The notes under the pieces were generated by a model, which made no database searches, was not told the DNA's origin, and worked only from the letters and a program-made list of their open reading frames with translations. DNA of 64,000 nt from Candidatus Methanogaster sp. (GTDB lineage: Archaea; Halobacteriota; Methanosarcinia; Methanosarcinales; Methanogasteraceae): contig PQXF01000002.1 in the NCBI GenBank assembly GCA_003194445.1, positions 148,116-212,115 on the forward strand, read 5' to 3'. Positions 1-64,000 of this stretch are shown here, one piece after another (position 1 is the stretch's first letter; every line of letters starts with the position of its first letter). The translations under genes and the position numbers were made by a program.

Positions 1-105
1 ATAATGGAATTGAATACGAGTAAAGAAATTATAGGAATTGAGATATTACATGCGTCGAAGATTCTTGAACCTTTGCTGCATAATAAAATGATTACAGTCC
101 CATAA
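1..105 (+). CDS. C-terminal part of a DUF2283-family protein (putative antitoxin), cut by the window edge
   Basis: Frame 1 reads IMELNTSKEIIGIEILHASKILEPLL...*; IxGIEIxxAS is the DUF2283 signature. Confidence 0.6.
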   Translation: MMELNTSKEIIGIEILHASKILEPLLHNKMITVP

Positions 106-377
106 TATTAAACCGCAATCTCACGTGATTTACGTAATATGATCCTTCTTCTGAGATTTTATGAGTTGCTTTCGTCTAAAATATCGGAAGGAATAGAGCA
201 AAAGGATATATAACATCCACCCCCTCCGAGCGAAACGAACTTGTCAAGGAGCGCAAAGACAGAGGGCTAAAGCAGCTTCCGGATGTTGAGGTTGAGGTCG
301 AGTGGCTAAACATATACAATTCTGGCAATGCTTCGATTTAGAAAGGATTTTAAACTGCAGGGATATCAAAATATACG

Positions 378-1439
378 ATGAAATGGATGCTTGCTGCATG
401 TCTCATGCTTGTCCTGTGCGCTTCCCAGGCGAGCGGCGAGTCCGAGCTCGTGGTGGGCGTAAAACCTGCAGAGCCCTTCATAATCGTCGCAGATGATGGT
501 TCGGTGAGCGGGTTTAGCATCGACCTGCTCGAACATATACTGGCTCAACTGGATGAGCCGGTCTCTGTCTCCTATCATGTCGACCCAGACATTCCAACGC
601 ATCTGGCATCGATAAGAGATGGAAGGGTCGATTTCGGCATCGCGGCAACGACCATCACCTCGGAGAGGCTTGGCTCTTTCGAGTTCAGCCATCCATTCTA
701 TCTGGCTGACCTCGGCATCATCGCCGAAAAGGAACCCACGCCAGATCTGTTATCCCAGATCTTCACAAGAAACGTCGTATTTGGCATCATTTTGGTCATC
801 GTCTACATGATCGTCGCCGGTCACATCATCTGGCTCATCGAGCGTGAGGAAGATGGACACTTCCACACAAGCTACCTCCGAGGTGTTGCCACCGGGGTCT
901 GGTGGACGATCGTCACAATGTCGACGGTGGGCTACGGCGACGTATATCCCAAAAAACCTCTGGGCAAGACGTTCGCATCATTTGTCATCATCATCGGCAT
1001 CGCCATATTTGGTTTCACGGTTGCGACGTTCAGCAGCGCGATGACCGTCTCCCAGTTACATGCTCCGGCTATCATTGGTCCGGACGACCTGGCAGCAAGA
1101 CCGGTGGCTGTCATCGCAGGCACCCAGACCGTCCCACTGGCAGAAGAACGCGGCATGCAGCCCGTTCCGGTCGGATCATTGGGCGAGGCAGTCGCAATTC
1201 TAAAGGAGGGGAAGGTGGACGCGGTCGTGCACGACACGCCGCTTCTCAGACACTACCTCAAAAACAACCCTGACTCCAGGCTGGCACTGGCACCCCAGAC
1301 CTTCGAGATATTCACCTACGGCATCACCTACCCGAAGGGCAGCCCATGGCGGGAAAAACTCGACCCTATACTGATAAAGGCACTGGAGGACGGCACCTAC
1401 GAAAAGATCCACACCAGATGGTTCGGTGTGAGAGAATAA
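378..1439 (+). CDS. GluR0-like ligand-gated K+ channel (split solute-binding domain around a pore)
   Basis: Signal peptide, SBP_bac_3-like halves, TM helices, WWTIVTMSTVGYGD selectivity filter. Confidence 0.85.
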   Translation: MKWMLAACLMLVLCASQASGESELVVGVKPAEPFIIVADDGSVSGFSIDLLEHILAQLDEPVSVSYHVDPDIPTHLASIRDGRVDFGIAATTITSERLGSFEFSHPFYLADLGIIAEKEPTPDLLSQIFTRNVVFGIILVIVYMIVAGHIIWLIEREEDGHFHTSYLRGVATGVWWTIVTMSTVGYGDVYPKKPLGKTFASFVIIIGIAIFGFTVATFSSAMTVSQLHAPAIIGPDDLAARPVAVIAGTQTVPLAEERGMQPVPVGSLGEAVAILKEGKVDAVVHDTPLLRHYLKNNPDSRLALAPQTFEIFTYGITYPKGSPWREKLDPILIKALEDGTYEKIHTRWFGVRE

Positions 1440-1474
1440 CACATTACTCAATTTCGAAAAATGGTCCGGTTCTT

Positions 1475-1638
1475 CAAGATCCTCTGACAGCATACGGCCA
1501 CACGAAGGATCCAGCTTCATCTGCACAGACCCGAAAGCCATCACCGCAGTGAATACCAGTACGAGCAGGAGGATCAGTGCCGGATACTTCTACTGAACCA
1601 CTGCTAATTTCCTTAAGACGTCCTCGATGAGTGGCATG
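1475..1638 (-). pseudogene. Degenerate copy of the 5' end of the RND/MMPL gene
   Basis: Aligns by eye to ~4268-4431 (ttcatctgcacagacccgaaagccat...gcagtgaat...aggaggatcagt); contains an in-frame stop. Confidence 0.85.
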
Positions 1639-1716
1639 GGTCTGTGGGGTTTATGATGTATTCTGTATACTTATGTAGTTCCATCCTCGTCTGATGCTGA
1701 TCACATTTTGGTTAAA

Positions 1717-2046
1717 TCATGGCACCCGTGTGAAGGGAACAAAACGGATCCCCTCTTTCCAGTGTTGACCCTCTGCATAGATTATCAGCACACTTGGGAA
1801 TTCATCCCCTTCCCTGACAGGCTCAACTACAACAAGCCCTTCTCTCCGGTCCCCCTCCGGAACATGCTGATTTATGAAGATACGTTCTGCCGCATGAGGG
1901 GTTAACGTTCGAGTATCCTGCCAGCACACACTGCCATCACGGTCGTAGACGATGATCCTGTAATCAGCTCGCTGGTCCTGGAGATTCAGCACCTCAACAT
2001 AACTGGCCCAATTCGAGGCGTCCCAGTATGAAGCGTATTGTACCAT
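1717..2046 (-). CDS. Hypothetical protein, 109 aa
   Basis: Clean ORF with GGAGGTGA RBS upstream of ATG. Confidence 0.7.
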   Translation of the reverse strand: MVQYASYWDASNWASYVEVLNLQDQRADYRIIVYDRDGSVCWQDTRTLTPHAAERIFINQHVPEGDRREGLVVVEPVREGDEFPSVLIIYAEGQHWKEGIRFVPFTRVP

Positions 2047-2121
2047 TTTTTCACCTCCTTTTTTCCAGTTAATATATTATACTTATTGTTCATCACTTCG
2101 CATATAACGATTTCATGCCGT

Positions 2122-4431
2122 TTATTGCGAGTGTGTATTCTTTATACTTCTTATAAATCTATCCTTGAACTTCTCCTCCAGAACCGCGATCGCAGGAACC
2201 ATCCACATCGCGACAATGAAACTGAAACCCACGCCGATTGCAAGGGTTGCTCCGAGTCTATTAACTACCAGAAGAGTCGCAGCAACCACCAGCACCATGA
2301 AACAGACTATCGTGGTGGCAGTAGATGCAAAGAGTGCGTCCCCGACACTTGGGACTGCGGTATACACCGCATCCTCGATCGGGTTTCCTGCTTTTAACTC
2401 CCGTTTGATCCTGTGGTACAGATGGATGCTGAAATCGATCCCGACGCCCATGATCATCGGTGCCATTGCGATTGACATCTCTGTTAAAGGCAGGTCTATG
2501 AGTCCCATCGTTGAGATTGTCCAGACGAGCGCAAAGAATATCGGAAGCAGCGTGAGCACGCCTGCAACCGGTGAACGGTAGATGAATGATGCTATAAGGA
2601 ATACCAGTATGAAACCCAGTATGGCGGTCCATTGCCCGTCTGCATCCATCCGTTTCTCCATTTCCACACTTTTGGGCGCTTCCCCCACAAGAACAACATC
2701 CACGCCATCAGGGAATCTGACAGATTCGATCTCTCTTCCGAACTCCAGAACCTCCTCCTCCTCGAATGATGCCCCTTTGGCATCAAACGTCATATAAGAG
2801 TAATCTGAATTGAACCGGGATCTTAAATGCGGATGTTCCTCGAGTATCTTCTTGCTCATCTCCAGTGTTTGTGGGAGTTTGTCATCGTTCACCTTCTTGG
2901 TATCCACGGTAACAGAGTCTACCGAATCAACGTACTCAAGAGTACCTATCAGGGATGCAAGTACGTGAACCGATTTCAAAACTCGTGGATCGCTGAGATC
3001 AGAGACGCAATCATTGTGTTTGAGTCTGACAAGGAACGTGATTGAGTCCAGTGAGTCCCCGTAGTCCGTACCCGCTCTGCCCATAACTTCCAGCACCTCA
3101 GACTCTTCAGGTATCCAGTTTTCACTCGAATAGTCGGTCCATACCTGCGACATTCCCGGAATTAGCAAAACCGTGACGATCAATACACTGATAATTACCA
3201 ATACAGGCGCTTTTGCCTGAAATCGTGCCATTATACGTAAACATTTTTCTACGACACTTTCTTTATAAACGCCGGTATCCCTTGTTATCTTAAAGATCAG
3301 ATGATCAAAGGTTGAATATAAATACTTTCTCTCTATTGCAAGCAGTGGGGGCAGAACAACCATTGTTACTATAAATGCATAAAAGATGCCAATTGTTAGC
3401 AAAAACCCCATATCCTTGAGCACCGGCGAGCTTCCCCCCATCATTGCACCAAAACCGGCCATCGTGGTTGCAACGGACGCAAAGAGTGCCATTCCGATCG
3501 AGACCACTGAATCCTGCAGTGCAAAATCTTCCCCCCTCTTCACCAGTTCAAAGAACCGATGTGTCACATGTATCCCGTAATCGATCCCCATGCCAACAAG
3601 CATCGCGCCAAGTCCGACAGTTATAGTAGATAACTTAATCCCGAGGTAGCCCATGGTCCCACTTATCCAGATTACACCCAGAAACACCGGAATAAGGGAT
3701 AAAAATGCGGTGATTGGATGCTTAAGTAAATACCATAAAATTATGAAGACAAAGATCATGCTAAACGCAATCGTGTTTATCAGGTCGCCTGCCAGAAGCA
3801 TCATTATATAATTCATGACAGACGGCATCCCTGTAAGACTCGTCTTTATCCCGATCGGTTTCGGACAGTCCTCGATATCCTTTGTTATCTCGCGCTCCAG
3901 TTCATTCTGCACATTCACATTACCGTTGATAGCCACTGGAATCAATACCAAAGTGGAAGAATACTCCGAATTAACAAAACTTCTGACCTGCGCGCTACTC
4001 TCAATGATCGCACTGATATGTTCGCAACTCTCTGGAATCTCTCCATCGTTTGCCAGTTTAAGCGCGTACGGCAAACTATTAACCGTTTTCACATTATTCT
4101 CACTGGTAATCGAATCACTCAGGATATTCACATACTCTGCAACCCTCGGGTCCCGAATATCATTGACCGCATGAGGGTCATCAGAGGAGGGATCAAGCTC
4201 CACTAAAACGAGCATGGTGTCTGTCGATCCAAACTCCGTTGAGATGACATCCTGCATCCGGATAACTTCCAGATCATCCGGCATCATGGCGTCAAACGAA
4301 GGATCGAGTTTCATCTGCACAGACCCGAAAGCCATAACAGCAGTGAATATCAGCACGATCAGGAGGATCAGTACCGGGTATTTCTCCTGGATCACTGCTA
4401 ATTTCCGTAAGGCGTCTTCGGTGAGCGGCAT
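2122..4431 (-). CDS. RND superfamily (MMPL/HAE3-type) transporter
   Basis: Two repeats of TM + loop + 5 TM, each with a GxGIDY/F motif; start at ATG 4431 (alternative TTG 4440). Confidence 0.9.
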   Translation of the reverse strand: MPLTEDALRKLAVIQEKYPVLILLIVLIFTAVMAFGSVQMKLDPSFDAMMPDDLEVIRMQDVISTEFGSTDTMLVLVELDPSSDDPHAVNDIRDPRVAEYVNILSDSITSENNVKTVNSLPYALKLANDGEIPESCEHISAIIESSAQVRSFVNSEYSSTLVLIPVAINGNVNVQNELEREITKDIEDCPKPIGIKTSLTGMPSVMNYIMMLLAGDLINTIAFSMIFVFIILWYLLKHPITAFLSLIPVFLGVIWISGTMGYLGIKLSTITVGLGAMLVGMGIDYGIHVTHRFFELVKRGEDFALQDSVVSIGMALFASVATTMAGFGAMMGGSSPVLKDMGFLLTIGIFYAFIVTMVVLPPLLAIERKYLYSTFDHLIFKITRDTGVYKESVVEKCLRIMARFQAKAPVLVIISVLIVTVLLIPGMSQVWTDYSSENWIPEESEVLEVMGRAGTDYGDSLDSITFLVRLKHNDCVSDLSDPRVLKSVHVLASLIGTLEYVDSVDSVTVDTKKVNDDKLPQTLEMSKKILEEHPHLRSRFNSDYSYMTFDAKGASFEEEEVLEFGREIESVRFPDGVDVVLVGEAPKSVEMEKRMDADGQWTAILGFILVFLIASFIYRSPVAGVLTLLPIFFALVWTISTMGLIDLPLTEMSIAMAPMIMGVGIDFSIHLYHRIKRELKAGNPIEDAVYTAVPSVGDALFASTATTIVCFMVLVVAATLLVVNRLGATLAIGVGFSFIVAMWMVPAIAVLEEKFKDRFIRSIKNTHSQ

Positions 4432-4446
4432 GGTTACCAATTATCT

Positions 4447-5130
4447 CTATTCCGGTTTATATCCCGTCTCTTCCCACGCTTTTCTCATAACATCATTTTT
4501 CATCAGATATTCATCAACCACTGGTTTGGGGACCGTATTTAGGGGGCAGGAGAAGTTGACGCACCTCGAACAGAAGAATATCTTGAGAGTGGAGACAAAA
4601 GAGGTGCTTGTAATCAGACTTGCGATTGCAACTCCCGTAAGCCCCAGCAGTGCGATCAAGCCGTATTCAGCGTACTGGAGATATAAAAACCATATTCCGT
4701 ATCCCATGACAGAGAGCGGAAGTACAAAGAAGATCGTGGCCACGAGAAAACGCATCATGAATCGCTCGAACTTGTTCATGGGTTCGGGATGGTAACGCCA
4801 GAGTTTTGGGCTTCCATGGTTGCCAAGGCAGTGAAGTATCTTGCTCTCTTCTGCGTAGTATGGACAGTGGCTGCAGAGAAATCGGATCTCAAAACCAAAC
4901 ATGGCAAAAAGGTAGACAAGATATGTGATCAAAAGCCACCAGACCCCGGTTAAAAATCCAACGAACGCGATCCCGAAGATAGCCATTATTGTTGGAGGAA
5001 AAGCAATCGCGTGAAAGCCGCTCAGAACTTTTCGGTCCCATCTACATGACAGTTCATCCTGGATGGTGCAATTTGCACAATCGGATGAATCATTCCATGT
5101 GCAGATGTTAAGTGGGTTTTCTCCTCTCAT
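4447..5130 (-). CDS. Cys-rich membrane protein of unknown function
   Basis: 4 TM segments with CSHCPYY and CSRCVNFSCPLN motifs. Confidence 0.75.
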   Translation of the reverse strand: MRGENPLNICTWNDSSDCANCTIQDELSCRWDRKVLSGFHAIAFPPTIMAIFGIAFVGFLTGVWWLLITYLVYLFAMFGFEIRFLCSHCPYYAEESKILHCLGNHGSPKLWRYHPEPMNKFERFMMRFLVATIFFVLPLSVMGYGIWFLYLQYAEYGLIALLGLTGVAIASLITSTSFVSTLKIFFCSRCVNFSCPLNTVPKPVVDEYLMKNDVMRKAWEETGYKPE

Positions 5131-5258
5131 ACATCAACCTCACTATCATCAAGCGTTACGGTATAAAAGGTGTTCGGTCAAAATCCCGTACTCGCCACCG
5201 CGCAATAAAATTGCGGGGTGTCCACATTGTTTCATTCCCTTCTTCTCTTTTGTTATCT

Positions 5259-5495
5259 TTAAAAAGCGTATAATGCTATAATTGCTATTGTGACTACCAC
5301 GATCGAACACATCCAAACAGTTGCGGTATTGAATTTGGATTTGACATCCCTGCTCCAGGTATAAACAAGAAAGAGACTAACAGGAGAGATCATTGTGATG
5401 AAATTTAGTTCTTCATGTAGCACATTCTTAAAAATTACTGCCAAACCAAATGTGCATATAGCAGCAACAATCGATACCTTTACTTCGTCTCTCAT
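5259..5495 (-). CDS. Small membrane protein
   Basis: 78 aa, three hydrophobic segments, GAGGTGG RBS. Confidence 0.6.
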   Translation of the reverse strand: MRDEVKVSIVAAICTFGLAVIFKNVLHEELNFITMISPVSLFLVYTWSRDVKSKFNTATVWMCSIVVVTIAIIALYAF

Positions 5496-5854
5496 TTCTC
5501 AGCCACCTCTCTTTTTATTTCTGCTATTAAAGTCACCAAACCCTGCACTTAAGTATAAATCCTGAATATAGCGATTTCATGCCGCGCATCCCATCGATGC
5601 ACCTCAACAGCAATACTCTAAGCCAGCCATAGAGATAGTGTCGCCTCACGTAATTATAACCAATGCCACCATGATATATAAAACTAGCTGATCCCCGCGC
5701 CTCTGTCGCAATCAGCAGGACCAATAAAAACCACCCAGAACCCCTTACAGAAGCAGAATCACACTACCGGCTACCATCAGCAGCACATTGGCAAACGCAT
5801 AAGCGCCTGTGTAAGGCAGCGTTGTCATCCGACTGTACCCCATAAGATTCCCAC

Positions 5855-6178
5855 TCAGCGGATCACATCGCTCAGACCAAGGCCGGTAACGCCTATCGCA
5901 ATCAGGACTATTGAAAAGATCTTCAAGGCATTTGCGGGTTCTTTGAAGTACAGGATTCCAATGATGCTCACGATCACAACCCCTGATCCAACCCACACAG
6001 CGTAGGCGAAACTGAGGTCAAAGGTCTTTAAAGCAAATATAAAGATGGTAAATGCGATTCCCCAGAAGACGAAGGTGAGAACAGAGGGAACAATGTTCGA
6101 GAAGCCATCGGAGAGTTTCATACAGGTGGTGCCGCAGACCTCCATGATAATTCCTAATGCGAGAAGTAACCATTGCAT
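5855..6178 (-). CDS. SMR family (EmrE/QacE-like) efflux transporter
   Basis: WLLLALGIIMEVCGTTCMKLSDGF and AYAVW motifs, 4 TM. Confidence 0.9.
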   Translation of the reverse strand: MQWLLLALGIIMEVCGTTCMKLSDGFSNIVPSVLTFVFWGIAFTIFIFALKTFDLSFAYAVWVGSGVVIVSIIGILYFKEPANALKIFSIVLIAIGVTGLGLSDVIR

Positions 6179-6266
6179 CGTTTATTATAGCCTCCAAAGT
6201 GTTAATATGTTCTTCTGTCAGACCCATGCGCAAAGATATTAAGGCATCAGCGACTTTGATCCATGT

Positions 6267-7418
6267 ATGTACGCAAAGAGACTCACAGCGCTTCCGCCCT
6301 ATCTTTTCGCGGCGATCGATGAAGCAAAAGAAAATGCGATCAAGCACGGGGTTGATGTCATCGATCTCGGCGTAGGGGATCCTGACCTGCCGCCGCCAGC
6401 TCACATTATCGATGCGTTGTGTGCGTCCGCGCACGACCCAAAGCGGCATCAGTATCCCTCATACGCAGGAATGTTGACCTTTCGGGAGGCAGCAGCCGAA
6501 TGGTACAAAAAGACGTTTAATATCACGCTTGATCCGGGAAGCGAGGTGCTTGCGCTCATCGGATCGAAGGAAGGGCTTGCGCACATCCCGCTTGCGTTCG
6601 TAAACCCTGGCGACGTTGTGCTTGTGCCGGATCCGGCATACCCGGTATACAAGATCGGGACGCTCTTTGCAGGCGGCGTGCCCTACACTATGCCGCTTCT
6701 CGCAGAAGCCGGCTTCCTGCCCAATCTGGATGCAATACCTGCCGATGTTGCAGATAAAGCCAAACTGATCTTTCTCAATTACCCGAACAACCCGACCGCG
6801 GCAGTCGCTGACCTCTCATTTTTTAAGGAAGTAGTCGATTTCGCAAGCGAGCATGACATAATCGTTGTGCATGACAATCCGTATTCTGAGATCACATTCG
6901 GCAAGTACCGGGCTCCGAGTCTCCTATCCGCGCCGGGAGCGATGGATGTCGGGATCGAGATGCACTCGCTGTCAAAGACCTACAACATGACCGGCTGGCG
7001 CATCGGTATAGCTTGCGGGAATGCGGAGATCATCTCAGGGCTCGGCGCGGTCAAGACAAACATCGATTCCGGGGTATTCGAGCCGGTTCAGGAGGCGGCA
7101 ATCACTGCACTAACAGGTCCGCAGGATTGTATCAGCGATATGCGCAAGATATACACAGAACGAAGAGACCTGATGATTGCCGGACTACGCACGCTTGGAA
7201 TCGATGCCGTACCGCCAGAGGCGACGTTCTATATCTGGACACCAGTGCCTGATGGTTACACCTCGCTCTCATTCTCTGCGATGCTTCTTGAGAAGATCGG
7301 GATCGTGGCAACGCCGGGAGTCGGATTCGGGGAGTGCGGCGAAGGGTATGTTCGGTTCTCGCTGACGAGCTCAACCGAGCGGATAGCAGAGGCGGTCGAC
7401 CGGATGCACAGTGTGTAG
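6267..7418 (+). CDS. dapL: LL-diaminopimelate aminotransferase
   Basis: LPPYLFA, DLGVGDPD, NYPNNPT and SLSKTYNMTGWRIG class I PLP motifs. Confidence 0.85.
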   Translation: MYAKRLTALPPYLFAAIDEAKENAIKHGVDVIDLGVGDPDLPPPAHIIDALCASAHDPKRHQYPSYAGMLTFREAAAEWYKKTFNITLDPGSEVLALIGSKEGLAHIPLAFVNPGDVVLVPDPAYPVYKIGTLFAGGVPYTMPLLAEAGFLPNLDAIPADVADKAKLIFLNYPNNPTAAVADLSFFKEVVDFASEHDIIVVHDNPYSEITFGKYRAPSLLSAPGAMDVGIEMHSLSKTYNMTGWRIGIACGNAEIISGLGAVKTNIDSGVFEPVQEAAITALTGPQDCISDMRKIYTERRDLMIAGLRTLGIDAVPPEATFYIWTPVPDGYTSLSFSAMLLEKIGIVATPGVGFGECGEGYVRFSLTSSTERIAEAVDRMHSV

Positions 7419-7765
7419 GTACTACATTCTCCGCGTACTTTGCGGTAACGGCTCTGCCGTCGACGCTTGCGTTAAAATTTAAGGTATAGTGATTGTAACC
7501 ACTCAGGTGGGTTGATTGGTCGCACGATTGCGATTCTGTAGTTTCCAGAAAGAAAAATAACCGCGAAGGGCGCGGAGGAACGCTATAAGTAGTTAACTGC
7601 TTATTATCCCCTCCGCGTCCCTTTGCGGTTAAATTCTCGGTTTGGTTACAGTATCTCCCAGGTCCCGGATATTCTCTGCATAGTGAAGTCCCCCGATAGT
7701 GGTTTTAGGACCTGAGTAGTTAATAGTGATTTAGCTAAAATTCGGGAAGTGTCGTGATATATCAA

Positions 7766-7837
7766 CGTCCCGACCGGGACTCGAACCCGGGTCCATCGCT
7801 CCGGAGGCGATGAGGATATCCGCTACCCTATCGAGAC
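7766..7837 (-). tRNA. tRNA-Arg(CCG)
   Basis: Reverse complement folds as a cloverleaf; anticodon arm ATCGC-CTCCGGA-GCGAT; GGTTCGAGTCC T arm. Confidence 0.92.
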
Positions 7838-8003
7838 TTTTGACGGAGTGAAAGGCACAAAGCCAGATCTACCCTGTCATGAATTTGTGACTACATTCTA
7901 CTTGTATGAACATGATGTGTAATCATATATTGCTTTGTAAAATGGTGTCGCAGTTTCAACCCGACTTTGGGCGTTTCCTCCAGTTCCAGTATGTATAGTG
8001 CCT

Positions 8004-8585
8004 TCATTTTACAGATTCATCCTCTATTTGAGTTCTGGCAAGTGCAAGTAACACAACTATCTCAGCGCCGGCTTGTTCTATCAGATATTTCCCTGCCTTT
8101 AAAGATGTGCCACTCGTTGTCACATCGTCCAGCAGGAGTACTTGCCGACCTCTGACTACACTTTCATCCGTCACAGCAAGCGATTTTATTTCTAACTGCA
8201 TATCGCTGCTTTCGCCTACGGTTTTCTTTGGAATCTCAAAAACCCTTGATATGACATCCGTTCCATCAATTACTGAATGCGAACATAATCGTTTCGCGAT
8301 CGTCCTTATGCCAGATGGTTCGGTTCCTGCTGCATGGGTCGGGATAACACAGATCACATATTCTTCCGTACTTGAAAGAAAGGAACGCAAGCTATTCGTG
8401 CAGTAGTTAATTCCTTTTATGTGCTGATCTCTTACATCAAGAATCACACGAGAGAACGCATCGAAATTCGGATTATGGCCATCATCCCATGGATAATATA
8501 TCCCGAGGTTAAATATATCCTGCAGAGCCACTGTATTATTTTCCGAATCTCGGAATATCCGGCAGTGTGTTGTTTCTTTCTCCAT
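8004..8585 (-). CDS. Phosphoribosyltransferase-domain protein (ComF-like)
   Basis: VLLLDDVTTSGTSL PRPP-binding motif. Confidence 0.8.
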   Translation of the reverse strand: MEKETTHCRIFRDSENNTVALQDIFNLGIYYPWDDGHNPNFDAFSRVILDVRDQHIKGINYCTNSLRSFLSSTEEYVICVIPTHAAGTEPSGIRTIAKRLCSHSVIDGTDVISRVFEIPKKTVGESSDMQLEIKSLAVTDESVVRGRQVLLLDDVTTSGTSLKAGKYLIEQAGAEIVVLLALARTQIEDESVK

Positions 8586-8849
8586 TTTTAGGTCACCATG
8601 AATAGCGAACAGTAGTTATTCGGGACAAAATCAGATAGCGTTGTATATCTGAACTTACTTCACATATTGTGTCTATTGGTATTTTATCTGAATAGCCCAT
8701 ATATGCTACCCTCCGGATGAATTTTACTCATCACCTACCCATCTTCATCCTTCTCCTATATCAAGTCATTCAACCTGCCACACAAAATCCCTCAACATAG
8801 CCCCGACTTATCCGGATTCGTCTGTACCCATAAACTCCACACTCTCGTC

Positions 8850-10220
8850 TCACCGCCTACCTGCAAGAAGCCCTCGTACATACAGCCGCGCCCAGATAAA
8901 CGCTACTGCAGAACCGGTAATGTTTGCAGCAGCGAGTCCCCACCAGATCCCGGTAAGCCCCATATCAAGGTTAAACGCGAAGAGAGCTGCAAATATTGGG
9001 GTCAGGATGAGCGTGCGCAGGATCGTGACAATGAGCGCATTCATACCCCTCCCGGTCCCCTGAAAGAGCGAAGAAGAGAGCATCCCAAACGGCACGCCCG
9101 CATAGAAGAGACTCGCGATCCTTAAGAAGATGATTAGATCAGGTGCAATATGTGCTGTGCCCTCGGAGTGCGTGAACACAGCAGCGATCTGTGGGGCAAA
9201 GATGAAGGTTGCCACCGCTATCGCTGCTTCTAGCAACACACCGATCTTTGTTGCATAGAGATGAGCGATGCTCACCTTATCACAAGCGCGTGCACCGTAC
9301 GCAGCCCCGGTCACCGAGACGACCGCTGTTGCGATACCGATTAGAGGCAGTGTCGCAATCGATACCACCCGCCATCCTGTTGTATAGACCGCAACACCTT
9401 CGATGCTGCCCACCGCTACTACTATGATATTCATTATCACCATTGTAAGTGACATCGAGAGTTGCGTTGCAGATGCCGGAATGCCTACCTTGAAGATATC
9501 CCTGACAATCGCCCTATCGAACCTGAAGCAGCAGAATTTGAATGATACGTACGTGTCCTTCTTAAAAAGCAGCCAGTTTACCATAACCGCAGACGAGATT
9601 GCCAGCGATACAAATGTAGCCCATGCAGCACCAGCGATGCCCATGTCGAGACTGTAGATGAAGATCGGATCCAGTACGATGTTGAGACCTGCTCCCAGTA
9701 TCATGACATACATGGCTCGCTTGACATCGCCCTCAGCCCGCAGTATAGCGCTTGCGACATTTGTTATGAACAGGAAGATACTGCCTGCAAAGATGATCCT
9801 GGCATACGAGACAGCCAGCCCTGTTGCACTTCCGGCACCGATCAGGGCGAAGATGTCCCTGGCAAAGACAAAGAGCGGGACTGTGAAGAGAATCGCAAGC
9901 AAGAGCATTATAACAATCGTGTGAACCGCCACATTGTCCGCACCATCCTTATCCCTGGCACCAATCCTCCGGGATATGGCAGACCCGCCGCCCACCCCGA
10001 GTCCGTTGGAAAGCGCCATGGCTGCAAAGAAGAACGGAAAGACGAAGCCAATCGCAGCGAGAGCATCAGCACCGAGCCCTGCGACCCAGATCGCATCAAC
10101 GAGATTGTAGATCGTCTGCGCTGACATAGCTACGATCATCGGCAGCGACAATTTTATGATGGCTTTTTTAGGATCGCCGAGAAGTGTTTTTATTCCTTTG
10201 GAGTGTTTTCTTTCTGCCAT
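8850..10220 (-). CDS. MATE family efflux transporter
   Basis: 12 TM; YNLVDAIWV, LRAEGD and LNIVLDPIFI motifs. Confidence 0.92.
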   Translation of the reverse strand: MAERKHSKGIKTLLGDPKKAIIKLSLPMIVAMSAQTIYNLVDAIWVAGLGADALAAIGFVFPFFFAAMALSNGLGVGGGSAISRRIGARDKDGADNVAVHTIVIMLLLAILFTVPLFVFARDIFALIGAGSATGLAVSYARIIFAGSIFLFITNVASAILRAEGDVKRAMYVMILGAGLNIVLDPIFIYSLDMGIAGAAWATFVSLAISSAVMVNWLLFKKDTYVSFKFCCFRFDRAIVRDIFKVGIPASATQLSMSLTMVIMNIIVVAVGSIEGVAVYTTGWRVVSIATLPLIGIATAVVSVTGAAYGARACDKVSIAHLYATKIGVLLEAAIAVATFIFAPQIAAVFTHSEGTAHIAPDLIIFLRIASLFYAGVPFGMLSSSLFQGTGRGMNALIVTILRTLILTPIFAALFAFNLDMGLTGIWWGLAAANITGSAVAFIWARLYVRGLLAGRR

Positions 10221-10291
10221 TGTCGCTATCTTCTATCCTGCTAACTTTTGCAGGGCAAGTATTTAAAGGTTCATCAGTAGATCATCTCTTC

Positions 10292-11509
10292 ATGATCAGC
10301 GTAGGCAGGGACAAGAGAGCGGCTCTGGTGTCGATAGGAGTGACTGTATTTCTGGTGGTCATAAAATACGCTGCCGGAATGCTATCAGGAAGTATCGCTC
10401 TCATGGCTGACGCGATCCACTCACTCACCGACGTGATAAGTTCCATCGCGGTCTTTATCGGTCTTAAGATCTCGGATCGCAAGCCCACGGATGAGTTTCC
10501 TTATGGATTTTACAAGGCAGAGAATGTTGTCAGCCTCTTTCTCGCTCTTGCAATCCTCTATGCCGGGTACGAGATTATTCTCACATCGATCGGAGCGGCG
10601 ATCGGAGCGGTTATCCTGACAGATCTTCCGTTTGCGCTCTCGGTCGCACTAATATCCCTGGTATCCTCCTTGCTTTTAAGCAATTATAAGCTTAAAGTCG
10701 GAAGAGCGGAAAATTCACCCAGTTTAATCGCGGATGGTAAGCATTCAAGGACAGATGCGCTCTCTTCCGCAGTTGTATTCGCGGGAATACTTGGAAACTA
10801 TCTTGGTTTATATTTCCTCGACTCGGCTGCCGGTATTCTGGTCGCGCTCTTCATTTTCATTGCAGGATACGGGATACTAAAAAGTTCGATAAAGGTTCTC
10901 CTGGACGCATCCATCGATTACGAGAGTCTCAACCGGATCAGGGAGATCGCATCTGAAACTCACGGTGTCGAGAAGATATGTTCCTTGAGCGCGAGGAGTT
11001 CCGGGAAGTTTATATTCATCGAGATGGCTGTGGGTACGAGCCTCACAGACCTTGAACGGGCGCACCAGCTGAGCGATAAGATCGAAGAGAGGATCAAATC
11101 CGAGGTAAAAAATGTTGACAGGGTCCTGATACACATAGAGCCAAAGGAGAAGGAATTTACAAGGTATGCAGTCCCGTGCACCGAGAACAATGGTCTCCTG
11201 TCCGGAATCTCCATGCACTTTGGGGAAGCGGAATATTTCTGCATATTTGACATCCGAAGGGCGGACAACGATCTCACAGATATGCGGTTTCTGAAAAATC
11301 CGTTTGCCACGCTTTCGAAGCGGAAAGGGCTTAAAGCCGCCGAACTGCTGGTTGCGAACAGGATAGATAAACTGATCACAAAGGAGAGCATCGCGCAGAA
11401 GAGCGCGTTTTATGTCCTGGACGATGCTTACGTGGAGTCTGGGGAGCTCGATGCCGGTACCATCGGAGAAGCTATCGAGGCGATGAGGGTGGCAACTAGA
11501 TGTGATTGA
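10292..11509 (+). CDS. Cation diffusion facilitator with a C-terminal NifB/NifX-like domain
   Basis: SIALMADAIHSLTD, ADGKHSRTD, HIEP and C-terminal HFGEAEYF; start moved to ATG 10292. Confidence 0.88.
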   Translation: MISVGRDKRAALVSIGVTVFLVVIKYAAGMLSGSIALMADAIHSLTDVISSIAVFIGLKISDRKPTDEFPYGFYKAENVVSLFLALAILYAGYEIILTSIGAAIGAVILTDLPFALSVALISLVSSLLLSNYKLKVGRAENSPSLIADGKHSRTDALSSAVVFAGILGNYLGLYFLDSAAGILVALFIFIAGYGILKSSIKVLLDASIDYESLNRIREIASETHGVEKICSLSARSSGKFIFIEMAVGTSLTDLERAHQLSDKIEERIKSEVKNVDRVLIHIEPKEKEFTRYAVPCTENNGLLSGISMHFGEAEYFCIFDIRRADNDLTDMRFLKNPFATLSKRKGLKAAELLVANRIDKLITKESIAQKSAFYVLDDAYVESGELDAGTIGEAIEAMRVATRCD

Positions 11510-11525
11510 TGGTAAAGCGGCATGA

Positions 11526-12437
11526 TCAGCCATCTCGCCTCCGGTATTCTATCAGCGCAAGAAGCACCACCACAAAGATGCAGCCGAAGAAGAACCAGAT
11601 GCCGGGATGGGGTCCGAGCACCTGCGCGAGATCGATTGGGGGGGTGCTCGCACCTTCTGCAATAGGCGGCGCTGCAAGCGTTGGTTCCGGGGCTGGCAAC
11701 GTCTCAGCTGGAAGGTGCAGAGGTGTGCTGGTCTGTGCTGGCGCGTATGCCTGACCTGCCCCGCCCATAGCCGCTTCCTGTGCATCTGATAGCATATCGG
11801 TCACGCACCCGCCTGCGCCTGCCTTGCTTTCGGCGATCCCGGCCGGTGTTGGTGTTGGCGCTGGTGCTGGCAATGCGCCATCTGCCAGCATTGGATCGGG
11901 CGTTGGCGTCGATGCAGGTGTTGGAGCTAGTACTGGCACTGGCGCCGGTGGAATGCCGGATTCCGACCCCTCTGCTATGTTCCTGACCACTTTCCCAGTA
12001 CCAGTGAGCAATGGCTGATGCCACCACTCGATGATCGCGGATATGCCAGCCGCACCGAGCACCACGCCGAGATACCGCCTCAGAATATCAGTAACCGATT
12101 TCCTGTCTGTTTTGTCCGGAACAACGACGATTAACTTACGTATCGGTGAGTATATCTTGATCTTTCTGCCTTTAACACTCCATCTTGTCTGTTTGATCAT
12201 GATAAGACCGGACTCGATCAGTGCGTCCAGATTGTACTTGACGGTCGTGAGGGGAATCTCCAGTTTTTCGGCGATATCCGATGCTGACATCGGCTCATCA
12301 GCGAGCAGTTCGAGCACCTGCCGTGCAGAGTCGTTCGAGAGCGTCTGGGTGATCTTCTTGGACTCCTCGCCAAGCGGAAGGATCAGTACCTTCTCATCGC
12401 CCTCGCTGTCCGGGTACGAAGGATCCGGGGGCTGCAT
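11526..12437 (-). CDS. Membrane-anchored ArsR-family wHTH regulator
   Basis: N-terminal ArsR HTH (MSASDIAEKLEIPLTTVKYNL), TM, Pro/Ala-rich loop, C-terminal TM. Confidence 0.8.
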   Translation of the reverse strand: MQPPDPSYPDSEGDEKVLILPLGEESKKITQTLSNDSARQVLELLADEPMSASDIAEKLEIPLTTVKYNLDALIESGLIMIKQTRWSVKGRKIKIYSPIRKLIVVVPDKTDRKSVTDILRRYLGVVLGAAGISAIIEWWHQPLLTGTGKVVRNIAEGSESGIPPAPVPVLAPTPASTPTPDPMLADGALPAPAPTPTPAGIAESKAGAGGCVTDMLSDAQEAAMGGAGQAYAPAQTSTPLHLPAETLPAPEPTLAAPPIAEGASTPPIDLAQVLGPHPGIWFFFGCIFVVVLLALIEYRRRDG

Positions 12438-12576
12438 ATCAGGTAATTGTCGCTACCCCTAATCTCTCTTTTGATGACTGCGAACCGATTTGCACCTAAG
12501 CTGGCATAATCCGGAGTTTCGGTTCACCACAATATTGATAACCACCTCCCTCCAATACCAGCAGTACCTCGTGATA

Positions 12577-12648
12577 GGGCCGATAGATCAGGGGTAGATT
12601 GCTTCCTTGGCATGGAAGAGGCCTCGGGTTCGATTCCCGATCGGTCCA
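12577..12648 (+). tRNA. tRNA-Ala(GGC)
   Basis: Cloverleaf; anticodon arm CTTCC-TTGGCAT-GGAAG; GGTTCGATTCC. Confidence 0.92.
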
Positions 12649-12664
12649 TCACGCGTTAACCCCA

Positions 12665-12749
12665 GCGGGGGTTGCCCAGCCAGGTCAAAGGCGCTAGGTT
12701 CAGGGCCTAGTCTCGCAGGAGTTCGTGGGTTCGAATCCCACCCCCCGCA
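12665..12749 (+). tRNA. tRNA-Leu(CAG)
   Basis: 85 nt with long variable arm; CTAGG-TTCAGGG-CCTAG; GGTTCGAATCC. Confidence 0.92.
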
Positions 12750-12883
12750 TCAGGTTGTATTTTTTTGGATGGTTTTACCAACAGCAGGATTCGCTCTGCA
12801 CCGGAATCAATATGGAATTTAAGCACAGTCCCGGAGCCCGCAGCGTTTCTTGGTTGCGACAGGGTTTCCATAGTCTCTCGAAA

Positions 12884-13159
12884 TCAAACAGTTGCGACCC
12901 CGGGAGGCTTGATGGTTGCGATTTTCTCTGTATATCCGGTACTTCCTCGCCGATACCTCACTGACGTTCTCACCCCGATGATAGTAATGCCCACGATCTC
13001 GTCCTGTTCTTCATCGTACCGCATGATAACACCATTGCCGATATCCACACCAACGGCTGGTCTCGGTGCTCCAAAACTTATGTATAAAACGTCAGCTTCA
13101 CTATCATAATCCCATTCCATGTTTTTTTCTTTTGAAATAAATTTTTTTACCGATGCCAT
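12884..13159 (-). CDS. DUF2283-family protein (putative antitoxin)
   Basis: YDSEADVLYISF...IVGITIIG signature. Confidence 0.8.
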   Translation of the reverse strand: MASVKKFISKEKNMEWDYDSEADVLYISFGAPRPAVGVDIGNGVIMRYDEEQDEIVGITIIGVRTSVRYRRGSTGYTEKIATIKPPGVATV

Positions 13160-13459
13160 ATTAGCCGCCTCCATTTTGCCGGTTTGGTTGTGAAATATGA
13201 TGTAATCACAAAGCCATCCATCTCAGAGATTTCTTTATACACCACTAACAAATATTTGGAAGTTAATGGTGTTTTTTCTATAGTATCTTATTGCTATCAA
13301 CTCCCCCCAATCACCTTCTTGTACAAAATCAGGATTGCTTATGGTTTATAGAATTTTATTCTTTTCAGTTCTCAATTCCGGATGTCTCTCCATGATATGA
13401 GTCCATCGTTCATTGGTCAGTCTTATAGGTATATCTTTCACTGAAGTACTGATAAACAT
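13147..13459 (-). pseudogene. Inactivated RelE/DUF4258-like toxin partner of DUF2283
   Basis: MFISTSVKDIPIRLTNERWTHIMERHPE...KIL*TISNPD..., then a frameshift in an A-run to ...KYLLVVYKE...GFVITSYFT. Confidence 0.7.
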
Positions 13460-13464
13460 TTTTG

Positions 13465-13500
13465 AAAAAAGAAAAGTTGGAAGGGAGGATATCTCCCTTC
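13465..13500 (-). terminator. Terminator of the S-layer gene
   Basis: GAAGGGAG/CTCCCTTC hairpin followed by a T-tract on the minus strand. Confidence 0.65.
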
Positions 13501-13512
13501 ACAGGGTCTCAC

Positions 13513-14922
13513 TCACTCTCGCTGTCTAAGTACCAGATATGCGACTGCAAGCAGTCCGGCAATTGCGAAGATTGACTCGAAACCTGGAGTCTTCTTATCG
13601 GTTGCTGTCTCTGTAGGTGATGTCGTCGGTTCAGCTGTTGCTGTCTCTACAGCTGGTGCTGTCGGTTCAGGTGTCGGTGTGACTACCTCGGTCGGAGTTA
13701 CGTTCGCTTCCGGAGTCGGGGTCTCGATTGGAGTCTCGTTCTTCTCCGGTTCGACTCCACCCTCGCCGATGGTGTACTCAACGAACGGGTAGAACCTGAT
13801 ATGGTCGTTAACGTCATCGTCCGCAGTCTCGAAGTACATATTGCCCATGATATGTTCTGTGGTGTCTAGATCGAGATCGAGGGTAGTCTCATCGTTCGTG
13901 AGTCTTATGCCCTTCTTGGTTGCAGACATCACTTCCATGGCACCATATGTATCACTGGTGTCGATCTCAATGACATCCTCATCGATCAGGAAGACGTACA
14001 TGATCTGCACGACATTGCTGTCGGTTCCTCTGAACACAGCATCTACATAGCAGGAGAACACCGGAATATCAGTCTCGCCTGCAAGGTCTACTGTGTATGT
14101 GTAGACGCGCTCCTGTGATCTATCTCCTCCGGTTGTTGCCACTTCATTATCGAGCTCCCTGCCGTCTTTCTTCAATGAGAACCAGACCTTGTTACCTTCG
14201 AGATCGATCTGGTTTGCAGTGAGGCTGTATCCGCTGCCAAGATCCCATTCCTCGCCAGTTGACAGTGTCTTCTTGTCGTCATCCTCAAACTCAACAAGCA
14301 GTTTGCAGAGTTCGTCGGCATTGCCATCGATTGCTATATACTTTTCTGCCATCCAGCCCTCGATGAAGTATCCACAGTCACCACCAGCATTGTCACTTTC
14401 GACACATAATCCTGTTGAGTTAGGTCCTTGTTCAAGATACTGAGCATATTCTTCCTCCATCTTGGTTTGGCCTCTGCTTGGGTCTGGTTCAATATCTTGA
14501 TGCAGCTCATACTCCTGGAACACCGAATGCGTGGTGTATACCAAACCACCTTCAGCGATTTCTCGACTACCACCATATGCCAGTGGGCTCCCAGAATCAG
14601 GTGGTGTCTCCAAGATTGTCATATTCTCGGTCTGCAGATCGTCATCCAGATCATACCAGAAACCAGCGAATGAGCTGTAGTCCCATTGAAATCCGGGCTG
14701 ATCCCCGTCCAAATACACATCTCCATCTAATACGTAGAGGGGTGCTCCTGTTGAGTTTGCGATGGTATCGTTATCCGCATCCAGTTCTGCGATGGTACCG
14801 CGAACCTCGATCGAACCCACGGATGTTACCTCCTCATCAGCACTTGCTGCACTCGCTGCACCGACCATAGCCAGTACCATCAGTGCGACCAATGCCAATG
14901 GTAATATTATCTTCTTATTCAT
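13513..14922 (-). CDS. Methanosarcinales-type S-layer protein (DUF1608-like) with PGF-CTERM
   Basis: Signal peptide, EVRG...FAGFWYDLDD motif, acidic composition, PT-rich linker, TPGFESIFAIAGLL C-terminus. Confidence 0.9.
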   Translation of the reverse strand: MNKKIILPLALVALMVLAMVGAASAASADEEVTSVGSIEVRGTIAELDADNDTIANSTGAPLYVLDGDVYLDGDQPGFQWDYSSFAGFWYDLDDDLQTENMTILETPPDSGSPLAYGGSREIAEGGLVYTTHSVFQEYELHQDIEPDPSRGQTKMEEEYAQYLEQGPNSTGLCVESDNAGGDCGYFIEGWMAEKYIAIDGNADELCKLLVEFEDDDKKTLSTGEEWDLGSGYSLTANQIDLEGNKVWFSLKKDGRELDNEVATTGGDRSQERVYTYTVDLAGETDIPVFSCYVDAVFRGTDSNVVQIMYVFLIDEDVIEIDTSDTYGAMEVMSATKKGIRLTNDETTLDLDLDTTEHIMGNMYFETADDDVNDHIRFYPFVEYTIGEGGVEPEKNETPIETPTPEANVTPTEVVTPTPEPTAPAVETATAEPTTSPTETATDKKTPGFESIFAIAGLLAVAYLVLRQRE

Positions 14923-14957
14923 GTCTATTTACCTCCTATATTGTTTGTTGTATTGCT

Positions 14958-15137
14958 TCCATCTTCGTTGAACCGCGTAAAACCGCGGTTGTCTGTGGTG
15001 ATTGTGACTTGCACAGCCATCACGCACCTTCCAGTTCAACAGAACCGAAAGGGCTTCATCACCCTCGTATCCCGTCATATTTGGATTACGTAGTCGTAAT
15101 TGGCATCTACCACTTAAATGCTTTGTGGTCAAAATCC
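14958..15137 (-). promoter_or_regulatory. S-layer promoter and long leader (repeat A, native copy)
   Basis: Minus-strand TTTAAG at 15113-15118, ATTACG-N4-CGTAAT palindrome at 15085-15100, stem-loops; copies at 16.7, 17.9 and 25.4 kb. Confidence 0.65.
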
Positions 15138-15257
15138 TCGGTGTTCTCGGCGGTCAATCTCCTTCGCCATGATCCACTTACCGGGGAAGATCAAAAAGTA
15201 TCAGAACCGGTCAAAAACCCTTACGTTCCCGGTTCTCTCAACCATCGCACCCACCTC

Positions 15258-15707
15258 CTACACCCCCACAGGACTCTCCCGCAGCCAGTCGATGTCTGAC
15301 TGGTACAGCTTCCGAGAGATCCCTTAGCCCCAGCCGCAGCATCGCAACCCTGCTGACGCCAAGCCCCATGCAAACACAGGACACTCGATGCCAAGCGGTG
15401 CTGACACCTCATCCCGGAATATCCCTGCTCCGCCAAGTTCGACCCATCCGAGACCATCGACATAGACCTCTGGCTCAACAGACGGCTCAGTGTAGGGGAA
15501 GTACCCAGGTCTGAACCGCACATCCTTAAAGCCGATATGGTGGTAGAACTCGACAAGATACCCGGGGAAGGTTGGCAAACGAGACTCCAGGGTCCATCAC
15601 CGCGCCTTCGAGCTGCTCAAACTCGGGCGTATGCGTCGGATCGATCGCCTCACGCCGGTAGACCCGGTCGATGCAGAACGCCTTTTTCGGAGGATCGGGG
15701 TTGTCTG
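15258..15707 (-). pseudogene. pheS: pheS 3' fragment, copy 1 (cut by IS remnant)
   Basis: [17 protein letters not shown]...WLRESPVGV* with frameshifts. Confidence 0.92.
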
Positions 15708-16276
15708 TTGTTTACGAGAAAAATACAGAAGCGATTAAAAAGGCAATGCTGACAGATGGTATTTGGATGCTGGTCACGAACATCTGTGAAACTACGGAAC
15801 CTGCGGAGTATAGACTGGGTCCCAGGAACTTATCAAGGCATACAGGGATAAAAATAGGGTAGAGGAAGGATTCAAAGAAGTGAAATCATTCCTTAAGTTC
15901 CAGCCGACATTTGTTTACACGAAGGAACATGTCCGCGCACATTATACAATATGCATTTTGAGTTATCTGATGGATGTAACTATCACTAACAAGCTCAGGG
16001 AAAATATGATTGAAGGTGTGAGTAGTGTGAATAAAATGTATCGTATACTGGAGAGATGTGAAATTGGAAAGTTAGGTCTGAAGGGAGACAAATCTCGGAT
16101 ACTGAAACTTACGACCATGACAAATGTGCAAAAAAACATTCTGGAGATCTTCAATTGCAAATATTTGGGAATGAACAGCCATTCAAAATCAATTGGGGTT
16201 AAGAGGATGTAGAACAGATTTGAAAATTGGTGTGGTCTGTGGATAGCGTTTTTTTATTCATAGTGGCGAAGATGGG
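15708..16276 (+). mobile_element. IS1634-like transposase C-terminal remnant and right end
   Basis: DGIWMLVTN...YRDKNRVEEGFKEVKSFLKFQPTFVYTKEHVRAHYTICILSY with a frameshift; ends ...ggcgaagatggg. Confidence 0.72.
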
Positions 16277-16687
16277 TTTTATCAGCGTATACGCATACTT
16301 GCCCAATGTTCTATTATAATACATGTCCATGAAACAATTACCTTTCAGAACAATCTTGATCTTTGTTCTCAGGTTCTCAGCGGTTTCTGCAAAATCGTAC
16401 TCTCTGATGAATGTTTTTGCTGCGTTAACACCTTTCATCCTTTTCAAACTCTCTAATTCCTCGTATGCGTTTCTGTATTCGATGGATTTCTCCCAGTTCG
16501 GATGTTCTGGTAGCTCTGCATTGGCTATTTTGGATTCAAACTCTATGAGGTCGCCGTATTTAGATCTGAATTTTTTTAGTACCAGTTCATAGAACTCCAT
16601 CTCCGCAGCTATCGTTTCATCTACATTGAGAATAACATCTTTCTCAATAATGTTTGCCGCTCTCATTGTTTTCATGTTGTTTTCCAT
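16277..16687 (-). pseudogene. Fused and truncated copy of the antitoxin + DUF6516-like toxin pair
   Basis: Homologous to ~24955-25385; a 23-bp deletion fuses the frames; 3' half replaced by the IS. Confidence 0.85.
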
Positions 16688-16857
16688 GTTTGTTAAACCG
16701 CATTACGTTGTTGTCTGTTACGTTGTTGTCTGTGGTGATTGTGACTTGCACAGCCATACGCACCTTCCTGTTCAACAGAACCGAAAAAGCTCCATCACCC
16801 TCGTATCATAGCATATTTGGATTACGTAGTCGTAATTGGCATTTACTACTTAAATGC
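16678..16857 (-). repeat. Repeat A copy 2 (S-layer promoter/leader)
   Basis: gttgtctgtggtgattgtgacttgcacagccat...attacgtagtcgtaattggc...cttaaatgc. Confidence 0.9.
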
Positions 16858-17065
16858 GGCACTGTTCAGAAATCTAGTGATGGTCAAATTTCTCATTTCA
16901 TCGCCCAATATTTTCATTTCTGTTGCGTATAGCCAAAAACCGCAAAATAAGCGATTTAGCAGAAACAAACACATATCCGTAGCTATCCAAGATTGCAGTG
17001 CGTCGACGATTAAGAAGATTCTGAAAATAGTACTTCATTCCATCACTAGAAAATCGAACAGTGCC
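16858..17065. mobile_element. 208-bp MITE, copy 1
   Basis: TIR GGCACTGTTC...GAACAGTGCC; 8-bp target duplication TTAAATGC. Confidence 0.9.
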
Positions 17066-17162
17066 TTAAATGCTTTCTGGTCGAAATATTGGTGGGTGGC
17101 GGGCGCACGGTGTGGATGGCGTGAGAAATCGGCACGATCTGAATATATAATCGATTCTGTAC

Positions 17163-17618
17163 TCATATCTCTCTGTTAGTTTCTATCCCATCCAGCAGGC
17201 AAACATCTTCGATAAATCTCTTTGGAGAAATAAAATTAACATAATCCTTGATTTTCATCTGAGTCAATCTCCGATTCACTGTGACAAAATATTCGCTCTC
17301 GCCAGCAAAATAACTGCATACGTGAGGAATATCATCGATATCTGCAACGAAACCACCCCATTCATCCATAAACAGATTCCATTCGAGATCATAAATTATC
17401 TCGGACTTTGGTATGGACAGGAGGTATAATCGCACTTTTGATGCGCAATCCTTGCCTTTGTTTGATTTAAACCACGTAAGTGCTTCATCGAATAAGTAAT
17501 CACTCAATATAACCTTGATATTTCCTTTTTTAACTTCTTCCAGCAAGAGTTTGCTATTGGTATCAGTAGAGAGAAGTCCAATGATGTAGATGTTTGTATC
17601 AAGATAAACGCGTGGCAT
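17163..17618 (-). CDS. PIN-domain (VapC-like) toxin
   Basis: MPRVYLDTNIYI...DIDDIPHV...YFVTVNR. Confidence 0.82.
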   Translation of the reverse strand: MPRVYLDTNIYIIGLLSTDTNSKLLLEEVKKGNIKVILSDYLFDEALTWFKSNKGKDCASKVRLYLLSIPKSEIIYDLEWNLFMDEWGGFVADIDDIPHVCSYFAGESEYFVTVNRRLTQMKIKDYVNFISPKRFIEDVCLLDGIETNREI

Positions 17619-17880
17619 ACTCACTCCACAGCCTCTTTCTGATATTTTTAATCTCTGTAAGGAGATTGTCCACATCCTTATCCGAGAGTTGTGCCATCGG
17701 GTATGCTTTCTCACCAAATTCTTTTAAAAGTAGTTCGTTAATGGTCTTTTTAATAGAAAATATTACAAATTCGCCCCTGCTTTTAAATTCGCCGAGTTCC
17801 ACAAAACGATCTATCAGTATTGAATCTTTCGTAGAGACTTTGATAGTGGTGGAATCAGTACTTACCATCATGTTTTCCAT
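17599..17880 (-). CDS. RHH/CopG-like antitoxin
   Basis: IDRFVELGEFKSRGEFV motif; overlaps the PIN start. Confidence 0.72.
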   Translation of the reverse strand: MENMMVSTDSTTIKVSTKDSILIDRFVELGEFKSRGEFVIFSIKKTINELLLKEFGEKAYPMAQLSDKDVDNLLTEIKNIRKRLWSEYATRLS

Positions 17881-18051
17881 CTTCGTTGAACTGCATTACA
17901 CGGTTGTCTGTGGTGATTGTGACGCATGCAGCCATCACGCACCCTTATATTCAACGTTAACCGAAAAGGGTGCAATCACCTCGTATCCCGCCATATTTGG
18001 ATTACGTAGTCTCAATTGGTATCTACCACTTAAATGCTTTGTGGTCAAAAT
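17876..18051 (-). repeat. Repeat A copy 3; homology to 14958-15257 continues to 18173
   Basis: tccatcttcgttgaac...gttgtctgtggtgattgtgac...ccacttaaatgctttgtggtcaaaatcc. Confidence 0.9.
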
Positions 18052-18173
18052 CCTCGGTGTTCTTGGCGGTCAATCTCCTTCGCCATGATCCACTTACCGG
18101 GGAAGATCAAAAAGTATCAGAACCGGTCAAAGACCCTCACGTCTCCGGTCTTCTCAACCATCGCGCCCACCTC

Positions 18174-19207
18174 CTATACCTCCACAGGACTCTCCCGCAG
18201 CCAGTCGATGTCTGACCGGTACAGCTTACGAGAGATCCCTTAGCCCCAGCCGCAGCATCACAACCCTGCTACGCCAAGCCCCCACGCAAGCACAGGACAC
18301 TCAATGTCAAGCGGTGCTGTCACCTCCTCCCGGAATATCCCGGCACCGTCAAGTTCGACCCATCCGAGACCCTCGACATAGACCTCCGGTTCAACAGACG
18401 GCTCAGTGTAGGGGAAGTACCCTGGTCTGAATCGCACATCCTTAAATCCGATATAATGACACAACTCGACAAGATACCCGGGGAAGATTGGCAAACGAGA
18501 CTCCAGGGTCCATCACCGCGCCTTCGAGCTGCTCAAACTCGAGGTGTATGCGTCGGATCGATCGCCTAGCGCCGGTAGACCCGGTCGATGCAGAACGCCT
18601 TTCTCGGAGGATCGGGGTTGTCTGCAAGATGTTTGATCGTGATCGCGGTCGTTTGGGTACGCAAGACCTCTTTTCGGGTTAACTCCTTATGGCTCCATCT
18701 CCCGCCCCAGCCTGTTGATCCGGTATCTCCACCGAACTCGTGGACGTCTCTTACGTCCCCATAATATGTAGGGATATCCGCAATCAGAATCGAGATAGAA
18801 CGTGTCCTGCATCTCCCTGGCAGGATGGTCCTGCGGCTGGAAGAGCGCATCGAAGTTCCGGAAGGAACTCTGCACGATATCACCCTTGATCTCGGTAAAT
18901 CCCATATCGAGCAGTATCCTGCGCATCCGGTAGATCAGACGCTGGTACGGGTGAATCTTCGCGCAAGACGCCAGCGGCACCGGTGCATGGATATCATAAG
19001 CACGGATCTTCTCCCATCTGCGGCTGCGTATGGCGTCAGACGTTAGTTGCACGATCTCATCGATATCTGACTGGTCCGCAATCGCACCCGCGAGTTTTGT
19101 ACCTTCTTCTGTTATTGCAATTGTTCTCTCCTTTCTCTCTGCCCCGTCCTCCAGTTTTCGCTCGGTGAGGTCTTTTAATACCTTCTTCTGTGCATCTTCT
19201 GCCAGAA
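18174..19207 (-). pseudogene. pheS: pheS 3' fragment, copy 2
   Basis: Matches 26546-27573 with several frameshifts; ends RESPVEV*. Confidence 0.95.
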
Positions 19208-19210
19208 TGG

Positions 19211-19418
19211 GGCACTGTTCAATTTTCTAGTGATGGAATGAAGTACTATTTTCGGAATCCCCTCGATCGCCGACGCGCTGCAATCCTGGATAGCTACGAA
19301 TATACGTTTGTTTCTGCTAAATCGCTTATTTTACGGCTTTTGGCTAGATGCAACAGAAATAAAAAGGTTGGACGATGAACTGGAAAACTTAGCTATCACT
19401 AGATTTCTGAACAGTGCC
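19211..19418. mobile_element. 208-bp MITE, copy 2 (inverted relative to copy 1, no TSD)
   Basis: Same TIRs and length; internal sequence is a diverged reverse complement of 16858-17065. Confidence 0.88.
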
Positions 19419-19851
19419 TAGATGAGCGGATGACATGAATTTTAGCAGGTTACTTTCCGGCAAGCCCTAAGTTTGTGCATCGAAACACTTAATTATTCAT
19501 AAACCAACCATATACATGAAAAGGTATAAAATTTCTACTTTTATTCATATGCAAAACTTAAAAATCACGCGCTGGTATGTTTCTACCAATCCTCGATAAT
19601 TTGCGTTTTTAGATGGTAAGGTACGGGCTTATCTGTTTTTGTGCGTCTGGTACCTTCCCTCGGCTTTATTTTAGCCGATGTGTTGGCTTTTAAGTGGATA
19701 TATGGGGTTCCATCCGCGATTTCATCGCTCCGACGGGTGGTCGCGTCTCGCGGTATGGCTGCCCCAGCCCGCAAACTCTCGCCGGAAGTCGCACCACTCC
19801 AGCCGGTCAAGCAGCAAAAAGTTTATGACCGCCCGCGAAAAAGTTGATTTG

Positions 19852-20373
19852 ATGAATAAGATAATAGCCACGGTCTCCGGAAAGATCCAGAATGTGGGAT
19901 ACCGGGCAAAGGTCATCGGGATCGCAAAAGACTTCGGATTGACTGGATTTGTCCTGAATCTCGATGACGGGCGAGTTCGGATAATAGCGGAAGGTAAAAA
20001 CGGAGATTTTGGAAAGTTTCTCGATGCAATACGGATTAAAAATACACTTATCGATGTCGCAGATGTCGAAGTCGAACATGCTGACGCCACTGGAGATTTA
20101 GCGGACTTCTATAAACTCGTGGGGGAAGGAGAGACTGATGAGCGGCTGGATAAAGCATCGGACTATCTCAAGGAACTGATTGAGGTCATGAGAGCCGGAT
20201 TTGGAAGTCTCGAATCCAAGATGGACGTGATGATCGAGAAGCAGGACGTGATGATCGACGAGACCCGTGGTTTGCGAGAAGACCTGAAGGGGTACATGGA
20301 CATGAAATTCGGGAAGATCGATGGAGAGCTGGACTTGATAAAAGGTGCATTAAAAGAGCGCGGAATACTGTGA
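19852..20373 (+). CDS. Acylphosphatase-domain protein with a C-terminal coiled coil
   Basis: VSGKIQNVGYR...GLTGFVLNLDDGRV; heptad-like tail. Confidence 0.82.
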   Translation: MNKIIATVSGKIQNVGYRAKVIGIAKDFGLTGFVLNLDDGRVRIIAEGKNGDFGKFLDAIRIKNTLIDVADVEVEHADATGDLADFYKLVGEGETDERLDKASDYLKELIEVMRAGFGSLESKMDVMIEKQDVMIDETRGLREDLKGYMDMKFGKIDGELDLIKGALKERGIL

Positions 20374-20944
20374 TAGGGCTTGATTGACACCGTACCACCC
20401 CCACCCGCCGCAGGATCAGACCCCTGGATTTGAACAAAACCCCGAATCTCTCCGTGATTGAAGGACTACCTGACAGGCAGGTGTTACCGACACCTGAGCA
20501 ACAGGCTATCGCCCCCCATCGCCTACAGTGCGACCTCTGAACCATCATCCAGACCGTACATCTTTGCAATTTGCGCAGGTAGGGTGATGCATAAACTTAA
20601 TTTGCTGCACCGCCTCACCTTGATTTTAATGCTCATGGTGTGGTGATATCACCTTTGCCGGCATAAACATATCGGCATAGGTGTATCCCACATTCCACAG
20701 GTCGCCATTTATTTTCCATAATTTCTACTGATAGAGGTTTTAAATATCTAAAAATTATTATTTTTATACTGTGGTGGCACAACCTACCCAATTTCAACAG
20801 CGGATGCTTTACATGCTTATGTAAAAAATATGTATTTCAATAAATAGATTATCTTTAAAAACAAAAAATCACAAGCGATATCCACTATTCACCATTTACA
20901 AAAAAAAACAGATCTTTTTGCAAAAACACGTGCGGAATGTCAGG

Positions 20945-21013
20945 TGCATCATCAAGGTCTTGCTCTGCCTGACGAAGCCATCTTCATCCTTCATCCATCG
21001 CATCAGGGTTCAT
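20945..21013 (-). pseudogene. N-terminal stub of a HEPN toxin
   Basis: Near-identical to 26077-26145, then cut at ...gtgcggaatgtcagg (possible IS end). Confidence 0.8.
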
Positions 21014-21350
21014 ACAGTATTTTCCCCTCCTTTACAGCATTCATAACAGAAACATTCGTATTTTTCATCGCTTCAAATTCCTCTGGCGTATATACGAGAA
21101 TATCCAGAGCGACATTCGGAACCAATGTTGAATAAATCTCATCCAACCGATCGAGAAACTTTTTTTTCGTCCCTTTCACGATGATCATACCTATATCACT
21201 TGTTGCGCTTATATCACCTCTTGCCAATGAGCCAAATAACATGATAAACTTGATCTCTTTGTCTTTTTTTAGTGCGTTAATTATCCTACCGAGTTCACGC
21301 ACGAGTTCCTTTTTCCTCGCTTCTTTTTTCGATCGATTATTTCTTTCCAA
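21003..21350 (-). CDS. Minimal nucleotidyltransferase (MNT) antitoxin, copy 2
   Basis: LFGSLARGD...SDIG: second catalytic Asp is Gly, versus SDID in 26135-26482. Confidence 0.85.
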
Positions 21351-21413
21351 ACAACATCACCTCCCATCGACGGGATTTTTCATGCTTTTTGATCTTTTCC
21401 GCCATCGCACCCA

Positions 21414-22448
21414 TTACACACAGACCGGACTCTCCCGCAGCCAGTCGATGTCTGACCGGTACAGCTTCCGAGAGATCCCTTAGCCCCAGCCGCAGCATCG
21501 CAACCCTGCTGACGCCAAGTCCCCGTGCAAGCACAGGACACTCGATGCCGAGTGGTGCTGTCACCTCCTCCCGGAATATCCCTGCTCCGCCAAGTTCGAC
21601 CCATCCGAGACCCTCGACATAGACCTCCGGTTCAACAGACGGCTCAGTGTAGGGGAAGTACCCTGGTCTGAATCGCACATCCTTAAATCCGATATAATGA
21701 CACAACTCGACAAGATACCCGGGGAAGATTGGCAAACGAGACTCCAGGGTCCATCACCGCGCCTTCGAGCTGCTCAAACTCGAGGTGTATGCGTCGGATC
21801 GATCGCCTAGCGCCGGTAGACCCGGTCGATGCAGAACGCCTTTCTCGGAGGATCGGGGTTGTCTGCAAGATGTTTGATCGTGATCGCGGTCGTTTGGGTA
21901 CGCAAGACCTCTTTTCGGGTTAACTCCTTATGGCTCCATCTCCCGCCCCAGCCTGTTGATCCGGTATCTCCACCGAACTCGTGGACGTCTCTTACGTCCC
22001 CATAATATGTAGGGATATCCGCAATCAGAATCGAGATAGAACGTGTCCTGCATCTCCCTGGCAGGATGGTCCTGCGGCTGGAAGAGCGCATCGAAGTTCC
22101 GGAAGGAACTCTGCACGATATCACCCTTGATCTCGGTAAATCCCATATCGAGCAGTATCCTGCGCATCCGGTAGATCAGACGCTGGTACGGGTGAATCTT
22201 CGCGCAAGACGCCAGCGGCACCGGTGCATGGATATCATAAGCACGGATCTTCTCCCATCTGCGGCTGCGTATGGCGTCAGACGTTAGTTGCACGATCTCA
22301 TCGATATCTGACTGGTCCGCAATCGCACCCGCGAGTTTTGTACCTTCTTCTGTTATTGCAATTGTTCTCTCCTTTCTCTCTGCCCCGTCCTCCAGTTTTC
22401 GCTTGATGAGGTCTTTTAATACCTTCTTCTGTGCATCTTCTGCTAGAA
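21414..22448 (-). pseudogene. pheS: pheS 3' fragment, copy 3
   Basis: Near-identical to copy 2 at offset 3241 bp, but its 3' end (RESPVCV* + MNT) matches intact pheS. Confidence 0.95.
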
Positions 22449-22676
22449 TGGGGACTGGATTGTGAGAAAAATTAGAAAGCGGAAGAAGTATATAAAGTCA
22501 AAGCATTTGGGACTGCACGGTCAAATCCGGTGGGTGGTGATAGGCACGGTGTGAATGACATGGGGATATGACGTATCTCACTCACATGCATGAACGTATT
22601 TCATTGTGCGAGACCATAAGAAAAACATTCAAGAGTCCGGACGGGTTTCAAACAGACAATGTTTAAATGTAAGGAT
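22449..22676. repeat. Linker repeat B/C with TATA elements
   Basis: 22449-22556 matches 24565-24670; 22524-22676 matches 25527-25686; core also at ~17085-17122. Confidence 0.85.
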
Positions 22677-22693
22677 GCCGTAATTTATACTAT

Positions 22694-23014
22694 ATGGCAT
22701 CCATCGTCTTACCTGAAACCATCGAAAATGAAATTAATGCTCTGGTACGGGGTGGCTATTTCAGAAGCAGAGGCAGTTTCATCGAAGATGCAGTCAAATA
22801 CACGCTGATCAGCCGACAGGATTTGAGGGTCAATGCTGCCATCGAAATGTACCGAAGCGGCAGGGTCAGTTTGGGAAGAGCGACCGAACTGGCAGGCATG
22901 TCAATTTTTGAGTTCAAAGAGATTTTAAAAGAGAGAGGACTAAAAATGAGTGTCGAGGCACCCACTAAAGAAGAGATGGACAGGCAGATAGAAAGATTAG
23001 AAGAATATCGATGA
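22694..23014 (+). CDS. UPF0175-family antitoxin (RHH + HTH)
   Basis: AIEMYRSGRVSLGRATELAGMSIFEF motif. Confidence 0.85.
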   Translation: MASIVLPETIENEINALVRGGYFRSRGSFIEDAVKYTLISRQDLRVNAAIEMYRSGRVSLGRATELAGMSIFEFKEILKERGLKMSVEAPTKEEMDRQIERLEEYR

Positions 23015-23520
23015 TACACATTGTTTTCGATACCGATATATTATCGACATTCGCCAAAGCAGATGCAATTCGATATCTCGAGAGGCTATTCTATGAAGAT
23101 AAGTTGCTGATCACCCCTGCCGTTTATTCGGAGTTGAAGGTACCAAAGGAGTATGGGTATAATTTTCCCGATCTGGTATTCAATTCGGATCGCTTTCAAC
23201 TGGCTCGGTTGACCGATACTGAGGTTGGCGAGTTTAAATCAAACTTAATGCATTTAAGGACGTTACACAGTGGAGAGATTGAAGCAATTACGATTGCAAA
23301 GAGAAGGAGTTACGTGTTCAGCTCCAAGGATGCGAAAGCACTTGAGTATGCAGTATCCCGAGAAGTGGAGGTATTGCATTTACATACCATCCTGAGGGCA
23401 CTGTGGCGATTTGGTGTGCTTACAAAAAAGGAGGTTAAAGAACTTGTGAATGTTATGGAGCAGGAGGACAATATGGTGATCAAGAACAAGGACATGATTT
23501 TTGAGCCTGAAGGTGAGTAG
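23011..23520 (+). CDS. PIN-domain toxin (DUF3368-like)
   Basis: IVFDTDIL...ITPAVYSEL...LHSGEIEAI; ATGA overlap with the antitoxin. Confidence 0.82.
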   Translation: MIHIVFDTDILSTFAKADAIRYLERLFYEDKLLITPAVYSELKVPKEYGYNFPDLVFNSDRFQLARLTDTEVGEFKSNLMHLRTLHSGEIEAITIAKRRSYVFSSKDAKALEYAVSREVEVLHLHTILRALWRFGVLTKKEVKELVNVMEQEDNMVIKNKDMIFEPEGE

Positions 23521-23532
23521 ATTTTTCATCCC

Positions 23533-24564
23533 ATACCTCCACAGGACTCTCCCACAACCAGTCGATGTCTGACCGGTACAGCTTCCGAGAGATCCCTTAG
23601 CCCCAGCCGCAGCATCGCAACCCTGCTGACGCCAAGCCCCCATGCAAGCACAGGATACTCGATGCCAAGCGGTGCGGTCACCTCCTCTCGAAATATCCCG
23701 GCACCGCCAAGTTCGATCCATTCGATGCCATCGACATAGACCTCCGGTTCAACAGACGGCTCAGTGTAGGGGAAGTACCCTGGTCCGAACCGCACATCCT
23801 TAAAGCCGATATGGTGGTAGAACTCGACAAGATACCCCCGGGGAAGGTTGGCAAACGAGACTCCCGGGTCCATCACCACGCCTTCGAGCTGCTCAAACTC
23901 GAGCTGTATGCGTCGGATCGATCGCCTCACGCCGGTAGACCCGGTCGATGCAGAACGCTTTTCTCGGAGGATCCGGGTTGTCTGCAAGATGTTTGATCGT
24001 GATCGCGGTTGTGTGAGTGCGCAAGACCTCTTTTCGGGATAATTCCTTACTCCGGATGCCACCCCAGCCAGTTGAGCCGGTATCGCCGCCGAACTCGTGG
24101 ACGTCTCTTACTTTCCCGTAATATGTAGGGATATCCGCAATCAGAATCGAGATAGAACGTGTCCTGCATCTCCTTGGCAGGATGGTCCTGCGGCTGGAAG
24201 AGCGCATCGAAGTTCCGGAAGGAACTCTGCACGATATCACCCCTGATCTCGGTAAATCCCATATCAAGCAGTATCCTGCGCATCCGGTCGATCAGATGCT
24301 GGTATGGGTGAATCTTCGCGCAAGACGCCAGCGGCACCGGTGCATGGATATTGTAAGCACGGATCTTCTCCCATCTGCGGCTGCGTATGACGTCAGACGT
24401 TAGTTGCACGATCTCATCGATATCTGACTGGTCCGCAATCGCACCCGCGAGTTTTGTGCCTTCTTCTGTTATTGCAATTGTTCTCTCCTTTCTCTCTGCC
24501 CCGTCCTCCAGTTTTCGCTTGATGAGGTCTTTTAATGCCTTCTTCTGTGCATTTTCTGCCAGAA
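23533..24564 (-). pseudogene. pheS: pheS 3' fragment, copy 4
   Basis: Matches 26546-27573; shares frameshifts with copies 2 and 3. Confidence 0.95.
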
Positions 24565-24768
24565 TGGGGACTGGATTGTGAGAAAATTTAGAAAGTGGAA
24601 GAAGTATATAAAGTCAAAACATTTGGGACTACACGGTCAAATCCAGTGGGTGGTGAGAGGCGCGGTGTGATGCAAGATAACAAAAATGCGAAAAACAGAG
24701 AGATCGATGATAAATCGGATTGCAGTCATGTAGCATCGAGCACGTAGCATCTGCATCGATACCATTAT

Positions 24769-25122
24769 CTATGCATGCTCTGCAGTACCGAAGAATTCAT
24801 TCATATAATCTAAAAGGACATATACATCTATTTCCGGATCGCCATTTAATGACGATGAAATTACTTTACCACCTATAGTGTGAAAATGGTGGGGAAAATT
24901 CTCAAGATGCTTATGGTGCGGTGCATTATCCCATCCAGCGACCCTTCTGTTTTCCTTTATCAACGTATACGCATACTTGCCCAATGTTCTATTATAATAC
25001 ATATCCATGAAACAATTACCTTTCAGAACGATCCTGATCTTTGTTCTCAGGTTCTCAGCGGTTTCTGCAAAATAGCACTCTCTGATGAATGTTTTTGCTG
25101 CGTTAATGAGTTTAATATCCAA
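24769..25122 (-). CDS. DUF6516/TumE-like putative toxin
   Basis: GWDNAPHHKHLENFPHHFH motif. Confidence 0.75.
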   Translation of the reverse strand: MDIKLINAAKTFIRECYFAETAENLRTKIRIVLKGNCFMDMYYNRTLGKYAYTLIKENRRVAGWDNAPHHKHLENFPHHFHTIGGKVISSSLNGDPEIDVYVLLDYMNEFFGTAEHA

Positions 25123-25403
25123 TCAAATACACCTTTGATCCTTTTCAAATTCTCTAATTCCTCGTATGCATTTCTGTATTCGATGGATTTCTCCCAGTTT
25201 GGATGTTCTGGTAACTCTGCATTGGCTATTTTGGATTCAAACTCTGTGAGGTCACCATATTTAGATCTGAATTTTTTTAGTATCTGTTCATAGAACTCCA
25301 TCTCCGCAGCTACTGTTTCATCCATGTTGAGAATAACATCTTTCTCAATAATGTTTGCCGCTCTCATCGTTTTCATGTTCTTTTCCTGTTTGCTAAACCG
25401 CAT
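25047..25403 (-). CDS. Putative antitoxin partner of the DUF6516-like protein (start may be ATG near 25376)
   Basis: Helical acidic protein (FRSKYGDLTEFE...WEKSIEY) overlapping the toxin start. Confidence 0.65.
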   Translation of the reverse strand: MRFSKQEKNMKTMRAANIIEKDVILNMDETVAAEMEFYEQILKKFRSKYGDLTEFESKIANAELPEHPNWEKSIEYRNAYEELENLKRIKGVFDWILNSLTQQKHSSESAILQKPLRT

Positions 25404-25526
25404 TGCCCGGTTGTCTGTGGTGATTGTGACTTTTCAACAGAACCGAAAAAGCTTCATCGCCCTCGTATCCCATTATATGTGGATTACATTTGTAATTGGT
25501 ATTTACCATTTAAATGTTTTGTGGAA
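25385..25526 (-). repeat. Repeat A copy 4 (internally deleted)
   Basis: ggttgtctgtggtgattgtgact...caacagaaccgaaaaagcttcatc...ggattacatttgtaattgg...tttaaatg. Confidence 0.85.
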
Positions 25527-25796
25527 AATCCGGTGGGTGGTGATGGGCGCGGTGTGAATGGCACGGGCGTGAAAGCTGGTGGCATATCTCGCTTGCATGG
25601 CGAACGCGTTTCATTGTGCGAGACCATAAGAAAAACATTTAAAGAGTCCGGACGGGTTTCAAACAGACAATGTTTAAATGTAAGGACTTGAACAGTTTTT
25701 AAATTTCCCCTACAACCTGAAATCGATCTCAACAACCTCTCAGCATCTCCTTAAACCCCATCATTTCAAGTGTTCTCATGGACTTTCCCGTCAAAT

Positions 25797-26145
25797 TCAG
25801 GCATCTCTTTTTTCAAACGCCTCTGCCGGTATTCCACCTGGAAGCCCATTCGGATACCTTGTTGGAATAATCATATTTGTCGAGCGTTGCCGCCTCCCTT
25901 CGTATTCGCTCCAGGTCTTTATCCAATGACACGGCTCTTTTACAAAGCTCTGATGCGGAACGTCCCCAAACCATTTCCTCGCCTCTTGCATACAAAAATT
26001 CCTTCAAAGCCTTCTCTGCCGATTGCTGTGAAAGAAAACAAACCAGATGGTATCTGTTCCCTTCCAGGTTATATCATGCATCATCAAGGTCTTGCTCTGC
26101 CTGACGAAGCCATCTTCGTCCTTCGTCCATCGCATCAGGGTTCAT
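25797..26145 (-). pseudogene. HEPN toxin pseudogene
   Basis: WLRQAEQDLDDA*YNLEG...[13 protein letters not shown]..., frameshift, [10 protein letters not shown]. Confidence 0.85.
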
Positions 26146-26482
26146 ACAGCATTTTCCCCTCCTTTACAGCATTCATAACAGAAACATTCGTATTTTTCAT
26201 CGCTTCGAATTCCTCTGGCGTGTATACGAGAATATCCAGAGCTACATTCGGGATTAAGGTTGAATAAATCTCATCCAACCGATCGAGAAACTTTTTTTTC
26301 GTCCCTTTCACGATGATCACATCTATATCACTTGTTGCGCTTATATCACCTCTCGCCAATGAGCCAAATAACATGATCGACCTGATCTCTTTATCTTTTT
26401 TTAGTACGTTAATTATCCTACCGAGTTCACGCACGAGTTCCTTTTTCCTCGCTTCTTTTCTCGATCGATTATTTCTTTCCAA
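26135..26482 (-). CDS. Minimal nucleotidyltransferase (MNT) antitoxin
   Basis: LFGSLARGD...SDIDVIIV...[10 protein letters not shown]. Confidence 0.9.
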   Translation of the reverse strand: MERNNRSRKEARKKELVRELGRIINVLKKDKEIRSIMLFGSLARGDISATSDIDVIIVKGTKKKFLDRLDEIYSTLIPNVALDILVYTPEEFEAMKNTNVSVMNAVKEGKMLYEP

Positions 26483-26545
26483 ACAACATCACCTCCCATC
26501 GACGAGATTTTTCATGCTTTTTGATCTTTTCCGTCATCGCACCCT

Positions 26546-28015
26546 TTACACACAGACCGGACTCTCCCGCAGCCAGTTGATGTCTGACTGGTACAGCTTC
26601 CGCAGATCCCTTAGCCCCAGCCGCAGCATCGCAACCCTGCTGACGCCAAGCCCCCACGCGAGCACAGGACACTCGATGCCAAGCGGTGCTGTCACCTCCT
26701 CCCGGAATATCCCTGCTCCGCCAAGTTCGACCCATCCGAGACCCTCGACATAGACCTCTGGCTCAACAGACGGCTCAGTGTAGGGGAAGTACCCGGGTCT
26801 GAACCGCACATCCTTAAAGCCGATATGGTGGTAGAACTCGACAAGATACCTGAGAAGGTTGGCAAACGAGACTCCCGGGTCCATCACCACGCCTTCGAGC
26901 TGCTCAAACTCTGGCGTATGCGTCGGATCGATCGCCTCACGCCGGTAGACCCGGTCGATGCAGAACGCTTTTTTCGGAGGATCTGGGTTGTCTGCAAGAT
27001 GTTTGATCGTGATCGCGGTCGTGTGAGTACGCAAGACCTCTTTTTGGGATAACTCCTTACTCCAGATGCCACCCCAGCCAGTTGAGCCGGTATCGCCGCC
27101 GAACTCGTGGACGTCTCTTACTTTCCCGTAATATGTAGGGATATCCGCATCAGAATCGAGGTAGAACGTGTCCTGCATCTCCCTGGCAGGATGGTCTTGC
27201 GGCTGGAAGAGCGCATCGAAGTTCCAGAAGGAACTCTGCACGATATCGCCTTTGATCTCGGTAAATCCCATATCAAGCAGTATCCTACGCATCCGGTCGA
27301 TCAGATGCTGGTATGGGTGAATCTTCGCGCAAGACGCCCGCGGCACCGGTGCATGGATATCATAAGCACGGATGTTCTCCCATCTGCGGCTGCGTATGAC
27401 ATCAGACGTCAGTTGCACGATCTCATCGATATCTGACTGGTCTGCGATCGCACCCGCGAGTTTTGTACCTCCTTCGGTTATCACAATCGTCCTCTCTTTT
27501 CTCTCTGCCACATCCACCAGTTTTCGCTTGATGAGGTCTTTTAATGCCTTCTTCTGCGCATCATCTGTCAGAACCTCCTCTTCAAGCAGTATCGCCAGCA
27601 CTTCTTCATCTGCACCCCTCTCTGGTGCCGCATCGCTGGCAGGCACGACCGCACCGTCTACGATCGCTGCCCACTTCTTCCGCCGCAGCCAGCCCATTGA
27701 TATCCCGACCATTGCAGGCGGGAATTTATCTTTCAGGTCCGGAATCGTGACCTTTTCGCTGCACGACTGCAGGTATGAGAGTGTCTGGCGTTCAGGAAGT
27801 CCGCTTCCCGCGTATTCATATCCCTCTTTTGTGAGCGTGTGAATCTCTGTTACCGATTCGTGGATCTCGGCAAGTCCCTTTTCTTCCAGAAGGAAAGCAG
27901 ATTGCATCAAAGCATCCGGATTCAGGTCTGATTCCATCGCAAGTTCAGCTGGCGTCGATCTCTTCAGGTCGTGAAGTGCTGAAAGCACGCGTCTTTCATT
28001 TGGTGTGAGTTGCAT
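26546..28015 (-). CDS. pheS: Phenylalanyl-tRNA synthetase alpha subunit (intact)
   Basis: [30 protein letters not shown] and GAGIFR motifs; 489 aa archaeal length. Confidence 0.97.
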
Positions 28016-28565
28016 GGCGTAATCTTTGTTACTGTTTGCAATATGTATTTCGGACGCCTCAGTCGAGTCTTTTTAATTTCGTCGGGTCGGTTGGAAAACA
28101 TGATGCCAATCCTGCAAACATTGGTATGAAGCGTTTCCGTACCAGAAACCGTGATTGAAGCAATCTCGAATATCTGATATTCCGGGACACAGCGGCATAC
28201 TATATGGTGATGCCAGTTCCCATTTCATGTCCATGCGGAGCTGCTTCGCACAAGAGAGTATCATTTCTCCTATAGAGAATGGTTCTTCTCCACATAAAGA
28301 CGATGCAAGTAGCATTACAGTATCATTCAACAATACCTTCGCCACATTATTCGTCAGTATAACCCGGCTTTTAGCGTTCAGGACCTTAACGCACACTTTG
28401 TAAATAGCAGATATGTTCGCGAAACATTAAAATTACTACCGCAAAAAACCAGACCTGATTCTAATTCAAGAAAGGGGTTGCGGATAACGAAAATCGGCAG
28501 TATTAATGTTGGTTGATGGCGAGGGTATTGATGACACCAACATATTTCCATTGGCAAGGAAACTA

Positions 28566-28825
28566 GTACGTCACGGCGCAAATTTACCCACCATTAAGCA
28601 GCCAAAACTTTGCTTCTATAAGTCCATTTGAAAGGCTTAGCCATCGTGCGGTTAAAGTAGTCGATAAACTCCAGTAGATGAGTTTTGAGGTCTTCTTTGC
28701 TCGTGAAGCTCGCTCTTTTGAGCAATTTTTTGACCAAGATACTGAACTATATTTCAACCTGGTTCATTATAGATTATAACAACGGAACACTATTAAATGG
28801 TATGTAAATTTACGCCCACATGTAC
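28566..28825 (-). mobile_element. Internally deleted IS630-family element
   Basis: Imperfect TIRs gtacgtcacggcgcaaatttac / gtaaatttacgcccacatgtac, TA on both sides; encodes NQVEI*FSIL...YFNRTMAKPFKWTY. Confidence 0.8.
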
Positions 28826-29038
28826 TAGCGGTTCGATACAGCAAGGAAAAAGTACCTTTCCTTCCTGTTTATCCCGAGATGATACGTAGGGAGTAAATCT
28901 TACTCAAAGCTCGCGGAACGGTAAGAACGAGATCATTAATATAGTCCACTCCTTCACAGAGTGATAAAAACGTTTCTTAGAATGTCAAGATAGCGGCTTC
29001 AATGATCCGGGCATCATGAGTTACATAGACTATATCAA

Positions 29039-30226
29039 TCAAACAAACTCTCCCAGCCTACGTATCGCCAGATACCTCTCCTCCCTCCCGATCTCCGCAC
29101 CCTCGATCGCACCCCGTAGCACCTCGATCGTCTGATCGTACGTGCCCCGATCCACCGGATACGGATACCCGTCCTTGCCGCCGTGTGCAAATGAGTATGT
29201 CGCGGGATCATGCCGGCTCGGTTCTGTTCCGAAGACGAGGTCAGAGACAAGCGCAAGCGCCCGAATCTTCGCAGGCCCCATTCCCACAAGCGAGACGAGT
29301 TCCTCGTAGCTCTCCGGCTGGAGTTCATACGCGTTCCGAAGAACCTTCCACCCGCCTTTTCCGAGATCGCAGCCAAGAACCGGATGATGCGCTGGCATCG
29401 TGAGCGACGGGGCGGGCGGTGGGGTGGATGGCATGGCAGGTGGTGTGGTAGACGGCATGGCAGGTGGTGTGGTGGGCGACAGAGCATCAAAATCAAACAG
29501 CGTCGTCTGACTTGCGTCCGACCTGAAATACCGCATCAGGTGATCGGGATCATCCTTCACGAGATCAAGACTCGTCTTCCGCGTCTCTTCGCTCACCCTT
29601 GCTGCCATGTCAAGCACCTCACCCTCTGCGCCCACCCGGTCGCAGCAGATCCCGAGGTGCGGCTCGCAGACGAACCGCTCTACATCCGACGACAACCAGT
29701 GATACCGCCGGGCGTAGCGATCCTCGTTGTTCATGCCCTGCTGCACGCAAGCCCAGCCGCCAGTCTCAGTGAAGATGAAGCAGTGGTGGTACAACTGGTA
29801 TCCGTCCTGCACGCACGTATTATCGACCTTTGCAGACATCTTGCTCGAATATACCAGATCAGCTACTGCGTCATCCGAAAGTGAGAACGCATCCGACTCA
29901 GATATCGCCCTGATCTCGTCCGGCGTCTTTCGTGACGCCCTCCCCTTTCCACCAACAATGGCGATCCCCATCTCATCAGGATCGATCGCCACTTTTAGCG
30001 CGCCGCAGGTCGTGGTCGTCGTGCCTGACGAGTGCCAGTCGAATCCGAGTACGCACGAGAACGCCTGGAACCAGTACGGGTCTGCGATCCTCTGCAGGAA
30101 CTCGTCAGCCCCGTACTCGTAGATGATTATCTTTGTGATCTCACGCGATAGCCCAACCATCCTCTCAAATAGCCATCTCGGAGCACGCCCGTAGTGCAGC
30201 GGAAGATTTACTGTGCCGGTTTTCAT
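29039..30226 (-). CDS. DUF763-family protein
   Basis: LPLHYGRAP, DWHSSGTTTT and SFAHGGKDGYPYPV motifs. Confidence 0.88.
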   Translation of the reverse strand: MKTGTVNLPLHYGRAPRWLFERMVGLSREITKIIIYEYGADEFLQRIADPYWFQAFSCVLGFDWHSSGTTTTTCGALKVAIDPDEMGIAIVGGKGRASRKTPDEIRAISESDAFSLSDDAVADLVYSSKMSAKVDNTCVQDGYQLYHHCFIFTETGGWACVQQGMNNEDRYARRYHWLSSDVERFVCEPHLGICCDRVGAEGEVLDMAARVSEETRKTSLDLVKDDPDHLMRYFRSDASQTTLFDFDALSPTTPPAMPSTTPPAMPSTPPPAPSLTMPAHHPVLGCDLGKGGWKVLRNAYELQPESYEELVSLVGMGPAKIRALALVSDLVFGTEPSRHDPATYSFAHGGKDGYPYPVDRGTYDQTIEVLRGAIEGAEIGREERYLAIRRLGEFV

Positions 30227-30639
30227 CGGTGCGATCGCAGATAGCTGAAAGCAGCCATCCCGAGTACCATGCAGACCGCAAGCATGGATATGATTTTGTC
30301 GATACCGGTATTCATTCCGTTAGTTAGCAGGTAGAGCGCGCCGCCGCATACCAGCATCGTGATGAGCGATACTATCGCTGCGACAATACCGCCCCCCACA
30401 AGCGCCCCGACCCTATCCGCACCGCGATCCTCGAAGAATACCGAACCAAGCACAAAGACGATAGCAAACGCCATCAGCAGTGCTGGCAGCGGGACCGGGT
30501 TGCCACCCCCCCTTGATATATGGATCACGCCGAAGACGACCGAGATCATCCCTAATGCGAGAACTATCGAGATTCCAAGCGTTGTTATAAATTTATTGTT
30601 TGTCCATTGCATTTGAACCACCTTTTTATGAGCGGGCAT
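30223..30639 (-). CDS. Membrane protein (4 TM)
   Basis: Hydrophobic ORF coupled to DUF763 by an ATGA overlap. Confidence 0.7.
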   Translation of the reverse strand: MPAHKKVVQMQWTNNKFITTLGISIVLALGMISVVFGVIHISRGGGNPVPLPALLMAFAIVFVLGSVFFEDRGADRVGALVGGGIVAAIVSLITMLVCGGALYLLTNGMNTGIDKIISMLAVCMVLGMAAFSYLRSHR

Positions 30640-30715
30640 TTTCCAATAATCTTTCTATGTCCCTATCCCTGTCACGGATAGTTACCTTTTTTGGTGTGCC
30701 ACCAAATCCAAATCA

Positions 30716-31219
30716 TCACCCCATCACCGCGTTGTGCAGCCGGATCATCCTCTCGATCCCATCGCTGTCAAATCCCCGCTTCCTCATCCTCCGTATCCGC
30801 TCATCTATGCTGATGCGCTCTGTGTCATCCACAAGATTGTCGGCATGAGCAACGATCATCTCTTCAGCAGTATCAGGCAGATAGTCTTCCCGCGGAAGCC
30901 CGAGTCGTACCGCCTCATCTTTCGGGATGCCAGCCCCGATGTGCCGCTTGATGATCTGCACGATCCGCGTGTCCAGACCAAACGCCTGCGCGATCTCTGC
31001 TCCCGCGACTGCGTGATCGATGCCGTTTGAGCGTGCACGCCCGATATCGTGGAGCAGTGCGCCTGCGATCACCAGTTCAATGTCAGCAGGGTTCCGGTGC
31101 CTCTCGTTGTACCGCTCCGCGATCTCCCGGGCGTATTCAGCGACTGCCCGGGCGTGCGCGATAACATCCGGTGGGCAGCCTGCTTTGTGGAGCAGGTGGA
31201 TAGCGTATTCTGGGGTCAT
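30716..31219 (-). CDS. HDIG-domain metal-dependent hydrolase (TIGR00295-like)
   Basis: ALLHDIGR, RHIGAG and VAHADN motifs. Confidence 0.88.
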   Translation of the reverse strand: MTPEYAIHLLHKAGCPPDVIAHARAVAEYAREIAERYNERHRNPADIELVIAGALLHDIGRARSNGIDHAVAGAEIAQAFGLDTRIVQIIKRHIGAGIPKDEAVRLGLPREDYLPDTAEEMIVAHADNLVDDTERISIDERIRRMRKRGFDSDGIERMIRLHNAVMG

Positions 31220-31270
31220 TTAAACCATTTTTCGAAATGTTTTTTTCCTCGATTGCTTTTTGGAATCGAT

Positions 31271-31513
31271 TTAAAAAACTCTATATCTTGTGAAATCTTG
31301 TATCCCGCTATTTGATTCCTTAAAAATTCTATCAAATCTTCTTTTGGATTTTTTTGATGGTGTAAAATTATCCATAAGTACTGCAAGTGCTTTTATTCTC
31401 TGACCGATCATAGAATCGGCGACTCCGATAACCATGACATCCGAAACAGCGGGATGTTCCATAAGGATATTCTCTATCTCGTGTGGGGAAACCAGATATC
31501 CATCAGTCTTCAT
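31271..31513 (-). pseudogene. C-terminal fragment of an AMP-binding enzyme (acyl-CoA synthetase)
   Basis: GYLVSPHEIENILMEHPAVSDVMVIGVAD...GQRIKA; N-terminal domains absent. Confidence 0.75.
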
Positions 31514-31584
31514 CAGATCATCACTCCTCTAAACATATCATATCCCACCTTTCGGTGATGCCCCGACACATCACCAAAAGGTGT

Positions 31585-32248
31585 CACGGTGGCATGACAT
31601 ACTCCATTATCAGTAGTCGTCCGTCATTCAGCTTTATGCAGCTCTTCGATATATCGTTACATGCTCTTTCCATCATAAGATTAAATTTCTGTTCGTGTTT
31701 ATTTCTGTTTTTATTCCGACAGTCGAGGTAGGTAATCCGTTCTGTTTGCGTGTCTACGTATCTGCCCGACAGTCTGAATATCTTTTCGATAAGTGTTTCC
31801 AGCCCGATCTTTTCGTTTGAAACGTCTCGAGCAGGTGCTGGCAGACTGATATATAGATCATTGAGATCGTTGTCATCAGGGCTGATGCTCGTGTTTCGTT
31901 CTCGTATTTCTCATGTTTTGTGCTCAGTTTTCCGATCTCCTTCTCTTTTCTCTCTGCTTTCTTCTCTGCTTTTTTTCTTTTATTCTTTAGATCTGATGCC
32001 TCTTTTCTGAATTCGTTCTTCTCTTTCTCACGTCCAACTCGCAATATGATCTCTTCATTCTTGATTCCTTCCATTTTTTGGTATTGCGTTGTCTGTTCTT
32101 CAAAATCTTCAGCTTCAATCTCCATTGCTTTCTTCATTTTTTTGTTTATATCGGCTTTAGACTTATTGAACACTTTCTGCGTCTCTTGTCGCTTAATTTT
32201 AAGCTCTTCTTCATCTGCACACGTTTTCACTATCTTTAATTTTAACAT
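31585..32248 (-). pseudogene. Frameshifted low-GC Lys/Glu-rich fragment, possibly a transposase remnant
   Basis: Coiled-coil ORF continuing in another frame; sits directly upstream of the truncated synthetase. Confidence 0.35.
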
Positions 32249-32462
32249 CCTTATGTTTACGAATATGACTGCGATACCTACCCACCGAAGGATTTCCGCC
32301 GTCGTGTACTATATTTTTGAACAGTGTCCAAGAGAGACCATTCTGTTGTGATGAATGAATTCTCCCTCTTCGAATTGGGAAAAAGCAGCGCCTTTGGCAA
32401 GGACTGTATGGTACTCTCGAGGATATACCGGATCATTCACGACAAAAAGACCCTGATCCGGA

Positions 32463-33362
32463 TCAATGAGATGTTCCCGCCCGACGATCGGTGGAGTCTG
32501 TGAAACGTGAAATGCACCTCCACGACTCCATGATCATCGCCTCTGGTTGACCTCTGCATGCATAGACCAAATCGCGGGGCAATTCATGCGACATGCCTCC
32601 TGTGATCGCACCTACCATGCTTGCGATGGTGTCGGCATCGCCGCCAAGATTCGCTGCCGCGAGAACGGCACTCCTGAAACCGTGATGCTTCGAGATGATC
32701 GCAAAGACCGCGGGCACTGCTTCCGCTGTCTCAATCCCGCATCCGGTGACGTCGATGGCGTCTTCGAGTGATCCCTCTGATGCAAGCAAGACCGCGCCCC
32801 GGATGCGAGATGCAAGATCTGCTGATACTTCGCGGGCGCCATGCACGCCAGCGCGTATCACCGTCTCGATATCTGCGCCAGCAATTGCTCCGGACACAGC
32901 GCACGCAACCGCGATCGCGCCAGCGATCGCAACCGATGAGCCGTGCGTCGCAACCGAGGATTCGATGGTGTTTGGGACTACCAGATCCGCGGGAAATAGC
33001 CATGCGATCGCAGGAGCGCGCATTGCCGCGCCGTCGGTCGTTCCCGTGGTCGGTGTAAAATCGGGATATTCTGCAAGTCTTGATAACGCTTGAGCCGTGG
33101 TCGGCCCCATTCGCGGTATGCGCGCACGGTTTTCGAGGAATGTCTGCGCGATATGCCGGCGATCCGCCCGCCCGATCTCGCAGATCGACCGCACAACGAG
33201 ATGCGTCATGATCGTATCGTCGGTGATCGATGGCTGGCCCATGAAACCAGTGATGGTGTGGTGCCGCATTGCGATCTCTTCGCGGGTGAGCCCCTCAACG
33301 GGCTCGCCGAGCATGTCGCCGATTGCCTGCCCGTACATCGAGTTTAATGTTTTCATAAACAA
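32463..33362 (-). CDS. ADP-ribosylglycohydrolase family protein
   Basis: AIGDMLG, TDDT, GAAMR and GGDADTIASM motifs. Confidence 0.88.
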   Translation of the reverse strand: MFMKTLNSMYGQAIGDMLGEPVEGLTREEIAMRHHTITGFMGQPSITDDTIMTHLVVRSICEIGRADRRHIAQTFLENRARIPRMGPTTAQALSRLAEYPDFTPTTGTTDGAAMRAPAIAWLFPADLVVPNTIESSVATHGSSVAIAGAIAVACAVSGAIAGADIETVIRAGVHGAREVSADLASRIRGAVLLASEGSLEDAIDVTGCGIETAEAVPAVFAIISKHHGFRSAVLAAANLGGDADTIASMVGAITGGMSHELPRDLVYACRGQPEAMIMESWRCISRFTDSTDRRAGTSH

Positions 33363-33712
33363 AATGGTGACGTTGGTTTGTAATCCACATCTTATGACGG
33401 GATGCTTGTGTGTTGGTTCTCAACACATCGGTGGAAAACCAACGTCATCAGATTTGGCGCATAGCTCCAATATAACCTTTGTGGCTGAATCAGTGCCCCC
33501 TACCTGCGCACATAGCAAACACACAGAAAGAACATCTATGCTGAATCATTCGCGTTTCGAGAAGAAAACCAGTTCCGGTGGATGCATTTCCACCGAGCCA
33601 TACAGTATGCTCCAATGGGCTGGCAACGCGATTAACCCCTCACCAAGTCTATGCGCCCCGCCCGAGTGCGAGCGAAGACCGTTAATATCGATGCCTGCAA
33701 GAACTGGTACGC

Positions 33713-34315
33713 ATGAACCAGCAGATAGCAGCCGGCGCAGAAGCCGTAATCGAGCGCTCCGGTGGCAGGATCATCAAGCGGAGAGTCTCGAAGAACTACC
33801 GCACCCCGGAGCTTGATACGCGAATCAGGGTATCAAGAACCAGAAGCGAGGCGAAACTCATATCAGAGGCGCGCAGGTGCGGGGTTCCGACACCAATCAT
33901 CTACGATGTCGATACAGCCGAGCATACGATCACGATGGAGTTTATCGAGGGTCCGCGGATGAAGGATGTACTCGATCCGAACATGAGCGAGCGTATCGGC
34001 GAACTCGTCGGCAGGTTGCACGGTTGCGGGATCATTCACGGCGATCTCACGACCTCGAATCTCATCCTGCACAGCGACGATGGTGGCGATAGCGGTGGCC
34101 GGATATATTTCATCGACTTCGGACTCGGGTATTTCGAGAAGAATGTGGAGGCGCAGGGCGTCGATGTGCATGTGCTCTTCCAGACGTTTGTGAGCACGCA
34201 CGGTGATCCGGGGCTTGAAGAGGCGTTCTCTCGTGGGTACAGGCGGACGTTTGCAGATGCCGATCAGGTGCTTACTCGTGTACGCGAGATCGAGGCGCGG
34301 GGAAGATACCTATGA
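33713..34315 (+). CDS. bud32: KEOPS complex kinase Bud32
   Basis: GAEA, KNYR, HGDLTTSN, IDFGL and C-terminal RGRY. Confidence 0.92.
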   Translation: MNQQIAAGAEAVIERSGGRIIKRRVSKNYRTPELDTRIRVSRTRSEAKLISEARRCGVPTPIIYDVDTAEHTITMEFIEGPRMKDVLDPNMSERIGELVGRLHGCGIIHGDLTTSNLILHSDDGGDSGGRIYFIDFGLGYFEKNVEAQGVDVHVLFQTFVSTHGDPGLEEAFSRGYRRTFADADQVLTRVREIEARGRYL

Positions 34316-34323
34316 TTATGCGA

Positions 34324-34791
34324 TCATATCCTAACACCAGTCTTCTTAAACTCCTTCTCGCTGAAAAGAATAATATAATCAGAGATGCCGGTAGCCCGTG
34401 AGATGTCGTGGGCGGTACGCTCGCATTCTTCCCTTGTGTGGGCATGGATCATCGCGTACAGGTTGTAGTCCCATTCCGGGCATCTCATGCGCTCGTAGCA
34501 GTGCGAGACCTCGCCAAACCCAGCCATCACGGCTCCAACCTCCTCGACACGGTCGTCATGGACATTCCAGACGCACATCGCATTCGCAACAATCCCGAGC
34601 ACGCGATGCCCGATCGATGCCCCAAACCTGCGAATGGCACCGCGCTCCACGAGTGCCTCGATTCTGTCGATCACCTCGGTCTCAGGAATCGCAAGTTCGA
34701 GCGCAATCTCTTTGAAGGGATCCGGTACGAGATCGATCCCGTCCTGTGTCAGCTTTATCAGTTTCAGATCAAGATCGTCCATCTTTCTCAC
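34324..34791 (-). CDS. ahbB: Siroheme decarboxylase beta subunit
   Basis: Lrp-like fold; VSHCYER...YNLYAMIH...EFKKTG. Confidence 0.88.
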   Translation of the reverse strand: MRKMDDLDLKLIKLTQDGIDLVPDPFKEIALELAIPETEVIDRIEALVERGAIRRFGASIGHRVLGIVANAMCVWNVHDDRVEEVGAVMAGFGEVSHCYERMRCPEWDYNLYAMIHAHTREECERTAHDISRATGISDYIILFSEKEFKKTGVRI

Positions 34792-34813
34792 CTCGCTCTC
34801 CTTGCATCACACC

Positions 34814-35278
34814 TCAAACCTCAAACTTCACCCCGATCTTGAAGAGCCGTGTGACAGGAAGCTCGAGAAACGGGTATCCAAATGCTTTAATTTCGCTGAT
34901 CATTTTGTGTAATCGCTCCTTGCTGCTTGCTGAAACCGTAAACCAGATATTGTACGCACCAGGGCGCAGGTAATTGTGCGACACCTCATCAAAATCGTTG
35001 ATCCGCGAGACAACACGGTCGATCGCATCTTCTGGCACCCGCATCGCGACAAGCGTGCTGGCGCCCCCGAGTCCTTTCGTATTTAGAATGGGGCCGATTC
35101 TCCGAATTACGCCGATATCTGTGAGTCTCTTGAGGTGATCGATTACCTCCGCCTCAGATATTCCGATCTGGTCTCCGAGCGTGCGGAAAGGGCGCAAGTC
35201 CAGTGGAAAATCCAGCTGGATCAGGTTTATCAGCTGCCGATCGGTATCGTCAAGTTCAAGTTCTTGCGTCATCGTCAT
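34814..35278 (-). CDS. ahbA: Siroheme decarboxylase alpha subunit
   Basis: IQLDFPL, VSHNYLR...YNIWFT and FKIGVKF motifs. Confidence 0.88.
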   Translation of the reverse strand: MTMTQELELDDTDRQLINLIQLDFPLDLRPFRTLGDQIGISEAEVIDHLKRLTDIGVIRRIGPILNTKGLGGASTLVAMRVPEDAIDRVVSRINDFDEVSHNYLRPGAYNIWFTVSASSKERLHKMISEIKAFGYPFLELPVTRLFKIGVKFEV

Positions 35279-35432
35279 GGAATCTCTTCATCCTGCGCCG
35301 GTAGACGCCGTACCGGTCTTCCGGCGAATATCTGGCCGGACGCGGGTTTATTGCGGCAGCACCGCATGCGGGACAGACCGCTTTTAACGTGTATCTGCCG
35401 CACTCGCTGCATTTGAGAATCTTTGACTTCAC
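35256..35432 (-). CDS. nop10: H/ACA RNP protein Nop10 (not in the ORF track)
   Basis: GTG start; MKSKILKCSECGRYTLKAVCPACG...PARYSPEDRYGVYRR; conserved position after aIF2a. Confidence 0.9.
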   Translation of the reverse strand: MKSKILKCSECGRYTLKAVCPACGAAAINPRPARYSPEDRYGVYRRRMKRFHDDDART

Positions 35433-35453
35433 GCGAACGCCCTCACTTGCTCT

Positions 35454-36221
35454 TCACTCCTCGTGTCTGTGGAATGTACCTTCCCCATCCAGATGCTCTA
35501 TCTCATCGATTGCACGTTTTGCAGATTCCTTGAGGATTCGTTCTGCCAGTTTGTAGTCGGGCGCGGTGACGTGGATGCGGTATCTTGGCGCGCCGACATA
35601 GCTGATCTCGAGTACAACATGATCATCATTGACAATTGCAGCCGTAGCAAGCGATCTCTTGATCGCATCCACCCCGTCAGGGGCAGGGCAGGTCAGGTCA
35701 ACGAACCCAGTGATATCGACAGAAGGGATCTTCACGTTCTCGATTGCGACCTCCTCGATCTTGATGGCATATTCCTCATCGATTCCGGCATCGATCAGTA
35801 CAGGCCTACCTGACATCACAGTCTCTTCGAAGGCGTTATACAGGCTGCCAAACGAATCGATAATCGTATCTGCAAGCTTTCGCTCTACGGCCTCATCACC
35901 TATTGCAAAGTTAAGCCACTTCTCAGCGCGAAGTTCGCTCTTCCATTCCTGGATCTTGTCCCTGCGCTGATGCTCGTTCACATCCTTGTACGAGAGATCG
36001 ATATGACCGCGCTTTGGGTTCACTGAGAGTACTTTGCAGACGATCTTCTGCCCCTCGCGCAGGTAATCCCGGATATACTTCACCCAACCGGCAGCGACCT
36101 CCGAGATATGGATCAGACCCTCTTTCCTGCCGTATTCGTCCAGTTCTGCGAATACGCCAAAGTCCATCACCTTCGCAACAGTGCAGACGACCAGATCACC
36201 CTGGCTGGGCCACTCTCGCAT
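35454..36221 (-). CDS. eif2a: Translation initiation factor 2 alpha subunit
   Basis: S1 domain EGLIHISEVAAGWVKYI; YVGAPRY. Confidence 0.95.
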   Translation of the reverse strand: MREWPSQGDLVVCTVAKVMDFGVFAELDEYGRKEGLIHISEVAAGWVKYIRDYLREGQKIVCKVLSVNPKRGHIDLSYKDVNEHQRRDKIQEWKSELRAEKWLNFAIGDEAVERKLADTIIDSFGSLYNAFEETVMSGRPVLIDAGIDEEYAIKIEEVAIENVKIPSVDITGFVDLTCPAPDGVDAIKRSLATAAIVNDDHVVLEISYVGAPRYRIHVTAPDYKLAERILKESAKRAIDEIEHLDGEGTFHRHEE

Positions 36222-36225
36222 AGTC

Positions 36226-36414
36226 TCACTCCAGAACCTCGAGGATCTGGGTCAGTATCTTTGTTCTGCCACCTGTCGGCTCTGCAAGCACCTTATCGCA
36301 GACTACGCACTTAATCTCGGTGCTTGCGTTTCCGAAGATGACCTGTTCGTTATTACAGTCACATTTGACCCGCAGAAACCTGCTCTTCGGGGTTGGAATT
36401 ATACTCTTCTTCAT
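36226..36414 (-). CDS. rps27e: 30S ribosomal protein S27e
   Basis: SRFLRVKC...LAEPTGG. Confidence 0.95.
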
Positions 36415-36695
36415 TGTGATTCCACCAATTCAAATTTGGATGTTCTGAAGCACTTTCTCACATGTGCCTTTCCGCACTCACTGCACCGATATCTAAGATG
36501 GATTCGTTTGGTGGGCTTGTCGCCACCAGGGACCTTTGAAAACTTTCCATTGTTCCCGATGCCGCTCTGCCGCTTCTTCTGCCGCGCGATTCTGGTCATG
36601 GATGACGCTTTTGCGGGCTTCACTCGTTCGACTTTGTGTTCGGTATGCTTCTTGCAGTAGGGGCAGTGGGTTCGAAATCTTGCTGGCATTTTCAT
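36411..36695 (-). CDS. rpl44e: 50S ribosomal protein L44e
   Basis: [10 protein letters not shown]...KPTKR...CSECGKAH. Confidence 0.95.
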
Positions 36696-37420
36696 CTGAT
36701 AACTTCACCTTTTGTCTGTTTTATCGTAACTGGTGATACAACCCTACGCTTGCAGAGTACATTTGCATTGAGGTTTGGCAGTATCACCACATCATTCTTT
36801 GCAAGGGTATAATGATGACTGTCAGCACCCATAAAGGTTGGTACATCCCTAAGCACGCGGACGATTGTGTAATCACTCAGGTTGCCGTTGCCGGGGTCTT
36901 CGTGATTTGCAGGTGCGATAGCGATATCTTCACGTGCCTCTGAAGCATCTTTGGCGTATTCATCTGCAGGTTCCACATATTCCTTTGACTCTTCTATGAC
37001 CTCTATAGCCTCTGTAACCCCCGTAGCCTCTGTGGTCTGCAAGGTTGATCTGCATGTAACCGTCTTCTCGATATCGGACCAGCCCTTCCGCAAAGAAGCA
37101 AGCACCGAATCGTACATGTCACGCTCGACTGGTGCCATCGCACCCACATCCTGCTTGATACCTTTGATCTCTGCCAGTATATTGGATGATGCGAGATTGA
37201 CGATCTTTCCAACCCGAAGTTCGAAGATGCGCTGCAAACGATTCTCTACAGTCTCGAGTTCGTCGGCAAGGAGTTGTGCTTCCATCTTGGACGCGGTCTT
37301 TTGCTCATCTCGCAGTCCATCGAGATATGCGCGCACATTCTCATAGAAGTCTGGCTCGAGCTTTGCAAGTTTCGATTTTTGTTCTCTTGCGAGGATGTTG
37401 CGTAGATCTTCGAAGTCCAT
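36692..37420 (-). CDS. GINS complex subunit (Gins51-like)
   Basis: LEPDFY...RVGKIVNLA...VPTFMGAD...NANVL; context upstream of rpl44e. Confidence 0.78.
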
Positions 37421-37534
37421 GATGCATATTCTATGCCAGTGTTACTTCAATCTGGCGACAGATTCCGAAACATATTTATAGGAATCGGTAAGGGTTATTC
37501 AACATCTTATGATAATATTGACGAGGAGTCTACC

Positions 37535-38479
37535 ATGAATAAGAGTCAATTATTTGCATTGTTGATAGTGATCGCCCTTGGACTGATCATAGCTTCGATC
37601 ATATACTATGATTCAGACGCATCGATCGAGATGGAGCAGTGTGGCGGCTGTCACAATTCTGATTACACTCAAAAGATGGCAGGTGCAAGTACATGGCCTG
37701 CTGTCTTTAATACAATCGTCCCTGCTCATAGGGGCGAGCGTGCAAAGCCATGTGCGGAGGGGTATATACGCGGATGTATGGAGTGTCACACCCCCACGCA
37801 TGGAAGCAGGCAACTGCACGTGGGCATGACCTCTTCCGAGTGTTCGCGCTGCCATGCCATGCCGATCGCGCCGATGTATACGGAATGCACGATGTGCCAC
37901 GGGGACTACCAACACGCGGATTCCGGGATAACCGGTGATTGTATGTCATGTCACCCAGCGCATACGGCAGATACCAGTGCCGGATGTGGCGACTGTCATG
38001 TAACGGAGTATACCGAGCTCATGACACTTGGTGGCGGACACGCGACAAAGGACACCAGTTATGAAGCCCTCCGCCACAAGCTGAGCCCGACTACGTACAG
38101 TTACGAACAGCCGTTGATCGGAGAGGGGTGCTATTCCTGTCACGAGGACCACGCCGAATCCAAGAGCTGTCTGGACTGTCACACACTGGAACATGGTTAC
38201 GGGCTGGCTGATTGTCAGACCTGTCACAATCCACATGCGCCGACAGTGATCAAGTTCGGTGCGATCGTGACCAGTGACCAGTGCATGCTCTGCCACGAGA
38301 GTACCGCGCAGGAGTTTACAGATCATCCGACACTACATGCGGCCATGAACTGCACGGACTGTCACATCGAGCACACCGGATCCAGAGCATGCGTCGATTG
38401 TCATGCCGACGCACACAGCGACATCGTCGTGGACGTTGACTGCAAGACCTGTCATGAGAACGGACATGCGCCGATCTGA
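37535..38479 (+). CDS. Membrane-anchored multiheme c-type cytochrome (13 CxxCH)
   Basis: N-terminal hydrophobic segment and 13 counted CxxCH motifs in 314 aa; GAGGAG RBS before ATG 37535. Confidence 0.92.
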   Translation: MNKSQLFALLIVIALGLIIASIIYYDSDASIEMEQCGGCHNSDYTQKMAGASTWPAVFNTIVPAHRGERAKPCAEGYIRGCMECHTPTHGSRQLHVGMTSSECSRCHAMPIAPMYTECTMCHGDYQHADSGITGDCMSCHPAHTADTSAGCGDCHVTEYTELMTLGGGHATKDTSYEALRHKLSPTTYSYEQPLIGEGCYSCHEDHAESKSCLDCHTLEHGYGLADCQTCHNPHAPTVIKFGAIVTSDQCMLCHESTAQEFTDHPTLHAAMNCTDCHIEHTGSRACVDCHADAHSDIVVDVDCKTCHENGHAPI

Positions 38480-38795
38480 GTGAGATTTGATTCCGCCGGA
38501 TTCCGGCGGGATTTATTTATTTTTCATGAGCAGGATCAAGGTCACTGATTGCAGATACTCGGGTTCGCAATCCCCTGCACACCAATCGTCAACAAGACGC
38601 TTAACTTTGTGTTCACCGAAAAATAAAGCTGAGATTCGTGCAATTCGTTTATTCGTGGCATTCATGAATAGCAACGAATGACGCGAATTGCATGAATTTG
38701 GTTGCCACAAAATCAGAGTGATTTCACTGGAGTTTTCGATTGTGCCCGGAACTATCTAAAAGCCAGTGTACATAAAAAATAAAAAAAGAGGGCGA

Positions 38796-40025
38796 TTACT
38801 CGATTGCTATCGATTCGCCCAGCGTCACGTTACCATCCTCTGTTACCTGCCACGTGCAGTATTCTCCAAAGACATCGCCAACGCTATCGAAGGTAATCTC
38901 CCCGGATGCGCCCTGATAGTTGATCTCTGTTCCGTTCCGGATCAGCGATAGTGCCGTTTTGATATCAGAGACTTCAGCACCTGGTGCGTTTGCCACATCA
39001 GGTATTGTGTCCCGTATCGCGGTCCCGTCTGCACTCCCGGCTTTCTCGATTGCGAGCGCGATGATCGCAGCAGCATCATAAGTGTTCGAACTGAATGTGG
39101 CCGGTTCTCTACCATATTCGGACTCGTAAGCCGCTGCAAACATGTCATAAGCAGGACCAGTGGCTCGCGGGTCTGGTGTTGTGCCGGTAAAGTTAGCCAC
39201 GATGTAGTTGCCTTCGACATCCTTCCCGACCTTTAGAGCCAGTTCATCGGTACGCATGCCCTCCGAAAGCAGCCAGTCGCTCTCGTCGATGACACTTTTC
39301 TCGTAAGCGGCTTGGAGGATTATACTTCCCGTATCAGGATAGCCGACGAGGATGATAACCTCCGGATTACCCGCAGACACCTTATCGACCTCGGAATCGA
39401 ACGTTACTCCGTTTGGATCGTATTTGACACGATCGATAACAGTTCCACCGAGTTTTTCGAACTCCCCCTTGAAGACCTCCTCAAACCCTACCCCATAAGG
39501 ATTGTTGAGGACAAGCGTGCTCGCATTGACGTATCCGCGCTCACTTACAAGTTTTGCCATCGCTTTTCCCTGCAGGGCATCCGACGGAACAGTTCTGTAG
39601 TAGAACCCATCATCAGGATATGTCGTAAAGTCCGGAGCGGTGTTCGAGGGGGATATCTGGACGACATGGTTACTCACTGCGATATCGATAATAGCCAGAC
39701 TCACACCACTTCCTGCAGCACCGATCACGGCAGGAACCTTGTCGATGGTTACCAGTTGGTTCATCGCACCGACTGCAGCGACCCCATTGGTCTGGGAGTC
39801 TGTGGTGACAAGCTTGATATCACCACCGAGAACGCCCCCGTTCTCGTTAACCTCCTTTATCGCAAGCCGCGCCCCGTCCTCCATCGGTCCGCCATACGCA
39901 GCAAGGTCGCCTGTTAGTGGTAGCAATGTACCGATCTTGACTTCTTCATCTGAGGACGTTACGCAGCCAGATGCCAGAACAATAGCAAGAGCCGCAAAAA
40001 CGGTCAGATATCTCATTATTCCCAA
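38796..40025 (-). CDS. livK: Branched-chain amino acid-type ABC substrate-binding lipoprotein
   Basis: LASGC lipobox, IGTLLPLTG, RTVPSD. Confidence 0.85.
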   Translation of the reverse strand: MGIMRYLTVFAALAIVLASGCVTSSDEEVKIGTLLPLTGDLAAYGGPMEDGARLAIKEVNENGGVLGGDIKLVTTDSQTNGVAAVGAMNQLVTIDKVPAVIGAAGSGVSLAIIDIAVSNHVVQISPSNTAPDFTTYPDDGFYYRTVPSDALQGKAMAKLVSERGYVNASTLVLNNPYGVGFEEVFKGEFEKLGGTVIDRVKYDPNGVTFDSEVDKVSAGNPEVIILVGYPDTGSIILQAAYEKSVIDESDWLLSEGMRTDELALKVGKDVEGNYIVANFTGTTPDPRATGPAYDMFAAAYESEYGREPATFSSNTYDAAAIIALAIEKAGSADGTAIRDTIPDVANAPGAEVSDIKTALSLIRNGTEINYQGASGEITFDSVGDVFGEYCTWQVTEDGNVTLGESIAIE

Positions 40026-40471
40026 AATTATGCCTCCTTTTTATTTATTATTATAACGCCTTCTATTGTCTGTAATGTTGTATGTGACCCAGGTATGGTG
40101 TCGTTCACCTCCTGCACGTTTTGGTAGAATCATTCACTTAGTGATATATAAACATTCTGTGTGCAGAGCTGTGAAGTTACTCGGATGTTTCGGATTTCGG
40201 ATGTCTGGAAAACATCTAAGGGGTTGCCAGAAAATAACCTATCAAAATACGTGGCATTCACACATTCACACATTCGTGATAAAACCGGGACAAAAACAGC
40301 ATCAGTAGATCACGAATAAACGAATCACATGAATGCCAGAGATGTGGATGGTCACCGAATAACTTTGTTACTTTATTTTTCGTCAAGCACTAAGTTCTGG
40401 CGTAACACCGCGTGACCAGACAGGCCCCCACGCCAACCATTATATACATCCAGCCCCATCATTACCACCTG

Positions 40472-41323
40472 ATGCAACTGGTTATCAACGGTCTGGTCAT
40501 CGGCAGCATAATCGCTATCACCGCCATCGGTTTATCGATGATCTACAAGACGCTTAACTTTGTGAACTTTGCGCATGGCGATTTTGTGGCGTTTGCGGCG
40601 TACATCGCGCTATTTGCAAACACTTCCGGGATGCATCTCGCATCCGCTTTTCTGGTTGCTATACTTGCAACCATCGTGCTTGGGGTTTTCATGGAGAAGG
40701 TGGTATGGCACCCAATGAGGCGGAAAAACGCCTCCCGGACGACGCTTATCATCATCTCGATCGGACTTGCGCTGGTGCTGCGAAACATCCTCATATTCAT
40801 CTGGGGTGGCAGCACAAGAAATTATAATATCCCTGTGCGGCGTGGATTTGAGTTTTTTGGAGCTACCATCACTCCAAATCAGGTTCTTGTTATAATTGCG
40901 GCTTTTATACTGGTCTTTGCCCTACACTGTCTCTTATCAAGGACGAAGATCGGGAAATCGATACGTGCACTCTCTGACAACATCGATCTCGCCCGCATAT
41001 CAGGCATCGATGTGGATCGGGTGATCCTCTGGACATGGGTGATCGGACTCGGGCTTGCTGCCGCTGGCGGTGTGCTCTACGGGCTCGTCACAGCGATCAG
41101 ACCGGATATGGGCTGGTATCTCTTGCTCCCGATGTTTGCAGCAGTCATCCTCGGCGGAATTGGAAATCCGTATGGCACGATAGCAGGCGGGATCATCATC
41201 GGGCTGTCTCAGGAACTGAGTACCGCAGTCCTCCCGACAGAGTATAAGTTTGCTGTCAGTTTCGTTGTGATGACGCTGGTGCTGCTTCTAAAGCCAGAAG
41301 GGATCTTCGGGGGTGCGAAATGA
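40472..41323 (+). CDS. livH: Branched-chain amino acid ABC permease
   Basis: NFAHGD and AVILGGIG motifs. Confidence 0.9.
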   Translation: MQLVINGLVIGSIIAITAIGLSMIYKTLNFVNFAHGDFVAFAAYIALFANTSGMHLASAFLVAILATIVLGVFMEKVVWHPMRRKNASRTTLIIISIGLALVLRNILIFIWGGSTRNYNIPVRRGFEFFGATITPNQVLVIIAAFILVFALHCLLSRTKIGKSIRALSDNIDLARISGIDVDRVILWTWVIGLGLAAAGGVLYGLVTAIRPDMGWYLLLPMFAAVILGGIGNPYGTIAGGIIIGLSQELSTAVLPTEYKFAVSFVVMTLVLLLKPEGIFGGAK

Positions 41324-42237
41324 TCGAATACGTAGATATACTACTCCCGTACATCACAACGATCCTTCTGATCTCGTCGATCTATGCGATCTTTTCGCTG
41401 GGGCTGAATCTTGAGTGGGGCTTTACCGGACTTATAAACTTCGGGCACGTCGCATTCCTTGCAATCGGGGCATATACTACTGTGATGTTCAATATGAGTG
41501 GATTTCCGCTCTTTGTATCGGTTATTGCAGGGATTGTCCTGTCCGGGTTCTTTGGACTCTTGCTTGGAATCCCGACCCTCAGATTGCGGGAAGATTATCT
41601 TGCAATCGTCACGATCGGCTTTTCCGAGGTGTTAAGATTTATTCTTTTAAACGAACAGTGGCTAACGCGAGGTCCGTTCGGGATTCATGGATTTGGCCGT
41701 CCACTTCAGGATGTGATCCCGTACCAACATTACAATACTTTTCTTTTAATATTATATCTTGTGATACTGGTGATTGTCTACTTCGCTCTCGAAAGACTGG
41801 TACGATCGCCGTGGGGTAGGGTGTTAAAATCGATTCGTGAGGACGAGGCGGTTTCTTCCGCGCTCGGGAAGAACGTCTTCTGGTACCGGCTCCAGTCGCT
41901 GATGATCGGGTCTGCGATAGCAGGGCTTGCAGGCGCAATGCTTGCGTTCTATATATCCTACATCGATCCGAATACGTTCAAGCCGATTGAGACGTTTCAT
42001 GCGTGGATCATCATAATTCTTGGCGGGACTGCGAGTAACAAAGGCACGATCGTCGGCGCACTCGTCTTCTGTACTTTCTTAAGCGTAACACAGTTTATCA
42101 ACAGGTTCCTCCCGTTCACCGCGCACCAGATGGGCGCGTTCCGGATGATCGTGATCGGGCTATTGTTGATGATTCTCATGATGTACAAACCCGAAGGGAT
42201 ATTTGGAAAGAAGGAGGAACTTGCACTGTCTGACTGA
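41320..42237 (+). CDS. livM: Branched-chain amino acid ABC permease
   Basis: GLINFGH, LRLREDYLAIVT and IREDE motifs. Confidence 0.9.
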   Translation: MIEYVDILLPYITTILLISSIYAIFSLGLNLEWGFTGLINFGHVAFLAIGAYTTVMFNMSGFPLFVSVIAGIVLSGFFGLLLGIPTLRLREDYLAIVTIGFSEVLRFILLNEQWLTRGPFGIHGFGRPLQDVIPYQHYNTFLLILYLVILVIVYFALERLVRSPWGRVLKSIREDEAVSSALGKNVFWYRLQSLMIGSAIAGLAGAMLAFYISYIDPNTFKPIETFHAWIIIILGGTASNKGTIVGALVFCTFLSVTQFINRFLPFTAHQMGAFRMIVIGLLLMILMMYKPEGIFGKKEELALSD

Positions 42238-42276
42238 TCGGATGTCAGATAGCAGGCATCAAAGGTAGGGGGTCGG

Positions 42277-43041
42277 ATGAAAATGGATATACTCTCTGTA
42301 AAGGATCTCAAAAAGCATTTCGACGGTGTGAAAGCGGTAGATGGATGCTCGATTGCCATCGAGACCGGGACGGTTGTGGGATTGATCGGTCCGAACGGCG
42401 CAGGAAAGACCACGATGTTTAATCTGATCAGTGGTTTTGAAAGGGGTATCGGCGAGATCGTGTTTAAAGGGATACGGACTGATAATCTCTCGCCGTTTAA
42501 GATTGCACGATGTGGAATGGTCAGAACGTTCCAGATACCGCGGGCACTTACAAAGATGACGGTCTCTGAAAACCTGATGCTCGCACCAAAGACCCAATTG
42601 GGAGAGCGGATCTGGGATGTCTGGCTTCACCCGAAGCGGGTTCGCGAACAGGAGATGCAGATACGAGAAAAATCCCGGGATATCCTTGAGTTTTTTGAGA
42701 TCTCGCATCTTGAGGGTGAATATGCTGGTGCGCTCTCTGGCGGGCAGAAGAAATTACTCGAGATGGCGCGTGCGATGATGATCGACCCTTCGATGATGCT
42801 GCTTGATGAGCCGTTTGCAGGCGTGAACCCGACGCTTGCACGGAAGATTTCCAGGCATATCTGTGAACTGCACGAGGATGGCATGACATTCCTTGTGATC
42901 GAACATGACATCCCTGCGATCACAAAGATCAGCGACCGGATCGTGGTCATGAATGAAGGGAAGATCATGGCAGAAGGCGAGCCTGCTGAGATAAAACAGA
43001 GACGGGATGTGCTCGAGGTGTACATAGGTGGTGAGAGGTGA
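42277..43041 (+). CDS. livG: Branched-chain amino acid ABC ATPase
   Basis: GPNGAGKTT, RTFQ, LLDEP. Confidence 0.9.
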   Translation: MKMDILSVKDLKKHFDGVKAVDGCSIAIETGTVVGLIGPNGAGKTTMFNLISGFERGIGEIVFKGIRTDNLSPFKIARCGMVRTFQIPRALTKMTVSENLMLAPKTQLGERIWDVWLHPKRVREQEMQIREKSRDILEFFEISHLEGEYAGALSGGQKKLLEMARAMMIDPSMMLLDEPFAGVNPTLARKISRHICELHEDGMTFLVIEHDIPAITKISDRIVVMNEGKIMAEGEPAEIKQRRDVLEVYIGGER

Positions 43042-43760
43042 GGATGGGTGCGAAGGTGAATATTCTTGAGGTGCGCGATCTCGTGACAGGATACACCGAT
43101 CTTAACATCCTACACGGCATATCGATACATATCAAGTCCGGCGAGATCGTATCCATCATTGGTCCGAACGGATCTGGCAAATCCACGCTCATGAAGGCTA
43201 TATTCGGGCTTCTTCGCCCGAGAGGTGGGGCGATCGTCTTCAAAGACCATGACATAACCGGAGTCAAGCCGGATGCGGTCGTCAGATTAGGAATGTCTTA
43301 TGTTCCGCAGGAGAAGGAGTTCTTCCCATCTCTTACAATCCTTGAAAACCTTGAGATGGGTGCATTCATACGCGATGATGATATCTCTGATAGTCTGGAA
43401 CGGATCTATGCGATCTTCCCGGCGTTAAAGGAGAAGGGACATATCAGGGCTGGCGCTCTGAGTGGCGGAGAGCAGCGAATGGTCGGGATCGGGCGTGCAC
43501 TCATGCTCTCGCCTGATCTGCTGCTCCTTGACGAGCCGTCTGCAGGACTCGCGCCTGTGATGCGAGATATGGTCTTTGAGAAGATCACTGAGGTGAACCG
43601 CGCGGGCACCTCGATCCTGATCGTCGAGCAGAACGCGAGGAGGTCGCTTGGGATATCTGACCGCGGGTATGTGCTTGAGACGGGTGTGAACCGGTTTGAG
43701 GGGCGCGGGCTGGAACTGCTTGAGAACGAGGACGTACTCCGGCTATATCTGGGCGGGTGA
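43038..43760 (+). CDS. livF: Branched-chain amino acid ABC ATPase
   Basis: GPNGSGKST, LSGGEQ, VEQN, YLG. Confidence 0.9.
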   Translation: MRMGAKVNILEVRDLVTGYTDLNILHGISIHIKSGEIVSIIGPNGSGKSTLMKAIFGLLRPRGGAIVFKDHDITGVKPDAVVRLGMSYVPQEKEFFPSLTILENLEMGAFIRDDDISDSLERIYAIFPALKEKGHIRAGALSGGEQRMVGIGRALMLSPDLLLLDEPSAGLAPVMRDMVFEKITEVNRAGTSILIVEQNARRSLGISDRGYVLETGVNRFEGRGLELLENEDVLRLYLGG

Positions 43761-43840
43761 AAGCGGAGGATGTGTGGATGTTGTTTGCTCTTGGGCTATG
43801 GATTGAACCTGCCGTCGATGTTTTTTGGCAGCATCAGATG

Positions 43841-44794
43841 CTACAATTTATGAAGCCAAAGACATCTAAATACAGCATCCCATCTTTTGTTTTCAGGTAG
43901 TGAACCCAGTTCATTAAATTTATTATTTTTTATTTTGTTCCACAGTTCTTCTCGGTATAGGTCAAAAATCGAACGGACATACTCTCCAAATTCTAATGCA
44001 GACTGCACAGCCATGTTATATGAGACATAAGAACATACTATAAAAATACCTAATGAAACTACCGAAAAAATATATTCACCATTGTATATCATAGATAGGG
44101 GATAGATGATTGCGACGAAAAAGAATATCCAAGTCAGTTCAATAAACATATCTACAAAAGCGCGCATCTTGTCTATGGTTTTACCAATTTCCTCGGACAT
44201 GAGTAACTGGATTCTTGCCCAAAAGAAAACACTATTCATTCCATATTTCCACTCTGGATAAATTTCCATTGATTTGAATGTATTCCCTAATTTCGTCGGT
44301 AAAATACACTTTTCCAGTTCTTTATCATATATTTCAGGATTATTAGATATGTTATACAAACAATGTGAAAAATGATTATATATATTCATATACGCCCAAC
44401 CCCTCTCTAAACTGCCCTGTTCTGCAGAATCATAATTTTTTCTATATTCACCAAACTTTTTCCATTGTCTTTCCCTAAGAATGCGCCTAAGAGCATTTAT
44501 AAAATAATTTTTTTGGTGAAGTTCTAAAGTATATCCTTCAAGCATCCTTGAAAGTGGAGTAATAAAAACATTGATCATCAATCCAATAAACATCGATACA
44601 AATAAGAAAGTAACTCCTACGGGAAGAAGTGCCCATACTGACTCCGCTATTAATCCTTTGAGAAAAGAGATGCAATTAGGATAATTTAAAATCACTATAA
44701 AAGTAGCTAAAGCTGCCGCTGTGATGCCGGGTATTAAAATTCTCAAGAAAGATGCAGAGTATTCAAATTTTGATGATATTCCAGCTTTATCCAT
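43841..44794 (-). CDS. Low-GC hypothetical membrane protein
   Basis: 4 TM and an LPTKLGN...YPEWKYG segment; an in-frame 47-codon extension from 44938 ends in TAA just before this ATG. Confidence 0.65.
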   Translation of the reverse strand: MDKAGISSKFEYSASFLRILIPGITAAALATFIVILNYPNCISFLKGLIAESVWALLPVGVTFLFVSMFIGLMINVFITPLSRMLEGYTLELHQKNYFINALRRILRERQWKKFGEYRKNYDSAEQGSLERGWAYMNIYNHFSHCLYNISNNPEIYDKELEKCILPTKLGNTFKSMEIYPEWKYGMNSVFFWARIQLLMSEEIGKTIDKMRAFVDMFIELTWIFFFVAIIYPLSMIYNGEYIFSVVSLGIFIVCSYVSYNMAVQSALEFGEYVRSIFDLYREELWNKIKNNKFNELGSLPENKRWDAVFRCLWLHKL

Positions 44795-45363
44795 TTATTC
44801 AGAGCTTTCTGACTTTTTATCTTCTCCTCTACCACCCAAGTTGCCTTCAGAAGTGGTTGTGATGATTCCCGGAAGAGAACCCGAGAGCTCATGCTTTTCA
44901 AAATGCGCGTTTTCCTTTTCAGCGTCAACCATTGTCATAAAAATACCTCCTTCGATAGTATCTCTAAATCCCCGTTACTATACCGCAGGGTTGAAGCACA
45001 TAGCCTGTATATCGCTTTCTCATATTCGTTTTCTCCTGATTCTATATGTATCTCTCCACAACTACTCAACCATAGTTGGTCGAACCATGGGGAAAGGATG
45101 ATGCCCGAGACCTATATCACCACCCCATGAGATGTGGAAACACTTTGTACAGTTCATTGCTCTCTTCTCCTTTTTATTCTCTTGGTATATAGCACTTATG
45201 GATACTTTGGCTTTGGGACAATATTATTCGACCGACCCACTCGTAACTCCACAACTCCACCGTGAGCTTACCCACTCGATGCCGCAGAACACTTTGACAA
45301 ATATGCTCGGTCGAGAATTGCATTCGCTGATAGGCACTGCAAAAGCAGTGGTTAAGTCAATTA

Positions 45364-46554
45364 TTGGATAAGCGTATGTACCGCTATGTTTATATACTTG
45401 TCGGTCAATCTCATCTTATGCCCTCCAAACAGCGCGGCGAGGGACTCAGAAAAATCATCAAGAGTGTTCGGGATGGAACATTCGAATACAAGGGTAAAGA
45501 ATCAGTAACAACCAACTGGGCGCAATATGACCAGGCGCAGATCTACGAGATGATTTACTATCTGGATAATATAAGGGATCTCGTCGATGAGGTGGATGAA
45601 CGGATAAAAAAGAGAACACCCCCCAGAAAACAGGGACCTGGCAGACCGCCAACTGATCCAGCTGACGTCGCCAAAGCCCCACTGTTACAAACGTACGCGA
45701 ACTCATCAAATAGGGTGGCTGAGAGGTTTTTGCTTCTATTCCGGGAGAAATTGGGCATAGACTGCCATTTTTCTTACAAAACAATAGAACGCGGATACGA
45801 TCGAGAGCCCGTAAACAAAATTCTGGATGAAATCGTAGTAATAGCCAATGAAAGCGTAGAGGGTGAAGAGGAGACCTTTTCGTTCGATGGCACTGGATTT
45901 AGTGCCTCAAATAAGGAGAATTACTCCGATAAACGACAAAAACAGAATTCTAAGAAGGGCAGCAAGAAATCAAAGTCTGCGAGCAAGGAGCAGGCAGATG
46001 ACAGCTTCCCTGAATCGAACTCTGCTGCAAAGAAGAGGTTCTCATACTCAGTTATTGGCACAGGGGTGCAATATAAGCTAATTTCAGGAATATCCATAAG
46101 TCCAGACCACTCCATTGGAGAAACTACGATGTTTTCGGAGGCTTTTAACCAGACACTCAATTGCCATCCCACTTTGGATGGCGTTCTTGGGGGTGGTATT
46201 TACGCGTGTCGATGGATTGCCAATCTGATTTCGGAAAATAACTCCACACCACACTTTCTACCACGCAGTAACGTGACTTTCAAGAGCAAGGGGGCTATGG
46301 GATGGTATGATATGCTTTTTTCACTCTGGGAAGATCCTCATGAGTGGTTAGAACATTATCATATGCGTTCGATCTCGGAAACAGTTAATTCGATGGTTAA
46401 ATACCGATTTGGCGCGCCGCTGAGGAAACGGCTTGAATCGCGGAAGGAGACTGAGACGCGGTTGAAACTTGTGGGGCATAATATTCGGAGAGTTGGGTAC
46501 TTGGAGATCATGGGTGACGTGGTACCGCACTGGCGCAGATCTGCAGGTTCATGA
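45364..46554 (+). mobile_element. DDE transposase (IS5/ISNCY-like, methanogen type)
   Basis: FSYKTIER, FDGTG and YHMRSISETVNSMVK motifs. Confidence 0.82.
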
Positions 46555-46837
46555 ATTTCGTCCCAAAGCCGGATACTTCGACAAGAAGACCATGCGATCG
46601 AGAAAGCCCCTTCGGGGCAAAATTGAAGTGTGATGTTTTTCTCATCATGTATCTAATTTCAGCAGCAAGATACACAAATGCGTTTATACTTTCCTATACG
46701 TTAAAAAAAATAAGATATCGTCAGCCGACTGCGGCTACTTGCCCGACGCGTTTGCCACATCAAGTATCACATTTCTTTTTTTGCACTTCCGGCTTTTTTG
46801 ATTACAAACATGATGATCGTAGTCGTATCGTAGATGT

Positions 46838-46972
46838 TCGAGCAAAATGCGCAGGTCGCTTGGGATATCTGACCGCGGGTACGTGCTTGAGATGGGTAGG
46901 AAACAGTTCGATGGGCGCGGGCTGGAACTGCTCGAGAACGAGGACGTGTTCCGGCCGTATCTGGGCGGGTGA
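46838..46972 (+). pseudogene. Degenerate duplicate of the livF 3' end
   Basis: Aligns to 43624-43760 through tatctgggcgggtga. Confidence 0.9.
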
Positions 46973-46985
46973 GCAGCAGCCCTTA

Positions 46986-47070
46986 GGGGCTGCCACGAAA
47001 TAACCTGGGTCAGGTTAAACATCCTTAAACGAATGTCGCGAATTTCAACAGGTTATTTTCTGGCAAGCTC
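46986..47070. mobile_element. 85-bp MITE-like element
   Basis: ggggctgccacgaaataacctg...caggttattttctggcaagctc flanked by TA; one end also at ~40220-40258. Confidence 0.6.
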
Positions 47071-47292
47071 TAAAAATGGATTAAATCACGAATTTCACAA
47101 ATCCGAATAGGCACAATCGAAGTATTCAGTGAAAACCCTCTGATTTTGTGGAAAGTAGATTCGTGTGATTCGCGGCATTCGTCACCATTCGTGATCTCTT
47201 GGTACTGATTTTATCACGAATTCCATGAATAAACAAATGGCACGAATCGAGTAAATCACTGGATTTTTAGACAGTGCCGTCCGAATACTTCG

Positions 47293-47718
47293 TTACAACT
47301 CCTGAATCTTCAACCGTTTGCTATTGATATCGACGATGTGATTGATGAGATCCGGACTCAATCCGGAATTTCTGCCGGTTCTTTTAACGATCTCATCCCT
47401 GTGAAGTCCGTTCTTCTGATGGTCGAGTATCTCTGAAATGGCGGCATCGCTCACTGTGTGGTACTGGTCGATATCCTTGCGATGCCCGCGCAGATCGCCC
47501 GCGAGCAGTTTTACGCTGTTTGCGGACAGAAACATCGTTGCTGACTTCGACATCGTTCTCCTGTACGACTCCGGGATGTGCACCACCAAAAGATTCGGAC
47601 ATGCTTTTATCAGCGTGACCACGTCTATGTTCGATGGTCTGAATGTGAGGTGTACAAGCTCTTCGGCTGAATCCAGTTTACTAATCTCTTCTTTCGAACT
47701 AACTATCCGTAATCTCAT
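47293..47718 (-). CDS. DUF1699-family protein
   Basis: MRLRIVSSKEEI...VHLTFRPSNID...GHRKDI. Confidence 0.82.
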   Translation of the reverse strand: MRLRIVSSKEEISKLDSAEELVHLTFRPSNIDVVTLIKACPNLLVVHIPESYRRTMSKSATMFLSANSVKLLAGDLRGHRKDIDQYHTVSDAAISEILDHQKNGLHRDEIVKRTGRNSGLSPDLINHIVDINSKRLKIQEL

Positions 47719-47803
47719 GAATGCATACCAACTATGACAGACTCCTTAAAAATGCTTTGATGGTTCGACCGCCATCTATTTTACATACCAGACCAATGAC
47801 CGG

Positions 47804-49009
47804 ATGATGGATCGATGCGTAATCTGCAAGGGAAAGGGACTATGTGGACGCCCGCGCTGCCCGATTCTGGAGCGATTCAAGGCAGTCGAGACAATCCCGG
47901 TCTCAGATAGTCTCTTTGGAGCGTCGCCGCCATCTGTTTTTGTCGGGCGCAAAGGATATCCCGATATCTTTGCAGGACCTCTGGTACCTCCGAATGTGGG
48001 AGATAGCGAGGCGCGGCAGTATGACGATCCGAAAGAACTTATGAAGATAGATATCGACGAGGTCATCAGATTGCGGTCGAGATTGGTGCGTTCATATACC
48101 CGGATGGATGTGAAGGATGCGAAGGCACCCAAAAACCCGCTTCTACTCACATCGCAGGAACTGGCGATGGCTGAGGTGCCGGTGGATACGGAGGTGTGGT
48201 TCACCAAACCGGTGGACGTGGATGTGGCATTCGATGGCACGCTGATGCCGATGGGTCCGGCAGGCGAGATTAAGAGTATCACGCTTGCAGAGAACCCGAA
48301 AGTCCCGGGAAAGGTAGATTACCTGGCATCTGACACCGACGTACTTGCCGCTGACTCGATACGTGAACTGTACGGACATGACATCTCGCAGCACCATATC
48401 ACGCGCATATTCTCGATCGGACTCCTGGGAAGAGAGCGGCGGCTCGTTCCGACACGGTGGTCGATCACCGCGATCGATGACATGGTCGGAAAGATGCTGC
48501 TTGACGATGTACGGGATTATCCTGAGATACGCGACACTGTTCTCTTCGCTTCCGAGAAATTCGGCAACCATTTTGAGATATTGCTGATCCCCAGATGTTT
48601 TTCGTTCGAATTAATTGAGATATGGCATCCGAATTCGGTATGGTCTGAGAAACTGTGGATAGGAAGCGACCGGGAGGGGTATGGCGGGAAGAAAGGATAT
48701 TCATCACTTGCAGGGGGCTACTATGCAGCAAGAACCGCTGCTGTTGAGTATCTCCATGCAATCAGGCGGCAGGCGTCGGTGTTCATCGTGCGGGAGATTC
48801 TTCCCGATTACTGGGCGCCGCTTGGGGTCTGGGTGATCAGGGAGGCGGTTCGTGATGCACTTACCGGGCACGGGATGCGGTTTGATAGTGTTGGTGGTGC
48901 GCTTTCCAAGATGCAGACGCGCATCCGGACGCCTCACGACAGATGGCGGGGCGAGATGCAGTTACTCGATGAATGCAGGTTTCAGAGGACGCTTCTGGAG
49001 TTTCTGTGA
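47804..49009 (+). CDS. nreA: Nre family DNA repair protein
   Basis: CVICKG...CGRPRCP, SPPSVFVG, RLVPTRWSITA and C-terminal PIP motif QRTLLEF. Confidence 0.9.
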   Translation: MMDRCVICKGKGLCGRPRCPILERFKAVETIPVSDSLFGASPPSVFVGRKGYPDIFAGPLVPPNVGDSEARQYDDPKELMKIDIDEVIRLRSRLVRSYTRMDVKDAKAPKNPLLLTSQELAMAEVPVDTEVWFTKPVDVDVAFDGTLMPMGPAGEIKSITLAENPKVPGKVDYLASDTDVLAADSIRELYGHDISQHHITRIFSIGLLGRERRLVPTRWSITAIDDMVGKMLLDDVRDYPEIRDTVLFASEKFGNHFEILLIPRCFSFELIEIWHPNSVWSEKLWIGSDREGYGGKKGYSSLAGGYYAARTAAVEYLHAIRRQASVFIVREILPDYWAPLGVWVIREAVRDALTGHGMRFDSVGGALSKMQTRIRTPHDRWRGEMQLLDECRFQRTLLEFL

Positions 49010-49128
49010 GTGGAACTTGAGTGTGTAGGGATCGGGTGCGGAGGTGACGAAGGGCAGGCGGAGGTTGTCCCGTATCCTGCTGAAAAGATTAATATACCTT
49101 CAGTATTGAAAGTATATCGAGGATTGAT

Positions 49129-49374
49129 GTGATCGACTTTCACACTCTACCAATCAAATACAGGAGACATGCATCCGATAGATTGAAAGAACGCTTTCGG
49201 ATGGCGACCGATGAAGTAAGACACTGTCTGAAAACTGGTAAGCATATCAAAAAGCCCAGAAAAGACGGAGATATTGGGATTATAGAGAGCGTGATAGGAG
49301 GTTTTACAATCCGGTTCGTATACACAATAAGAAGCCGTGTGATCTACATAATCACTGTGGAGGATTCATCATGA
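49129..49374 (+). CDS. DUF4258/RelE-like putative toxin
   Basis: HASDRLKER...IYIITV; coupled to the downstream antitoxin. Confidence 0.65.
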   Translation: MIDFHTLPIKYRRHASDRLKERFRMATDEVRHCLKTGKHIKKPRKDGDIGIIESVIGGFTIRFVYTIRSRVIYIITVEDSS

Positions 49375-49655
49375 CAAAATGTCCGTTCTGCGATGCTGAA
49401 CTGGTAGAGGAGCGGCGAGAGATAGAGAAGGGAGTATGGGCTACGGTTGAAGTATGCCCGAACTGCAGGGATGAATGGATCGACGAGGCGGAGCATGACC
49501 GGCTGGTCGGTTTATTCAAGCGGAAGACGTTCAATCTTGGAGGAAGTGTGGCTGTGAGGATTCCAAAGGAGATTGCAGATGCGCTATCGATCGGCGCCGG
49601 TACCTCGGTCAATTTTACGGTCAGGGATGGGAAGATGGTAATTTCGAAGGTGTGA
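49371..49655 (+). CDS. Zn-ribbon + AbrB/MazE-type antitoxin
   Basis: CPFC...CPNC and GGSVAVRIPKEIA. Confidence 0.8.
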   Translation: MTKCPFCDAELVEERREIEKGVWATVEVCPNCRDEWIDEAEHDRLVGLFKRKTFNLGGSVAVRIPKEIADALSIGAGTSVNFTVRDGKMVISKV

Positions 49656-49722
49656 GGCGCCCGGGTCGGTGTTTCTGGGAACCATCACCGCTGCTTCCGG
49701 TTCAGAGCGTGATCGCGCCGGT
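49570..49722. repeat. Direct repeat (AbrB 3' end + dockerin-end motif), paired with 51330-51480
   Basis: gattgcagatgcgct...atttcgaaggtgtga...ttccggttcagagcg at both sites. Confidence 0.88.
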
Positions 49723-49856
49723 TGCTACACCTCCTGAGATGGTGGGTGGTGCATGAGGCTGGAGCGGTTGCGACGATCGCGAATGTGAGAAGTCCGATGA
49801 GTGCGATCACGAGGATCGGTGCAGTTGATATTCTTGTTTTTGTATATATATTAATA

Positions 49857-50390
49857 TCACCTAATCACAGCAAAGAAAACTGTACGTCTTCCTGTTTTTC
49901 TTCGATACCCAAACAATCCGCCCTCCGTCACTCGTGACACAATCTCATCCTCCTTGAGATGATGGTCGCTGAACGACAGAATCCCGTCCGGCTTTATGAC
50001 CCGGTGCAACTCCCCTAGCACGCTATCGGGATCGCTTAACTTGTGAAACACGTCGTAGAGCAGAGCCACGTCAACGCTATCATCGGGTAGTCCGGTCGCA
50101 CAATCGGACTGGATCGTCTCGATATTCGTAAGATGATTCCGCGATGCAATCCCTCGGGCACGCTCGATTGCGAGCGGGTGGATGTCAAGCGCATAAATCT
50201 TCCCTGCATCGCCCACCAGTCCTGCGGCAGCGGTTATGTAGCTCCCGGATCCGCACCCGTAGTCGAGAACATAGAACCCCGGTCTTATCCCGACCTCATC
50301 AAGGATCTTTTTGCGTGGCCGGAAAATGTCCCGAATCCCGAATGCAAGAGACATGATCCTGAAATTAAGATCTGGTTCTGGTTTATCCAT
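49857..50390 (-). CDS. Class I SAM-dependent methyltransferase
   Basis: VLDYGCGSG and LHRVIKPDG. Confidence 0.85.
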   Translation of the reverse strand: MDKPEPDLNFRIMSLAFGIRDIFRPRKKILDEVGIRPGFYVLDYGCGSGSYITAAAGLVGDAGKIYALDIHPLAIERARGIASRNHLTNIETIQSDCATGLPDDSVDVALLYDVFHKLSDPDSVLGELHRVIKPDGILSFSDHHLKEDEIVSRVTEGGLFGYRRKTGRRTVFFAVIR

Positions 50391-50982
50391 GGTTGTTTCC
50401 TCCTGTAACGTCTTTTGTGAACCGGAATATCCGCCCCTGCCTCTCCGAATAGACAAATCCTCCTGCTTCTACTGCCTTGATCAATCTCTTCTCAGGTCCC
50501 CTCGTCTTCTCAAACGAGAGTGCACCGTCTGGCTTCAAGACACGATGCACTTCTGAGAGTGCATCTTCGATTCCACCGGCGATGTGGAGAAGACCGAAGA
50601 CGAAGGCAAGATCAACGCTCTTATCAGGAAGCCCTGTGTCAGACGCGTTTGATAAAATTGGCGTCACATTTCGTATCCCGGCGCTATCGATTCTCTTCTC
50701 GGCTCTCGCAATTGCAGCCGGATGCACGTCCACCGCGTAGACTGCACCCTCATCCCCCACAACCTTTGCCGCAGGGATCGTGAAGAATCCGGGACCGCAC
50801 CCGACCTCAAGCACGCTCTGACCTGCTCCAAGTCCGGCTGCCGCAAGCAGCCTATCAGGACTCCTGAAGATCGGAAGAACAGGGTTGTCATGCATCAGGG
50901 ATGTGATCCTGTAGGCGAAATCCGGCATCAGGGTGCGGGTGCTGTGGGCGATCTGATCAGATACTTCGATCTCGCACATCAT
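50383..50982 (-). CDS. Class I SAM-dependent methyltransferase (paralog)
   Basis: VLEVGCGPG and VHRVLKPDG. Confidence 0.85.
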   Translation of the reverse strand: MMCEIEVSDQIAHSTRTLMPDFAYRITSLMHDNPVLPIFRSPDRLLAAAGLGAGQSVLEVGCGPGFFTIPAAKVVGDEGAVYAVDVHPAAIARAEKRIDSAGIRNVTPILSNASDTGLPDKSVDLAFVFGLLHIAGGIEDALSEVHRVLKPDGALSFEKTRGPEKRLIKAVEAGGFVYSERQGRIFRFTKDVTGGNNHG

Positions 50983-51461
50983 TTCAGCTCCCTGTTGTGA
51001 TCGTGGCTTCTTTGATTACGCGAAGCCCACGCTATATGAGGTTTTCTGGGTGCGTTCATCCCATGCAGGATGATCGGTCCGGTTGTTGTTCTGGTGTATA
51101 TTGATATCATAGGGTATTATCGGCGGAACACAGCAATTAAGGGTCCCTTTGCCGGATGCGGATCGATACAGGATCGATGCGATCCCGGTATCATCGATGC
51201 TACATGGGCGGATATGTAAAAGCTGGCATACTGTGAGCAAGAACGCACCTGGTATTCGCAGAGACGGAAGCCGGATATGGTGAAGTTGGCTCAGCTATTT
51301 CAGTCGATGTCAGGGTCTGTTGATGCCATGGATTGCAGATGCGCTGTCGATCGGTGCCGGTACATCGGTCGATTTTACGATAGGGACGGGAAGATGATAA
51401 TTTCGAAGGTGTGAAACGCCCGGGGTCGGTGTTTCCGGGCACCGTCACTTCCGATTCCGGT

Positions 51462-51572
51462 TCAGAGCGCGATCAGACCGACTGCCACCTGCAGGATCAT
51501 TAGCGCATCGAGCGAACTTACCACGCCGTCATCGTTCACGTCTGCTGCGGTGGTGGGCTCGCAGCTTCCGGG
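51462..51572 (-). pseudogene. Orphan dockerin C-terminal fragment
   Basis: GSCEPTTAADVNDDGVVSSLDALMILQVAVGLIAL*, paralogous to the end of 53229-54632. Confidence 0.85.
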
Positions 51573-51636
51573 TTTCCGTGTTTGTAGGTGTGGTGAGTTC
51601 TATTAGATGGCTTATGTTATGGAGGTGTGGATGGTG

Positions 51637-53037
51637 TTAGCAAGCTTTTGAGGGTATAAATGCTTCCTCAAGGTTTTTTTGGTCGAAGAGCAGTATATTA
51701 TCTCTCTCTGCGAGTTGTTTCATACGCCGGGTGAATCCGGATTTTGATATTAAGCAATAAGTTTCTTTCCGGTTCGCCCCGCCCCAGCGCACGTTTTTGG
51801 TTTTTTCCACGAGGTTTAGATAGAGGTCTGTATCTGTTTTTGTCTTTGTGTATTTGCATTCACAGAATAATATTTCTTTTGTGATATTATTCAGTGCAAT
51901 TATATCGATCTCATCGCCTTTGTGCCACCATGAGCCGACGGCTGTGAACTCAAAGGGTCTATTCATCAGCAAGAATTCAGTGCAGATCTTTTCGAATACT
52001 CGTGAGCACATTTCGTTGTTTTCCGCCATAACTGATTTTGTGAGTTCAGAAGATAGATTCATTTCTATTATTTCTATATTACTAAACACATATCTGAACC
52101 AGAATACGATAAAGTTATCGTCTATGACATAGACGCCTTTTCTTGATTTTGCGCTTTCGGTGATCGATATCCTTCTCTTAACTAGTTTTAAATCGGACAG
52201 TACTGACAGATATTTAGTTATTGTGCCTTTTTCATATCCGGTGTGGTTTACAATCTCAGATAATGTTGTTCTACCCGTAGAAATCGCGTTTAGTATGCTG
52301 AAATATATTCGGGGCTCTTTCAATTCCTCACGCAGAAGAAATGGCACTTCATTGTACATAAAAGCATCTTTCTTGAATATCTTGTCCTCGATGCATCTGT
52401 GAATGGGTGCATCACTGAACTCGATGAGGTATGCAGGCGTTCCCCCGCAGATCGAATACGCCGTTATTTTTTCTTCGAATGAGTGCTTCTCCAGGAATTT
52501 ACACGAATTTTTGAAGTCCATCTGACCAACGTTTATCTGCGCAGTTCTTCTCCCGTACAACGGGGATTTGTATCCGAGAAGCGACTCCATCATGGCTATT
52601 GATGAACCACAGATTATAATTTTCAGATTCGTTTTTTTCAGTTTTCTGTCCCAGTAATCCTGAAATATCGAGGGCAATGAGGGATTTGCACTTATCGCAT
52701 AAGGAAATTCATCAAAGATCATCGCGAAATTTCCGGTTTTGTTCCCGACAAAAAAATCCAACAGGGAATCCCACGTCGTAAACGGCGCATTTTTCAGATA
52801 TTCCAGCTCCATTTCCTCAGCAATCTGCGAGGAAAATCGCTCAAGCATCTCTTTCTGGGATTCGATTCTGCAGAAGAAGTAAATTCCATCGGAATCTTCC
52901 ATGAACTTCTGTAAAAGCGTGCTTTTCCCGATCCGTCTCTTCCCATATACAACGATAAATTCCGCGCCACTTCTTTCGAATCGCTCATTCAGTGTCGCCA
53001 GTTCCTGCTCCCGGTCTATGCATTTTAGATACTTCAT
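51637..53037 (-). CDS. Archaeal ATPase with a DUF234 (PD-D/ExK-like) C-terminus
   Basis: YGKRRIGKS, FDEFP, SPLYGRRT and WW..GDEID...ECK. Confidence 0.88.
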   Translation of the reverse strand: MKYLKCIDREQELATLNERFERSGAEFIVVYGKRRIGKSTLLQKFMEDSDGIYFFCRIESQKEMLERFSSQIAEEMELEYLKNAPFTTWDSLLDFFVGNKTGNFAMIFDEFPYAISANPSLPSIFQDYWDRKLKKTNLKIIICGSSIAMMESLLGYKSPLYGRRTAQINVGQMDFKNSCKFLEKHSFEEKITAYSICGGTPAYLIEFSDAPIHRCIEDKIFKKDAFMYNEVPFLLREELKEPRIYFSILNAISTGRTTLSEIVNHTGYEKGTITKYLSVLSDLKLVKRRISITESAKSRKGVYVIDDNFIVFWFRYVFSNIEIIEMNLSSELTKSVMAENNEMCSRVFEKICTEFLLMNRPFEFTAVGSWWHKGDEIDIIALNNITKEILFCECKYTKTKTDTDLYLNLVEKTKNVRWGGANRKETYCLISKSGFTRRMKQLAERDNILLFDQKNLEEAFIPSKAC

Positions 53038-53228
53038 AGTAGACTACTTTGAAGTATCCTATATTTGAATGTTTGGGCACTGCGGAACACTATGAGACTG
53101 GCAAAAAAACCCATCAGACCGGAAGGATAACCTGAACGCCGACACCCGGTAAACCCCATCCGGAAACCACAAAAAGGGGCTTGTGCCCAGGTCTTCCAGG
53201 CACCGTCGCCGTCACTGCCGCTTCCGGT

Positions 53229-54632
53229 TTAGAGCATGATCGCGCCGACCGCGGCCTGCAGGATCATCAGCGCATCGAGCGAGTTTACTACGCCGCCATC
53301 GCTGATGTCTGCCGCGGTGGTGGGCTCGCAGCTTCCGGCAGCCATCTGAAGTGCAATTACGGCGTCTGCCGGGGTGAGCAGGTCATCGCCGTTTAAGTCG
53401 CCGGTTATCGGAGGTTCGTATGTCTGGATGTCGTAGATGTATGCGGAACCCGAGAGTGTGCCCCTGCTATCCTCGCCATGGGCACCCACGAGGACATAAT
53501 CGCCAGAGATAGAGACCATGCAGCTAAACTGATCATCTTCTTCGCCGTCGCTGGCAGTAATCTTTACTTGCTCGTTCCATGCAGCTCCATTGTACTCGAA
53601 GATGTAGGCAGATCCTGAAAGATTCCCATTATCATCATCACCACATGCACTCACGATGGTATAGTCACCTGATATGGAGACTGAATAGCCGAACAAGTCA
53701 TACGCTGCGCCATCGTTAGCAGTAATTTTTGCTTCTTCGTTCCATGCAGTTCCGTTGTACGCGAAGATGTAGGCAGAGCCTGAAGAACTGCCGGATCCAT
53801 CGTCATGAGGGGCGCCCACGATGATAGTGTCACCTGATATGGAGACGGAGATGCCGAAATAGTCATACTCCGCGCCGTCGTTAGCAGTAATTTTTGCTTC
53901 TTCGTTCCATGTAGTTCCGTTGTACTCGAAGATGTAGGCAGAACCCGAACGGATACCGTTGTCACCATCCCGTTGAGCGCCCACGATGGCGTGGTCACCT
54001 GATATGGAGACGGAATAGCCGAACAAGTCATACGCCGCGCCATCGCTTGCCGTGATCTTTGCTTGCTCGTTCCATCCGGTTCCGTTGTACTCGAAGATGT
54101 AGGCAGAACCTGAACGGTCCCCGCTGTCATCAGCCCATGGAGCGCCCACGATCGCGTAGTCGCCCGAGATGGAGACTGAATCTCCGAAATAGTCATACGC
54201 CTTACCATCGCTTGCCGTGATCTTTGCTTGCTCGTTCCATCCGGTTCTGTCGCGCTTCCAGATATATGCGGAACCGGAAGCGTTACCATTATCATCATCA
54301 CAACCTGCACCCACGATCGCGTAGTCGCCCGAGATGGAGACTGAATCTCCGAAATAGTCATACGCCTTACCATCGCTTGCCGTGATCTTTGCTTGCTCGT
54401 TCCATCCGGTTCCGTCGCGCTTCCAGATATATGCGGAACCGGAAGCGTTACCGACGCCATCATCACCCCGTGCGCCCGCGATTGTGTAGTCGCCTGATAT
54501 TGAGACGGAATATCCGAACTGGTCGTACGCCGCACCATCGCTTGCCATGATCTTCACCTCGGAAGCAGATGTACAAGCAGTTAGAACCATAATCAGCAGC
54601 ACTGAAATAAATAGAGGCATTCTTCTCTTCAT
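53229..54632 (-). CDS. Secreted FG-GAP repeat beta-propeller protein with a C-terminal dockerin
   Basis: Signal peptide, seven FGxSVSISGD...GSAYI repeats, GDLNGD...LDALMILQ. Confidence 0.9.
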   Translation of the reverse strand: MKRRMPLFISVLLIMVLTACTSASEVKIMASDGAAYDQFGYSVSISGDYTIAGARGDDGVGNASGSAYIWKRDGTGWNEQAKITASDGKAYDYFGDSVSISGDYAIVGAGCDDDNGNASGSAYIWKRDRTGWNEQAKITASDGKAYDYFGDSVSISGDYAIVGAPWADDSGDRSGSAYIFEYNGTGWNEQAKITASDGAAYDLFGYSVSISGDHAIVGAQRDGDNGIRSGSAYIFEYNGTTWNEEAKITANDGAEYDYFGISVSISGDTIIVGAPHDDGSGSSSGSAYIFAYNGTAWNEEAKITANDGAAYDLFGYSVSISGDYTIVSACGDDDNGNLSGSAYIFEYNGAAWNEQVKITASDGEEDDQFSCMVSISGDYVLVGAHGEDSRGTLSGSAYIYDIQTYEPPITGDLNGDDLLTPADAVIALQMAAGSCEPTTAADISDGGVVNSLDALMILQAAVGAIML

Positions 54633-54956
54633 TGTGTTTCACCTTTCAGTTAGTGTCCGATCGATCAATGTTCACAAGTTATATAACTATTTCTGTCGTC
54701 TATGCGTTATCTAACCAACTTTTATGGTAGACTAACATGACCTTCGCTTATGGGACGCACGCCTAAAAAACAGAAAATGAGGGTGTGCACCCAGCGTCTT
54801 CCGGGAACCGTCACTACCGCTTCCGGTTCAGAACATGATCGTAAATGCCCGCTAATGCCTGCGATTGACCTGCACCACGCAATTCTACTGTGCGGTCGCA
54901 AGCACCCCCACTCGCCATACATTTTTACCACCCCGGATCGAATACAGAGAAACATA

Positions 54957-56720
54957 ATGAGAATTGCGATACTGAACAAGGATCGATGTCAGCCAGATAC
55001 ATGCTCGCACGAGTGTATCAAATACTGTCCACGCGTGCGGACTGGTGATGAGACCATCGTGATTGAGGATGGGAAAAAGCCGGTCATCTCCGAAGAACTC
55101 TGCATCGGTTGCGGCATCTGCGTCAACAAATGCCCGTTTGAGGCGATACATATCATATCACTCCCCGAATCCCTGACAGAGCCGACACACAGATACGGCG
55201 AAAACGGCTTCGTGCTCTTCGGGCTGCCGCTGCCGCAGCACGGAAAGGCGGTCGGCATCCTCGGACCAAACGGGATCGGCAAGACTACAGCAGTCCAGAT
55301 CCTTTCCGGAAACTTAGTGCCGAACCTCGATGCTGACGCGGACTGGGAGGATATTTTCAAGTATTATTCTGGCTCTGCGATGCAGGATTATCTCAAGAAG
55401 ATATCCCGAAATGAAATACGGTTATCACAGAAACCACAGTATGTGGACCGGCTTTCCGAGGTATTCAGCGGCAAGGTGTCGGAATTGCTCGAGAAAGTGG
55501 ATGAACGTGGTGAACTTGAACACCTGATTGCAGAACTCGAGATCGGACATATCCTTAACCGGAATCTCGGTGATCTCAGCGGTGGCGAGCTTCAGAGGGT
55601 TGCGATCGCTGCATGTGCTGCCAAAGATGCTGATTTCTATTTTTTCGATGAGATAAGTCCGTATCTTGACATCTACCAGCGCATTCGTGCAGCAATCCTG
55701 ATCCGAAAACTTGCGGACGAGAGCGCGGTACTGGTGGTCGAGCATGATCTTGCGATCCTCGATCTGCTTGCAGATGTGGCGCACATCGGATACGGCGAGC
55801 CAGGCGGGTTTGGTGTGATCACGCATGTGAAGGGCGTTCGGCAGGCGGTCAACCAGTATCTCCGCGGATTTTTACCAGAGGAGAATGTGCGGATCAGACC
55901 GGACTCGATCGATTTCGAGGTACATGCGCCGCGATCCTTAAAAGACATCCCTGTGCTATTCGAGTTTCCTGAGTTTACAAAGACGTATGACGGTGGCTTC
56001 TCGCTTTCGGTGGCTGCCGGCGAGTTGCGGGCGGGAGAGGTCGTCGGAGCGGTCGGTCCGAACGGGATTGGGAAGAGCACGTTTGCAAAACTGCTTGCAG
56101 GAGTGGAAGAGCCGACAACCGGCAAAGTATCCACAGATATCAAGATTTCCTACAAACCGCAGTACATAAAACCGGATTCGTTTGTCAGGGTCCACGATTT
56201 CCTGCGGAGTATCACGCGTTACGTCGATACCAGTTACTACGAGACCAGCATCACAAACCCGCTCCAGCTCAAGTACCTGATGGAGCGGGAGCTATCAGAC
56301 CTAAGCGGCGGCGAACTCCAGCGGGTTGCGATCGCTGCGTGCCTCTCCAGGGACGCCGATCTCTACGTGCTGGACGAGCCGTCCGCGCACCTCGATGTTG
56401 AGCAGCGGGTATCTGCGTGCTCGGCTATACGGAGATTTGCCGAGAACAAACATGCAACCGCGATCGTGATCGACCACGACATCTACATGGTCGATCTCTT
56501 AAGCGACCGGTTGCTCGTGTTCGAAGGGGAGCCTGCCGTATGTGGTGAGGTCTTCGGACCGTTTGGTCTGCGCGAGGGTATGAACCGGTTCCTTAAGAAT
56601 CTGGATATCACGTTCAGGCGTGACGAGGAGACGAAACGACCGCGAATCAACAAACCGGGTTCCAGGCTCGACCGGGAGCAGAAGGCGAGCGGTGAGTACT
56701 ATTACGCGGCGGTTGAGTGA
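54957..56720 (+). CDS. rli: ABCE1/RLI ribosome recycling ATPase
   Basis: MRIAILNKDRCQP Fe-S domain, two GPNGIGK and LSGGELQR motifs. Confidence 0.95.
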   Translation: MRIAILNKDRCQPDTCSHECIKYCPRVRTGDETIVIEDGKKPVISEELCIGCGICVNKCPFEAIHIISLPESLTEPTHRYGENGFVLFGLPLPQHGKAVGILGPNGIGKTTAVQILSGNLVPNLDADADWEDIFKYYSGSAMQDYLKKISRNEIRLSQKPQYVDRLSEVFSGKVSELLEKVDERGELEHLIAELEIGHILNRNLGDLSGGELQRVAIAACAAKDADFYFFDEISPYLDIYQRIRAAILIRKLADESAVLVVEHDLAILDLLADVAHIGYGEPGGFGVITHVKGVRQAVNQYLRGFLPEENVRIRPDSIDFEVHAPRSLKDIPVLFEFPEFTKTYDGGFSLSVAAGELRAGEVVGAVGPNGIGKSTFAKLLAGVEEPTTGKVSTDIKISYKPQYIKPDSFVRVHDFLRSITRYVDTSYYETSITNPLQLKYLMERELSDLSGGELQRVAIAACLSRDADLYVLDEPSAHLDVEQRVSACSAIRRFAENKHATAIVIDHDIYMVDLLSDRLLVFEGEPAVCGEVFGPFGLREGMNRFLKNLDITFRRDEETKRPRINKPGSRLDREQKASGEYYYAAVE

Positions 56721-56781
56721 TATCCCGGCTTATGTAAAACTTTTAGTAGTATCCCACTGATGACACTGTAGAGGTATTTCT

Positions 56782-57675
56782 ATGGAACTGAACGGAGTTG
56801 AAATCGAGGATACTTATGCCGAGGCATTTGGTATCAAGGTGGCACGGGTGCTGATTACTGGCGTGAGCAAGCGCTGGGCGATGGTTGCTGCGACAGAGGC
56901 GACAGGATTTGGAACATCGGTGATCATGTGCCCGGCAGAGGCAGGCATCGAGCGCGTAGTCGATGGCAGCGAGACACCTGACGGGCGGCCTGGCGTCTAC
57001 ATCCAGATGTGCACGTTCGGATACAAGGCGCTTGAGGAGCAGTTACTGGAACGGATCGGTCAGTGCGTCTTAACGGCACCAACGACTGCTGTATGGAACG
57101 GGCTACCTGACGCAGAGAAGCAGTTCGATACGGGCTTTAAGATGAAATTCTTTGCAGATGGTTACGAGTCAGAACTGGAGGTCGGCGGGCGCAAAGCGTA
57201 CGCGATCCCGATGATGGAAGGCGATTTCATCATAGAGCACGGAATCGGTGCAGTCGAGGGTGTTGCTGGTGGAAACTTCTTCATCCTTGCAGACAGTCAG
57301 ATGACCGGGCTTACGGCAGCAGAGAACGCAGTGGACGCGATCATGCAATGCGTTGGTTCGATCACGCCATTCCCCGGAGGAATCGTTGCAAGCGGCTCAA
57401 AACCGGGTGCGGACACGTACACGTTCATGCAAGCGACAACGAACCAGAGGTTTGCTCCAACGCTCAAAGACAAGGTCGAGGACACGAACATTCCTGCCGA
57501 TGTCAATGCAGTGTATGAACTCGTGATCAACGGCATCGACGTCGATGCGGTGGCTGCTGCGACCAAAGCCGGAATTGAGGCTGCTGTGAAGGTGCCGGGC
57601 GTCAAGAAGATCACTGCAGGAAACTATGGCGGAAGTCTGGGCGCGTTCAAGGTCAATCTTGGCGATCTCTTCTGA
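56782..57675 (+). CDS. ftr: Formylmethanofuran--tetrahydromethanopterin formyltransferase
   Basis: MELNGVEIEDTYAEAF, TPDGRPG and AGNYGG. Confidence 0.96.
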   Translation: MELNGVEIEDTYAEAFGIKVARVLITGVSKRWAMVAATEATGFGTSVIMCPAEAGIERVVDGSETPDGRPGVYIQMCTFGYKALEEQLLERIGQCVLTAPTTAVWNGLPDAEKQFDTGFKMKFFADGYESELEVGGRKAYAIPMMEGDFIIEHGIGAVEGVAGGNFFILADSQMTGLTAAENAVDAIMQCVGSITPFPGGIVASGSKPGADTYTFMQATTNQRFAPTLKDKVEDTNIPADVNAVYELVINGIDVDAVAAATKAGIEAAVKVPGVKKITAGNYGGSLGAFKVNLGDLF

Positions 57676-57749
57676 GGTCGTCTCTCTTTTTTTTATTTTT
57701 TGTCATAGGTGATCCGGTTTGAGTGCACTGCTGCAAAAAAGGAGCTGAT

Positions 57750-57926
57750 ATGACCGCTGAAATAGCAATAATGAAGAAAGAAGCGATCGCAATTGCGGCA
57801 GACAGCGCTGTTACATTACGCGAAGAGAAAATCTTTACTTCAGCTAATAAGATTTTCAGTTTATCCAAATACCATCCTGTTGGCGGGATGGTCTACGGGA
57901 ACGATACTTTCATGGGAATTCCATGA
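57750..57926 (+). pseudogene. N-terminal fragment of an Ntn-hydrolase-like hypothetical protein
   Basis: MTAEIAIM...IAADSAVT...ANKIF, truncated after 58 aa. Confidence 0.55.
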
Positions 57927-58805
57927 GAGACTATAGACATGTTGTGATATAAAATGCAGCCTTCTACGGTGTCTATTCCTCCTTGCATATCGCTCCTTTT
58001 TGCAGATCTCCCTTCTCATGACCTTTCCAAATTATTACAAGGAGGTTGGAAATAGTGGAGAATGATAAAGAAGAACTGAAGAAGGTATATCGCTCGACGA
58101 AAGAGTTCGAGATGGCGATCTTTCCGAGATTCTATGCAGAGCGGTTGGAAACGAAGAAAAACGAAGACCCACGTGCATTTGGAGCGGGGTTGGCGGAAGA
58201 ACTCCTAGAAGATATCAGGCAGCGACTGGCAAGATGATGGGGGAATGGGATGCCACGATATCCAAAAACGACGAGATTCCGATAGTAAAATACGCAAAAA
58301 TACCTCGGCAAGGGGGATACTCTTCGGCGTATCCGGAGACCAAACAGACGCTAACGAAAGAGAAAATTCCAAGACTTTTTGGCATAAACTCCACCATACG
58401 CCGTGGCTCCCAAAACGGAGGTAGCGCGCGTTTGTTACCCTTCTCTACTTCCCATCGAGCTTCCCGAACGCAGCGAATTGGGTGTGGAAATTTTACCAGT
58501 CTCTACGAACTTTCACAAACTTTCACAAACACTTGTCTCCCGGTTAAATCCCATAGTTGATTCCGGCAATCTGTGAATCGGGGTAGAACTCTGATTGAAA
58601 CCCTGTCAACGCTTGATAAGTTGGCAGTCCGGTTCCATCGTTACACTTAAGTATTATGGTGCTGATGATTTGCGTGCTTGCTATGAATACGCAATCGGTA
58701 AAGGTGTTTCCAGTGGATGAGACAACAGGAATCAAGAGCGATTTTTTAAATATACCATTGGACATTGATTAGAATTTGTAAAGAATTGATAAAGAAGGAG
58801 ATCGT

Positions 58806-60773
58806 ATGGAAAACGAAGAACCACGTATCGGTGTCTTTGTCTGCGAATGCGGCGTCAATATCGGCGGGTATCTCGATACTCAGGCGGTAGCTGATTACGC
58901 GCTAACCCTTCCGAATGTCGTGCATACGAAGGTCAATAAGTTCACATGCGCGGATTCGGGACAGGCAGAGATACAGGAAGGAATAAGGGAGCATAACCTG
59001 AACAGAGTGGTTGTGGCGTCATGTACGCCGCGGACACACGAGCCCACGTTTCGGGCGTGCTGTAAGGAGGCTGGCGTCAACCCGTACCAGTTCGAGTTCG
59101 TGAACATCCGGGACCAGTGCTCATGGATTCACATGTGGGATTGGGAAGGCGCGACAGCCAAGGCAAAGGATCTTGTAAGGATGGGCGTCGCCCGCTCTCG
59201 GTTACTTGAACCGCTCGAGGAATCGTCCGTACCGGTTGACCAGAACGTGCTTGTGATCGGCGCAGGTGTTGCAGGAATGCAGGCGGCGATCGACTTTGGT
59301 GACATGGGCTACAACGTCTATCTTGTCGAGAAGGGACCATCGATCGGTGGCAGGATGGCACGGTTTGACAAAGTATTCCCAACAAACGACTGCTCGATCT
59401 GCATCCTCGGACCAAAGATGGTCGAGGTCGCACGAAACAAGAACATCAACATCATGTCGTACTCCGAGGTTACCGATGTGGACGGATTTGTTGGCAACTT
59501 CGAGGTGACTGTGCTGCACAAGCCGCGTTATCTTGACACCGACGTCTGCACAGGCTGCGGAGCGTGTCAGGAGGTCTGTCCTGTGGAACTCCCGAGCGAG
59601 TTTAACGAGAACTTCGGGATCAGAAAGGCGATATACATCCCATTCCCACAGGCAGTCCCGATGCGGGCAGTGCTTGACAAGGATAACTGCATCGGATGCA
59701 AGGCGTGCGAGAAAGCCTGCGAGGCTGGAGCGATCAGGTATGATCAGGAGGCGATTTACGAGAAGCTTACAGTAGGTGTGATCACAGTTGCGGTCGGAAT
59801 GGACGCGTTTGACCCGCTACCACACAACAATTATGGTTACGGGCTTTACGACAACGTGATAACCACGATGGAGTTTGAACGCTTGCTCAATGCCGCAGGA
59901 CCAACAGGCGGGCATGTGGTGAGACCATCTGATGCGGTTGAGCCGATTACGGTCGGATTCATCAACTGTGTCGGGTCAAGGGATGTCAACGAGAATATCT
60001 ACTGCTCAGGAGGCGTTTGCTGCATGTTCTCAATCAAGAACGCGCAGCTCTTAAAGGAGAAGCGACCTGAAACGAACCACTTCATCTTCTACATGGACAT
60101 ACGCTCGACGATGAGAGGCTTTGAGGAGGCATACAACCGTGCACGTGACCTTGGCGTCAAGTTCATCAGGGGCAAGCCTGTCGAGATCACAGAGAAGGAG
60201 AACGGAAATGTCGTCGTGAGAGTTGAGGATACCCTGAAAGGCGAGATCACGAACGTGGAGCTCGATCTTTTAGTGCTTGGAACCGGACTTGTCCCGAACG
60301 AGGGAATCAACGAGATGGGGGCCATCCTCAAGCTACCGAGATCAGCAGACGGTTTCTTAACGGAACTGCATCCGAAGCTTGCGCCGGTTGACACGACCAC
60401 AGATGGCGTATTTGTGGCAGGATGTGCGGCAGGTCCGAGAGATATCGCTTATGCGACCGCTCACGGTAGTGCAACAGCAGGACGTGCGACGAGACTTCTT
60501 TCAGTGGGATCGGCTCCGATCATGGGAATCACCGCAAGAATCGACGAAGACAAGTGCGTGGTCTGCGGCGTCTGCGTGGACAAGTGCCCGTACGGAGTCT
60601 TTGAGATCGTCGGAACGAACGGTGACCGCCGCATCAATGTTGTCGAGGCTCTCTGTAAGGGCTGCGGCACCTGTGTTACCGCGTGTCCGACAGGAGCGCT
60701 TGAACAGAGTCACTTCAAGAACGATCAGGTGCTTGCACAGGTGAGAAACGTCTTCCAGTACGGAGGTGAGTAA
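58806..60773 (+). CDS. hdrA: Heterodisulfide reductase subunit A
   Basis: [37 protein letters not shown] and ferredoxin motifs. Confidence 0.95.
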
Positions 60774-61233
60774 AAAAATGGCAGAAGCAACAGCGGCAGA
60801 AACAACTGGTACTGATGAATGGCAGCCAAAGATTGTGATGTTCTGCTGCAACTGGTGTTCGTACGGAGGAGCTGACTCCGCAGGAATGGGCAGGTTCCAG
60901 CAGCCTCCAACGGTGCGGGTCATACGAGTGATGTGCTCTGGCAGGATGGATCCGGTATTCATCTTAAATGCATTCCTTGAGGGTGCAGATGGCGTTCTAT
61001 TCTCAGGATGCCACATCGGAGACTGTCACTACGTAAACGGCAACTACAAGGCAACGATTAAGTACAAATTCTTAAAAGCGATGGTAAACGAGCTCGGACT
61101 CGAAGATGAGCGGCTCAAGCTCGACTGGATCTCAGCATCAGAGGGCGAGCGGTACGCAGAGGTCGTAACCGAGTTCACAGAGCAGATCAAGAAGGTAGGA
61201 CCGAGTCCACTCAAGCCGGAAGGGGTGGTCTGA
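60766..61233 (+). CDS. mvhD: MvhD-like [2Fe-2S] subunit
   Basis: [26 protein letters not shown] and WISASEG. Confidence 0.93.
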
Positions 61234-62394
61234 ATGGATATAGGAGACTGTTACGTCGGATGGGCGACAGACGAGGATATCAGAACCCGCGGCGCATCAG
61301 GAGGTCTTGTAACAGCCATGCTTGCAGCAGCACTCGAGAAAGGGCTTGTCGAGGCGGTTGTAGTCTTGAAGAAGCTCGGAGAGTTCGAGGCGGTCCCGAT
61401 CGTGACATCGGACCCCGAAGAGGTCAAAGCAACAGCCGGATCGATGCATTCGGTTCCGATCGTCTTATCACGCTATCTCGAATATGGAACAAAGGTTGCG
61501 CTCCCTGCAAAGCCGTGTGACGCAAGAAGCACGATTGAGCAGTCGAAGAGGGGGCAGGTGGACATCGACACGACCTACATAGTGGGGTTAAACTGCGGCG
61601 GCACGATGCACCCGGCAGGAACCAGAGATATGCTTGATGTGATGTACAAGCTCGATCCTGAGGATATCAAGGGCGAGGAGATCGACAAAGGAAAGCTGAT
61701 CTTTGAGACAAAGGACGGCGAAGAACACGCAATCAAGATCGACGAGCTCGAAGAAGAGGGCTACGGACGACGCGAGTCCTGCCAGTACTGCGCAGTAAAC
61801 ATCCCGAGGATGGCAGATATTGCCTGTGGAAACTGGGGTGTAATTGGCGACCTTGCAGGGAAAGGGACGTTTGTTGAGATCAACACCGATAAAGGTATCG
61901 CGATTTTAGAGAACGCAATCGATGCCGGAGCTGTCGAGATCACACCAGCTGATGATAAGGGCAAAGCAATCCGGGAGAAAGTAGACGGCGCAATGATGAA
62001 GGTTGCAGCGGCAGCAGATGAGAAGTATCTTTCACCGATTGAGGGAAGCCATCTCGACTACTACATGAATGCACTTTCTGATTGCATCAACTGCGGTGCA
62101 TGTAAGACAGTCTGCCCGGTATGTGCATGTGGCGAGGGTGCGAAGTGCACCGAGTTTAGCTCAGCATCAGACACATACAAGATGTCACTATTCCACCTTG
62201 TGCGGTTCGTGCACCTGATGGACTCATGCATCGGATGCGGACAGTGCACCGATGTCTGTCCTGTGGATATTCCGCTGACGCACATCTATAGGCGGTTTGC
62301 TGAACCGATGCAGGAGGAATTCGAGTACAAACCTGGTATGGACATGACAACACCGCCGTTCTTTGGAGTTGACCTGATTGAGGAGGGGCACTAA
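61234..62394 (+). CDS. FdhB/FrhB-family F420-interacting subunit
   Basis: GGLVTAML, KPCD, GLNCGG, ADIACGNWG and two 4Fe-4S motifs. Confidence 0.88.
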   Translation: MDIGDCYVGWATDEDIRTRGASGGLVTAMLAAALEKGLVEAVVVLKKLGEFEAVPIVTSDPEEVKATAGSMHSVPIVLSRYLEYGTKVALPAKPCDARSTIEQSKRGQVDIDTTYIVGLNCGGTMHPAGTRDMLDVMYKLDPEDIKGEEIDKGKLIFETKDGEEHAIKIDELEEEGYGRRESCQYCAVNIPRMADIACGNWGVIGDLAGKGTFVEINTDKGIAILENAIDAGAVEITPADDKGKAIREKVDGAMMKVAAAADEKYLSPIEGSHLDYYMNALSDCINCGACKTVCPVCACGEGAKCTEFSSASDTYKMSLFHLVRFVHLMDSCIGCGQCTDVCPVDIPLTHIYRRFAEPMQEEFEYKPGMDMTTPPFFGVDLIEEGH

Positions 62395-63852
62395 ATGAAC
62401 GAGAATATATTTACCACCGTATGTCCGGGCTGCTCGATTGCGTGCGGAATGTACGTTCGCGAAAAGGACGACGGCACTTATGACATCGACTGGCGCAAGG
62501 ACGCAGTCGTTAACGCAGGCAAACTCTGTAGATTCGGAGTGAGACTGTCTGCGAATCTCAAAGCAGCAGTTTCAAAGGTCGATGGAAACGAGGTCGAGCT
62601 CTCAGACGCGGTCACAGCAGCAGGAAACGCGATCGTTGATGGTGCTGCATTTGTCTCTGTCGGAAACACGACATGCGAAGAGCACCTCGCACTGATGAAA
62701 CTTGCAGAAAGCAAGGGAGCGGTTGTAAACACAGGAATGGGTGCGTTCTCATCTATCCCGGCTGAATGCCACTCAACAATGGGTGTGGGTGTCCCGCTCG
62801 ACGCAATCGAGAGCGCGAAGAAGATTGTGCTCTTCATCGATCCGTACGAACAGTACCCATTACTCGTAAGAAGAATTCTTGCGAGCAAGAAGAATGGAGC
62901 AACGGTTACCGCGGTCGGCTGGAAAGCGGTAAGTCTTGCTGATGATAACAAGACGATCGATCCTGCCAACTACGAGTCTGAGCTTGATCTTGACAATGAT
63001 TCGGTGATCATCGCAGAGATTAACCCGAGCACTGATCCTGAGCGTGTGATGGTACTCTTAAACCTCGCGAAGGCGTCAGGGGCAGCGATCATGTTTATGA
63101 AGCCGTTTGTAAATGCTGTCGGATGTGATCTCGCAAGCAAGAAGACCGAGCAGAAGAGCCTTGACCAGATCATCGCAGAGATTAACGATGGCAGCATCAA
63201 GACGCTTGTGTGCCTGGACTCTGATCTTATAGAGATCATGCCAGACGAGACCGCTGTGCGAGAGGCACTCGGGAAACTGGACAACCTGATCGTGATCACG
63301 TCACGGGCAAGTGCGATTACTGATGTTGCGAAGATCGTTGTTGCAACCGAGCCGCTCTACAAGAAGGCGGGAACCGTTGTGAACGCAGAGGGCAGGGCGC
63401 TTGTCGGCAGCGGCGAGGGCACAGACGGCATCGATGTGGTCGGAGCGATGATGGGGCAGCCAGTTGGCATGTACGATGAGGTACATGCAGCTTTGCTTGC
63501 GACTCTTGGCATCGAAGAGGTGGACGAGCGAGTCGTTCCAGAGTACGAGAAGCCAGATTATGCGGCGATGGACGCAAACCCGACAGCAGAGGCGGTTGAG
63601 ACTGCGCTGGTGTATGCTGGCGGTCCGTTCTTCTGGAACGGCATGGTCGATGACAACGACTTTGTCGAGATGAATCTCGATATGGTGACTGCAAGTTCGC
63701 TTCTGAAGGGAATTCCTGCGAGGATTGTGTCTGATAAAGGCGAGGTTGCCATCAAGTACAAGGTCTCGGATGTTGCTCCGGGCGTAGTGCTTTCGAATGT
63801 GAAGCTTCCGATGACGACTGGAATGGTAACGAGCGTCACGGTCTCGAGGTGA
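62395..63852 (+). CDS. Divergent molybdopterin oxidoreductase-like (FdhA/FwdB-like) subunit
   Basis: CPGCSIAC...VNAGKLC Fe-S motif and GTVVNAEGR. Confidence 0.7.
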   Translation: MNENIFTTVCPGCSIACGMYVREKDDGTYDIDWRKDAVVNAGKLCRFGVRLSANLKAAVSKVDGNEVELSDAVTAAGNAIVDGAAFVSVGNTTCEEHLALMKLAESKGAVVNTGMGAFSSIPAECHSTMGVGVPLDAIESAKKIVLFIDPYEQYPLLVRRILASKKNGATVTAVGWKAVSLADDNKTIDPANYESELDLDNDSVIIAEINPSTDPERVMVLLNLAKASGAAIMFMKPFVNAVGCDLASKKTEQKSLDQIIAEINDGSIKTLVCLDSDLIEIMPDETAVREALGKLDNLIVITSRASAITDVAKIVVATEPLYKKAGTVVNAEGRALVGSGEGTDGIDVVGAMMGQPVGMYDEVHAALLATLGIEEVDERVVPEYEKPDYAAMDANPTAEAVETALVYAGGPFFWNGMVDDNDFVEMNLDMVTASSLLKGIPARIVSDKGEVAIKYKVSDVAPGVVLSNVKLPMTTGMVTSVTVSR

Positions 63853-63858
63853 TTGGAA

Positions 63859-64000
63859 ATGGCAGAGAAAGAGAAGTTATCCAAGGAAGAAAAGGCTCGT
63901 CAGAACGCTGTAATCAAGGAGATCATGGCTGATTTCGGTCTCGAAGGTGTCACGAAGAAGCGGCTCATCCGGTTCATCGGGAACAACGAGAACTGGGATA
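63859..64000 (+). CDS. Start of the next operon gene (possibly HdrC-like), cut by the window edge
   Basis: ATG after GAGGTGA RBS and open to the end; identity inferred from context only. Confidence 0.45.
   Translation, partial: MAEKEKLSKEEKARQNAVIKEIMADFGLEGVTKKRLIRFIGNNENWD

Follow-up and report, generated by a model that had tools for sequence, protein, structure and literature searches.

Toxin–antitoxin (TA) cassettes lying between direct repeats of the S-layer promoter constitute a family-wide system of ANME-2c archaea, methane consumers of the seafloor: they were found in 11 of the 15 genomes of this family in which the promoter was assembled, and in four genera. The stretch analysed here (64,000 nucleotides, hereafter the window) contains such an array between pheS and the S-layer gene. 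Probably the array is anchored on the S-layer promoter, and ordinary recombination between promoter copies, RadA-type and short-patch, accounts for the gain, loss and replacement of its cassettes without an integrase. TA pairs are reported as enriched in ANME genomes (10.1101/2024.05.23.595608).

Layout and assembly of the array

The order of blocks from pheS to the S-layer gene on the minus strand of the window, as given in the preliminary description, was retrieved again by self-BLAST and sequence inspection (Table 1). The array includes four pheS 3′ pseudogenes (psi-pheS), three extra S-layer promoter copies and six TA pairs. In the self-BLAST comparison the pheS copies were 91–98% alike across 450–1500 bp (E=0), far beyond chance. 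The locus is chromosomal and adjoins pheS and tRNAs, and the promoter pattern had no matches among viral contigs. The MITE of the window is multi-copy in relatives.

The six TA cassettes counted earlier are present as pairs, but only three are intact (antitoxin–TumE, UPF0175–PIN and RHH–PIN). Of the two HEPN genes, the first carries a frameshift and only a stub is left of the second; the antitoxin/DUF6516 (TumE) fusion is the product of a 23-bp deletion and IS truncation. The TA families matched among the adjacent small genes are MNT/HEPN, TumE, PIN, UPF0175 and DUF4258/DUF2283 (predicted TA); the PIN of cassette U has an Atlas feature score of 0.96 and a TM of 0.89 to a DUF3368 PIN. No family match was obtained for the A1 antitoxin (109 aa) or for the 93-aa antitoxin of cassette R, which we take to be RHH-like. 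The DUF5678–protease pair and cassette N are TA-like by layout only.

Table 1. Features of the pheS–S-layer interval in the window, listed from pheS towards the S-layer gene
Feature	Positions	Strand	Evidence and remarks
Intact pheS, 489 aa	26546..28015	-	PF01409, E=1.9e-89; anchors the locus upstream in this genus
MNT antitoxin, cassette M	26135..26482	-	PF18765 and PF01909; weak MntA match
HEPN toxin, frameshifted, 3′ end replaced	25797..26145	-	aligned to intact G004 HEPN (PF05168)
Leftover tail of a deleted UPF0175–PIN cassette	25529..25690	-	85% to 22523-22675; ends in motif X (about 25556-25529), X score 34
S-layer promoter and 5′-UTR copy heading cassette A1	25381..25531	-	sequence comparison
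Cassette A1, intact	24769..25376	-	109-aa antitoxin candidate 25376-25047; TumE/DUF6516 toxin 25122-24769, PF20126 E=1.2e-13
A1 tail, motif X and first 10 bp of promoter core	24635..24768	-	sequence comparison, X scoring
IS481-family right end, 5′ junction of psi-pheS4	24564..24634	-	87.5% to end of 1051-bp IS481-like element in G013
psi-pheS4 (pheS nt 443-1460)	23529..24564	-	self-BLAST, alignment to pheS
Cassette U, inverted, intact	22694..23520	+	UPF0175 22694-23014 (PF03683); DUF3368-type PIN 23011-23520
U tail, motif X, core start and second IS481 end	22448..22675	-	sequence comparison, X scoring
psi-pheS3, followed by MNT as after intact pheS	21414..22448	-	psi-pheS3–MNT unit also in G011, 93%
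Second MNT and HEPN stub	20945..21350	-	cut by IS-like end at 20944
Acylphosphatase-domain gene region, non-TA passenger	19617..20680	+	copied from contig C11 (84-93%)
MITE copy, in place of IS481 end before psi-pheS2	19211..19418	.	87% inverted match to 16858-17065
psi-pheS2	18184..19207	-	self-BLAST, alignment to pheS
Host-type spacer (no X) and promoter/UTR copy heading cassette R	17881..18183	-	sequence comparison, X scoring
Cassette R, intact	17163..17880	-	93-aa RHH-like antitoxin; PIN_3 toxin PF13470
R tail, motif X and promoter core as far as TATA box	17066..17162	-	sequence comparison, X scoring
MITE within TATA box of a promoter copy	16858..17065	.	8-bp target duplication GCATTTAA
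Remainder of promoter copy and A1-delta	16278..16857	-	antitoxin/TumE fused via 23-bp deletion, then truncated
IS1634 transposase remnant	15708..16281	+	NF033559 E=1.5e-11
psi-pheS1, 5′ end cut by IS1634 remnant	15259..15707	-	self-BLAST, alignment to pheS
Host spacer (no X), native S-layer promoter and 5′-UTR	14923..15258	-	94% to empty allele of G002
S-layer protein gene with PGF-CTERM	13513..14922	-	PF07752 and PF18204; allele likely exchanged between genera

The locus is repeat-rich and belongs to a metagenome-derived genome, similar blocks occur in relatives as alternative alleles, and the whole array is spanned by no single record, so that the complete block order depends on the assembly. 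These circumstances would suit an artefact in which strain variants of the pheS–S-layer interval were strung together. Such variants would, however, split the depth of the pheS 5′ part, whereas the eight listed unique pieces have depths of 34.5–42.4 in run X1, possibly the source sample, versus 39.2 for this single-copy part (the summed bin depth is 42.5). The X1 contigs have 0 differences to the array pieces and several of them bridge block junctions, and the frameshifts of the psi-pheS copies mark them as something other than alleles of a live pheS. Contigs from runs X3 and X4 of two other studies cover 22282–23587 (X3) and 22553–23587 (X4), as well as 17065–18069 (X3) and 17198–18123 (X4). 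Because the cassette blocks have single-copy read depth, the array is not a merge of strain variants, an outcome that the preliminary description had allowed for, and an assembly artefact is extremely improbable.

Cassette turnover and transfer between genera

The expectation that cassette content varies was borne out: relatives differ by whole cassettes at promoter repeats and do not carry an identical fixed array. The order D-P-S (L063) differs from D-R (L065) and A1-P-S (L071), the shared parts being 97–98% identical; other differing pairs are A1-P-S and A1-A2-S (L077), D-A1-S (L068) and D-S (L078), and U-A1 (L072) and U-S (G004). Near-duplicate loci (L064/L077, L068/L076, L069/L070, G007/G013 C8) make the counts given here and below overstate independence. 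Empty alleles occur in G002, L067, G022 and G023. The pheS–S-layer interval itself is empty in G002 and L067, holds M-D in G001 and G003, and holds M-U in G004.

Four cassette types (R, P, A2 and N) appear to have crossed genus boundaries recently, while the promoter copies are of host type. Differences at four-fold sites across lineages, the labels of which rest on promoter type for metagenome contigs, amount to 11/77 and 3/75 for R, 7/42 for P, 2/38 for A2 and 1/39 for N, against a pheS divergence of 0.37–0.48 (for R, P and A2, Fisher p 2e-4 to 7e-11). Copies of cassette R in two other lineages match that of the window at 94% nucleotide identity. Cassettes A1 and D may be old residents, since their divergence across genera resembles that of pheS (DUF2283 mostly 0.3–0.6, TumE 0.26–0.41); that of DUF4258 is lower, 0.09–0.20.

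This resemblance, for A1 and DUF2283, is what would be expected if an old array of fixed multi-cassette content had been passed on vertically and had lost parts through deletion between repeats, with one-off duplications besides. A single master order (M<U<D<R<N<A1<P or A2) also accommodates most of the orders observed, and half of the TA pairs of the window are broken. Yet the divergence of R, N, P and A2 across lineages is much more recent than that of pheS, and heads and cargo have been swapped both ways: in G025 a D head precedes N genes, while G017 has an N head before D genes and, in G017:C41, before U′. Besides, D has a remnant of an R tail upstream and an intact R downstream, and G025 has an insert at a place left empty in its congeners G022 and G023. 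The cross-genus identity of R and N largely refutes the vertical reading, which we consider very unlikely.

It is likely, judging from the tree of its N-terminal part, that the S-layer gene itself was swapped between genera. In conflict with host lineage, this tree groups the window with G013 and two contigs of other lineages (support 100/98), and G002 with G023 (support 100/99). Recombinational switching of S-layer cassettes is reportedly known in Clostridioides difficile. The available part of a study of this species (PMC10100898) describes 14 S-layer cassette types and SlpA as a phage receptor; as in the ANME-2c family, the surface-layer allele varies between lineages, plausibly under virus pressure, but a TA array or promoter repeats are not mentioned there. 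At this locus TA turnover would be linked to the swapping of S-layer alleles, the likely arms race over virus receptors.

Promoter copies, motif X and the route of exchange

Each cassette begins with a head of 24 to about 275 bp, formed by a promoter copy; the TA pair follows, and the tail closes with a C-rich motif, X, directly against the next promoter core. The designation "promoter" rests on the position before the S-layer gene and on the BRE/TATA consensus, to which the core presumably conforms. At a score of at least 18, a threshold reached by 46 of 5000 random genome 34-mers, X precedes 45 of the 46 promoter copies lying behind a cassette tail but none of the 13 with host-type upstream DNA (six empty alleles and seven array heads), and therefore it travels with the cassettes. 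It is conserved over 7–8 unrelated cassette types, yet the native promoter of G000 lacks it; the S-layer gene behind that promoter has very deep coverage in RNA run X6. The separators were not all taken from the two flanking housekeeping loci, as had been supposed: pheS and promoter copies are among them, but the linker core is the cassette-borne motif X.

The promoter copies cluster by host lineage and not by cassette type, and the D-type head has only about 24 bp in common with the host promoter. Junction positions vary along the repeat: they lie in the BRE in G025, inside X in R of G013 and about 70 bp into the head in R of the window. In G025, both junctions of a cross-genus cassette of 98% identity fall within one window of ~12 bp around GACCACAAA. 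Homology of ~12 bp is short for RadA.

The statement that the array contains no integrase was confirmed: G000 has no match to the tyrosine recombinase family PF00589 or the serine recombinase family PF00239, although, this genome being 91.6% complete, one could lie in the unassembled part. The PF00589 search control was positive in 14 of 14 genomes, and only 13 of the 27 family genomes have a match above cut-off. RadA-family genes are present in G000. The dif/pdif modules depend on a Xer recombinase and paired dif sites; the present array differs in that G000 lacks PF00589, and dif-like symmetry was not seen at the repeats by eye. No shared attC-like hairpin was found on 8 strands of 4 repeat copies (z −1.74 to +0.97 in a folding test), and no significant fold in 141-nt stretches covering X or spacer plus core.

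Plain homologous recombination does not explain the conservation of X across cassette types. An enzyme acting in trans might recognise X beside the BRE and insert cassette circles at the S-layer promoter core, longer repeats and mosaics being later homologous touch-ups. The association of X with post-cassette copies, the 24-bp D head and the close junctions in G025 agree with this, as do synteny breaks at CCGACC(AC) in G014 and G021, the joining of the IS481 end at the same GACC, and matches in G000 to Y1-transposases (7), IS110 (2) and Cas1 (3) as possible candidates. Against it, no tyrosine recombinase is common to the family and G000 has neither a tyrosine nor a serine one, the repeats have no attC-like fold, other junctions lie elsewhere in the repeat, and no ORF of a size fitting a recombinase was recognised next to the breaks in G014 and G021. 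Moreover, X may be upstream DNA of a donor lineage, of which no empty allele was found. We regard such an enzyme as unlikely, though far from negligible. The fuller proposition, that X and BRE form the true recombination site of an unknown enzyme, that genes are captured without an integrase of known family, TA cassettes integrating at the transcription-factor site of the S-layer promoter, and that cassettes spread across genera with S-layer allele swaps, is slightly more doubtful still; if the shared cassette end is indeed an enzyme site, this would be a new kind of capture system.

Under the preferred reading, recombination between promoter copies, a cassette would enter a new host at the BRE–TATA core, the best-conserved patch across genera, either as an excised circle or on a donor fragment riding along with an S-layer allele swap. 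The repeats would then be homogenised to host type, and the TA pairs may be kept as addictive passengers of a swap hotspot. It is likely that TA units move between strains and genera by recombination at promoter copies. This suggests a testable route by which TA pairs devoid of their own mobility genes could spread, that is, by carrying a copy of a conserved host promoter and entering at an exchanged locus.

The pheS arms and comparison with known systems

Modules were earlier thought to be taken repeatedly from pheS. Two +1 frameshifts, at pheS nt 1161 and 1412, are common to all four pseudogenes, the three full-length ones start at nt 443, and two of these stand behind one IS481 end, the 71-bp "linker" before psi-pheS3 and psi-pheS4 being the right end of an IS481-family element. 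This indicates a single duplication, and the pheS arms appear to be secondary, a one-off product later re-copied. Since psi-pheS2 and psi-pheS3 have 0 differences across nt 573–1214 and diverge after that, the arms took part in later recombination. It seems that the 3′ kilobase of pheS was duplicated once in this genome, with the IS481 end at the junction, and then decayed; the duplicate was likely re-copied by unequal crossing-over, which would have stacked several pheS-to-S-layer alleles in tandem.

According to the preliminary description, the ~1-kb pheS 3′ arms were reusable recombination modules and one pheS was kept intact. The mosaic tracts among psi copies and pheS accord with that model, as does the wider occurrence of the psi unit: the shared frameshifts and common start recur in G011, and the +1 at nt 1412 in L068/L076. 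G017 offers an independent parallel in two psi-ABC copies, both from nt 377 and with a common 2-nt insertion. However, besides the single origin with an IS end at the junction, a psi copy is present in only 2 of the 12 searched genomes of the genus (drafts 56–94% complete), and cassettes vary without any neighbour-gene arm in L071, G013:C170, G018 and G025. The other three genera have arrays unlinked to pheS; none of the 12 pheS loci fetched there showed an S-layer promoter (several contigs being short). We give the pheS-arm model very little credence. Because of the single psi origin, the arrays unlinked to pheS and the G017 parallel, neighbour-gene arms enlarge the array as a by-product that recurs and are not its engine; of the earlier claim that pheS and promoter modules recombine cassettes, the promoter copies, which delimit cassettes, are what remains.

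The closest known kind is the promoter-repeat shuffling of T4-type phages by PeSL (promoter early stem-loop) cassettes, for which mini-circles are reported from inverse PCR (PMC2839356; PMC4122927). In both cases small genes that vary lie between repeated promoter units, which is where indels between close relatives fall; an integrase was identified in neither, and recombination between the repeats is the proposed route. Unlike PeSL as described there, the ANME array is chromosomal and archaeal, has one anchored site, the promoter of a main surface gene, and lies outside the hyperplastic regions of T4-like phages; it carries almost only TA pairs, a cassette-borne end motif and extra arms from a neighbour gene, moves between genera, and lacks a significant stem-loop, whereas PeSL combines a terminator stem-loop with a promoter. 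Among the contigs covering the ANME array no circle or live event was seen; a circle junction would look there like an ordinary X–core junction. Promoter-repeat cassette shuffling is thus encountered here in a cellular chromosome.

In the minimal mobile elements of Neisseria (PMC3082526), different whole-gene cassettes lie between two conserved genes and are brought in by homologous recombination; the layout fits pheS–S-layer in one genus and ABC gene–S-layer in another. By that definition the Neisseria cassettes are alternatives between flanks, whereas in the ANME family several stand together, separated by internal promoter repeats, and they pass between genera with different upstream flank genes. 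S-layer swaps and mosaics would fit flank-driven incorporation, but cross-genus entry maps to the promoter core.

The array is not an integron. The likeness noted earlier holds for the layout, tandem short ORFs split by a repeated site, shared with integrons and CALINs, including archaeal ones (10.1101/2022.02.06.479319). Integrons possess an IntI tyrosine recombinase (which may be absent in a CALIN) and attC hairpins; G000 has no tyrosine recombinase match, the repeats showed no attC-like single-strand fold, and the repeat is a copy of a host promoter. In the chromosomal TA hotspots of Photorhabdus (PMC13617665), in the portion available, acquisition is linked to transposases and integrases and promoter-repeat framing is not mentioned; as here, TA pairs are concentrated in spots of high turnover, where they decay through pseudogenisation of the toxin and behave as selfish elements. 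The repeat-rich S-layer locus may also account for broken metagenome assemblies at this place.

Structure of the array in the window

A self-BLAST of the window and a reading of its sequence confirmed the order of elements between pheS and the S-layer gene given in the preliminary description. The array includes an intact pheS, four pheS 3' pseudogenes (psi1 to psi4), three extra copies of the S-layer promoter/UTR, two MITEs, an IS1634 remnant and six toxin-antitoxin (TA) pairs. Three of the six pairs are intact; the others are one with a frameshifted HEPN gene, one with the second HEPN gene reduced to a stub, and the last one, which is both fused and truncated. A MITE lies in the TATA box of one promoter copy.

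The cassette types seen across the family, designated by letters, are M (MNT-HEPN, directly after pheS and without a promoter head), U (UPF0175-PIN, inverted), D (DUF4258-DUF2283), R (RHH-like protein and PIN), N (a 99-aa protein and a PIN-like gene, without a family match), A1 and A2 (antitoxin candidate and TumE) and P (DUF5678 and an aspartic-protease-like protein, inverted). An Atlas search with the A1 antitoxin gave nothing at 0.9 or above.

The assembly under study, G000, in which the window occupies positions 148116-212115 of contig C92, comprises 3.6 Mb in 169 contigs and is 91.6% complete. In sequencing run X1, possibly the source sample, the eight listed unique array pieces had a depth of 34.5-42.4 versus 39.2 for the 5' part of pheS, with no differences, and several X1 pieces bridge junctions. 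Strain variants would split that depth; therefore, the array is not an assembly merge, and the concatenation of variants considered in the preliminary description is not borne out. The whole array is spanned by no single record. The stretch from psi3 through the IS end to U is spanned in runs X3 and X4, which come from two other studies, and cassette R is likewise crossed by contigs of both. A further joint in X3/X4 is a weak hint, having 25 letters on one side and a second MNT gene as an equally possible partner. Stretches uncovered in X3, X4 and the RNA run X6 (the pheS 5' part, A1, the S-layer gene and psi copies) were left out as evidence. An Rfam scan of positions 12400-29000 revealed two tRNAs and nothing else.

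Coordinates of features in the window and in related loci
Feature	Sequence	Position	Remark
X1 pieces bridging junctions (examples)	window	15656-16130; 22646-23587; 24518-24993	
psi3-IS end-U, run X3	window	22282-23587	
psi3-IS end-U, run X4	window	22282-22579 and 22553-23587	
Joint in runs X3/X4	window	19416-26263	
Spacer of native promoter	window	15134-15208; 18050-18124	
Lone DUF2283 gene	window	12884-13174	downstream of the S-layer gene, adjoins tRNA-Leu and tRNA-Ala
Acylphosphatase-domain gene region	window	19617-20680	
Second copy of that region	G000:C11	62335-65816	21-bp unit expanded ~16 times in coiled-coil tail
Several short multi-copy elements	window	28064-28830	upstream of pheS; other runs show very high summed depth
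Tandem repeat	window	53431-54554	period ~165 bp
S-layer domain duplicated internally or in tandem	L078; L027	5035-6856; 1236-2448	
Insertion sequences inside cassette genes	L066; L070	877-2050; 500-2100	transposase-like ORFs
Synteny break after ABC gene	G014:C217 (L190)	~1950	
Synteny break after ABC gene	G021:C97 (L191)	~2010	
Tyrosine recombinase and 151-aa gene	L049 (G013:C8)	185-1557	at cassette array end

Duplicated ends of neighbouring genes

All four psi copies have +1 frameshifts at pheS nt 1161 and 1412 in common; psi2 to psi4 also start at nt 443 and have additional common +1 shifts at 866 and 1103. The copies form one clade (100/99) beside the G000 pheS. These sequences trace the pheS arms to one origin. 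The 71 bp ahead of both psi3 and psi4 correspond to the right end of a 1051-bp IS481-like element, which is multi-copy in relatives and of which just these two ends survive in G000. The copies recombined after their origin: psi2 and psi3 are identical over nt 573-1214 but differ at 19 sites in the last 256 nt, and their 3' neighbours are unlike.

A psi copy was found in two of the 12 genomes of the genus, G000 and G011. The G011 unit, at 93%, carries the 1161 and 1412 frameshifts, and the latter is also present in loci L068/L076. The idea of pheS arms as repeatedly reused modules is not upheld as the core mechanism, given the common frameshifts and start and the presence of psi in 2/12 genomes of the genus. 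None of the 12 pheS loci fetched from the other three genera, several of them on short contigs, had the S-layer promoter. The tree groups the G011 psi with the G011 pheS (93/95), which may hint at gene conversion, but it has only three private sites in common with that pheS versus six with the G000 psi copies.

In G017, the ABC-ATPase gene upstream has two pseudogene copies, both starting from nt 377 with a common 2-nt insertion, as well as a third 3' end. These copies are spread over three contigs that also carry D, A1 and U' cassettes; one copy lies ahead of the S-layer promoter. Together, the pheS and ABC arms indicate that the 3' end of a neighbouring gene was duplicated independently in two genera, once in each, and then re-copied.

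A promoter repeat with variable cargo

What extends across the family is the promoter repeat, not the pheS arms. The native promoter region was matched in 17 of 27 family genomes, in two of them by the spacer alone. The native spacer resembles a multi-copy element (26 hits in G024), so that even the empty allele of the genus carries a mobile-element remnant ending at the promoter core (the BRE-TATA stretch). Fifteen family genomes have the core: in 11, one or more TA-type cassettes adjoin a promoter copy, one has head remnants only and three are empty. A metagenome scan yielded 16 loci, some of them near-duplicates, and 15 contained cassettes. As the preliminary description anticipated, cassette content varies between relatives. 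Near-identical strains of one lineage differ by whole cassettes (D-P-S, D-R, A1-P-S and A1-A2-S, where S is the S-layer gene), their common parts being at 96-99%, and the genus of G000 has the alleles D-A1-S, D-S, U-A1 and U-S.

When 151 genomes of the order were searched with loci L071 and L065, the promoter-repeat matches listed were confined to the family (two candidates scored per genome). Among the matches listed, close cassette homologues lay in these arrays, with the exception of two short DUF4258/DUF2283 pieces in G016 and G020. S-layer genes were sought in 10 further family genomes, and none of the three loci checked had the promoter; the promoter pattern had no match in a viral contig collection. 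Within G000, the promoter, UTR and X motifs are confined to the array; the multi-domain S-layer paralogues on contigs C114 and C21 are without the array promoter.

Motif X is C-rich (CACCGCGCCCC..CCACCCACC) and lies immediately before the promoter core in 45 of the 46 copies following a cassette tail versus 0 of 13 with host-type upstream DNA, a count that leaves out one contig-start copy and in which the anchor missed two decayed copies (G015, G017:C129). Of 5000 random 34-mers, 46 scored as high, and a looser pattern gave scattered two-mismatch matches in the 27 family genomes. Given this placement, arrays read host/core - cassette - X/core - S-layer gene, as expected if a host promoter is joined by a unit that contains X and a core. 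The left end of the repeat is tight, ~20-35 bp before the core; the right end is variable, with a reach of 24 bp in D and, at the other extreme, of more than 200 bp into the UTR. X is not a required S-layer promoter element in G000, where the native promoter is without it, and is unlikely to be a cassette terminator, since the inverted cassettes U and P also end in X.

Across lineages, R differs at 11/77 and 3/75 four-fold sites, P at 7/42, A2 at 2/38 and N at 1/39; the corresponding share for pheS is 0.37-0.48. For the most part, A1 and DUF2283 seem to be of the same age as the genera. Promoter copies cluster by host lineage rather than by cargo, and those around R in G013 are identical over 157 bp. 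Heads and cargo were exchanged both ways, with a D head on N genes and an N head on D or U' genes. The majority of observed orders are compatible with a single fixed order, but an R-tail remnant upstream of D with an intact R downstream cannot result from it.

The S-layer gene itself seems to be swapped. The S-layer protein of the window is 65% identical to that of G013 versus 53% to those of the congeners G001 and G002, and a tree of the N-terminal part (13 partly truncated rows) joins different genera with 100/98 and 100/99. The array also collects IS elements.

Mechanism and related systems

The clearest insertion case is G025. In its congeners G022 and G023, the ABC-ATPase gene leads directly to the promoter; in G025, cassette N lies between, its first gene 98% identical to a copy in another lineage and both junctions within ~12 bp around GACCACAAA. 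In G014 and G021, synteny breaks exactly at CCGACC(AC), the core start; following the sequence past the breakpoints, for up to 24 kb and 3 kb respectively, revealed neither an S-layer gene nor a promoter core nor a recognisable integrase.

The description of the array as integrase-free holds for G000, whose 91.6% complete assembly has no PF00589 or PF00239 matches; of the 27 family genomes, 13 have PF00589 above the cut-off. The tyrosine recombinase of G013:C8 was rejected as the array enzyme. It belongs to an element interrupting a DUF4258 gene that is uninterrupted in G007, and has no tblastn match in G000. Action of a site-specific enzyme on the cassettes, which would agree with the 24-bp head, the coinciding G025 junctions and the retention of X across unrelated cargo, is the less likely reading. 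RadA-family genes are present in G000, the repeats do not fold like attC, and junctions are located at several points along the repeat. Together with the lack of both families, this leads us to lean towards recombination by the host between promoter copies, aided by the exchange of S-layer alleles. In such a scheme, TA pairs would be addictive, viruses might drive S-layer swaps, and circles may form. The promoter copies possibly do not drive transcription at the S-layer level: X6 contig depth was 4405-19205 for the S-layer versus 13-25 for cassette and pheS contigs, a hint only, since contig depth poorly measures expression.

Among known systems, the promoter-repeat shuffling of PeSL cassettes in T4-type phages (PMC2839356; PMC4122927) comes closest. 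Minimal mobile elements (PMC3082526) fit at the interval level. Integrons (10.1101/2022.02.06.479319) have the layout in common, but the array differs in integrase and attC fold. TA hotspots (PMC13617665) and C. difficile S-layer cassette types (PMC10100898) are partial analogues. A TA array on S-layer promoter repeats was not found described in the mostly open literature; the array is a real variant of promoter-repeat cassette shuffling, family-wide and apparently undescribed.

In other families of the order, distant homologues of R, D and U have 68-253-bp direct repeats on either side at six of the 20 loci examined (L143, L144, L145, L151, L158 and L159, in G053, G146, G047, G073, G040 and G067, respectively). 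The repeats are neighbouring host DNA, often gene ends, and may reflect a wider habit of insertion with long duplication.
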